Shown: positions 1-36,881, counted from the first letter of the stretch. The stretch: DNA of 36,881 bases from a virus (IMGVR_UViG_3300031111_000005:1-36881), one strand, 5' to 3'. Numbers and translations are program-made. The notes: a model not told the origin generated them from the letters alone.

Positions 1-127
1 CCTAATTTGTCTTACAATTTTTGCTGCCGTCCAATAACCACCAAGTAAATATGCCATTCTATTAAAAACAATCTCTTCATATCCTTGTGCTACTAAACAT
101 AAATTTAGTTCTTGCCCTACATTAGAA
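1..127. repeat. Terminal direct repeat, copy 1 (identical to 36755..36881)
   Basis: Direct comparison: cctaatttgtcttacaatttttgctgccgtcc...cttgccctacattagaa occurs at both ends of the window over 127 nt with no mismatch seen. Confidence 0.95.
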
Positions 128-180
128 AATGTTTGTTTAAGTTCTTTTTCCCACTTTTCATCAAATGATTCTTTGTTCAT
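1..180 (-). CDS. Hypothetical protein, 5' part of a junction-spanning 65-aa ORF (MNKESFDEKWEKELKQ...TAAKIVRQIR, continuing EEISR* at 36754..36737)
   Basis: ATG at 180. The frame stays open to position 1 and, after circularising on the repeat, ends at a TGA at 36737..36739 that overlaps the next ATG (ATGA). Confidence 0.5.
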   Translation of the reverse strand, partial: MNKESFDEKWEKELKQTFSNVGQELNLCLVAQGYEEIVFNRMAYLLGGYWTAAKIVRQIR

Positions 181-181
181 T

Positions 182-475
182 TTAAAAAGATAAACCCCCA
201 TTCTTCCAAATTAATTTATTTTCTTCTTGCTTCCTATTTCTCATTTCATCTACTTGTTGATTAGGCAAACATTCTCCTAAATTATTCTGAATAAATCTTC
301 TGCATCTTGTTATAGATTCAAAACTTGGTATATCTTCTAATTCATTATAATCAATATAAATTTTAAATCCCATCTTTCTTAATACTTCTAAAATAAGCCA
401 TTTGTCTGAATTTCTACTTTTATAATCTTCACTTAATACTTCATGCACTACATCTTTTAATTTTTGTTCATTCAT
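182..475 (-). CDS. Hypothetical protein (97 aa)
   Basis: ORF track; co-directional packing; overlaps the upstream ORF end by 8 nt. Confidence 0.55.
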   Translation of the reverse strand: MNEQKLKDVVHEVLSEDYKSRNSDKWLILEVLRKMGFKIYIDYNELEDIPSFESITRCRRFIQNNLGECLPNQQVDEMRNRKQEENKLIWKNGGLSF

Positions 476-710
476 CTTTAAATACCTTTTTCATTACTTT
501 AAACATAATTTTTTGCATAAGTTCTAATTCTTCTGGATTTTCTTCTAACATAGTTTTAATATCACACATTGCAAAATCTTCAATGACTATTTGTTCTGCC
601 AAAGTTAAAGATAAATTACATTTTAATCTACGATTACATCTAAGGCAATCCTTTCTTTTACATTTATCTTCATATCCACATTGAAGGTGTTCTATATTAT
701 TTGTTTTCAT
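468..710 (-). CDS. Cys-rich hypothetical protein (80 aa)
   Basis: ORF track. Cluster CGYEDKCKRKDCLRCNRRLKC. ATGA overlap with the upstream gene at 707..710. Confidence 0.55.
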   Translation of the reverse strand: MKTNNIEHLQCGYEDKCKRKDCLRCNRRLKCNLSLTLAEQIVIEDFAMCDIKTMLEENPEELELMQKIMFKVMKKVFKDE

Positions 711-750
711 TTCCCATTCTCCAATATTTTAATTGCTTGTTTTAATTCTT
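707..750. repeat. 44-bp near-identical repeat shared with 4000..4043 (3' ends of the paralogous Zn-finger genes)
   Basis: tcatttcc[c/t]attctccaatattttaattgcttgttttaattctt: 43/44 identical. Confidence 0.85.
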
Positions 751-1042
751 TTATTCTTTCATCAATATACCTACAATTCTTACAATAAAAATCTTTTTCT
801 TTATCTAAATCATCACAACATTTATCTAAAGTCATCATAAAAATTAAATCCCATTCAAATGCAATCTTTAGTTCTTGAATTGCTTTTTTGCAAGATGGAC
901 AAATAATTTTTTTATCTTTTCCCCATCTATCTCCACAACAAATATCCCTATAATTTTTATTATTAATAGTTGAATATCTATTCTCTGAATTTCCACATCC
1001 TTTCATTAATTTATTTGCTTGTTCTGTTGGTTTCATTTTCAT
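707..1042 (-). CDS. Cys-rich zinc-finger-like protein, paralog A of 4000..4260 (likely start at 1036)
   Basis: CxxC pairs (CPSCKK, CKNC). N-terminus MKPTEQANKLMKGCG and C-terminus IKELKQAIKILENGK match the paralog MKPTEQANKLMNGCG / IEELKQAIKILENRK. Confidence 0.65.
   Translation of the reverse strand: MKMKPTEQANKLMKGCGNSENRYSTINNKNYRDICCGDRWGKDKKIICPSCKKAIQELKIAFEWDLIFMMTLDKCCDDLDKEKDFYCKNCRYIDERIKELKQAIKILENGK
992..1039. repeat. 48-bp near-identical repeat shared with 4216..4263 (5' ends of the paralogous Zn-finger genes)
   Basis: tccacatcc[t/a]ttcattaatttatttgcttgttctgttggtttcatttt: 47/48 identical. Confidence 0.85.
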
Positions 1043-1700
1043 TAATTGGAACTTTATTGAAATGATTATTTTCTGGGGTCTTTTCCCCTATAATTTCGTC
1101 TTGCTTTTTTGAAACTCCAAACAAGCTACTCAAACTTCCCAATGATACTCCTGTTTTTTCTTTTATTTGATTATAGCTTAATCCTTTTTCTCTTAATTCT
1201 TTAATTATTTTTATTTTATTAGTGTGTAATTTTGGTCTTCCCCATTTCTTTCCTTTATGATTTTTGTGGGCAATTATCACTCTCTCAGATTTTCTTTGAG
1301 ATTCCATCTCTGCAATACTTCCTATCAAACCTAATAAAAATTCTTGTATTGTTCTTCCCAAACTTCCTTCTATGTTTATTGCTTCTAACCAAGATTCTTT
1401 AACTGAATGTATTTTGCAGCCATAATTTCTTAATATTGTTACATCTTCTAATAAAGTATCTCTATTTCTTACCCATCTATCTAATGCCCATACAATTACT
1501 GCTTTAATTTCCCCTTTACGAGCCATCTCCTTGACTTTTTCATATTTTGGTCTATCTATCTGTTTAAACCCAGAAAGTTTCTCCAGGACCACATCTTCTA
1601 CTTCATATCCCCTATTTTTAGCGAACTCTAAGCATTCTTCTTTTTGATTCTCTGGATTTTGTTCTTCTGTGCTTGTTCTTAAGTATATTATTGCTTTCAT
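1011..1700 (-). CDS. Small serine recombinase (resolvase/invertase family) with C-terminal HTH
   Basis: N-terminal AIIYLRTSTEEQ (catalytic-Ser motif, compare YxRVSTxxQ); VWALDRWVRN (compare LDRLGR); IAEMESQRKSERV (compare FAEFERxxIxER); C-terminal LREKGLSYNQIKEKTGVSLGSL helix-turn-helix. Confidence 0.9.
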   Translation of the reverse strand: MKAIIYLRTSTEEQNPENQKEECLEFAKNRGYEVEDVVLEKLSGFKQIDRPKYEKVKEMARKGEIKAVIVWALDRWVRNRDTLLEDVTILRNYGCKIHSVKESWLEAINIEGSLGRTIQEFLLGLIGSIAEMESQRKSERVIIAHKNHKGKKWGRPKLHTNKIKIIKELREKGLSYNQIKEKTGVSLGSLSSLFGVSKKQDEIIGEKTPENNHFNKVPINENETNRTSK

Positions 1701-1814
1701 TTAAAATTCATCCTTATGTAATTTAGTTTCTGGAGTAATTTCTAATTTTAATCTTTCTATTATTACTTCCAATTTTTCTATTATCTTTTTTATTTCATTT
1801 TCATTCATTTTCAT
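1701..1814 (-). CDS. Small helical ORF (37 aa, MKMNENEIKKIIEKLEVIIERLKLEITPETKLHKDEF)
   Basis: Hand translation. Its stop TAA at 1701..1703 directly abuts the recombinase ATG at 1700, and it lies just downstream of the methylase stop. Confidence 0.35.
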   Translation of the reverse strand: MKMNENEIKKIIEKLEVIIERLKLEITPETKLHKDEF

Positions 1815-1817
1815 TAT

Positions 1818-2930
1818 TTAGGGGAATTGTGAACCTATTGCTTTAATTACATTTACTGTTACAGCATTACCCATCATCTTATATCTTTGAGTATCACTAA
1901 AACCTTCTGTCCAGTTGTCTGGGAATCCTTGTAACCTTTCACATTCTGTTGGAGTTAATTTTCTTATTTTCATATCTTCCCTTACTCTTAAAGTATTATG
2001 GTGGGGTTCTTTTAAAGTAGGACATCTATCAGAATGTTCTTTGTTATTATACAAATCCATTATCTTTGTCATAACCCCTCCTCCTGTTCCAGTTGGGATT
2101 GTTGGACTAATTCCTTCTGTTCCATATACTCTTCTAGTATTTTCATGTCTTTTTTCCCATCCTGCTCCTTCAAGGATTCCTCTTTGTTCAATGGAATTGA
2201 GTGTAAATGTTGCTCCATCTTCTTTGAGTCTATCCCCAAATTTATATTTGTTTTCTCTTGCAATATCATCAACTTGGATAATTTGTCGTGAAGTTTTATT
2301 TTCTCCATCAATCTTATTGATTGATTCTCTGAAAGGTAGTATTTCTGGTCTGGGTTCTCCTCTAAGACTTCCGATAATGAACACCCGTTCTCTGTTCTGG
2401 GGAACTCCGAAAAATTTGCTGTTAAGTACCATCCATTGAACTTCATACCCCAATTCATCCAACGTTTGAAGGATGACGGAGAAAGTTTTCCCCTTTTCGT
2501 GATTGAGTAACCCTTTAACGTTTTCAAGGAGTACAATTTTAGGTCTTTTAACTTCAAGTATTCTGCTAATTTCAAAAAACATTGTGCCTCTGGTATCCTG
2601 GAAACCTCTCCTTTTTCCAGCGATTGAGAATGCTTGACAAGGAAATCCTCCACAGAGCAAATCAAAGTCTGGTAATTCATCTGCTTTAATTTTTGTTGCA
2701 TCTCCATAGTTTTTGATGTTTGGGAATCTTTTTTTGAGTAGTTCACTTGCGTATTTATCGATTTCTGACATCCCGATACAAGTAAATTGTTCTGATGCCA
2801 ATGGCTCTTGCTCAAACTTGGAGCTATCTTCTTCATTCCTCCTTTGTTGTTCCCACGAGGTCTTTGATAAACCAAGTTCGAATCCTCCGACTCCTGTGAA
2901 CATGCTAAAATATTTGATTTCATTTTCCAT
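1818..2930 (-). CDS. DNA (cytosine-5)-methyltransferase
   Basis: Canonical C5-MTase motifs in order: I FSMFTGVGGFELG, IV GGFPCQAFSIAGKRRG, VI LLENVKGL, VIII QNRERVFIIG, X GNAVTVNV. Confidence 0.95.
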   Translation of the reverse strand: MENEIKYFSMFTGVGGFELGLSKTSWEQQRRNEEDSSKFEQEPLASEQFTCIGMSEIDKYASELLKKRFPNIKNYGDATKIKADELPDFDLLCGGFPCQAFSIAGKRRGFQDTRGTMFFEISRILEVKRPKIVLLENVKGLLNHEKGKTFSVILQTLDELGYEVQWMVLNSKFFGVPQNRERVFIIGSLRGEPRPEILPFRESINKIDGENKTSRQIIQVDDIARENKYKFGDRLKEDGATFTLNSIEQRGILEGAGWEKRHENTRRVYGTEGISPTIPTGTGGGVMTKIMDLYNNKEHSDRCPTLKEPHHNTLRVREDMKIRKLTPTECERLQGFPDNWTEGFSDTQRYKMMGNAVTVNVIKAIGSQFP

Positions 2931-2987
2931 TTTTTACCTCATTCGTCACACTAGTAGGGTTTTGTGAACTTTGTTTTATAATTCTTT

Positions 2988-3143
2988 TCATTCAAAAACC
3001 TCAAAAGGCATATCATTTAATTTAAATCTTCCATCTATTAACCAATTCATATTCATATATCCATTTATAACTTCTTTATCAACTTCAATTATAACTTTCT
3101 TATTATTTCTTAATTGTTCTTCTATATATTCTTTTAAGTCCAT
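2988..3143 (-). CDS. Small hypothetical ORF (51 aa, MDLKEYIEEQLRNNKK...)
   Basis: Hand translation; fills the gap between neighbouring minus-strand genes. The plus-strand ORF 2971..3165 is its shadow. Confidence 0.35.
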   Translation of the reverse strand: MDLKEYIEEQLRNNKKVIIEVDKEVINGYMNMNWLIDGRFKLNDMPFEVFE

Positions 3144-3334
3144 TCTTTATCTCTTGACATTTTAGTATTTAATTGTAATTTTCTTTCATAAAAAGAAATC
3201 TCTCCGTTCATTTCTCCTATTAACATAAATAACTCTTCTGCAAACTTTGCAAGTTTTTCTGAAGGTTTAAATCCTAATTTTATACTAGAAAATTCTTCAA
3301 TTATTCTATTTATTCTATTTTCAAATTTCGTCAT
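3134..3334 (-). CDS. Hypothetical protein (66 aa)
   Basis: ORF track; ATGA overlap with the upstream small ORF. Confidence 0.5.
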   Translation of the reverse strand: MTKFENRINRIIEEFSSIKLGFKPSEKLAKFAEELFMLIGEMNGEISFYERKLQLNTKMSRDKEWT

Positions 3335-3492
3335 TTTTTAAGTGAATTGTGACTATATAATTTATTTAATCCTTTTATCATAAACATATCATAAGATATT
3401 GGAACAAAACCCATATTATTACAAGCTTTTAAGTATACCAAATATTGAAAATCTAAAGCTAACCAATTCCAAATATAATTAATACAATTCAT
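3331..3492 (-). CDS. Small hypothetical ORF (53 aa, MNCINYIWNWLALDFQ...)
   Basis: Hand translation; its stop TGA overlaps the ATG at 3334 (ATGA). Confidence 0.4.
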   Translation of the reverse strand: MNCINYIWNWLALDFQYLVYLKACNNMGFVPISYDMFMIKGLNKLYSHNSLKK

Positions 3493-3617
3493 TTCTCTAC
3501 CTCCTTTTGCATTTTTGGTGGCTTTTGTTTTTGTTTCATTTTAAGTTTAATTCTGATTTTATCCATTTAATATTTATAATCTGAATTATGCAAAAAACAA
3601 TTCCAACAATTAATAAT

Positions 3618-3806
3618 TCATTTATCCCCATCTTTCCCTCCATTCACTATTGGTGTCTTTTGTGTTTCATAATATAAATTATTGTAAAAATAGGCATACA
3701 TTGATGCAACTCCCCAACCAAGAAAAGCTTGAATATTCCCAATAAGTAATGAACTAATACAAGCAATTCCACCAAAAATATAAACTATTAATTCCATAGA
3801 TTTCAT
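3618..3806 (-). CDS. Small membrane protein (62 aa, two hydrophobic segments)
   Basis: ORF track; hydrophobic stretches IVYIFGGIACISSLLIG and AFLGWGVASMYAYF. Confidence 0.55.
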   Translation of the reverse strand: MKSMELIVYIFGGIACISSLLIGNIQAFLGWGVASMYAYFYNNLYYETQKTPIVNGGKDGDK

Positions 3807-4003
3807 TTCTTTTCCTCCTTTAAAATAAATTTGTAAGTATCAACATATTCTCGGTGTTGTGAAACTTCGTAACCTCTTTTCTCTGCTATGTTTACAATTA
3901 TATCATAAACTTTTAGTTTAATTGTTTTTATTTCTCCTATTTCCCACATACTTTTGTGAATTTTAGATATAAGGTTGTCTAAGTTTTTTGGTAGTTTTTT
4001 CAT
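3803..4003 (-). CDS. Hypothetical protein (66 aa)
   Basis: ORF track; 4-nt overlaps at both ends. Confidence 0.55.
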   Translation of the reverse strand: MKKLPKNLDNLISKIHKSMWEIGEIKTIKLKVYDIIVNIAEKRGYEVSQHREYVDTYKFILKEEKK

Positions 4004-4260
4004 TTCCTATTCTCCAATATTTTAATTGCTTGTTTTAATTCTTCTATTTGTTTTTTAATAAATTCCATTTGTCCCTCATTGTATTCTTTTTTAGGTTTGT
4101 CTAATAAATTTCTATTCCACATCTCTTCCCATTTCTCCAACTCATTTTCAAATACAATCTTTAGTTCTACTTTTTTTGCTTCACATTCACTACATAAACT
4201 ATATCTTGGACAATATCCACATCCATTCATTAATTTATTTGCTTGTTCTGTTGGTTTCAT
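4000..4260 (-). CDS. Cys-rich zinc-finger-like protein, paralog B of 707..1036
   Basis: Start moved to the MKPTEQ Met (ATG at 4260) by analogy with paralog A. CGYCPRYSLCSEC cluster. Shared termini at protein and nucleotide level. Confidence 0.6.
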   Translation of the reverse strand: MKPTEQANKLMNGCGYCPRYSLCSECEAKKVELKIVFENELEKWEEMWNRNLLDKPKKEYNEGQMEFIKKQIEELKQAIKILENRK

Positions 4261-4409
4261 TTTAACTCCTCTCCTACATTTTCCTCTACATAGTATTTCC
4301 AATTTAATTCACTTAAAGCATTTACATATCTTTGTGCTGCGAAACCAGCTTCATCAAAATACTTTTTATTTAGTTCTTCAATTTTTTTTCTGTATTCTTT
4401 TTGTTTCAT
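4257..4409 (-). CDS. Small hypothetical ORF (50 aa, MKQKEYRKKIEELNKKYFDEAGF...)
   Basis: Hand translation. Shares its first 8 codons (MKQKEYRK) with the ORF starting at 4590. Stop overlaps the ATG at 4260 (ATGA). Confidence 0.4.
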   Translation of the reverse strand: MKQKEYRKKIEELNKKYFDEAGFAAQRYVNALSELNWKYYVEENVGEELK

Positions 4410-4590
4410 CTTTTATATTCTCCACAATTTTATTATCCCATAATAAATTATCTAATCTCATAACTTCTTCTTTTAATCTCTCATGTCCTTGAATTACACT
4501 TACATAACCAATAATCCAATTTATTACACTAATAACCTCTATATCATTCACTTTTCTATTCATTTGTTTTCTGTATTCTTTTTGTTTCAT
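4378..4590 (-). CDS. Hypothetical protein (70 aa from MKQKEYRKQMNRK...)
   Basis: ORF track entry 4378..4629, trimmed to the Met that follows the upstream stop at 4592. Confidence 0.5.
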   Translation of the reverse strand: MKQKEYRKQMNRKVNDIEVISVINWIIGYVSVIQGHERLKEEVMRLDNLLWDNKIVENIKDETKRIQKKN

Positions 4591-4591
4591 T

Positions 4592-4975
4592 TTAATATAC
4601 AAATTCCTCCAGTTGTTTCTCCATTTCATTTATATTATCACTTAATTTATTCAAATCAATAATTACTAAATCTGTTGTAAAAAACATATCATTCCATTCT
4701 TTATATTTTTCTAATTTATCTTTTACTTTATTCATGTCTTTTTGAATTTCATAAGCATATTTATTTTTTGTTTTATAGTTTTCAAAGTATAAATCGCAGA
4801 TTATTCCATCACTTACTTCAAATTCTGTATAAATTTTTATGTATTGTTTTTCTGATTTATGTTGTCTAATTAATTTTCTTAATAATAATAATTTACATAC
4901 TTCGTGCTTATCTCTTTTTATATCACAGCTTGTTATTCTTATTTTGAATTGCTCTGACCAATTAATTTGACTCAT
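4592..4975 (-). CDS. Hypothetical protein (127 aa), weak PD-(D/E)xK-nuclease-like pattern
   Basis: ORF track. The stretch ICDLYFEN...YAYEIQKD loosely resembles a D...E-x-K nuclease core. This is not diagnostic by eye. Confidence 0.55.
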   Translation of the reverse strand: MSQINWSEQFKIRITSCDIKRDKHEVCKLLLLRKLIRQHKSEKQYIKIYTEFEVSDGIICDLYFENYKTKNKYAYEIQKDMNKVKDKLEKYKEWNDMFFTTDLVIIDLNKLSDNINEMEKQLEEFVY

Positions 4976-5430
4976 TTTGAATATACTCCCATTTCACATT
5001 TTATTAAATTATTGTTTGTTAAAAAAATTATTGCTGATTCTCCTTGTTCTCTTGACATCCCACAAGCCTTGTATATTTTTGTTTTAGTCATTGGTTTATT
5101 TTCTACTTCTAATAAACATAGTATTCTTTTTAATTGATGAACATTTGCTGTTCTTGATTCATTTGTTTTCTTTTCTACTTTTTGAATATTTACTTGGTGT
5201 TTTGCATTGAATAATTCTTTATTTTGTTTTTTCTTTTCTTCTTTTAATTTATTTATTTCTTTTTCTTTATTATTTATTTGTGTTTCTAATTTTTTTATTT
5301 CTCTTTTTAATATATCAAAACCTTTATTGTTTCCTATTAAATTAGTTAATTCAAATTCTATTTGGTCTGATGGCATTCCATGAAATCTTTTTAATCCTTT
5401 TAAGTAACTTAATTCTACTTTAGTTAACAT
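4972..5430 (-). CDS. Coiled-coil protein with possible C-terminal winged-helix domain (152 aa)
   Basis: ORF track. K/E-rich heptad-like middle (KKLETQINNKEKEINKLKEEKKK). C-terminal TKIYKACGMSREQGESAIIFLTNNNLI is HTH-like. Confidence 0.6.
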   Translation of the reverse strand: MLTKVELSYLKGLKRFHGMPSDQIEFELTNLIGNNKGFDILKREIKKLETQINNKEKEINKLKEEKKKQNKELFNAKHQVNIQKVEKKTNESRTANVHQLKRILCLLEVENKPMTKTKIYKACGMSREQGESAIIFLTNNNLIKCEMGVYSK

Positions 5431-5557
5431 CTTCTTTTATTACCTCCAGATGAAGACAATATGGACATTGAACATACGCTTGATGTTTATTTTCTTTTAA
5501 CCAATTTAACCAATCGTTTATAATTATTCTTCCACATCTTTCACACCTCTTTTCCAT
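5420..5557 (-). CDS. Small zinc-ribbon ORF (45 aa, MEKRCERCGRII...CPYCLHLEV...)
   Basis: Hand translation; two CxxC pairs; sits between the 5559 stop and the 5430 start. Confidence 0.45.
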   Translation of the reverse strand: MEKRCERCGRIIINDWLNWLKENKHQAYVQCPYCLHLEVIKEDVN

Positions 5558-5558
5558 G

Positions 5559-5825
5559 TTAATCGCTATTACTCCTTACGATTATATTTTGTGTTGAATC
5601 AAAACTTGGAATTTCACAAACTAATTTTCCATCTTCTACTGAAGCTATAGATTTATTTCCAGTTAATTGGTAACAAATATCATTTCCAACTTCTTGGTTT
5701 ATTATTAAATCATTATTTAAACATATTAAAATAATCATTACACCCAAAACACATCCAATAACAATACCTAAAAAAAACATTTGTAAACTACATTCTTCTT
5801 CCATCTTAATAATTCCTCCTTTCAT
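5559..5825 (-). CDS. Single-pass membrane protein (88 aa)
   Basis: ORF track; hydrophobic FFLGIVIGCVLGVMIILICL; AGGAGG upstream of the ATG. Confidence 0.6.
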   Translation of the reverse strand: MKGGIIKMEEECSLQMFFLGIVIGCVLGVMIILICLNNDLIINQEVGNDICYQLTGNKSIASVEDGKLVCEIPSFDSTQNIIVRSNSD

Positions 5826-5839
5826 TTTTAAAAATAAAA

Positions 5840-5901
5840 GATGAGGAATCCCTTTCAGAAATCTTTTTATTGTAGGTTAAAAGATTTTTTGATTCCCCAT
5901 C
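5840..5901 (-). terminator. Imperfect 62-nt hairpin followed by a T-run on the transcribed strand (terminator-like)
   Basis: Arms gatgaggaatc (5840..5850) / gattccccatc (5891..5901) and aaatctttt (5859..5867) / aaaagattt (5879..5887). On the minus strand it is followed by CTTTTATTTTT. Confidence 0.35.
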
Positions 5902-5943
5902 CTTACTGAGATTAACTTGGCTACTCATGTATTTCATAGGGTA

Positions 5944-6123
5944 TTATTCTTTATAAATCTTTGTTGTCATTTTTTTATAGTTAATTTTATCAATATTTAT
6001 TTTACCGACGGAGATTATATTTTGAGTTTTTTTCCAGCAATTAAAACATAAAAGTTTGTCTTTATTTTTCCATAATTGATTATACTTTTTTTTACATTTA
6101 TCACATACTTTTTTTATTCTCAT
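5944..6123 (-). CDS. Small zinc-ribbon ORF (59 aa, MRIKKVCDKCKKK...CFNCWKK...)
   Basis: Hand translation; two CxxC pairs; overlaps the 3' end of 6101..6988 in another frame. Confidence 0.4.
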   Translation of the reverse strand: MRIKKVCDKCKKKYNQLWKNKDKLLCFNCWKKTQNIISVGKINIDKINYKKMTTKIYKE

Positions 6124-6988
6124 TTAACTTTTTTACCTCCTTTACTAAATCATTAATTCCATTCCCTATCTTATCTAATAATTCTTGATGCTTTACTATA
6201 TTCTTATCAAAAACTACTTGATTTTGTGTTACTTGATTCATTCTTTCCAAAATAAATGTTGGAGTTACTTGAAATTTTGTTCTTTTGTGGTCATTCCAGA
6301 AATCTTGTAATTGTTTGTTTACATTCATCTCATTTGTTTCTAATTCTCCTAAAGAAAGAGAGTCATCAATCCACATCCATTCTTTTCCATCTTCATTTTT
6401 GATATATAGCTTTTCTCCATTATCATTGTATTGTCTTGCTAATTCGTTTTTTATTAATCCAAAGTGTTCTCTGCTTGTTTTAAACATATAAGAAATTAAT
6501 GATAAACCTAATTCATTTAATACTTTCTTTATTGTTCTATCTAATTCAAATACTGCTTTTCCTTTTGCTTGATAAGAGTTTTCTCCAAAGAAGTCTTTTG
6601 GTTCAAATATTAACATTCCTTTTTTGCTTAGCCATATTTTCTTATTGTTTTCTATTATTCTTATTACTTTGTTGTTTGATTGTAATTTGTATTTGTATTT
6701 TGATTTATCTATTTGTTTTTTCCAATCTATTTCTCTTCCAAATTTTATATTCCAAATGAAAGCATGACCCCTACAAGGTCTTTGTTTTTTAACTTGCGTA
6801 TGGGTATTGAAATTTTGAACTAACCAAACACCATTTCCTTTATAGATTAAAGTTCCATTTTCTTTAAGTTTCCGAAGATAATAAGACAAATTTGATTTAG
6901 AAATACCCAATTCTTTAGCAACTTCTTTTGCTTTTTTTCCCTCTTTTAATTTTGAAACTATAGTTCCAAGTTCAAATTTTTCACCCAT
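6101..6988 (-). CDS. Winged helix-turn-helix DNA-binding protein with large C-terminal domain (295 aa)
   Basis: N-terminal AKEVAKELGISKSNLSYYLRKLKENGTLIYKGNGVWLV is ArsR/MarR-like wHTH. It is the first gene after a class-1 promoter. Confidence 0.7.
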   Translation of the reverse strand: MGEKFELGTIVSKLKEGKKAKEVAKELGISKSNLSYYLRKLKENGTLIYKGNGVWLVQNFNTHTQVKKQRPCRGHAFIWNIKFGREIDWKKQIDKSKYKYKLQSNNKVIRIIENNKKIWLSKKGMLIFEPKDFFGENSYQAKGKAVFELDRTIKKVLNELGLSLISYMFKTSREHFGLIKNELARQYNDNGEKLYIKNEDGKEWMWIDDSLSLGELETNEMNVNKQLQDFWNDHKRTKFQVTPTFILERMNQVTQNQVVFDKNIVKHQELLDKIGNGINDLVKEVKKLNENKKSM

Positions 6989-7015
6989 TTTTCTACCTAT
7001 TGAAGTTTGAACTTC

Positions 7016-7050
7016 TATTTAAATAATTCTTTAAACTCAAAAGTAGTGAA
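7016..7050 (-). promoter_or_regulatory. Class-1 promoter: TTCACTACTTTT box + TATA (TTTAAATA) upstream of 6988
   Basis: Minus-strand reading TTCACTACTTTTGAGTTTAAAGAATTATTTAAATA. The same 12-nt box plus a TATA-like box recurs at 11474..11509 and 30211..30245. TATA lies about 27 nt before the ATG. Confidence 0.6.
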
Positions 7051-7187
7051 ATATCTTAATTTTCCAATATTTTTGTTAGATATGTAAAATACAAAACATT
7101 TAAATATACAAAATACTATAATATATTGACAGAAAGGGGGCGAAGTAATCCACTTGCTACGGTCTAATTTAGCTCAGGACAATGCTT

Positions 7188-7373
7188 CTAACCCCCATTT
7201 AACCATTTTAATGCTTCTTTCTTTGTTAATGTTCTTTTACTACTATCTCTCAAACATTTTGGATGGTATGTCTTTCTATCTTTAAATGCAACCTCCCCTT
7301 TAATTTTCTTTTTACACTTAAAACATATATCCATTCTTAATATAAAAATATCCTCTTTAAATATTTTTCGCAA
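7188..7373 (-). CDS. Small zinc-finger-like protein (61 aa)
   Basis: ORF track; CFKCKKK...HPKC. Confidence 0.5.
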   Translation of the reverse strand: MRKIFKEDIFILRMDICFKCKKKIKGEVAFKDRKTYHPKCLRDSSKRTLTKKEALKWLNGG

Positions 7374-7600
7374 TCATTATCAATTATTCTGTATGTTTGC
7401 CTATTTATCTTTTCCAACAATTCATAATATTCTAAATCTTTTATTACATATTTTATAAGATGTTTACTAAATCCAACCCTCTTTATAATTGTTCTGTTTA
7501 AAACATCATATATTTTGGATTTTAAAATATGTTCTGTTCTACTATCTTTTCTCAACTTACTATATAAAAAAATGTAAAGTATTGGTATTTTCTTAACCAT
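7337..7600 (-). CDS. Hypothetical protein (87 aa), possible wHTH
   Basis: ORF track; co-directional overlap with its neighbours. Confidence 0.5.
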   Translation of the reverse strand: MVKKIPILYIFLYSKLRKDSRTEHILKSKIYDVLNRTIIKRVGFSKHLIKYVIKDLEYYELLEKINRQTYRIIDNDCEKYLKRIFLY

Positions 7601-7913
7601 TTAAACTCGGTATTGTTCCCTCTTTCTTCATTGAAAATACTTCTTCCATTGTTGGTATCTTTCCAGGATTATCTTGCATCCATTGATTTCTTAATTCTAC
7701 AAATGTTAAACAAGTTGTTTCAAAATTCTTTTCTATTGTCATCATTTGATTTAATTGAAAGAAATATAATAAAGACAAAAACACTATGGCTATTGCTACT
7801 AATGTATAAGGGTCTTTAAACCAATTATAATCTTCTTTGTAAACATTTCCTTCTCTATCTATGGTATAAGAATATCCTTTTTCACGATTAAATTTTGTTA
7901 TAAATTCTTTCAT
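7593..7913 (-). CDS. Single-pass membrane protein (106 aa)
   Basis: ORF track; hydrophobic LVAIAIVFLSLLYFF; AGGAGGT before the ATG. Confidence 0.6.
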   Translation of the reverse strand: MKEFITKFNREKGYSYTIDREGNVYKEDYNWFKDPYTLVAIAIVFLSLLYFFQLNQMMTIEKNFETTCLTFVELRNQWMQDNPGKIPTMEEVFSMKKEGTIPSLNG

Positions 7914-7925
7914 TTTTACCTCCTT

Positions 7926-8120
7926 TCATTCATACTCTATTGTTTTAACTGTTTCTGCCCAAGGCACTTCCTCTTCTCTTCCATCTCTCCATTCACTTAT
8001 TTTATTTATTAATTTGTCTATTGGTTCTTTAAATGGTTTGTAAAGAACATATCCTAAGAAACACCAAACTCCTATTGGAATTATAAAATTAAGTATTTGG
8101 TCTATAGTTAATGCAGCCAT
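7926..8120 (-). CDS. Small membrane protein (64 aa)
   Basis: ORF track; hydrophobic ILNFIIPIGVWCFLGYVLY. Confidence 0.6.
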   Translation of the reverse strand: MAALTIDQILNFIIPIGVWCFLGYVLYKPFKEPIDKLINKISEWRDGREEEVPWAETVKTIEYE

Positions 8121-8440
8121 TATTCTTTTTCCTCCTTTAATAGCTTAGCTTTTTCTTTTAAGGCATCCCTCTTGCATATTTCTGCCAATCTCTCCTCAAA
8201 ATCGCTCCCAGAGGCAACAGCAGTGTCATATTCTTCTTGCTCTTCTTTTGTTAAATTAAATTGTTCTATTAGTTTTTTATCTATCCTATTTCTTGAAGTT
8301 AATATCATTCTTTCTACTCTTGGGTCTTTTGGAATCATTTGAATTGGTTGGGGGGTTTTACGGTCTTTATAAGATACTTTCTTTCCCTGTATTATTACTT
8401 TGAATATTTCTCTATTAACTATGTATGTTTGTGTTATCAT
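8120..8440 (-). CDS. Hypothetical protein (106 aa)
   Basis: ORF track; 1-nt overlap with the downstream gene. Confidence 0.6.
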   Translation of the reverse strand: MITQTYIVNREIFKVIIQGKKVSYKDRKTPQPIQMIPKDPRVERMILTSRNRIDKKLIEQFNLTKEEQEEYDTAVASGSDFEERLAEICKRDALKEKAKLLKEEKE

Positions 8441-8606
8441 TTTTTATTTCCTTTTTATCTATTAAACTTAATAAAATAATTAATGAAAATATTATAATAA
8501 TCCAACATTTCCATTTATCTGAATATCCGAATTTTAATGCTATTATTCCAATAGTGTAAAAATTTAATGAACAAGATAATAATAAAAAATCATAAAATTT
8601 AATCAT
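8415..8606 (-). CDS. Small multi-pass membrane protein (63 aa)
   Basis: ORF track; mostly hydrophobic sequence. Confidence 0.5.
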   Translation of the reverse strand: MIKFYDFLLLSCSLNFYTIGIIALKFGYSDKWKCWIIIIFSLIILLSLIDKKEIKNDNTNIHS

Positions 8607-8713
8607 TTTCCAAAAAATATGTATTTAATTGCAGCTACTAAGATAATGAATTTGAAAATAGGTTCAACCCATACATTTTGGGATTCAATCCAGATTAATA
8701 TTTCTTGTATCAT
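8603..8713 (-). CDS. Small hydrophobic ORF (36 aa, MIQEILIWIESQNVWVEPIFKFIILVAAIKYIFFGK)
   Basis: Hand translation; ATGA overlaps at both ends (8710..8713 and 8603..8606). Confidence 0.35.
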   Translation of the reverse strand: MIQEILIWIESQNVWVEPIFKFIILVAAIKYIFFGK

Positions 8714-8997
8714 TCTTCACATCCTGCCTTAAAGATTATTTCTTTATCATTAAGACTTTTAGCTAATTCGCATAATTCTTTTGTATCTTCACTTAATCCC
8801 TTCATAGAGTCCCAGGAAGTTTTAAATTCACATCCCCCCCAACCACAATAACAAAAATTAGGTCTTTCTTCGCAAAATTTATCATATACTTTGTTTTTAT
8901 CGTATTCTTCTTTTACATATTTAAATCCAAATGCTCCAGCTATTAAAATTAAAACTATTGCTATCCCCCAAAACACTCCTACTAATAATTTATCCAT
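8710..8997 (-). CDS. Membrane-anchored Cys-rich protein (95 aa)
   Basis: ORF track. N-terminal hydrophobic LLVGVFWGIAIVLILIAGAFGF, then 7 Cys (CEERPNFCYCGWGGCEF...C...C). Confidence 0.6.
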   Translation of the reverse strand: MDKLLVGVFWGIAIVLILIAGAFGFKYVKEEYDKNKVYDKFCEERPNFCYCGWGGCEFKTSWDSMKGLSEDTKELCELAKSLNDKEIIFKAGCEE

Positions 8998-9047
8998 TTT
9001 TTCTCCTTTTTTATCTTTTTACTTTACTATTATGGAATGGTCAATTA

Positions 9048-9078
9048 CTCCGTTGATAAATCTTGCAATCATTGTCAT
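9048..9078 (-). repeat. Duplicated 5' fragment of the capsid-like gene (MIARFING...) in an intergenic region
   Basis: 9050..9072 ccgttgataaatcttgcaatcat versus 30090..30112 ccgttaataaatcttgcaatcat (22/23 identical). Here it encodes only MTMIARFINGVIDHSIIVK before a stop. Confidence 0.7.
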
Positions 9079-9169
9079 TTTAACAAAATTTTTTTGGATT
9101 TATATCAAGATTTTTTAAATTGCCATTCCTCTCTTGACCATGAATAGTGGAAATTAATAATAAAAAAAA

Positions 9170-9367
9170 TTAATTATATACAGATTCCACAAAATTCTGC
9201 ATTACGATATATTGATAAATCAATATCATCATTTTCACAACTAAAGGGTAAGCCACATTACTTCCAAAATTATCTGGAATTATTGCTAATAACACTGATG
9301 GGAAAATCAATAGGAAAAAACTTAAATTCTTTCTTCTTGTTTCTGGATTAACCACTTTCTTTTCCAT
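9170..9367 (-). CDS. Small membrane protein (65 aa)
   Basis: ORF track; two hydrophobic segments. Confidence 0.55.
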   Translation of the reverse strand: MEKKVVNPETRRKNLSFFLLIFPSVLLAIIPDNFGSNVAYPLVVKMMILIYQYIVMQNFVESVYN

Positions 9368-9368
9368 T

Positions 9369-9812
9369 TTAAGCGTTTAGCATTCTGAATAACTTTGCTT
9401 CTAAAGCAGCAATTCTTTGTTCGTGATTTACGAGTATTTCTTGAAGTGATGGACCTTTAGCTTCTTCTTTTTCTTCTTTTTTTACAACTTTCTTCTTGAT
9501 TACTTTCTTTGGTTTTTCTTCTTCATCTTCTTCCTCTTCTAAATCTTCTTGACTTTCTTCATCTTCATCATCTTCATACTCTTCTTCATATTCATCATTC
9601 TTAGCCATTTTTACCTCCATTTCATTTAATTTGAATGCTTCTAATATCAATTCTTTAGGGTAACCCTTTTCAAAAAATTGACGCATTATTTTTTCATCTG
9701 AATATTTAATCTTTCTTGCCTCTCTTATGTATTCTACTAAGATTGGTAAAAGTTCTTTTACATCTACTTCCTTCTCTTTCTTTTTTCTTTTAAATATGTC
9801 TTTTATGTTCAT
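9369..9812 (-). CDS. Acidic protein with poly-E/D tract and C-terminal coiled coil (147 aa)
   Basis: ORF track; EYEEEYEDDEDEESQEDLEEEEDEEE tract; TATA-like TTTTTAAAA about 20 nt upstream of the ATG. Confidence 0.65.
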   Translation of the reverse strand: MNIKDIFKRKKKEKEVDVKELLPILVEYIREARKIKYSDEKIMRQFFEKGYPKELILEAFKLNEMEVKMAKNDEYEEEYEDDEDEESQEDLEEEEDEEEKPKKVIKKKVVKKEEKEEAKGPSLQEILVNHEQRIAALEAKLFRMLNA

Positions 9813-9831
9813 TTTCTTTTTTTGATTTTAA

Positions 9832-9860
9832 AAAGAAATAATAAAAAAATAATAAATAAG
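9832..9860 (-). terminator. Oligo-T tract directly after the stop of 9862..10251 (archaeal-type termination signal)
   Basis: Minus strand: TAAACTTATTTATTATTTTTTTATTATTTCTTTTT. A near-identical string follows the stop at 11544. Confidence 0.45.
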
Positions 9861-9861
9861 T

Positions 9862-10251
9862 TTATTTCTTTTCTTTGATTTTATCTTCGTTTACTTTTGC
9901 TATCTTGTCTTTTAACTCTTCTTCAATCACAGCAGATATGCTTTTGTTTTCAAGTTTTCTTTTCTTTTCTCTTACATTGAAAAGTCTTAATTCTTTATCT
10001 AAATCAACTTTATCTTCATCTGCAAATTGCTTTATTCTTCCAATTAAATACATGTCTTCCATTAACCATCTATATCTTTGACTTTTTGTTCCTGTAAATA
10101 AAGTGTATATCCCTAATCCTATAAGAACTAAAAAGATAGTTAATCCTAATGCCATAAATAAACTTCCAACTTGAATTATTGAATTATCATAAGTATATCT
10201 TATGTATCCTCCAATTCCAGACAAGTCAACATTTGCTAAATTATCTAACAT
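9862..10251 (-). CDS. Single-pass membrane protein (129 aa)
   Basis: ORF track; hydrophobic LFMALGLTIFLVLIGLGIYTLF. Confidence 0.65.
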   Translation of the reverse strand: MLDNLANVDLSGIGGYIRYTYDNSIIQVGSLFMALGLTIFLVLIGLGIYTLFTGTKSQRYRWLMEDMYLIGRIKQFADEDKVDLDKELRLFNVREKKRKLENKSISAVIEEELKDKIAKVNEDKIKEKK

Positions 10252-10622
10252 TGTTTTACCTCCTCTTTTAAATTTAATTCAACTAACGAATTTAAATCTG
10301 TTATTAAATCTTTTGCCTCAATAATCTTTTGTCTTAATTGATAATCTATTGGATATAATCCTAATGTTTTTTTTAATGTATAGTATTGAATGTAAGTAGT
10401 TACTAATAAACTAAATTGAAAACTTAATATTCCTATTTCTCCAAACCCTAATAATATCTTAAACCAAATTGACATATCTGTAAAGCCAATAAAATAAATT
10501 GCCATTCCTAAACTTCCTAATAGCATAAATGTTACGCCAATCAAACTGGCTTCTAACTGAGTTCGGTCTGACGGCTTTCTTAATACCTTTGCTATTATGT
10601 CTGGGAAAATATAATCAACCAT
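10245..10622 (-). CDS. Multi-pass membrane protein (125 aa)
   Basis: ORF track; three hydrophobic segments. Confidence 0.65.
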   Translation of the reverse strand: MVDYIFPDIIAKVLRKPSDRTQLEASLIGVTFMLLGSLGMAIYFIGFTDMSIWFKILLGFGEIGILSFQFSLLVTTYIQYYTLKKTLGLYPIDYQLRQKIIEAKDLITDLNSLVELNLKEEVKQC

Positions 10623-10623
10623 T

Positions 10624-10992
10624 TTATTGTATTACCCCCTCGCCAATAACAATGTAATCAGTTCCATTATTTATTACCCAAGATGGAGTTACTCTTATCT
10701 GTTGACATAATTCATTTTGATTATTTAAACAATCTAATGTTAAACCAGAATCCATATACTTATTCCAATCATTTCCAAAGATTTCTATTTGCTTATGACA
10801 AGCAGAACAATGTGAACTATATACAAACATAACCTTATTAGATATTAAATTATCTACCATTGATTGTTCTTTTTCTTCGTTAATACTTCCAACTAATAAA
10901 ACTAAAACCATTATTCCTAATATTAATGTTGATAATATCCAGGGGTTTTCTCTAAACTTATCTGTTAATGTTAATTCTTTTTGTTTTTTCAT
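10624..10992 (-). CDS. Membrane-anchored thioredoxin-like (CxxC) disulfide oxidoreductase
   Basis: Start set at MKKQKELTL (ATGA overlap at 10989..10992). One TM segment. Then VYSSHCSACHKQIEIFG...DC...C...VTPSWVINNG matches the pattern WCxHCxxQKxxFG...C...C...YPTWxING of thioredoxin domains that are fused to or partner with VKOR-type enzymes. Confidence 0.65.
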   Translation of the reverse strand: MKKQKELTLTDKFRENPWILSTLILGIMVLVLLVGSINEEKEQSMVDNLISNKVMFVYSSHCSACHKQIEIFGNDWNKYMDSGLTLDCLNNQNELCQQIRVTPSWVINNGTDYIVIGEGVIQ

Positions 10993-11267
10993 TCTGCTTC
11001 TCCATCCCCAATTATTGGTGCTAATAAAAATCCAGTAACTAATAGAACTATTAAAGATATTAACAAATTCCATTTTAAGCTATTAAACATATTATCCATT
11101 ACTATGAAAGTTAAAATACCACAAGCACTTGAACCTATTGGGCTAAAAGAAAAATCCATAAGACCATTTGCAACATTTTTTCTAAACATTAAAGAACCTA
11201 AAATAAATGCAGCTCCAATTAAAAGACTTACATGATTTATTAATCCATCTGTTCCAAATAAAGGCAT
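10989..11267 (-). CDS. Multi-pass membrane protein (92 aa)
   Basis: ORF track; hydrophobic throughout. Confidence 0.6.
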   Translation of the reverse strand: MPLFGTDGLINHVSLLIGAAFILGSLMFRKNVANGLMDFSFSPIGSSACGILTFIVMDNMFNSLKWNLLISLIVLLVTGFLLAPIIGDGEAE

Positions 11268-11268
11268 T

Positions 11269-11472
11269 TTATTTTTTATTCTCCTTTTTTAATTTAACTT
11301 CACAAACATGACATCTTCTTCCTTTGTCTTCTTGTTTATCTGTTCCATAAATTGAGCCACAAGCATTACAAATATAAACAAATTTATAATACTTCAAAAA
11401 TCCTTCTGCCTCTTTTTTCTGGGTATCGTTTAATCTTTTTAACATTCTATAATCACTTTTAAAGTGATACAT
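11269..11472 (-). CDS. Small zinc-ribbon protein (the real start may be Met10 at 11445)
   Basis: CNACGS...CHVCE. The class-1 TATA box ends only 3 nt before the ATG at 11472, so a leaderless transcript starting near MLKRLND (11445) is more plausible. Confidence 0.6.
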   Translation of the reverse strand: MYHFKSDYRMLKRLNDTQKKEAEGFLKYYKFVYICNACGSIYGTDKQEDKGRRCHVCEVKLKKENKK

Positions 11473-11473
11473 C

Positions 11474-11509
11474 CTTTTTAAACAATTCTATTAACTGAAA
11501 AGTAGTGAA
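11474..11509 (-). promoter_or_regulatory. Class-1 promoter: TTCACTACTTTT box + TATA (TTTAAAAA)
   Basis: Minus-strand reading TTCACTACTTTTCAGTTAATAGAATTGTTTAAAAAG; aligns with 7016..7050 and 30211..30245. Confidence 0.6.
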
Positions 11510-11512
11510 TTT

Positions 11513-11540
11513 CAAATAAAAAATAAAAAAATAATAAATT
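11513..11540 (-). terminator. Oligo-T tract directly after the stop of 11544..12068
   Basis: Minus strand: TAAATAAATTTATTATTTTTTTATTTTTTATTT; similar to 9832..9860. Confidence 0.45.
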
Positions 11541-11543
11541 TAT

Positions 11544-12068
11544 TTAGTCCTCTTTTCTTCCAAATAATACATAGACTAATCCAACTGCTGCTATTAATAA
11601 TGCTATTGCATATAATCCAACATTAGTATCTAAAATACTTCTTCCCCAACTTGAATTAACATAATCGTCAGCACAATATGTATAATCTACTAATGAATCA
11701 TTTGTTCCTGCATTACTGGTATTTACAGCTTCTGTATTATTTAAAAATAATACTCCAGTTGTTGTTGTAAAAGTATAATCTGTCGTAACAGTAAAATCAT
11801 CTGTTGCATTACCTATTACAAAATTTGTTATCGGACAATCTTCTATTTTCCAAGTTGTTGGATAATTTGTTATTGTTAAAGGGTAAGTATCATTTATTGT
11901 TCCTCCAGCCAATACTGCTCCAGAAATATCTAATACCTCGTTAGTAACAACTGTTTTTTCTGTTTTTTGATTACTTTGTTCTGCAATTACAGATATGAAA
12001 ACTGCTGCTAAGATTATCAATACAGCAACTGTGACTAATGTCTTCACAGTTTTATCTTTTTCTCCCAT
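11544..12068 (-). CDS. Bitopic T/N-rich (probably glycosylated) structural/envelope protein (174 aa)
   Basis: ORF track; N-terminal and C-terminal hydrophobic segments; several N-x-T/S sites; strong AGGAGGT site. Confidence 0.7.
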   Translation of the reverse strand: MGEKDKTVKTLVTVAVLIILAAVFISVIAEQSNQKTEKTVVTNEVLDISGAVLAGGTINDTYPLTITNYPTTWKIEDCPITNFVIGNATDDFTVTTDYTFTTTTGVLFLNNTEAVNTSNAGTNDSLVDYTYCADDYVNSSWGRSILDTNVGLYAIALLIAAVGLVYVLFGRKED

Positions 12069-12101
12069 TTATTTTACCTCCTTTCATTTGTATTTTGAAT
12101 T

Positions 12102-12353
12102 TTATAATTTATTTGCCATTTCTGACATTGGATTCAATAAAGCAGTTCCTATTGTTAAATCTGTAAAACCTTTTAACATTTGTTTTGGTTTTCCTATTGG
12201 TCCTTTTCCTTTTCCATATCCTAAACCTTTTCCCATTCCTTTTGAATTTAGTTTAGAACCAGGACATTGTTCTTTAACCATTTTTCCAGCTCTTGCTACC
12301 AAACTTAAACTTTTTAATCCAACTGCTGTTTGAGCTATTTGTTTTGTTGTCAT
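12102..12353 (-). CDS. Gly/Lys-rich small protein (83 aa from MTTKQIAQ)
   Basis: ORF track entry trimmed to the Met in ATGA overlap with the 12350 stop; GKGLGYGKGKGPIGKPK tract. Confidence 0.55.
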   Translation of the reverse strand: MTTKQIAQTAVGLKSLSLVARAGKMVKEQCPGSKLNSKGMGKGLGYGKGKGPIGKPKQMLKGFTDLTIGTALLNPMSEMANKL

Positions 12354-13786
12354 TCTTCCCCCCATTTATTTTTTAATAAAGGAACTAAAGCTACTGATAA
12401 AACTATTAAAGCCATGAATCCAGCAATCAATCTTAATATTGTTCTATGGAATCCATAATCTTCATACCATTCATAATCAAAAGAACTTACTATCAAACTA
12501 TAATCAAATCTATCATTTAAAATTGTAAATAATCCTGTTGCTGTATTTATAGAATAATCTGTCCCATCAACTAATGTTTGGTCATTTGATATTACTTCTG
12601 AGAAACTCACATTGGTATTAGTTCCATGATTTCCAGAACCTGAGTTATCTGCCACGGAATAGTCATCAAAATTTATGTCCAAAACAAGTCCATTGGTGCT
12701 TGGTGTTCCTGTTCTTTGTGGTCCTGTTGAAAGGAGTGTGTAATTGTTGTATAGGGAAGTTATTTCTGCTTGTGATAGAGTTCTGTTGTAGATTAATATT
12801 TCGTCGATTGAGCCATTAAAACCATCTAAAGAACTTGATGAAAATGAACCTATTATAAAATCATTTAATAATCCTGACTGATTCATTAAAACATCTCCAA
12901 TAACATTAGTTGAATCAAAATAACCAGTATAACTTTCATTAAATATGAAGGTTAAAACAATATTATGCCATTCTCCAACTCCTAAATCTGCAACATTTCC
13001 AGATTCTGGTCCTCCAACTCTTAAATGAATTTTATTATCTGTCGAACTAAAAACAATATAAATTCTATTTCCTATTCCATCTGTTTGTGAATGAGAAAAT
13101 AAATAATAAGGGTTATCTGAACCTAATTGATTTTTCATAGCCCATAAAGAAATTGTAAAATTTGTATTGTTCCAAACCTCTCCCAAATTATTTTCTATAT
13201 TAATATAACTACTCTCCCCATCAAACTCCCCTGCAAACTGCCCATCATACGCAAATTTAGGTCCGCTTTCTGAAATAGGAAAAGTTGATGAACCATAACC
13301 TTCTTCTATATTTCCAACTTCTATTGTTACCCAACCTCCATCACAAGTTTCTTCTGTTGGGCAATTTGGTTCCCATAACCATTGTGTTGGAAAGAAGTAT
13401 CTATCAAACTTTCCACTATGAGTATAATGAGCTATTGTGTCTGGTTGTATTTTATAAAAAAACCTTAAACTTATTGTTTCATTTTCAATGAAATTTCTTT
13501 TACTATCTACATGATAAACTCTTTTTTTATTCTTATCCAATTCATACTTATCAATATAAACTATTGGGTCTGTTTGTTTTAAATCTTTAAAAAATACTCC
13601 TTCTTCTTTTACTATATAACTTGCATCAAGTTTATCTGTTATTTCAACTTGTTTAGCATCTAATGTAATTAAATCTGGTTTGTCTTTTATATCTTGTATT
13701 TCATTTAAAGATAAATCTTTTGCCATTATTGGAGCTATTGCTAATAAGAATACTAATCCTAATAATAAATAATTTTTAATTTTCAT
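12350..13786 (-). CDS. LamG (concanavalin-A-like lectin) domain protein with signal peptide and C-terminal TM anchor (478 aa)
   Basis: Signal-like MKIKNYLLLGLVFLLAIAPIMA. LamG_3 pattern FTISLWAMKN...GEWHNIVLTF...FNGSIDEILIYNRTLSQAEITSLYNNY. C-terminal LIAGFMALIVLSVALVPLL. Many N-x-S/T sites. Confidence 0.85.
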   Translation of the reverse strand: MKIKNYLLLGLVFLLAIAPIMAKDLSLNEIQDIKDKPDLITLDAKQVEITDKLDASYIVKEEGVFFKDLKQTDPIVYIDKYELDKNKKRVYHVDSKRNFIENETISLRFFYKIQPDTIAHYTHSGKFDRYFFPTQWLWEPNCPTEETCDGGWVTIEVGNIEEGYGSSTFPISESGPKFAYDGQFAGEFDGESSYINIENNLGEVWNNTNFTISLWAMKNQLGSDNPYYLFSHSQTDGIGNRIYIVFSSTDNKIHLRVGGPESGNVADLGVGEWHNIVLTFIFNESYTGYFDSTNVIGDVLMNQSGLLNDFIIGSFSSSSLDGFNGSIDEILIYNRTLSQAEITSLYNNYTLLSTGPQRTGTPSTNGLVLDINFDDYSVADNSGSGNHGTNTNVSFSEVISNDQTLVDGTDYSINTATGLFTILNDRFDYSLIVSSFDYEWYEDYGFHRTILRLIAGFMALIVLSVALVPLLKNKWGEE

Positions 13787-14543
13787 TTAATATTCCTTGG
13801 AATTGCTTTAATTCCATATTATTTATTTGATGTTCCCATAATCTTAAAACTTTAAATCCTTTTTCAATTAATTCTTTAGTTCTAATATGGTCTAAATCAT
13901 TTCCTACTGGATACTTGTGCCAATAATCACCATCACATTCAATCACCATATTCATTGAAGGAATAAGAATGTCACATTGGTATTTATGTTTTATTTGATT
14001 CATAATTTGATGTGTATAAAATTCTATTCCCAATTTTTTTAAAAAACTTTGAATTTTTACTTCTATTTTTGTATCTTTCTCTGGAAATATTTGTTTTAAT
14101 CTTGCTTCCCTTATTTTTTGTTTAGTTTCTTCTGATAATTTCTTCCCTTTATTTCCTAAACTTATTTTATTTTTAGCTTCTTTTGTATGGGGTTTAATAG
14201 TTTGTTTAGCTCTAGCTTCTTTTATCTTTTCTCTTGTTTCCATAGTATGCCTCTTCCCATAAAAAGGATTATTTTTTCCATTCAAATTTCTTGCTTTTTG
14301 ACTATCACTAATTTTCTTTAAAACCTCTGTGGAATGTTTATGTCCCTTTTTAAATCCACCATTGTTAGTTTGTCCTTTTAATCCTTTATTCCAAGCTTCT
14401 TTTCCTTTTCTTTGTTCACTCCATAGTTCTTTTGTTTTTTCAGAATAAACATTTGTCTTACCTTTATGCCAAGGAGTATGTCCTACTATAAATCTTCCTT
14501 TTTCATCCTTGTTTTTATTTTCTTTATTCTCCATGATTTCCAT
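13776..14543 (-). mobile_element. Free-standing homing-type endonuclease: NUMOD3 repeats + Vsr/DUF559-like (PD-(D/E)xK) nuclease domain (255 aa)
   Basis: Repeated NUMOD3-like units (GKRHTMETREKIKEA, GKKLSEETKQKIREA, HKHSTEVLKKISDSQ, KPHTKEAKNKISLGNKG). C-terminal YQCDILIPSMNMVIECDGDYWH...DHIRTKELIEKGFKVLRLWEHQI matches the DUF559/Vsr-like pattern. Confidence 0.8.
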
Positions 14544-15432
14544 TCCCCGACTTGTCGTAAACGATATCTCCAGAAGCTTCGTTAAACGAATACCACAAAA
14601 CTAAATTATCCGAAGGTAGAGATGAGTTTGCTATTCTTCCTGAGTTGTAGATTTCTGAGATTTCTGTAATTGATAAAGTTTTATTATACATTCTAAATTC
14701 ATCTTGACTTCCCATTGAAACTGCATTACTTGAACAACCAAGATTTGAACCAAAAGAAATATTATAATTTAAAAAACCTTTTTCTTCTAATTCATTAACA
14801 CAACTTGAACTAACATCTTGGGTTATATTTAAAACTCCATCAACATAAGTAAATAAATCAGTTTTATTAAAACCATAAATTATATTGTGCCATTCCCCAT
14901 CATCTTTTGCAAAACCAGTTGTATAAGGTCCATTATCACATCCACTTGAATTAATTATCAATCTATTTCTAAATTGTGCAATACCCGAAGAATCTCTTAT
15001 ACCAATAATTGATGTTGGTAATGAACCTGTGTTAGATGAATTTTTAAAATTCACAATTACTCCTTCAGTTCCAGTACTTAAATTAGAATCTAACATTCTA
15101 ACCCAAATAGAATTTGTAAAACCTGAACTTAAATTTAAGTTTATTGTTTTAGTTCCCAAAATACAATCATTAACCCCATCAAATTCAAGCCATGAATTGT
15201 TGTGGGCTGTTGCTGAGGAGGAAGTTACTAAAAACTTTTCATTACTTAATTCATCAATATCTAAAGTATGATTTGTTTGAACAATAAAATCATCTGTTCC
15301 AGAACCAGTTTGTTGATTTTGTATATCATTTGAATAAATAACTTGCCCAACATAAGTTGCTAATGCTCCAAATAGAATCACAGCTATTAAAATTATTACT
15401 CCTTGTGTTACTATGTTATTATTTTTTTCCAT
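14524..15432 (-). CDS. LamG-domain protein with N-terminal TM/signal anchor (302 aa)
   Basis: Hydrophobic GVIILIAVILFGALATYV. LamG_3 pattern FTNSIWVRML...DGEWHNIIYGF...GSQDEFRMYNKTLSITEISEIYNSG. Confidence 0.85.
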   Translation of the reverse strand: MEKNNNIVTQGVIILIAVILFGALATYVGQVIYSNDIQNQQTGSGTDDFIVQTNHTLDIDELSNEKFLVTSSSATAHNNSWLEFDGVNDCILGTKTINLNLSSGFTNSIWVRMLDSNLSTGTEGVIVNFKNSSNTGSLPTSIIGIRDSSGIAQFRNRLIINSSGCDNGPYTTGFAKDDGEWHNIIYGFNKTDLFTYVDGVLNITQDVSSSCVNELEEKGFLNYNISFGSNLGCSSNAVSMGSQDEFRMYNKTLSITEISEIYNSGRIANSSLPSDNLVLWYSFNEASGDIVYDKSGNGNHGE

Positions 15433-15436
15433 TTAT

Positions 15437-16177
15437 TTAATTCCAAAAACTTTGTGGAACACCTCTTACTACTTGTTTTCTTCCAAACAATCCCCAATCT
15501 GTATCTACTCTTCCTTCTCTATTTCTCCATATTGGTCTTACTGCTTGAGAAGGATACCTTTGAGGAATTTGTTGTGGCATTGGTCTTGGCATTTGTTGTT
15601 GTTGAATTTGTTGTAATATCATTTGTTGTCTTTGAAATTCAGACATTTGATTTGGATATTGTGGTTGAACTCCAACACTTTGTAATTGTCTTGTATCTAT
15701 AACTTGTTTTGCTTGTTCTGGGGGTATTCCTCTTTTTGATAATTGTTGTATTGCTTGTTGGTCAACTTGTTGTGCTTTTTGTTGAGCTTCTCTTTTTAAT
15801 TGTTTAACTCTTTTATAATATAGAGTTGCTGGAATTGGTTGTCCTGTTTGTGGGTCACGGTGTTTATAATCTCCTCTTGGTCTTCCAGGTCCTTCTTTTA
15901 CTCTTTGTTGAGTTCCTTGAGTTTTTGGAGTTCCTCCAGCAAATCCTGCACCTATATTTAATAAAGAACTTGATAATCTTTGTTTTGTTCCGTATGCTTT
16001 ACTTACTCCTTTGAATGCTTTTTTTCCAGTTTTAGAAATATTTTTATCTAATTTATTTGAAATTTTTTTAGTTTTATCATAAGCATTTTTAGCTAATTTT
16101 TTATAAACCTTATTTTGTTGACTCTGTGCCTCTTTACTCATTCTCTTTTTAAATTGTTCGTATGTTTCTTTCACCAT
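15437..16177 (-). CDS. Lys-rich / Gln-Pro-rich low-complexity protein with AT-hook-like GRP core (246 aa)
   Basis: ORF track; EGPGRPRGDYKHR; C-terminal half dominated by Q and P (QQMILQQIQQQQMPRPMPQQIPQ); first gene after a class-2 promoter. Confidence 0.7.
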   Translation of the reverse strand: MVKETYEQFKKRMSKEAQSQQNKVYKKLAKNAYDKTKKISNKLDKNISKTGKKAFKGVSKAYGTKQRLSSSLLNIGAGFAGGTPKTQGTQQRVKEGPGRPRGDYKHRDPQTGQPIPATLYYKRVKQLKREAQQKAQQVDQQAIQQLSKRGIPPEQAKQVIDTRQLQSVGVQPQYPNQMSEFQRQQMILQQIQQQQMPRPMPQQIPQRYPSQAVRPIWRNREGRVDTDWGLFGRKQVVRGVPQSFWN

Positions 16178-16192
16178 TTTCTTTTTAATTAT

Positions 16193-16226
16193 ACAGTAAC
16201 TTTGTTATTTAAATTTTTTGAATTTA
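16193..16226 (-). promoter_or_regulatory. Class-2 promoter (BRE-like purine run + TTTAAATA) upstream of 16177
   Basis: Minus-strand reading TAAATTCAAAAAATTTAAATAACAAAGTTACTGT; 33/34 identical to 24952..24985; TATA lies about 28 nt before the ATG. Confidence 0.65.
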
Positions 16227-16508
16227 CCTCATTGCATTTATGTAATTTATAATTCCTGATACTGCATAATATAAAGCAAATAATAATACTATTCCAGTTA
16301 TTAATGAACCAAAATATCCTAATGAAAATGCAGCTATAAAAGTTATTAAAATAACCATTATTGATTCCATAGATAATCTCCCCATTATTCCAGTTATTAA
16401 TAAAATTCCTGCCCAAATAAAACCAGATAACCATACACTTCCAGCTACATAATTCACCATTAATTCAAATAAGTCTAATGAACCAGGTAATGCTTCATAA
16501 TCTACCAT
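16224..16508 (-). CDS. Multi-pass membrane protein (94 aa)
   Basis: ORF track. Preferred over the overlapping frame 16189..16434, which is low-complexity N/I/F-rich. Confidence 0.6.
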   Translation of the reverse strand: MVDYEALPGSLDLFELMVNYVAGSVWLSGFIWAGILLITGIMGRLSMESIMVILITFIAAFSLGYFGSLITGIVLLFALYYAVSGIINYINAMR

Positions 16509-16531
16509 TTTATTTTTGTTTTCATTTTAAT

Positions 16532-17011
16532 TTATCCCGAACTTTCTGGACTCCATATTTGACTCCAACAAGCCCAAAAAGCATAAAGTATTATTGGTCC
16601 AATCATTAAACCAGCCACTATCATTCCTAATGTTGTAGTTGTTGAACCATCAACTATTGCATTACATCCAAATTCTGCTGTGCAAGTTATTGTTGTTAAT
16701 ATTTTACTTGAAACAAAAGTCCATAATTGTATGAATGGAGCTTCTACCCAACTTAATAAAACTGCAAACATTCCAACTCTTATTAACCAATCTTGTTTAA
16801 CATATAAAGTTCCAATTACTATTGAACCCAATCCTAATGATGTTAATATTCCTAATTCTGATTTTAAAGCATTTATTATGAAATCTGCAAAATCTGCTGT
16901 TGGAGAAATGAATACTTTTGCTATTTCACCTAAAACTCCCGAACCATCTATTATAAATAAAACTATTGAAATCAATCCTGAAAGCACTAAAGTATTAAAC
17001 ATCTTTCCCAT
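16532..17011 (-). CDS. Multi-pass membrane protein (159 aa from MGKMFNTL)
   Basis: ORF track entry trimmed to the Met overlapping the upstream stop (TAATG at 17009..17013); 4-5 hydrophobic segments. Confidence 0.65.
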   Translation of the reverse strand: MGKMFNTLVLSGLISIVLFIIDGSGVLGEIAKVFISPTADFADFIINALKSELGILTSLGLGSIVIGTLYVKQDWLIRVGMFAVLLSWVEAPFIQLWTFVSSKILTTITCTAEFGCNAIVDGSTTTTLGMIVAGLMIGPIILYAFWACWSQIWSPESSG

Positions 17012-20000
17012 TATATCATTCTCCTTGTAAAGTATCCTATTACAAAACAACTATAAACAAATGCAAAGTAATATTGATTAAACCAATCCCAATTTGAAAT
17101 ATCATTAAAAGTTAAAAATCCTGGTATTGATGCTATTACTACAAATATCCACATCAAGAAAACCATTCCTCCTCTTTCTTGAATATCCCATCCAGCATAA
17201 TTCATTACTGCACAAATTATTGTTGTTACTAAAAAGAATATTAAAATATAAGTGTAATCTCTATGATTAGGATTATCATTAAATAATTCTAAATCCATTG
17301 TTTTTAAACCTACAAAAAAATCTGTTAATGTTGAACCAGTAGTATTTGTTGTTTCAAAAATCCAATTTGCATCATCTTCTAATTGAACCCATCCATCTCC
17401 AATATCTATTAATAATCTTCCTTTTATAATTTGATAATCTAATGAAGAAGAATAATTTGTTTGAACAAAACAACTTGAATTACTACTTATTGCATTTTCT
17501 TGATTTGTAGATAATGTTATTGATTTATTTTGGTTTAAAATATCTATTCTACACATTTGTAAATTTGAATTTGAAGAAGTTATATTAAAACCAAAATTTC
17601 TTTCCGAACTATTTTCTATTATTCCTATGCTTGGAAATATATACCATTTTAATCCATCTAAATCTGATTCTGATAAATATTGTGAGGAGTTTGTTCCTAA
17701 ATTAATTGTGTAAGAACTTTGTGTTGGAATTATTGAATAAATAACACTTCCATATCCTGATTTTGTGAATGTGAATGTATGAGAGAAATCTGGATTAACC
17801 CAGAAAGTTACTGACCCAGCACTATCTGTTGTTCCTGTTCCAACTGTTACGCTTTCTTCATCTATTGTTCTTACTACTGTTGCATCTACTCCATTCAATG
17901 GTCTATTTGAAGAATCTAAAACTTGGAATGTTGTATAAATACCATCTGTTGAACTAAGTAAATAAAGAATTTTATTTGTTGTAGTATTTGTATAACTTGT
18001 TAAGGTTGGATTATAAATTCTTTGAGGATATGTTGTTCCTTGTTTATATTGGATGTATGGGTCAACATTTAATGTTTTATCTCTCGCATTTAAACAAAAA
18101 GCATAGCTTGGATTATCACTTGTATTAATAAATGTTAAAGTTTTAGTTACACTTCCATCTCCTAAATAATATTCAAATGTTGAAGTTGTTATACTTCCAT
18201 TTATATAAGTTAAAGTTCCTTCATCTTTGAATGTATAATTAACATAACTAACATTGTTTGTTGCATTACATAAATCAAATATTAAATTATTTACATCTTG
18301 TCCAAGAAGATTTGTTTGTTTTGTTCCACTTCCATAATCTATTGTCCAATTAAATGTTTTGTTTCCTATTATGCTATTTGCATTTGTTAAACTTACTTTC
18401 CATAATTGATTTGTAGAACTTCCAATATTTGTTCCAGAATAAGAAGAACCATTTAAATTTAATGTTGCAGAACTTATTGAAGTTAATTCATTTACACTTA
18501 TGTTTAATAAAAAATTCTCTGTTGCAGTTTCATAACTTGTTACATTAAATATTTCTTCATTATATTCATAAGCAGTTATATTAAAAGTATAATTAGATGT
18601 TGCAAATTCACAAAAATTATAAGTTTCATTTCCACCACATAAATAATAATTCCATTCATAAGAATCATTTATTGTTAAATTATATATTGAACTTACTGTT
18701 GAATTATATGTTCCACTTAATTCTGTAAAATTTGTTATTCTTAATGAACTATCTGGATTCCAAATATATAGTGTTGCATTTGTAAACTCAAGACCAGATG
18801 TTATTTGTGATGTGCAATTAAAAAATAATGTTCTATTTATTGTATTTAGATAATTTTCTGGGTAATTTAATTCTGTTATTATTGTTCCAGAACTTTCAAA
18901 ACTTAAACCAACACCACCATTATATAAATCATCAATTTCTGCAACAGTTAAACTTCTATCCCACATACCAACTTCATCTATATCCCCAAATAATTCATCC
19001 CCCCCTCCACCCAATAATGTAATATTTCCTGTTACTATACTTCCAGTAGCTTTTGTTACATTTACTAATGTATTATTAACAAAAACTTCTAAATCTAAAC
19101 TTTCATTTCTTTGTAAAACTAAATGTGTCCATTGACTTCCATCTTGAGGTATTCCAGTTTGAAAATTAGTTGTATCACTTCCAGCAACAAAAACTCTCAT
19201 GTTTCCTCCAGCAATATTAATGAATCTTATTCCATTATTGTCAGTTGGTTCTTTTATGTTAAAGAAAACTCCAGTTCCACTTTCTCTAACTTTAACCCAC
19301 ATAGAAACTGCAAAAGGATTTGTAGAATTTGGAAATCCAGTAAAATCTGTTCCACTTGTTGTCATATATGCTCCAGCACTACCAGTTCCATTTACTTTTC
19401 CATTTATTAAACCATTTGTATTAAATTCTGTTTCTCCCATTAAAGTAAGATTTAATTGAACACCATTGGTTGCACCACCTATATCTTCTGCAATAGTTCC
19501 ACTTGTTTCGTCTAATCTCCAATAATGAGTTAATCCGTCTGCTGCACCCCACAAAGCCCATTCTTCTAACCAATATCCTCCAACTTTAATTTGCCAATCT
19601 GTTTTAGAAAGTATTTCTAATTCTCCTTTTATATCAACATCATAAGTTCCTGATTTAACTTCTGTTCCTAATTCATAAAGTTTATTATTTACATAAATTT
19701 GATAACTTTCTGGTTGGTCGCCAATAAATCTTATATCTTCAATAAGAACTCCATCATCTTCTAAAACAACTTCTACATTAGCATTACATTTTCCATTTTT
19801 ACATATCTCAGTATTATCTTTTAAAGTTAATTCTTTTGTTTTTTCAAACCATCCAAATACATCAATCCAACTCTTTTCTTTCAAAGTTATTTTTCCATAC
19901 TTAGTCATATCAGTTGATTTTATTTCATCCTTAACAAAACTCTTAGTTACTCCAGCACTAACTAAACTAATCATAAAAATTCCTAAGATAACTATTAACA

Positions 20001-20013
20001 TTATTTTTTTCAT
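17011..20013 (-). CDS. 1000-aa envelope/fibre-like protein: signal peptide, LamG domain, long N-x-S/T-rich beta region, multi-TM C-terminus
   Basis: MKKIMLIVILGIFMISLVSA signal. LamG_3 pattern FAVSMWVKVR...GSQWTHLVLQR...LFGDIDEVGMWDRSLTVAEIDDLYNGG. C-terminal ~120 aa contain several hydrophobic helices. Confidence 0.85.
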   Translation of the reverse strand: MKKIMLIVILGIFMISLVSAGVTKSFVKDEIKSTDMTKYGKITLKEKSWIDVFGWFEKTKELTLKDNTEICKNGKCNANVEVVLEDDGVLIEDIRFIGDQPESYQIYVNNKLYELGTEVKSGTYDVDIKGELEILSKTDWQIKVGGYWLEEWALWGAADGLTHYWRLDETSGTIAEDIGGATNGVQLNLTLMGETEFNTNGLINGKVNGTGSAGAYMTTSGTDFTGFPNSTNPFAVSMWVKVRESGTGVFFNIKEPTDNNGIRFINIAGGNMRVFVAGSDTTNFQTGIPQDGSQWTHLVLQRNESLDLEVFVNNTLVNVTKATGSIVTGNITLLGGGGDELFGDIDEVGMWDRSLTVAEIDDLYNGGVGLSFESSGTIITELNYPENYLNTINRTLFFNCTSQITSGLEFTNATLYIWNPDSSLRITNFTELSGTYNSTVSSIYNLTINDSYEWNYYLCGGNETYNFCEFATSNYTFNITAYEYNEEIFNVTSYETATENFLLNISVNELTSISSATLNLNGSSYSGTNIGSSTNQLWKVSLTNANSIIGNKTFNWTIDYGSGTKQTNLLGQDVNNLIFDLCNATNNVSYVNYTFKDEGTLTYINGSITTSTFEYYLGDGSVTKTLTFINTSDNPSYAFCLNARDKTLNVDPYIQYKQGTTYPQRIYNPTLTSYTNTTTNKILYLLSSTDGIYTTFQVLDSSNRPLNGVDATVVRTIDEESVTVGTGTTDSAGSVTFWVNPDFSHTFTFTKSGYGSVIYSIIPTQSSYTINLGTNSSQYLSESDLDGLKWYIFPSIGIIENSSERNFGFNITSSNSNLQMCRIDILNQNKSITLSTNQENAISSNSSCFVQTNYSSSLDYQIIKGRLLIDIGDGWVQLEDDANWIFETTNTTGSTLTDFFVGLKTMDLELFNDNPNHRDYTYILIFFLVTTIICAVMNYAGWDIQERGGMVFLMWIFVVIASIPGFLTFNDISNWDWFNQYYFAFVYSCFVIGYFTRRMI

Positions 20014-20225
20014 TTTTCAATACTCCTTATTGGACATTTCCATTTTCTTCTTGATTGGTAGTTTGGAGAATCTTTTTCTCTTGCAGAAGGAAACTTTTTA
20101 GCAATTCCTAAACTTCTTGCACAATAACTAAACCATTTTTTACTTCCAGGTCTTCCTATCCAAACACCTTTTTGTCCGTGTTCTATAACTTTTCCATTTA
20201 CTTTAGTTTTCCATTTCTTTTCCAT
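20010..20225 (-). CDS. Small basic protein (71 aa)
   Basis: ORF track; 4-nt overlap with the downstream gene. Confidence 0.55.
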   Translation of the reverse strand: MEKKWKTKVNGKVIEHGQKGVWIGRPGSKKWFSYCARSLGIAKKFPSAREKDSPNYQSRRKWKCPIRSIEK

Positions 20226-20279
20226 TTTATCTTGTTTTAACTAAGTAAGTTATCTATTCGCACTATTTCATTTAACTTC

Positions 20280-20645
20280 TTAGTATGTAGGGTAATAAGG
20301 TTGAGGTTCTTGTTGAACTGAACCAGCAATTCTTCCAGACACTATTCCAGATATTATTGAAAAAACTATTGTTAATACATACATTCCAGGTGTGAAATTA
20401 AGTATTGAACAAGTAATTGTATCTGTATCTTTTGTAGCATCATAGGACTTATTATTTGCACCTAAAGTTGCTTCATTAGGGTCTGTATAACCTGGACAAT
20501 TTGCTGAATCACTACCTTTTCCCATTCCAATCATTTGAATAATTGATGGTAATAAAGCCGACAACATAAAGAACATCATAACTGCTACTAACATTCCTGT
20601 TATCATTCCCATTCCCATTTGTCCTCTTTTGTTTTTACTTTTCAT
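20280..20645 (-). CDS. Prepilin-like protein with class-III signal peptide and C-terminal TM (121 aa from MKSKNKRGQ...)
   Basis: Start set at the ATG at 20645, preceded by AAAGGAGGAT. MKSKNKRG/QMGMGMITGMLVAVMMFFML matches the archaeal prepilin/pre-archaellin pattern: a basic N-terminus, [KR]-G, then about 20 hydrophobic residues. Confidence 0.5.
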   Translation of the reverse strand: MKSKNKRGQMGMGMITGMLVAVMMFFMLSALLPSIIQMIGMGKGSDSANCPGYTDPNEATLGANNKSYDATKDTDTITCSILNFTPGMYVLTIVFSIISGIVSGRIAGSVQQEPQPYYPTY

Positions 20646-20724
20646 TTTATCCTCCTTTAATTTAATTAACTCCCCCAATTTCTTGGGGGAGGTCAATACG
20701 ATACCCAATCTTAATTGACTATGA

Positions 20725-20847
20725 TTACTTCTTTTTATAAGAAGATTTTGCAATTTTAAGAACTTCCTTTAAACTTTTTCCTTCGTTCTTTTTCATTGCC
20801 TTACACTTTTTAACATGGTTTATCCATGGATTTGTTTTTGTTTTCAT
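20725..20847 (-). CDS. Small basic protein (40 aa, MKTKTNPWINHVKKCKAMKKNEGKSLKEVLKIAKSSYKKK)
   Basis: Hand translation; GGAGG 7 nt upstream. It occupies the region covered by the N-terminal extension of ORF-track entry 20280..20753. Confidence 0.45.
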   Translation of the reverse strand: MKTKTNPWINHVKKCKAMKKNEGKSLKEVLKIAKSSYKKK

Positions 20848-20930
20848 TTTTTCCTCCATTTAATTTATTTGAAAATATGGGATTTAGAATCCCAAAAATT
20901 TAAAAAACTAAAAAAAAATTATTTAGGAAA

Positions 20931-20981
20931 TTATTTCCTCTTTCTTTTTTTTGTTGTCTTTCTTTTTTTCTTTTTAGCCAT
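20931..20981 (-). CDS. 16-codon polybasic micro-ORF (MAKKKKRKTTKKRKRK)
   Basis: Hand translation. AAAGGAGGAAAAAAGA directly precedes the ATG, which overlaps the end of the upstream ORF. No other support. Confidence 0.25.
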   Translation of the reverse strand: MAKKKKRKTTKKRKRK

Positions 20982-21135
20982 TCTTTTTTCCTCCTTTTAA
21001 TTTAATCGGTTTTAATAAACCAATATCCTTTGTTGGACCATAATATTTTATTGATACTCTACAAACTGCATAAGGATTTACATTTGGGGATTTCTTTTTT
21101 ACTTTCCCCACACAACTAATAAATTTTTTAGGCAT
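20974..21135 (-). CDS. Small basic protein (53 aa, MPKKFISCVGKVKKKSPNVNPYAVCRVSIKYYG...)
   Basis: Hand translation; fills the gap between 21128..21310 and the micro-ORF. Confidence 0.45.
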   Translation of the reverse strand: MPKKFISCVGKVKKKSPNVNPYAVCRVSIKYYGPTKDIGLLKPIKLKGGKKNG

Positions 21136-21310
21136 TTTTTAATTTCTTCTCCATTTTAACTAATTCTTTGTAATAACAAGGACTTTCTTTTAGATGGTCT
21201 TTTGCTATCTTAATAGCCATTATCTTTTGTTTTCCTTTTGGAAATAAATGTGCGTGTTCCATTTCTATTTTAGTTCCAAGTTTTAATTGTTTTGATTTAT
21301 TGCATTTCAT
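21128..21310 (-). CDS. Small protein (60 aa) with EMEH...DHLKESPCYYKEL motif
   Basis: ORF track; 4-nt overlap with the upstream giant gene. Confidence 0.55.
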   Translation of the reverse strand: MKCNKSKQLKLGTKIEMEHAHLFPKGKQKIMAIKIAKDHLKESPCYYKELVKMEKKLKNA

Positions 21311-24300
21311 ATTACACTTAATACCCCCCTTCTTGATTTTTTTATTTCACTTCTTTCACCCAGACTTCCTAATCTTGTTTCTCTAATTTGAACTATACTT
21401 AATGGGTCAACTTTACTTTTTCTAAATCCTCTTGTTGGACCTAATCCTATTTGTTTTCCTTTTGTTGTTTTAACTTTTAATGTTGCTCCTAATGTTTTCT
21501 TTACTCTTTGTTTTCCTGCTTCAACTATTCTTCCTAAATCTTTTCCTTTTGCAATCACTACTTCTTTTCCATATCTTTTTGTTATTGCTAAAAATTCTTC
21601 ATCTCCTTTTCTTCTTTTTGTAATTCTTCTTTTTATCTTCTTAGACTCTGGTAATTTAAATTTTATTTTAAATGGTCTTTTTGGTATTGGTCTTTTTATA
21701 GTTTCTTTTGGTCTTGGAGTTCTTAATCCTGTTCTTAATACTTGTATTGGTTTAGTTGCTTGTGTTGTTTTTGTTACAACTTTTATTTTTTCTCCAATCT
21801 TTATTTTTTCTAAAGGTTTAATTCCAATATCTAATTTTGGTTTTACATCTAATTTTTCTCCAAAATCTACTCTTGATGGTTGTTTGAATTTTAAACCAGT
21901 ATCTAAATTAATATTTGTTTTAATAAATGAATCTCCCATAATAACTGGACTAATTATTGAAGTTATTTCTGGTTTTAAATCCATTGCCCCATATTCTTCT
22001 GTTCTTTCATATAATCCAGTTCCAGCATATTTACTTTCTTCAACTATTGGTAATGGAGTTGTTTCAGTTACTTTTGGTAATTCTAATTTACTTTCTTGTG
22101 TTGGTTTAGTCTTTGGTATTTCTTTTATTCTTGGTGCTTGTTTTAATTCTGGAGCATATAAACTTTGGATATACTCTGGAGAACTTTTCTTTCCTCCACC
22201 TTTAAAACTAAATACTTTATCTTCCTTTGGAACTTTTTTAACTAATAAACTTCTACTTGTTTCAATAAAACCTCTATTATCAAAAGGAACTTTTACTTTT
22301 CCACTTACTCCTAAAACATCTTTGAATACATATTCTCCAACTCTTCCACTTCTCAATGTCTTAGCTCCTAAAACTCCTGTTTCAAAATCTGCTCCCCTTA
22401 AGTTTAAAATATTTCTTCCTATTTTTGCTTCTGCTCCAGCACCAATAGTTAATGCTCCTCCTTTAGTTGGTATTCTAATATCTGAAAATGTTTTAATATC
22501 TGTCTTTCCTCCCCTTGTTTTTATTCCTAATGATTTGTCAACATCAATAACTGGTTTTTCTAATCTTGTAGTAAACTTTCCTACTCCAAAACTATCTTTA
22601 ATATTAACTTCTCCTTCTAATAATTGCTTTGAAACTTTTGGTTGTTTGTATCTTAAAAATTCTCTTGCTTGTTTTTCTGTATATCCTAAATCTTTTAAAT
22701 ATTGTAATTGGTCTTGGTATTTTCCAGGTTGTTTATATGTAACTCCACTAAATAATTCTTTTTCTTTTATTCTTCCAAAGAATCCTTCTTTTATTTCTTT
22801 TACTCTTGTTCTTTGTCCTGCTTTTCCAAATTGTTCTAATTGTTGCTCTGTAAATTTAACTTTCTTTCCCAAATCTGCACCTAATGGGTATGTTTTTAAA
22901 TCTGCTATTGGCTTATCTATTTTTAATTGTTCAAAGTATCTTCCTCTTGTTGAAGGTAATATTTCATATTTTAATCCTGCTCTTGGTTCTGATAATCTTA
23001 TTCTTGTTCCAAAGAACTCATCAAATCTTGAAGTTTGTTTAAATCCCCCTGGAACTTCTTTAAATATATTTTTTCCAAATGCAAAACTTCCAGCTTTTAA
23101 TCCTCCCCACGCTGCTAAAGGTGCAAATAATAAACTTGTTTCTACTGGTTTATCTCCAAATGCTTTTAATGGGTCATAATCATAATCTCTTAATCCTCTT
23201 TCTATATCAGAAGCATAAAAAGCTCCACCAAGAATCGGTATAGTATATGGAACTAACATCCCACCTATTTTTGAAAATTTATCTTTTCCTTCTAATTCTC
23301 TAACTTTTAATATTTCTTCTGTTGATTGCACTCCTCCAACTTCTCCAATTTCTGCAAATCCAGAATCTAAATTCCAAATAGGTATTTCTTTTTTTCCTCC
23401 AACAAATTGTCTTGCTTGTGTTCCTCTTGCTTGTAATCTTTCTAAAAAATCTGTTGTTGATTCTGAAATAGGTTGATAAACTTGTTCTCTTAAAGTATCA
23501 CTAAAATATCCCAAACTTCCTTTTCTATTTATATCTTCTAACATTAATCTTTCTTGTGGAGTTGGAGGTTGCATATATAGAGTTGAACTTGAACCTTCTG
23601 GAACTCCTGGAGCTGTTTGAACAAACATTTGTGAACTTGGTTGATAACTCCATCCTTCCCTTGATGGTGCTTTGTATATTAATTCTTGTGCATATCTTGG
23701 GTCAAAAGTCATTCCTCCTACTTTTGTAGATTCTCTTCCCAAAATACTTGCTTCTGTTGGAGAATATCCTAAATTTTCATATCTTGATATTTCTGATGTA
23801 ACTAATTTAGTATCACTTATTTTTGGTTGAAAAATACTTTGTTGCTGATAACTTTTAAATGGGTCTATTTTTATTTGTTCATTTATTCTTGCTACTTGGC
23901 TAAATGGAGTTCCAACATCTCCAACTTTAACATAACCTTCTTTAGTTAAATCTTGCATAGAACTCATACCTTGTCCAGTTTTTGGGTCAACAAAATACCC
24001 CCCAGTTCCTTCTATTTTTGATTGACTTGTTATACCCCCTAATTCTTGTGATGGAACATCTTTGTAAGTTATTTTTTCTTTTACTGCCCAAGGCAATTTA
24101 GAAATATCTTGTTGTGTTGCTGTTCCTTGACTTAATTTATCTAATACTGGTTTATTTCTTAAATAATCTGAATAGTTCTTAAATCCAATTTGTTGTGCTT
24201 GTTTATTTTGTTGTTCCTTTGCTTTTGATTTATCATAAATATAATCTGCTTCTGATGCTGCTTCTCTAAATGCTTGTCCAGAACTAACTCCCTTAATTGC

Positions 24301-24786
24301 TTTAAATGGGTCTGAAATATAAGATTTTAATGTTTCTAATTCTGCTTTTGTAGCCCTTATATCTATTTCATAATCTTTTATTGTTTCATCACTTAATCCC
24401 CTACTTTCTGCTTCTTTTAAACCTTTTTGATAATTAAATAATCTATTTTGTAAATTTTGTATCTTTGGGTCTAATTGAGATTTTGCTTTTTGGTATTCTA
24501 TTTTAACTAATTCTGGATTTGCATACTCTGGAGCTTTTTGTGCCACTTCTTGTTCAAAAGATTGTGCTTGTCCAGATACTTGTTTCATTGCTTTTTCATA
24601 AGGAGCAACCTTTTTTCCAAATCCTATCTTTCTCATTAATGCACTTGCAACACCTTTAACTCCTCTTTGAGTTCCTCTTAATTCTGCTTGAGAAGGAAGT
24701 TGTTGTTGTCTTGCTTGTGCTAACTGGCTTTGTTGTTGAGAAATAGATTGTCTTTGTTGTGCTATCTGAGATTGAATATCAGCCAC
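21307..24786 (-). CDS. 1159-aa protein: Gln-rich coiled N-terminus, central globular part, highly basic K/R/P-rich C-terminus (function unknown; virion-associated candidate)
   Basis: ORF track (the start at 24786 is GTG). QSQIAQQRQSISQQQSQLAQARQQQ. C-terminal RPKETIKRPIPKRPFKIKFKLPESKKIKRRITKRRKG. Confidence 0.8.
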   Translation of the reverse strand: MADIQSQIAQQRQSISQQQSQLAQARQQQLPSQAELRGTQRGVKGVASALMRKIGFGKKVAPYEKAMKQVSGQAQSFEQEVAQKAPEYANPELVKIEYQKAKSQLDPKIQNLQNRLFNYQKGLKEAESRGLSDETIKDYEIDIRATKAELETLKSYISDPFKAIKGVSSGQAFREAASEADYIYDKSKAKEQQNKQAQQIGFKNYSDYLRNKPVLDKLSQGTATQQDISKLPWAVKEKITYKDVPSQELGGITSQSKIEGTGGYFVDPKTGQGMSSMQDLTKEGYVKVGDVGTPFSQVARINEQIKIDPFKSYQQQSIFQPKISDTKLVTSEISRYENLGYSPTEASILGRESTKVGGMTFDPRYAQELIYKAPSREGWSYQPSSQMFVQTAPGVPEGSSSTLYMQPPTPQERLMLEDINRKGSLGYFSDTLREQVYQPISESTTDFLERLQARGTQARQFVGGKKEIPIWNLDSGFAEIGEVGGVQSTEEILKVRELEGKDKFSKIGGMLVPYTIPILGGAFYASDIERGLRDYDYDPLKAFGDKPVETSLLFAPLAAWGGLKAGSFAFGKNIFKEVPGGFKQTSRFDEFFGTRIRLSEPRAGLKYEILPSTRGRYFEQLKIDKPIADLKTYPLGADLGKKVKFTEQQLEQFGKAGQRTRVKEIKEGFFGRIKEKELFSGVTYKQPGKYQDQLQYLKDLGYTEKQAREFLRYKQPKVSKQLLEGEVNIKDSFGVGKFTTRLEKPVIDVDKSLGIKTRGGKTDIKTFSDIRIPTKGGALTIGAGAEAKIGRNILNLRGADFETGVLGAKTLRSGRVGEYVFKDVLGVSGKVKVPFDNRGFIETSRSLLVKKVPKEDKVFSFKGGGKKSSPEYIQSLYAPELKQAPRIKEIPKTKPTQESKLELPKVTETTPLPIVEESKYAGTGLYERTEEYGAMDLKPEITSIISPVIMGDSFIKTNINLDTGLKFKQPSRVDFGEKLDVKPKLDIGIKPLEKIKIGEKIKVVTKTTQATKPIQVLRTGLRTPRPKETIKRPIPKRPFKIKFKLPESKKIKRRITKRRKGDEEFLAITKRYGKEVVIAKGKDLGRIVEAGKQRVKKTLGATLKVKTTKGKQIGLGPTRGFRKSKVDPLSIVQIRETRLGSLGERSEIKKSRRGVLSVI

Positions 24787-24943
24787 ATTTCATGGTCTTC
24801 ACCCCTTTAACCTTTAAAGAATTATCAATCTCTACTAAAATATTTTTAGGCATGTTATTAAATTTTTTCATTATTTTTGATGGTATTGTTATACTTGCTT
24901 GTCCGTTCCTTTGGTTTATTATCAATTTTCTTTTGAATTTCAT
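24779..24943 (-). CDS. AbrB/SpoVT-like small DNA-binding protein (54 aa)
   Basis: Hand translation MKFKRKLIINQRNGQASITIPSKIMKKF... fits the looped-hinge-helix pattern (xGQxxIxIPxxI). First ORF after a class-2 promoter, with TATA 21 nt upstream (leaderless-like). Confidence 0.55.
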   Translation of the reverse strand: MKFKRKLIINQRNGQASITIPSKIMKKFNNMPKNILVEIDNSLKVKGVKTMKCG

Positions 24944-24951
24944 ATTACTTT

Positions 24952-24985
24952 ACAGTAACTTTGTTATTTAAACTTTTTGAATTTA
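24952..24985 (-). promoter_or_regulatory. Class-2 promoter upstream of 24943
   Basis: Minus-strand reading TAAATTCAAAAAGTTTAAATAACAAAGTTACTGT. Confidence 0.65.
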
Positions 24986-25042
24986 AAAAAATAAATGTGG
25001 GCTTTTCACCCACTTGCATATCTCTTTGGATATGAATTTTAA

Positions 25043-25243
25043 TTAAAGCCCTAATGCAATCTCCCAATCAGAATTTCCTAACTTAAATTCTTTAATAGCT
25101 TTTTTTATTGGTAAACCTTGTCTATCTAAATCACATAACACTAAAGATATATCTTTAAAATTATCTGCATTAATTTCTGTATTATATCTTACCCTTCCAG
25201 GAAAACCTTTTCCTTCTGATTTTAAAGATACTTTAAGTTTCAT
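25043..25243 (-). CDS. Hypothetical protein (66 aa from MKLKVSLKSEG...)
   Basis: ORF track entry trimmed to the Met just after the upstream stop at 25246. Confidence 0.55.
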   Translation of the reverse strand: MKLKVSLKSEGKGFPGRVRYNTEINADNFKDISLVLCDLDRQGLPIKKAIKEFKLGNSDWEIALGL

Positions 25244-25245
25244 TT

Positions 25246-25710
25246 TTATCCACCAAACATAGCCCAAATTATCAAACCAATTATTGCAGCTCCAATAAGT
25301 AATCCAATCATTTTTTTGTTTACTTCTTTATTTTCTTTCTTTGAAACAGCTCCTAAAATCATTTTAATTAAAACTGGATGGTCGTCTGTATTAAATCCAT
25401 TTGGGCTATCTCTAACAGAAACTGGTTTTGTATCTTTTTCTCGGACAATATACCATGTATGCTTTCCCCTTACCCAAGTATCTTTTGGGTTTATTTTATG
25501 CCCTTTATTATCTATAACAACAATGTTTCCAGATACAACTTTAACTAATTTGAAATCTACGGTCCTATTATTTCTAAGGTATTGGACTAAAACAAATTCT
25601 GGTTTCTTTTTTGATTTCTTTGAAAGTCTTTCAAATTTTCTATCTTTCCATTTCTTTTCTTCATATTCTAATTGATTCAATTTATTTTCTATACTTTCTA
25701 ATTTATTCAT
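25246..25710 (-). CDS. Tail-anchored membrane protein (154 aa)
   Basis: ORF track; C-terminal MIGLLIGAAIIGLIIWAMFGG. Confidence 0.65.
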   Translation of the reverse strand: MNKLESIENKLNQLEYEEKKWKDRKFERLSKKSKKKPEFVLVQYLRNNRTVDFKLVKVVSGNIVVIDNKGHKINPKDTWVRGKHTWYIVREKDTKPVSVRDSPNGFNTDDHPVLIKMILGAVSKKENKEVNKKMIGLLIGAAIIGLIIWAMFGG

Positions 25711-26141
25711 TTGTTCTTACCCCAGAATGATTTTTTTCCTTCTTGTGTTATTGGAAGACCTAATTTTTTCTCTTTTGAAGCAAACCTTTTTGCAGTAACA
25801 AACAATTCTGTAAACCATCCTTTCTTAGATGCTGATGTTCTTAATACTATTTGAGCTTGTTCTCTCATCCATAATGCAAAACCATGATGCCCTAATAATT
25901 CTGCAACTTTTGCTATATGCTGACAATCCCTTACAGAAATATCTAACATTCCTAATTCTGTTTTATCTAAGTTACCAACTTTACTTGAATCATCTACTGT
26001 TGCAACTTTCCAGAAAAGAGAATATAAATCATCTGGTTTTTCAAATGTTGGAGAATTATCTTCTGCGTAATCCTCTTGTGCTTCATTTTGAGCTTCTACA
26101 TTTTGTTCAATTAAATCTTCTTGTTCTTCATCAATGTCCAT
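25707..26141 (-). CDS. Hypothetical protein with acidic N-terminus (144 aa)
   Basis: ORF track; 4-nt overlap downstream. Confidence 0.65.
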   Translation of the reverse strand: MDIDEEQEDLIEQNVEAQNEAQEDYAEDNSPTFEKPDDLYSLFWKVATVDDSSKVGNLDKTELGMLDISVRDCQHIAKVAELLGHHGFALWMREQAQIVLRTSASKKGWFTELFVTAKRFASKEKKLGLPITQEGKKSFWGKNK

Positions 26142-26163
26142 CTGGGTATCGTATTACCTCCTT

Positions 26164-26760
26164 TCAATCATATTCTTCTTCGTAATCAGAGTGATTATAT
26201 CCATTATAAATATAAGCCCCTATTGAAAATAATAATCCTAATCCTAAAGAAATAAAAGATAAATACCTTGAATTTTCATCATTTAATGTTCCAATTCCAT
26301 AAATCATTATTAATATTCCTGTTAATAAAAAACATATTCCAGAAATATAAACAAATAATTCTTCATTTACAAAAACTGATAAAATTAAAAAGACAAAAGC
26401 AAATACATAAAGAATTATTAATAAAACAAATAAATTACTTCCAATTAAAAAATAAGTTGCAAAATCTTTTTCACAACCATTACTTATTCCTCTAACATCA
26501 TATCTTCCAGATTCTACCGAAGTTAAACAAAAATCATAATAAAATTCTCCACTACCTGCACTTGTCATTTCTATATTACTTACTGCTACACTTGAATTTG
26601 GATATGATATTGAACTTATATTTATCCAATCAGCATTATTACAAGTTTGAGTTACTCTTACACATTCTCCTCTATCAAATGTTCCTAAATTATCTAAAGC
26701 ACTTACCATGCTAAATGTTAATATGCATGTAAATATTGTTAATAATATTTTTTTATTCAT
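26164..26760 (-). CDS. Secreted-domain + multi-TM membrane protein (198 aa from MNKKILLTIF)
   Basis: ORF track entry trimmed to the Met in ATGA overlap at 26757..26760; signal-like N-terminus; 3-4 C-terminal hydrophobic helices. Confidence 0.65.
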   Translation of the reverse strand: MNKKILLTIFTCILTFSMVSALDNLGTFDRGECVRVTQTCNNADWINISSISYPNSSVAVSNIEMTSAGSGEFYYDFCLTSVESGRYDVRGISNGCEKDFATYFLIGSNLFVLLIILYVFAFVFLILSVFVNEELFVYISGICFLLTGILIMIYGIGTLNDENSRYLSFISLGLGLLFSIGAYIYNGYNHSDYEEEYD

Positions 26761-29700
26761 TCTATATTCCTCATACAATTTACTATTTCTGATTGAGTTG
26801 ATAAATCCCAACAATCTAATTGTTGTTGTTGTCTATCTTCTAATTTTGAAATCTTCCATAACATTAAAACATTCATTGCTCTATTTGTATGTCCAATAGC
26901 TTCTAAATTATAACTTCCATAATCTGACTTTTCATAATCAAACAAAATATTATCACTTAATTTTCCATCTAAAGTTAATATCATATCTTTCATTTGTGAA
27001 TATGTTTTTGTAGATAAAGCATCATAAAAAATTTCTAATTTATTTAATGTTTCTGGTTCTTTTGTTGTATTAGTAATGTAATGTTCTGCTAAAACAGAAT
27101 TTTCAAATTGAGTTATATTTTTTAAATGTTTTATATTTCTTTCAGAATATTCATATGCTTTTTGAATCATTACACTTTTACAACCAGTATTAATACCATT
27201 AATTTTTTTATGTGAATAATATGTTTCTTCAACTTCTTTTAAAGAACAAACTTCTTTAATATTTTCCATAACTTCTGATTCATTCATTTCTCCACTATCA
27301 GATAAATCTTTTAATTCATTTTCTGTATAACCATTAATTGCAACATATTCACAAAACTCTCTATTTACATTTCTTACTTCTGGTTTTGATAAATCTGTTC
27401 CATTATAAGCACATTCACCCCAAGCAGAATAGTTTCCATCATTTCCACCATTTGCTTCTGCATATTTTACTAATTCGTATGCTTCTTCATTAGATAATTT
27501 AGTTATATAGGTATGTTCTACGAAAGTTCCTGCTTCTGCAGTTCCCCACCCAGTTCCATTAAATATCTTTGTTGCACCACTATTTGAATTATTTATAATA
27601 ACATCATCTCCAAGACCATATACTCTTGAACCATCATAACCTCCAAATAAAATATCAGTTGTTCCTTCTAAAACTATTCCATAATTGTTTTCTGCATTAG
27701 TTGGTTCTTCAAGATACATGTGAGTAAAATTTTGTATATCTCCAATTTCTGCATCTGAAAAATAAGCAGAAGTTATCTCTGTTACATTTGAACCAGTTGA
27801 AAAAACATTTGAAATTGGTTTAAGTAATAAAACCTTTAAATCATCTGCTTTAATAGTTCCAAGCAAACTTTGAACTCCAGTAATTCTTGTTCCAATAACA
27901 CTTAAATTTTTATTTCCATTATTTCTAAATGAAAAAGCACCTGCAAAATCTAAACCTATTGTTTTAGCAGAATCTCCAAAATTAGTTCCAATAATTATTG
28001 GATAACCAAAAATACCAGTAAATTCTTCATTAAATGGAGTTGTTGTTGTATCAACTGAAACAGTATTATAAAATCCATATCCACTATTAGAATTATTTGA
28101 ATGAGTTTGTCGTAAATCTATTTTTGCACTTTTAACTAAACCTAAATTAGACAAAGATATAGTTCCTTCTTCACTTCTTAAAGTATCTCCGAATGTTATG
28201 TTTCCTGTAACATTAAAATTTCCACTTAATTTTCTTGAACCATTTGCTAATAAATATTGAGTATGGTCGTCATCTAACAAACCCCCTAAGTTTCCATGGT
28301 CTGTTGCTTGTGCAGGTGTAAATTGTGTTGTAAAAGAACTTTGAACTTCAATAGGAACATCTACTCCTTTCTTGAATAATATTCTTCCAACCAACATTCC
28401 ATGTTCATACCAACTACTTGGAAAATTTGGAACTTCCTCTGCCTCTGCATTTGCTACATTTGAATATTGATTTTGAGGATAAATTAACATAAGTTGTCCA
28501 TTATCCACTGTTCCAAATTGAATAAAAACCCAAATATTTGCATAATAATTATTATTTATTTCTTGTAGTGTTCCACTTCCATCATCATAATATGTATTAT
28601 TCCATTGAGTATATGGTCCTTCTCTATCGTAACTTCCACCAACATCTCTATAAAAAGCATAAAAACTATCTCCTCCAGAACAATCTTTTGTTGTTATTGG
28701 ATATTCCTCTCCAATATATAAAATATTACTTTGTGTTAATGTAGGATTTCTTGTTCCAGTATATCCTAAAATTAATCCTCCAACTCTATTATCTCTTATT
28801 GGTCCTGCACTTTCTAACCACTCTAAAATATTTGTAGTTGAATCTCCTGTTTGCCAAGGTAAGCTAAGAGGATATAAATTATCTTCTAAATTAATAACAC
28901 TACCTAAAGGAAATTCAGTATCATAATTCCATGTATTTGTTTCTTTTGATAATATTCTTGGAGTTCCTGAATTATATTCTACTCCTATGTATCTTATTGA
29001 ATCTGTTGGAATACTAACAGAAGTATTTGCATCCCACTTCATGAATTTAACTTGGGAAATATCATCATCTGCAATTCTAAATGTTCCATTACCACTTGCA
29101 ACTGTAACTGTTTGGTCATCATTATCTGTAATTGCTCCACCTTGAATTTGCCCAGCAGAAGTATATAAATTCCAAGCATCATTCAAACTTGAATAACCAT
29201 TGTTTCCTTTCATATCATTTATAAAAATATCACTTACATTTATTATACTATTATCTCCCATATTCAAATCTCCTCCAATTTCAAAACTACCATCAACAGT
29301 TAAATTTTCAAGTAAATGCAAATTGTATGCTTCAATTTCTTCTGCATTAATATTTTGAACATATAAATTTAGCCATCTTAAAGCACCAGAACCTAAAGAA
29401 TAAGTTAAAGTAGTTCTTGGAAATAAATCAGAAAAATAAGAATTTCCATTAACTTGTAATTCTTGGTCTATTTCTAAATCAGTTCCACCTAAATACCAAG
29501 GGTCACCATCCATACTTAATTGCCCAACAACTCCTTGAATGAAATTAAAAAAACCAGTGTAACCCAAAGCATTAACATCTCCACCACTTATTTCATCATA
29601 AGTTATATCTGCTGGAGTATCTCTATCATCCCAGTAATCTGCAACTCCAGAACTTTCTGAATAATTAACATTAATAGAATAATTCTCACCTTCAATAACA

Positions 29701-29864
29701 GTTTCTCCTTGTTCTAAATAATTGTAACCAAACTCGTTCGCAGAAATAAAAGTAAAACTAAAAAAAATAAATAAAAATATTCCAAAAACCTTGAATGACG
29801 AATTAAATGCCTTTACGGACTCAGCCTTCATCTCATCAGTTTTTGTTTTATATTTTTTAAACAT
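26757..29864 (-). CDS. 1035-aa fibre / host-recognition-like structural protein
   Basis: N-terminal hydrophobic VFGIFLFIFFSFTFISA. Long G/N/T/S-rich beta-type sequence. ATDHGNLGGLLDDDHTQYLLANGSRKLSGNFNVTGNITFG resembles, from memory, a motif common in viral fibre proteins. It is encoded immediately after the capsid-like gene. Confidence 0.8.
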   Translation of the reverse strand: MFKKYKTKTDEMKAESVKAFNSSFKVFGIFLFIFFSFTFISANEFGYNYLEQGETVIEGENYSINVNYSESSGVADYWDDRDTPADITYDEISGGDVNALGYTGFFNFIQGVVGQLSMDGDPWYLGGTDLEIDQELQVNGNSYFSDLFPRTTLTYSLGSGALRWLNLYVQNINAEEIEAYNLHLLENLTVDGSFEIGGDLNMGDNSIINVSDIFINDMKGNNGYSSLNDAWNLYTSAGQIQGGAITDNDDQTVTVASGNGTFRIADDDISQVKFMKWDANTSVSIPTDSIRYIGVEYNSGTPRILSKETNTWNYDTEFPLGSVINLEDNLYPLSLPWQTGDSTTNILEWLESAGPIRDNRVGGLILGYTGTRNPTLTQSNILYIGEEYPITTKDCSGGDSFYAFYRDVGGSYDREGPYTQWNNTYYDDGSGTLQEINNNYYANIWVFIQFGTVDNGQLMLIYPQNQYSNVANAEAEEVPNFPSSWYEHGMLVGRILFKKGVDVPIEVQSSFTTQFTPAQATDHGNLGGLLDDDHTQYLLANGSRKLSGNFNVTGNITFGDTLRSEEGTISLSNLGLVKSAKIDLRQTHSNNSNSGYGFYNTVSVDTTTTPFNEEFTGIFGYPIIIGTNFGDSAKTIGLDFAGAFSFRNNGNKNLSVIGTRITGVQSLLGTIKADDLKVLLLKPISNVFSTGSNVTEITSAYFSDAEIGDIQNFTHMYLEEPTNAENNYGIVLEGTTDILFGGYDGSRVYGLGDDVIINNSNSGATKIFNGTGWGTAEAGTFVEHTYITKLSNEEAYELVKYAEANGGNDGNYSAWGECAYNGTDLSKPEVRNVNREFCEYVAINGYTENELKDLSDSGEMNESEVMENIKEVCSLKEVEETYYSHKKINGINTGCKSVMIQKAYEYSERNIKHLKNITQFENSVLAEHYITNTTKEPETLNKLEIFYDALSTKTYSQMKDMILTLDGKLSDNILFDYEKSDYGSYNLEAIGHTNRAMNVLMLWKISKLEDRQQQQLDCWDLSTQSEIVNCMRNIE

Positions 29865-29881
29865 TAAAATCTCCTATTGGC

Positions 29882-30112
29882 TTAAGCCATACCTGCATCT
29901 CTTAGGTTACCATACAATACAGCAATTCCAATCGCTAAAATAGCAATAGCGAAGAAACCAGGAACTATCTTAAGAACAGTTGCACCCCAGCTTGAAGCGT
30001 TGTATAGAGAACCATTAGTTGCAGCAGCAGTGTTTACTTGGTCAGAGATAGGTCCGATAAGTGAAACACCGATTAGGATTGAAATGAATCCGTTAATAAA
30101 TCTTGCAATCAT
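29882..30112 (-). CDS. 76-aa two-helix hydrophobic protein, candidate major capsid protein of the spindle-shaped-virus type
   Basis: Two hydrophobic helices (FINGFISILIGVSLIG and IVPGFFAIAILAIGIAVLYG) flank a short polar loop. It is the first gene of the about 30-kb minus-strand string, sits behind a class-2 promoter, and is visibly more GC-rich than its neighbours. Confidence 0.55.
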   Translation of the reverse strand: MIARFINGFISILIGVSLIGPISDQVNTAAATNGSLYNASSWGATVLKIVPGFFAIAILAIGIAVLYGNLRDAGMA

Positions 30113-30153
30113 TTGTCTCTTTTATTTTAATACCTCTGTAGTAGTATGAAATA

Positions 30154-30179
30154 ATTTTGTTATTTAAACTTTTCGAATA
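30154..30179 (-). promoter_or_regulatory. Class-2 promoter upstream of the capsid-like gene
   Basis: Minus-strand reading TATTCGAAAAGTTTAAATAACAAAAT; shares GAAAAGTTTAAATAACAAA with 16193..16226 and 24952..24985. Confidence 0.6.
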
Positions 30180-30190
30180 TTTTTTACTGT

Positions 30191-30222
30191 AAAGTAGTTA
30201 AAATAAAAACTTCACTACTTTT
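30191..30222. promoter_or_regulatory. Palindromic operator-like site in the divergent control region
   Basis: aaagtagtTaa-aataaaaac-ttCactacttt. The right arm is the TTCACTACTTTT box of the class-1 promoter; the left arm is its inverted copy with one mismatch. Confidence 0.5.
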
Positions 30223-30245
30223 AAGTTAATAACAATATTTATAAA
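30211..30245 (+). promoter_or_regulatory. Class-1 promoter driving the plus-strand module
   Basis: TTCACTACTTTTAAGTTAATAACAATATTTATAAA. TATA (TTTATAAA, 30238..30245) lies 21 nt before the ATG at 30267 (leaderless-like). Confidence 0.6.
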
Positions 30246-30266
30246 CATAATTAATTTACAAACATA

Positions 30267-30431
30267 ATGGATACCCAAACTTCTAAAAAGAAAAGACCTT
30301 ATGATGCTTTGAATGTCCGTCGTGAAACTAAATTAAGAATAGATGGAATTTATTATAAGTTAAAAATTTCTAAAGGATACAAAAGTTACGACGACTTCAT
30401 TAATGAGGTTCTTGATATTTTTGAAAAATAA
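30267..30431 (+). CDS. Ribbon-helix-helix-like small regulator (54 aa)
   Basis: Hand translation MDTQTSKKKRPYDALNVRRETKLRIDGIYYKLKISKGYKSYDDFINEVLDIFEK: a basic N-terminal strand followed by two helices. First gene after the divergent promoter. Confidence 0.45.
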   Translation: MDTQTSKKKRPYDALNVRRETKLRIDGIYYKLKISKGYKSYDDFINEVLDIFEK

Positions 30432-30436
30432 AAAAA

Positions 30437-30907
30437 ATGGCTTACAAAAGTAATGTAACTCCTCAACAAGATACTGGTTGGGGTGTAATTTATAGATTGA
30501 ATGATTTGTTTAGAGAGATAGAAACTTTAGCAACAAATGGAAAGTATGATGAATGGAATTATAAGTTGGATAGAATTTTTAGTAACCTTTGTTATAGAAA
30601 TCCTTTAAAAATTGAAAAAGACAAAAATGAAAATATTTCTTCTATTGAATTTGATGAAGAATCTTTTAGAGTTAAATTATTTTTAGATACACAAATTTTA
30701 AAACATAAAAGAGATATGAAAATTGCAGAAAAAAAAATACCAGTTGGACATGAATCTTCAAAAAGTAAAGAATGGATTAAAGCAAAAAAAGAATTATATA
30801 AATCAATATTTTTAAAAGAAGTTTGGTTAAGGAAATATATGTCTGAATTAGGGCTTTATCTTAAAGAGGTTGAATATAATCCAGCTGGGGCTATGTGGGG
30901 TAAATAA
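30437..30907 (+). CDS. Hypothetical protein (156 aa)
   Basis: ORF track; its stop abuts the next ATG (TAAATG). Confidence 0.7.
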   Translation: MAYKSNVTPQQDTGWGVIYRLNDLFREIETLATNGKYDEWNYKLDRIFSNLCYRNPLKIEKDKNENISSIEFDEESFRVKLFLDTQILKHKRDMKIAEKKIPVGHESSKSKEWIKAKKELYKSIFLKEVWLRKYMSELGLYLKEVEYNPAGAMWGK

Positions 30908-31876
30908 ATGTTAGTAACAGATATAAAAAGAAAAACTAAGAATGGAATTAAAACTGGATTTTATATGCAAGGTTATCTTAAAAGAAATCTTGATGGAGTT
31001 CCAGAATTTCTAAAAAAAGAATGGGATGTTGTTGGAATTATTTCTGGGCATGGAAAAGTTGGAACTGGAAAATCAACTATGGCATTAAATGTTGCTTATT
31101 ATTTAGCATGGATGTTAGCTGGAGGAAAAATGATTGATGAAGAATATGAAAAAGGTAAATTTAGAGTTAAAGAAATTATATCCCCAAAAAAACCAATTAG
31201 ATTTGGAATGGAAAATATTGTATTTACTCCAGAAGACTTAATGAAAAAAGCTGAAACACTATACAAAAAATATGGACCTAACCAAGTGATAGTTTATGAT
31301 GAAGGGAAGTCTGGTCTTGATTCTGCTAATGCTATGATGAGTATAAATAAAGCTATGGTAGAATTTATGCAAAGATGTAGAGTATATCATCATATTATTT
31401 TGATTGTTCTTCCAAATTTCTTTAAATTACATGAAGATTATGCTGTGGCAAGAAGTTTGTTCTTAATTGATGTTTATGCTGATAAAGAATTTAATAGGGG
31501 GTTCTTTTCTTTCTATAATGAGTTACAAAAAGAGAAATTATATTACTTTGGTAAGCGTTTAATAGGTGTAAGGGCAAGATATGCGGCTGCAAAGCATAAT
31601 TTCTGGGGTAAATTTACTAAATGGATGCCTGTTGATAAGGATGAATACGATAAAGCCAAAATGAAAGCTATTAAAGACCTATCAATGACTAAACATGATG
31701 TAAAATATAAGATTCAAAGGGATGCGGCAATTTATTTGACACAAAAGTATTCCAACATGCCTTCTGACAAGATTTCTAAAGAATTAAGTGCAGTTTGTGG
31801 TGAGAAGATTAGTCCTCGGAGCATTAGGTATGCAATTTCTAATATAACTAAAGAAAAAAGTTCTGAAATTGAATAA
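30908..31876 (+). CDS. P-loop NTPase with C-terminal HTH-like region (322 aa)
   Basis: Walker A GHGKVGTGKST; Walker B QVIVYDEG; the C-terminal ~80 aa are helical with an HTH-like stretch (ISPRSIRYAISNI). Confidence 0.8.
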   Translation: MLVTDIKRKTKNGIKTGFYMQGYLKRNLDGVPEFLKKEWDVVGIISGHGKVGTGKSTMALNVAYYLAWMLAGGKMIDEEYEKGKFRVKEIISPKKPIRFGMENIVFTPEDLMKKAETLYKKYGPNQVIVYDEGKSGLDSANAMMSINKAMVEFMQRCRVYHHIILIVLPNFFKLHEDYAVARSLFLIDVYADKEFNRGFFSFYNELQKEKLYYFGKRLIGVRARYAAAKHNFWGKFTKWMPVDKDEYDKAKMKAIKDLSMTKHDVKYKIQRDAAIYLTQKYSNMPSDKISKELSAVCGEKISPRSIRYAISNITKEKSSEIE

Positions 31877-32559
31877 AAAGTGGCAAAATATGGCTAACGC
31901 CCCACTAAATTACTGGCAATCGGCAAACATAACTATATCTTTAACTAAGATACTATCAAAGATGGGGAAAAAATCCCTAAAAAAGTCCTCTTTTTTATAT
32001 TTTTCCCAGTTTCAAGAAAAATAATAATATTATTTGGGTTTTCCAGGACCTTGAAAGAAAAATAATATTATTCTGGGGTTTGAAAATTAAAATATGGATA
32101 TTATAAAATAAGTTCCACAAGAAACAGGGGGGTATATAATTATATTAAGATAGTTATAGGATTTTTTATAATTAAAATGTTGGGATAGAATATTATTTAA
32201 GGTTAAAGAATAAGATTGAATTTTATTTCAATATTTATATTATTCTGGGACACGCTTGGGAGTATTAATAATATTAAAGAATATTAAACATAAATAAACA
32301 CTTCAAATAAGCACCCTAAAAATTTAGAACAAAAGACCCCCTAAAATAAACACTTCAAAAAATAGTCAATTAATGAAAACTTGGCTTAAAAAAATTGTCT
32401 TGCTTTAGAGTAACAAACTACTTTTTAATGACATCATTTAAACCGACGATAAAAAACACTTTCTTTATTTGTTACTGATATACAATGTTTTGTAAAATAC
32501 ATAAAAAACAAAACATTTATAAACCCTATTGATTTAAGATTATCGTAGGTTAAAAGAAA
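31877..32559. promoter_or_regulatory. 683-bp non-coding region with short iterated motifs (candidate replication origin / control region)
   Basis: No ORF of 60 aa or more. AATATTATT[TC][TA][GA]GG occurs at 32026, 32064, 32189 and 32237. AAATAAACACTTCAAA occurs at 32292 and 32344. CCCTAAAA occurs at 32314 and 32339. Confidence 0.5.
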
Positions 32560-32832
32560 ATGAAAAACGAACAAGGAAAAACAAAAAGAAAAGCTATTTA
32601 TCCGATAGTAATGAAAGATAAAAAAGGAAATTTAGAAATAATATATAGAAATAGAGTAGAGTTTTACAAATCTGTTGGGAGTGATACTTTTAGCGAAGAA
32701 GACGAAAATAAAGTGAATGACGCCCATAATGAAGTAGAAATGGCTTTAGGTAGTGGATTTAAAAGAGTTAATGACACGGATAACGAGGAACACTGGTCAA
32801 TATTTGGGGCAGGGAAAGAGGATAAACAATAA
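32560..32832 (+). CDS. Hypothetical protein (90 aa)
   Basis: ORF track. Confidence 0.6.
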   Translation: MKNEQGKTKRKAIYPIVMKDKKGNLEIIYRNRVEFYKSVGSDTFSEEDENKVNDAHNEVEMALGSGFKRVNDTDNEEHWSIFGAGKEDKQ

Positions 32833-32833
32833 A

Positions 32834-33067
32834 ATGGAAACATACACAAAACAAAACAGAATACAAAAAGAAATAAGAGGTTTTACAGACCTTATTATAA
32901 AAGACAAATATAAACTTAATCAATTAAAAGAAAAAGGAATAATCGTTTATAATCCAAAAAGAAATAAATTAAAGTTAAGTTTTATTGGGTTGTTGGTTGT
33001 GGGGTGCTTAGTAACTCCACTAACTAACGGCTTTATATTGCCTTTAATAAAATGGAGTTTAAAATGA
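32834..33067 (+). CDS. Tail-anchored small membrane protein (77 aa from METYTKQ)
   Basis: ORF track entry 32753..33067 trimmed to the Met 2 nt after the upstream stop; C-terminal FIGLLVVGCLVTPLTNGFILPLI. Confidence 0.5.
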   Translation: METYTKQNRIQKEIRGFTDLIIKDKYKLNQLKEKGIIVYNPKRNKLKLSFIGLLVVGCLVTPLTNGFILPLIKWSLK

Positions 33068-33135
33068 AAATAGCATATAAGAAAATAAAAGAATAGTTAC
33101 TATTCTTAAAAATTAAATAAAGGAAATAAAAAAAA

Positions 33136-33264
33136 ATGAAAATAACAAAAGAATACCTACATAAAATAGAAATGGAATTGGTTGATTTATGTGAAGATAA
33201 CGAAGTAATGAAAGAAGCAATAATAAATAAATTTACAGATTTAATGTCAAAAATAAAAGAATAA
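33136..33264 (+). CDS. Small ORF (42 aa)
   Basis: Hand translation MKITKEYLHKIEMELVDLCEDNEVMKEAIINKFTDLMSKIKE. Confidence 0.35.
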   Translation: MKITKEYLHKIEMELVDLCEDNEVMKEAIINKFTDLMSKIKE

Positions 33265-33304
33265 CTTAGTTATTCTAAAAAATTAAATACCGATAGGAGT
33301 AAAA

Positions 33305-33469
33305 ATGAAAGAAGAATTTAATAAATTAGTAGAAGAAAATAAAAAACTTAGGAATAAGTTTGCTTTAATTGTTAAAAGTTTAAGCAGTGATGACCAAGAA
33401 GATATTTTCTTTTTGCTTAATGAAATAATAAATAATGAGATAGAGCAAGAAAAATATTGTAATCAATAA
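33305..33469 (+). CDS. Small ORF (54 aa)
   Basis: Hand translation MKEEFNKLVEENKKLRNKF...; AGGAG upstream; the stop lies 1 nt before the next ATG. Confidence 0.4.
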   Translation: MKEEFNKLVEENKKLRNKFALIVKSLSSDDQEDIFFLLNEIINNEIEQEKYCNQ

Positions 33470-33470
33470 G

Positions 33471-34268
33471 ATGGAATTTAAAAATAATAAATTCTTTTTA
33501 TTAACTGAAAGTTTGAAAGCAATAAAAAAGGATTGTTTAAATTTGTTGGTCGTTCGTGGGGAAGCAGGAACAGGAAAAAGCAAAACTATCTTAGATTATC
33601 TTAAAAAGGAAAAGGTCAATTTTAATTATTTTTCTTCTTATACAACTCCTTTATATTTTTATAAATTAATTTATGAGAATAAAGATAAAGATGTTTTAAT
33701 TTTTGATGATATAGAGGGAATAAGCGATTTAAAAATTATTGCTATGCTTAAAAGTTTATGTTGGAATCCAGACAACGAAGAAAGAGAATTAAATTATTTT
33801 TCTACTTCTGAAAAAATGGGGGATTATGGTTTGCCTTCTTCTTTTAAAACAAAGTCAAGAATAATATTAATTTTTAATAATGATTTAAGGGGTTTTGAAC
33901 CTGTTATAAATCGGGGGGTTTGTATTGATTTTAATTTTAATTTTAAAGAAAAGTTAAGTATATTTGAAGAAATAAAGAAAAAAGCCAACATAGATGAAGA
34001 AGTTTTAAACTATATTAAATCTACTTGTAATGAGGGAACGGAAAATTTAAGCATTAGAAGTTTAGTCATATTAAGCAATTTAAAAAGAAATGGATTTAAT
34101 TATAAGCTATTTAGTAAAGAAATCTTAAAAAATGATGATAATTTTAATTTATTACTGACAAAACTGACACGCTGTCAAGCTGTCAAAGATGCCTGTGATG
34201 AGTGGGTTAAGGAAACAGGAAAAAGTGAAAGAACCTTTTTTCGAATGAAAAAGAAGTTTAATCTTTAA
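33471..34268 (+). CDS. AAA-type P-loop ATPase (265 aa)
   Basis: Walker A VVRGEAGTGKSKT; Walker B DVLIFDDIEG; sensor-like IILIFNND. Its size and layout recall the DnaA-like AAA+ ATPases of small archaeal viruses. Confidence 0.8.
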   Translation: MEFKNNKFFLLTESLKAIKKDCLNLLVVRGEAGTGKSKTILDYLKKEKVNFNYFSSYTTPLYFYKLIYENKDKDVLIFDDIEGISDLKIIAMLKSLCWNPDNEERELNYFSTSEKMGDYGLPSSFKTKSRIILIFNNDLRGFEPVINRGVCIDFNFNFKEKLSIFEEIKKKANIDEEVLNYIKSTCNEGTENLSIRSLVILSNLKRNGFNYKLFSKEILKNDDNFNLLLTKLTRCQAVKDACDEWVKETGKSERTFFRMKKKFNL

Positions 34269-34599
34269 TTTTTTTTAATTTTATTTCTAAATTAATTATC
34301 CTTATTTGGTATATTAAAAGAGCAAGAGAACAAATCCATATTAATAAATCTCCTACTGAAATATACATTTTTTTTCCATTCATTAAATTAATTTTATAGA
34401 TGTCTGATAATTGATAATATTTAATTTCTTCTCTATCTTCAAAATTGAAATGTTTATTTGTATCAATAATATAATTAGTTTTTACAGGCATTCTCCAATC
34501 ATTAGAAGCCATAGCTACAACATTTAATAGCATTCCAATTAATAGAGCCAATATAATTAAATTTCTGTCTAACTTTAGAGATATTATTTTATTTTGCAT
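34258..34599 (-). CDS. Two-pass membrane protein (113 aa)
   Basis: ORF track; its 3' end overlaps the convergent ATPase gene by 11 nt. Confidence 0.6.
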   Translation of the reverse strand: MQNKIISLKLDRNLIILALLIGMLLNVVAMASNDWRMPVKTNYIIDTNKHFNFEDREEIKYYQLSDIYKINLMNGKKMYISVGDLLIWICSLALLIYQIRIINLEIKLKKIKD

Positions 34600-34759
34600 T
34601 TTCTTTGTTTATTTTTTTACTTTTATAACCCATATTAAAAGCACTTTTAAATATATCTTTTTCTAATTTTGTTATATATCTTTTATTTTCTTTTAAAAAC
34701 CATAAATTAAATTCTTTTATTGCTTTTTTTCTTTTTTTTACTTTTATTTTTCTTCTCAT
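34589..34759 (-). CDS. Small basic protein (56 aa from MRRKIKVKKRKK...)
   Basis: ORF track entry 34589..34894 trimmed. The upstream 45 codons run through GC-rich element A and are judged non-coding. Confidence 0.5.
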   Translation of the reverse strand: MRRKIKVKKRKKAIKEFNLWFLKENKRYITKLEKDIFKSAFNMGYKSKKINKENAK

Positions 34760-34770
34760 TTTTATTATTT

Positions 34771-34912
34771 TCCTTTTAAAGATTAAAGGATAACTACCTT
34801 TCCTTTCCTTGCCTGTCCTCGCCCTTCCAAGCCATGCCAAGCCCCGCCAAACCTGAACTTCATCGGCAAGATGACTATGAAGCCCAACAAACATTTGGGC
34901 AAAATTTAATTA
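34771..34912 (-). repeat. GC-rich intercistronic element, copy A: stop-codon-abutting hairpins + (GGNNN)12 tract (34794..34853) + 3' hairpin (34771..34790)
   Basis: See findings. Minus-strand reading TAATTAAATTTTGCCCAAATGTTTGTTGGGCTTCATAGTCATCTTGCCGATGAAGTTCA-GGTTTGGCGGGGCTTGGCATGGCTTGGAAGGGCGAGGACAGGCAAGGAAAGGAAAGGTAG-TTA-TCCTTTAATCTTTAAAAGGA. Confidence 0.85.
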
Positions 34913-35410
34913 ATCTTCACTTAATAATTTTCTTATTGTTTCAACTATTGTTGATAATTCTTTGTATTGGTTATATTTTTCTGTCCAATTAATTAATTCT
35001 ATTTTTGCTCTACTTATTACTTGTGAACGATATGCTTCAATATTAACATAATCTTCTGCTGGAGCATAAACTCTTTCTTCTGAATTAACTGGTTGAACTG
35101 ATTTAAAAGCACTTATTGAAACATTTAGATTAATTGGTTCTTTATTTCCAATAGAAATTATATTTACTTCTATATGAGAAATTATTTCTCTAACTCTTTG
35201 TAATTGATATAATTCTACTGCTTTATTTTTATCCCATTCAAAATAAGAATGTATTTTGCTTTCTGGATGTTTTTTTATTTCTTCCAATATTCCTCTTGTA
35301 GTTTTATCTTTACAATTTTCAACAAATTCACCAATTTCTTGAGCATCTTCTTTTCTAAAAGGAGCTCCTATTCTTGCTTCATATATTTTTTTTGTTTTCT
35401 CTTTTTTCAT
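34910..35410 (-). CDS. Hypothetical protein (166 aa)
   Basis: ORF track; AGGAGGT 8 nt upstream; flanked on both sides by GC-rich elements. Confidence 0.7.
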   Translation of the reverse strand: MKKEKTKKIYEARIGAPFRKEDAQEIGEFVENCKDKTTRGILEEIKKHPESKIHSYFEWDKNKAVELYQLQRVREIISHIEVNIISIGNKEPINLNVSISAFKSVQPVNSEERVYAPAEDYVNIEAYRSQVISRAKIELINWTEKYNQYKELSTIVETIRKLLSED

Positions 35411-35434
35411 TTTTATACCTCCTATAATTTATTT

Positions 35435-35571
35435 TCCTTTTAAAGATTAAAGGATAACTACCATTCCTTTCCTCTCTGGTCCAGTCCGAGCCGCTCCTTT
35501 CCTTGCCAAACCTAAACTTCATCGGCAAGATGACTATGAAGCCCAACAAACATTTGGGCAAAATTTAATTA
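35435..35571 (-). repeat. GC-rich intercistronic element, copy B: (GGNNN) tract of 11 slots (35458..35512) + 3' hairpin (35435..35454)
   Basis: The 5' 59 nt and 3' ~25 nt are near-identical to copy A; the core differs in sequence and length but keeps the 5-nt GG phase. Confidence 0.85.
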
Positions 35572-36153
35572 ATGTTTTACTTCGTATTGACCGAAGTTTC
35601 CAGATTTTTCTGGTCTAAATCCTCCAACTCCCATTTGAAATCCAGCCCAATTTAAAAGATTAATTACTTGTTCAGCAGATATGTTTGTTGAATTATAAAC
35701 TATTTCTAATTTACAACTCCAATCTGTGAATTTTGGTCGAATAATCTTTCTTGGTGCTTTAGTCATTCCAGAAGTTCTACCCCATTTAACATCTTTAATT
35801 TCTTCTTTAAACTTAATTGGAATAATATCTCCTAAAATTCTAACTGAACCTCTAACTTTCTTTTTATCCATTCCATCTATGTATGGAGCTACTTCTGTCA
35901 TTCCTTTTAGAAATGCTGTTGAGGGAATACCTAAATTTCCTTTATCATCAAAGTGTTTTTTAGCTTCATATTTTTCTTCTTCTAATTTATCATCTTTTTC
36001 AGATAATTTTTTTCCTTTTTTTAAGTTATATCTTTCAACAACATCCATATCCATCTTTTCCATTAATAATGGTGTTATTCCTACTAATTCAACAACTATC
36101 TTTTCTTTCTTTAGTTCTTGTAGTTGGATATTTGATTCATTTTTTTTTATCAT
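35569..36153 (-). CDS. Hypothetical protein (194 aa) with C-terminal Gly-rich loop (GVGGFRPEKSGNFGQYEV)
   Basis: ORF track; AGGAGGTAAT upstream. The C-terminal G-x-G...G-x-F-G followed by a beta-strand is reminiscent of the RAMP/Cas6 glycine-rich loop. That is a weak, by-eye resemblance only. Confidence 0.7.
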   Translation of the reverse strand: MIKKNESNIQLQELKKEKIVVELVGITPLLMEKMDMDVVERYNLKKGKKLSEKDDKLEEEKYEAKKHFDDKGNLGIPSTAFLKGMTEVAPYIDGMDKKKVRGSVRILGDIIPIKFKEEIKDVKWGRTSGMTKAPRKIIRPKFTDWSCKLEIVYNSTNISAEQVINLLNWAGFQMGVGGFRPEKSGNFGQYEVKH

Positions 36154-36192
36154 CTTGCCGATTACCTCCTTTCATTTGTATTAATATTATTT

Positions 36193-36265
36193 AGGATTTA
36201 AAGATTAATCCTGAACTACCATTCCTTTCCGTGCCCCGCCATGCCACGCCTTGCCTTGCCTCGCC
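36193..36265 (-). repeat. GC-rich intercistronic element, copy C: (GGNNN)10 tract (36216..36265) + 3' hairpin with swapped stem (36193..36212)
   Basis: Minus-strand reading GGCGAGGCAAGGCAAGGCGTGGCATGGCGGGGCACGGAAAGGAATGGTAG-TTC-AGGATTAATCTTTAAATCCT. Confidence 0.85.
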
Positions 36266-36324
36266 GCGAATATGAATATTATTTTGTAAATTATTTTTAA
36301 AGTTCACACTTCCTTTGATTTGTG

Positions 36325-36459
36325 TCATTTTATTTCTACTCCTTCATTTATTAAATCATCAAACATTTGCATATTATCCCCCTTATTAAGAAATACTTTT
36401 TCAAACATTCTAATTCTTCTTTCTACAATTTCATCCTTACTTCCTTTGTTTTGTGTCAT
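36325..36459 (-). CDS. Small protein (44 aa from MTQNKGSKDEIVERR...)
   Basis: ORF track entry trimmed to the Met in ATGA overlap with the 36456 stop. Confidence 0.45.
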   Translation of the reverse strand: MTQNKGSKDEIVERRIRMFEKVFLNKGDNMQMFDDLINEGVEIK

Positions 36460-36740
36460 ATATTTTCTTTGCCAGAATTTATTAAATAAAACCCACCCCA
36501 AAATAATATAAAAAGTATTAGTGTTCCTCCAAAAAATATACCCCATGGTGCATCCATAATAATTTCTTCACATTCTAATTCCAAAATCCTATTATTATGC
36601 CTATCATAACAATCTTTAGTATTTGTTTCGTAACTTGTATTTTCTGCCATATAAATTGATAAAACAAAAACTCCTACTAAAACAATAGCTAACATAATAC
36701 AACCTATACTCCTATTCATTTTTGCCTTATCTTGTGTCAT
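36456..36740 (-). CDS. Two-pass membrane protein (94 aa, MTQDKAKMNRS...)
   Basis: ORF track; hydrophobic IGCIMLAIVLVGVFVLSIY and IFFGGTLILFILFWGGFYLI; ATGA overlap with the junction-spanning ORF. Confidence 0.6.
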   Translation of the reverse strand: MTQDKAKMNRSIGCIMLAIVLVGVFVLSIYMAENTSYETNTKDCYDRHNNRILELECEEIIMDAPWGIFFGGTLILFILFWGGFYLINSGKENI

Positions 36741-36881
36741 CTTGAAATTTCCTCCCTAATTTGTCTTACAATTTTTGCTGCCGTCCAATAACCACCAAGT
36801 AAATATGCCATTCTATTAAAAACAATCTCTTCATATCCTTGTGCTACTAAACATAAATTTAGTTCTTGCCCTACATTAGAA
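36737..36881 (-). CDS. 3' part of the junction-spanning 65-aa ORF (duplicate view of 1..127 plus its last 6 codons)
   Basis: Same frame as 1..180 after circularisation; TGA at 36737..36739. Confidence 0.5.
   Translation of the reverse strand, partial: SNVGQELNLCLVAQGYEEIVFNRMAYLLGGYWTAAKIVRQIREEISR
36755..36881. repeat. Terminal direct repeat, copy 2 (identical to 1..127)
   Basis: Same 127-nt string as 1..127. This implies a circular or terminally redundant unit of 36,754 bp. Confidence 0.95.

Follow-up and report, generated by a model that had tools for sequence, protein, structure and literature searches.

The window analyzed here, a stretch of viral DNA of 36,881 nucleotides (IMGVR_UViG_3300031111_000005:1-36881), appears from its gene content to be the complete genome of an uncultured archaeal virus of low G+C content, circular or terminally redundant and very probably spindle-shaped. 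The gene on which this reading turns (29882..30112, minus strand) encodes a hydrophobic alpha-helical hairpin of 76 residues that profile comparisons, a structural model and hydropathy together mark as a VP1/VP3-like major capsid protein. Based on that homology, on the order of the surrounding genes, on conservation across a wide family and on the lack of any other capsid system detectable in the window, we consider it likely that the DNA belongs to a virus of an uncultured archaeon with a lemon-shaped shell made of this VP1/VP3 homolog, a particle known here from its genes alone.

The 76-residue protein and its family

The open reading frame at 29882..30112 starts with ATG, and its translation is identical to the 76 residues given in the original prediction. 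As had been proposed there, it heads the minus-strand gene string, being the first gene beyond a divergent intergenic region (30113..30266), and the order described for the genes behind it was confirmed: a 1035-residue ORF (26757..29864) begins 17 nt past the capsid gene, and genes for membrane proteins and three Laminin_G_3 proteins come next. The proposed topology of two hydrophobic helices and a polar loop was likewise borne out. Kyte-Doolittle analysis placed hydrophobic segments at residues ~3–22 and ~44–68 around a polar stretch, and an AlphaFold2 model built on 32 diverse homologs is a hairpin with helices at residues 2–32 and 39–72 joined by a turn at 33–38 (mean pLDDT 86.5). An N-A-S sequon lies in the turn, with its asparagine, N38, invariant across 32 diverse members, and sits five residues from the aligned N-A-T of SSV19 VP1; the turn is probably N-glycosylated. 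Foldseek comparison of the model with the PDB and BFVD returned nothing significant, 7xdi included (best E 0.5–1). As a bare helical hairpin is too simple for such a search to be informative, we do not count this result against the capsid reading.

Sequence profiles were more telling. Pfam contained no match for the 76-residue protein, and PHROGs contained two, phrog_11172 (E 1.2e-5, profile positions 71–132 of 137) and phrog_5402 (E 2.5e-5), both of which are labelled as virion structural protein. Since SSV1 VP1 matches the former at E 1.9e-73 and SSV1 VP3 the latter at E 9.2e-42, the two represent the VP1 and VP3 families, respectively; neither was matched at 1e-3 by His1 VP21 or PAV1 ORF121. 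A profile of the 76-residue family searched against all PDB sequences had as its best match 7xdi_A, named VP1 (E 4.3e-4, query residues 4–69 against chain residues 18–81), from an entry that we take to be the SSV19 virion, and the second match was ~100-fold worse. These single-profile E-values, from 1e-5 to 4e-4, are moderate for a type of protein, the hydrophobic hairpin, that is prone to composition-driven matches (bias of 4–6 bits).

Direct comparison with the SSV1 proteins gave higher scores as the family profile was widened. In a local hmmsearch SSV1 VP1 scored 23.6 bits against the narrow profile, and after broadening of the profile by 197 family domains the scores were 50.9 bits for SSV1 VP1 and 35.9 bits for SSV1 VP3, whereas TM-rich proteins of the window outside the structural module, which provide a control for hydrophobic composition, scored less than 5 bits. 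The alignment of SSV1 VP1 to the family is in register across both helices, and tblastn without SEG between the 76-residue protein and the SSV1 VP1 locus revealed 34% identity over 67 residues. We have little doubt about placing the protein in the VP1/VP3 capsid superfamily, and the capsid reading, for which size and topology had been the original grounds, now has the support of sequence statistics. The original prediction had likened the protein both to fusellovirus VP1 and to His1 VP21 and had suggested HMM comparison with capsid profiles. The first likeness stood, as fusellovirus VP1 and VP3 were both matched, and the second proved much weaker, with His1 VP21 reaching only 15.9 bits against the broadened profile, on which the NYMAG-47 capsid protein scored 3.3 bits. 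The prediction had also named membership of a non-structural membrane protein family as the contrary outcome; PHROGs returned the VP1 and VP3 families only.

The 76-residue protein is not a chance ORF, as a word-indexed search retrieved 843 homologs (clusters at 90% identity) at E≤0.01. The best 120 of the 843 are at least 68% identical to it, are nearly all exactly 76 residues in length and carry no functional annotation. When 1.84 billion cluster representatives were searched exhaustively with a profile, 404 clusters (50% identity) were identified at E≤1e-3. Members have several forms: the 76-residue form; a form of 135–150 residues in which the core is C-terminal and preceded by a TM-plus-charged extension, reminiscent of the SSV1 VP1 precursor; a form with charged C-terminal tails; and a form of 170–260 residues with a long insertion in the turn, which is frequent in the family at large.

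Independent contigs from IMG/VR, ENA and one GTDB genome have a capsid gene with 68–76% identity to that of the window, together with a P-loop ATPase (44–57% identity) and its 156-residue partner, the adjacent 216-residue membrane protein, the 144- and 154-residue proteins and the 1000-residue LamG protein described below. Contigs with capsid or ATPase genes cluster at ~33–47 kb, although some that bear the capsid gene are 57–68 kb in length. In the relatives L001, L002, L003, L004 and L015 the capsid protein has a fixed length of 76 residues and an identity of 68–76%, as against 23–57% for the other shared proteins, and its variation across relatives is concentrated in the turn. Such exceptional conservation implies that the packing of the two helices is under very strong constraint. 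One of these relatives, the 57-kb contig L015, has a DDE transposase gene (PF01609, 8968-9885) directly upstream of its capsid gene, showing that insertion sequences invade these genomes. No match to the capsid protein, the ATPase, or the 1159- and 1000-residue proteins was found by tblastn among 50,697 phage and archaeal-virus records.

Spindle-shaped viruses infect only archaea, and for a long time nearly all known examples came from extremophiles; the capsid family identified here is very widespread in ordinary metagenomes. Plain profile HMMs suffice to detect it and it is unannotated, so it would provide a simple marker for spindle viruses in aquatic and sediment data, and it may give access to the little-known viromes of DPANN archaea.

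Genome unit and structural module

The two ends of the window share an exact direct overlap of 127 bp (1..127 = 36755-36881), an assembly overlap that points to a genome unit of 36,754 bp, either circular or terminally redundant. This is consistent with the apparently circular genome of ~36.8 kb described originally. G+C content is ~28% throughout, and the sequence corresponds to ENA contig ERZ27252236:k141_3174644. All 68 candidate proteins were scanned against Pfam, and all except the methyltransferase and one overlapping ORF against PHROGs. The matches include a C5 DNA methyltransferase, an HTH protein, DUF5661 and DUF5317 proteins and an AAA-like protein, and ~80% of the window's genes are orphans. 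No scanned protein matched a terminase, portal, HK97 capsid, double-jelly-roll capsid or PolB family in Pfam or PHROGs, in agreement with the original prediction, whose author had recognized none of these structural genes and no protein-primed polymerase; the conventional capsid and terminase set that might have overturned the prediction did not emerge from profile search. Structure-level searches covered two proteins, the 76-residue capsid protein and the 322-residue ATPase, and a very divergent capsid fold within the 1159-residue protein or other orphans might have escaped notice. Rfam, tRNA and tandem-repeat scans of the window produced nothing relevant.

The sole recombinase, identified with Pfam and PHROGs, is a small serine recombinase of the resolvase/DNA-invertase type (229 residues, 1011..1700, minus strand), and no window protein matched a tyrosine recombinase in either database, so the serine rather than tyrosine recombinase of the original description is upheld. 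As an enzyme of the small invertase or resolvase type, it is no evidence for an integrase, and it would more probably resolve genome multimers or invert a segment than integrate the genome. Two Cys-rich paralogs, 704-1042 (111 residues) and 3997-4302 (100 residues), flank the recombinase, the C5 methyltransferase and several small ORFs. Both ends of the paralogs share stretches of 52–64 nt with 89–96% identity, spaced ~3.2–3.3 kb apart, an arrangement that might represent a mobile or duplicated cassette; the close relative L010 has the recombinase, but no methyltransferase was detected in it. Elsewhere, three minus-strand genes in a row are each preceded by a direct repeat of ~95–116 nt (34724-34917, 35388-35576 and 36146-36240; 60–83% identity). 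An imperfect palindrome, CCTTTAATCTTTAAAAGG, and a GGAGGT ribosome-binding site are present in every copy, and the three may represent a repeated promoter/operator unit. The listed start of the ORF at 34589..34894 is probably too far upstream, because the ORF runs into one of these repeats. A 194-residue protein in the same region (35569-36153, minus strand) matches phrog_4652 over its full length (E 1e-20) and has ~26% identity to hypothetical proteins encoded by mycobacteriophages and Gordonia phages.

A 35-nt promoter-like element that contains AAAAG-TTTAAATA (30147..30181, minus strand) lies ~50 nt upstream of the capsid gene and has near-identical copies at 24951-24985 and 16192-16226, each in an intergenic gap ahead of a gene string. 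In the minus-strand reading, ...TTCAAAAAGTTTAAATAACAAAGTTACTGTA, the element bears what we take to be a resemblance to an archaeal BRE/TATA promoter, and it looks like a late promoter of that type. On the plus strand, diverging from the capsid gene, is a conserved pair of genes (30437..31876) for a 156-residue protein and a 322-residue P-loop (ASCE) NTPase, the latter being the second family-wide core gene. Alignment of the ATPase family with SSV1 B251 by hhalign covered the Walker A motif only (probability 14%), and a search of PDB sequences produced no match for the ATPase. Its model had generic ASCE P-loop matches only, including STIV B204 (E 9e-3, TM 0.27), and is without a nuclease domain.

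The 1035-residue protein encoded next to the capsid gene (26757..29864, minus strand) is a candidate fiber or adhesin. Its residues 217–514 match a phage tail-fiber family, phrog_5668 (E 5e-40), which substantiates the label of fiber-like that it had been given, and it has 32% identity to the tail fiber of Stenotrophomonas phage DLP_6 (E 3e-35). The presence of this domain in a putative archaeal-virus protein suggests that receptor-binding modules may be exchanged between virus groups with hosts of different domains. The genes that follow, all on the minus strand, encode a multi-pass membrane protein of 216 residues (26164..26814), located next to the capsid gene also in related contigs; two conserved virion-module proteins of 144 and 154 residues (25246..26141), of which the latter has a C-terminal TM segment; and a protein of 1159 residues (21307..24786) that begins with a Q-rich coiled coil and ends in a K/R-rich stretch. 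No relatives of the 1159-residue protein were found in Pfam, PHROGs, the PDB or phage records. Further along is a Q/P/K-rich protein of 246 residues (15437-16177, minus strand), also of strongly biased composition and with no relatives in Pfam, PHROGs or phage records. Both proteins of biased composition are candidates for a DNA-condensing or internal virion protein.

Three Laminin_G_3 proteins are encoded on the minus strand. The largest, of 1000 residues (17011..20013), is conserved in L001 and has a signal-like N-terminus, 35 N-X-S/T sequons and C-terminal TM segments. The second, of 302 residues (14524..15432), is N-terminally anchored and sequon-rich, and the third, of 478 residues (12350..13786), has a C-terminal TM anchor and 29% identity over 117 residues to PAV1 ORF678. 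Sequon density in the LamG proteins, and in a 174-residue VP1-like protein, is about twice that expected, which fits exposed glycoproteins. Wedged between the two smaller LamG genes, and overlapping both by 11–20 nt, is a homing-endonuclease-like gene (13776-14543, minus strand) with NUMOD3 repeats and a Vsr/DUF559-type nuclease. Because the single TM helices of the flanking LamG proteins resemble VP1 helix 1 and helix 2, the two genes were considered as halves of one VP1-anchored gene; this idea was rejected, as the homologs of the 478-residue protein are all stand-alone proteins of 463–495 residues.

The 174-residue protein (11544..12068, minus strand) is a paralog of the capsid protein. It scored 33.8 bits against the broadened capsid profile with both helix 1 and helix 2 in register, and differs by an insertion of ~100 residues in the turn that is rich in Thr and N-X-S/T sequons. 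Its matches (3e-39 to 1e-24) include three proteins, P0228, P0194 and P0177, that the capsid profile itself retrieved at 2e-9 to 8e-13. The window thus carries two VP1-like genes, as SSV1 does with VP1 and VP3. A third hairpin membrane protein (20280..20753, minus strand) is tentative, as only its helix 2 resembles VP1 helix 2 (19.7 bits).

Taken as a virion, these genes would produce a shell built from the 76-residue protein. On the model of SSV19 VP1, the paired hydrophobic helices of a hairpin would lie alongside each other in strands, and the strands would make up a lemon-shaped shell, with the polar and probably N-glycosylated turn facing outward. The capsid gene would head the structural operon directly behind a strong promoter of archaeal type, a promoter-proximal position that is as expected for the most abundant virion protein. 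The tail-fiber-domain protein, the helix-anchored LamG glycoproteins and the 174-residue paralog are likely to represent the terminal or adsorption apparatus and minor capsid components, and the ~100-residue insertion in the turn of the paralog would display an extra domain on the shell. Such loop-insertion paralogs suggest a testable route by which a two-helix capsid protein could gain surface domains.

Alternative readings and the host

Other readings of the same genes need to be weighed against a spindle-shaped virion. As the structural region consists largely of genes for membrane-anchored and glycoprotein-like products, and no more of the particle is known than its genes, the DNA might belong to a pleomorphic virus of the membrane-vesicle type, or to a plasmid spread by vesicles, with the VP1-like hairpin residing in the envelope instead of forming a protein shell; such a particle would lack the spindle shape. 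A P-loop ATPase is also typical of pleolipoviruses. We consider this reading unlikely, since the spike and membrane families of pleolipoviruses were unmatched in PHROGs and Pfam and the sole specific match of the 76-residue protein is to VP1/VP3, which to our knowledge is known only from spindle-shaped virions. The same helical hairpin could instead build a rod-shaped or bacilliform virion, as in clavaviruses. According to Wang et al. (2022), as represented in PMC10866085, the hairpin capsid proteins of rod- and spindle-shaped archaeal viruses are structurally related, and this ambiguity was weighed by Ni et al. for NYMAG-47 (PMC10866085). For the window a rod appears distinctly unlikely, because the similarity is specifically to fusellovirus VP1/VP3 and, following an argument made in PMC10866085, a genome of ~37 kb better fits the larger capacity of spindle forms.

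The remaining alternatives deny the 76-residue protein its role as the capsid protein. The DNA could be that of a tailed or icosahedral virus whose capsid genes have diverged beyond detection, in which the hairpin would be an accessory protein such as a holin. Several matches are indeed to phage families (the tail-fiber domain, phrog_4652, phrog_15946 and phrog_1250), and orphans make up ~80% of the genes, yet no soluble orphan of 250–600 residues is left to be an HK97 capsid protein, portal or large terminase. The ORFs of more than 200 residues are accounted for by the recombinase, methylase, HTH protein, endonuclease, LamG proteins, ATPases, membrane protein, Q-rich 246-residue protein and three proteins of at least ~1000 residues, and the modeled ATPase, which has no nuclease domain, resembles P-loop proteins only in a generic way. 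We judge a virus of this type to be very unlikely. Least probable of all, in our estimation, is that the protein is a conjugative-pilin-like or other non-capsid membrane protein, carried by a plasmid or integrative element, with a compositional similarity to VP1. Archaeal and bacterial conjugative pilins are also helical hairpins of ~70–80 residues, and an Aeropyrum conjugation pilus was among the non-significant Foldseek matches (E 5.5). However, the window has no VirB4-, VirD4- or VirB6-like gene, its ATPases being of only 322 and 265 residues; the VP1 match is in register over both helices and reaches 51 bits with the broadened profile, whereas the window's other TM proteins mostly fall short of 5 bits; and only VP1/VP3 was matched in PHROGs, a database rich in holins and membrane proteins.

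For the spindle-shaped virus that we favor, a host can be proposed with less assurance than a capsid. The only match among 185,579 species genomes was in the 24.7-kb contig L001, which is binned as Candidatus Pacearchaeota and encodes an MCM-domain helicase, an archaeal signal, and one homolog of the ATPase is labelled Candidatus Nanoarchaeia. These two labels of metagenome-assembled genomes, together with the low G+C content and the archaea-specific capsid protein, point to a DPANN archaeon (Pacearchaeota/Nanoarchaeia), a host assignment that we regard as evenly balanced since it rests on the two labels and, as PMC10866085 cautions, the binning of viral contigs often goes wrong.

Comparison with known virus groups

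The closest counterparts to the capsid protein are in the Fuselloviridae. VP1 and VP3 of these viruses (SSV1, and SSV19 VP1 in PDB 7XDI) have, like the 76-residue protein, a hydrophobic two-helix hairpin core of ~70 residues, with significant profile similarity over both helices and common motifs, ILIG..L.GPI..VN, (A)T.L.LVP.F and the N-X-S/T sequon of the turn. Fuselloviruses also resemble the window in having two paralogous capsid genes and a large fiber or adhesin gene in the same module. Their circular dsDNA genomes are roughly 14–24 kb. The window differs in its size (36.75 kb versus 15,465 bp for SSV1), its G+C content of 28% and its source in apparently non-thermophilic metagenomes. No homolog of SSV VP2, VP4 or the SSV-type tyrosine integrase and no convincing homolog of B251 was found in the window, and tblastn to SSV1 matched only VP1. 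Unlike SSV1 VP1, the 76-residue form is without an N-terminal propeptide, and the second paralog has the ~100-residue loop insertion.

Other spindle-shaped viruses share architecture more than sequence with the window. PAV1 is circular, with membrane proteins and two large concanavalin-A/LamG-like proteins encoded behind its capsid gene. One of its LamG domains is weakly similar to that of the window (29% over 117 residues), and there are no other shared genes. It differs in having a genome of 18 kb, a hyperthermophilic host and a capsid protein, ORF121, that is not detectably similar to the 76-residue family. The spindle viruses of the Halspiviridae (His1) and Thaspiviridae (NSV1), which are mesophilic or halophilic, share the hairpin type of capsid protein with the window, but are linear with terminal inverted repeats and a protein-primed PolB, whereas the window has a direct 127-bp overlap and no PolB was found in it. 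Of the Caudoviricetes hallmarks, HK97 capsid, portal and large terminase families were all unmatched in Pfam and PHROGs, and the tail-fiber domain is the only tailed-phage-like element; nor did either database reveal a Varidnaviria-type double or paired single jelly-roll capsid or an FtsK/HerA-type packaging ATPase.

Metagenomic studies have described viruses of a comparable kind. Wu, Liu and Ni reportedly described metagenomic DPANN viruses with a spindle morphotype inferred from genes (Nat Microbiol 9:3362, 2024). As far as the work of Wu et al. (2024) is represented in PMC13573593, it places spindle-shaped DPANN viruses in seven named groups that resemble the window in their probable host superphylum, metagenomic origin and gene-inferred morphotype, and the lineage of the window may already be among them. 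Further metagenomic spindle viruses include the Huangdivirus of Bathyarchaeia, nanohaloarchaeal viruses and DHSV-1, a rolling-circle spindle virus without PolB (10.1101/2025.02.15.638363).

The closest published concept is the proposed family ‘Nipumfusiviridae’ (Ni et al. 2024), which comprises NYMAG-47 and 10 IMG/VR genomes, complete (‘cyclized’) at 27–38 kb, with an SSV19 VP1-like major capsid protein, an ATPase and no PolB (PMC10866085). Like the window, these viruses have homing endonuclease and methyltransferase genes and no recognized tailed-virus structural genes. Their shared core consists of a Zn-binding protein, three unknown proteins, the capsid protein and the ATPase, and the 89-residue capsid protein of NYMAG-47 matched phrog_11172 at an HHpred probability of 75% (PMC10866085 and its supplement). 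However, the NYMAG-47 capsid protein, taken from that supplement, does not align with the 76-residue family (3.3 bits), and tblastn of window proteins against 14 of the 35.6 kb of the member NMP1 gave no match. ‘Nipumfusiviridae’ genomes also have a G+C content of 33–37%, a tyrosine recombinase and Nitrosopumilaceae as proposed hosts, compared with 28% and a serine recombinase in the window. These mismatches, with the differences in G+C content and recombinase, indicate that the window belongs to a separate lineage within the same broad kind.

The original prediction had presented the window as a candidate new spindle-type virus, set apart by its size and circularity, its serine recombinase and its lack of a protein-primed polymerase. 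Those differences hold against the classical families, but size, circularity and the lack of PolB do not set the window apart from recently proposed groups such as ‘Nipumfusiviridae’, and the claim of novelty was overstated: the window is a new lineage among viruses of a type that already turns up in metagenomes. A more specific picture, which as a whole we offer only tentatively, is of an unnamed and globally distributed family, with the window as its type, of spindle viruses of ~33–47 kb that infect Pacearchaeota/Woesearchaeota-like DPANN archaea. In this picture the VP1 hairpin serves as a scaffold on which turn insertions, as in the 174-residue paralog and the forms of 170–260 residues, display extra domains at the shell surface, and the capsid protein stands nearer to the Sulfolobus fusellovirus protein than do those of His1 and PAV1.
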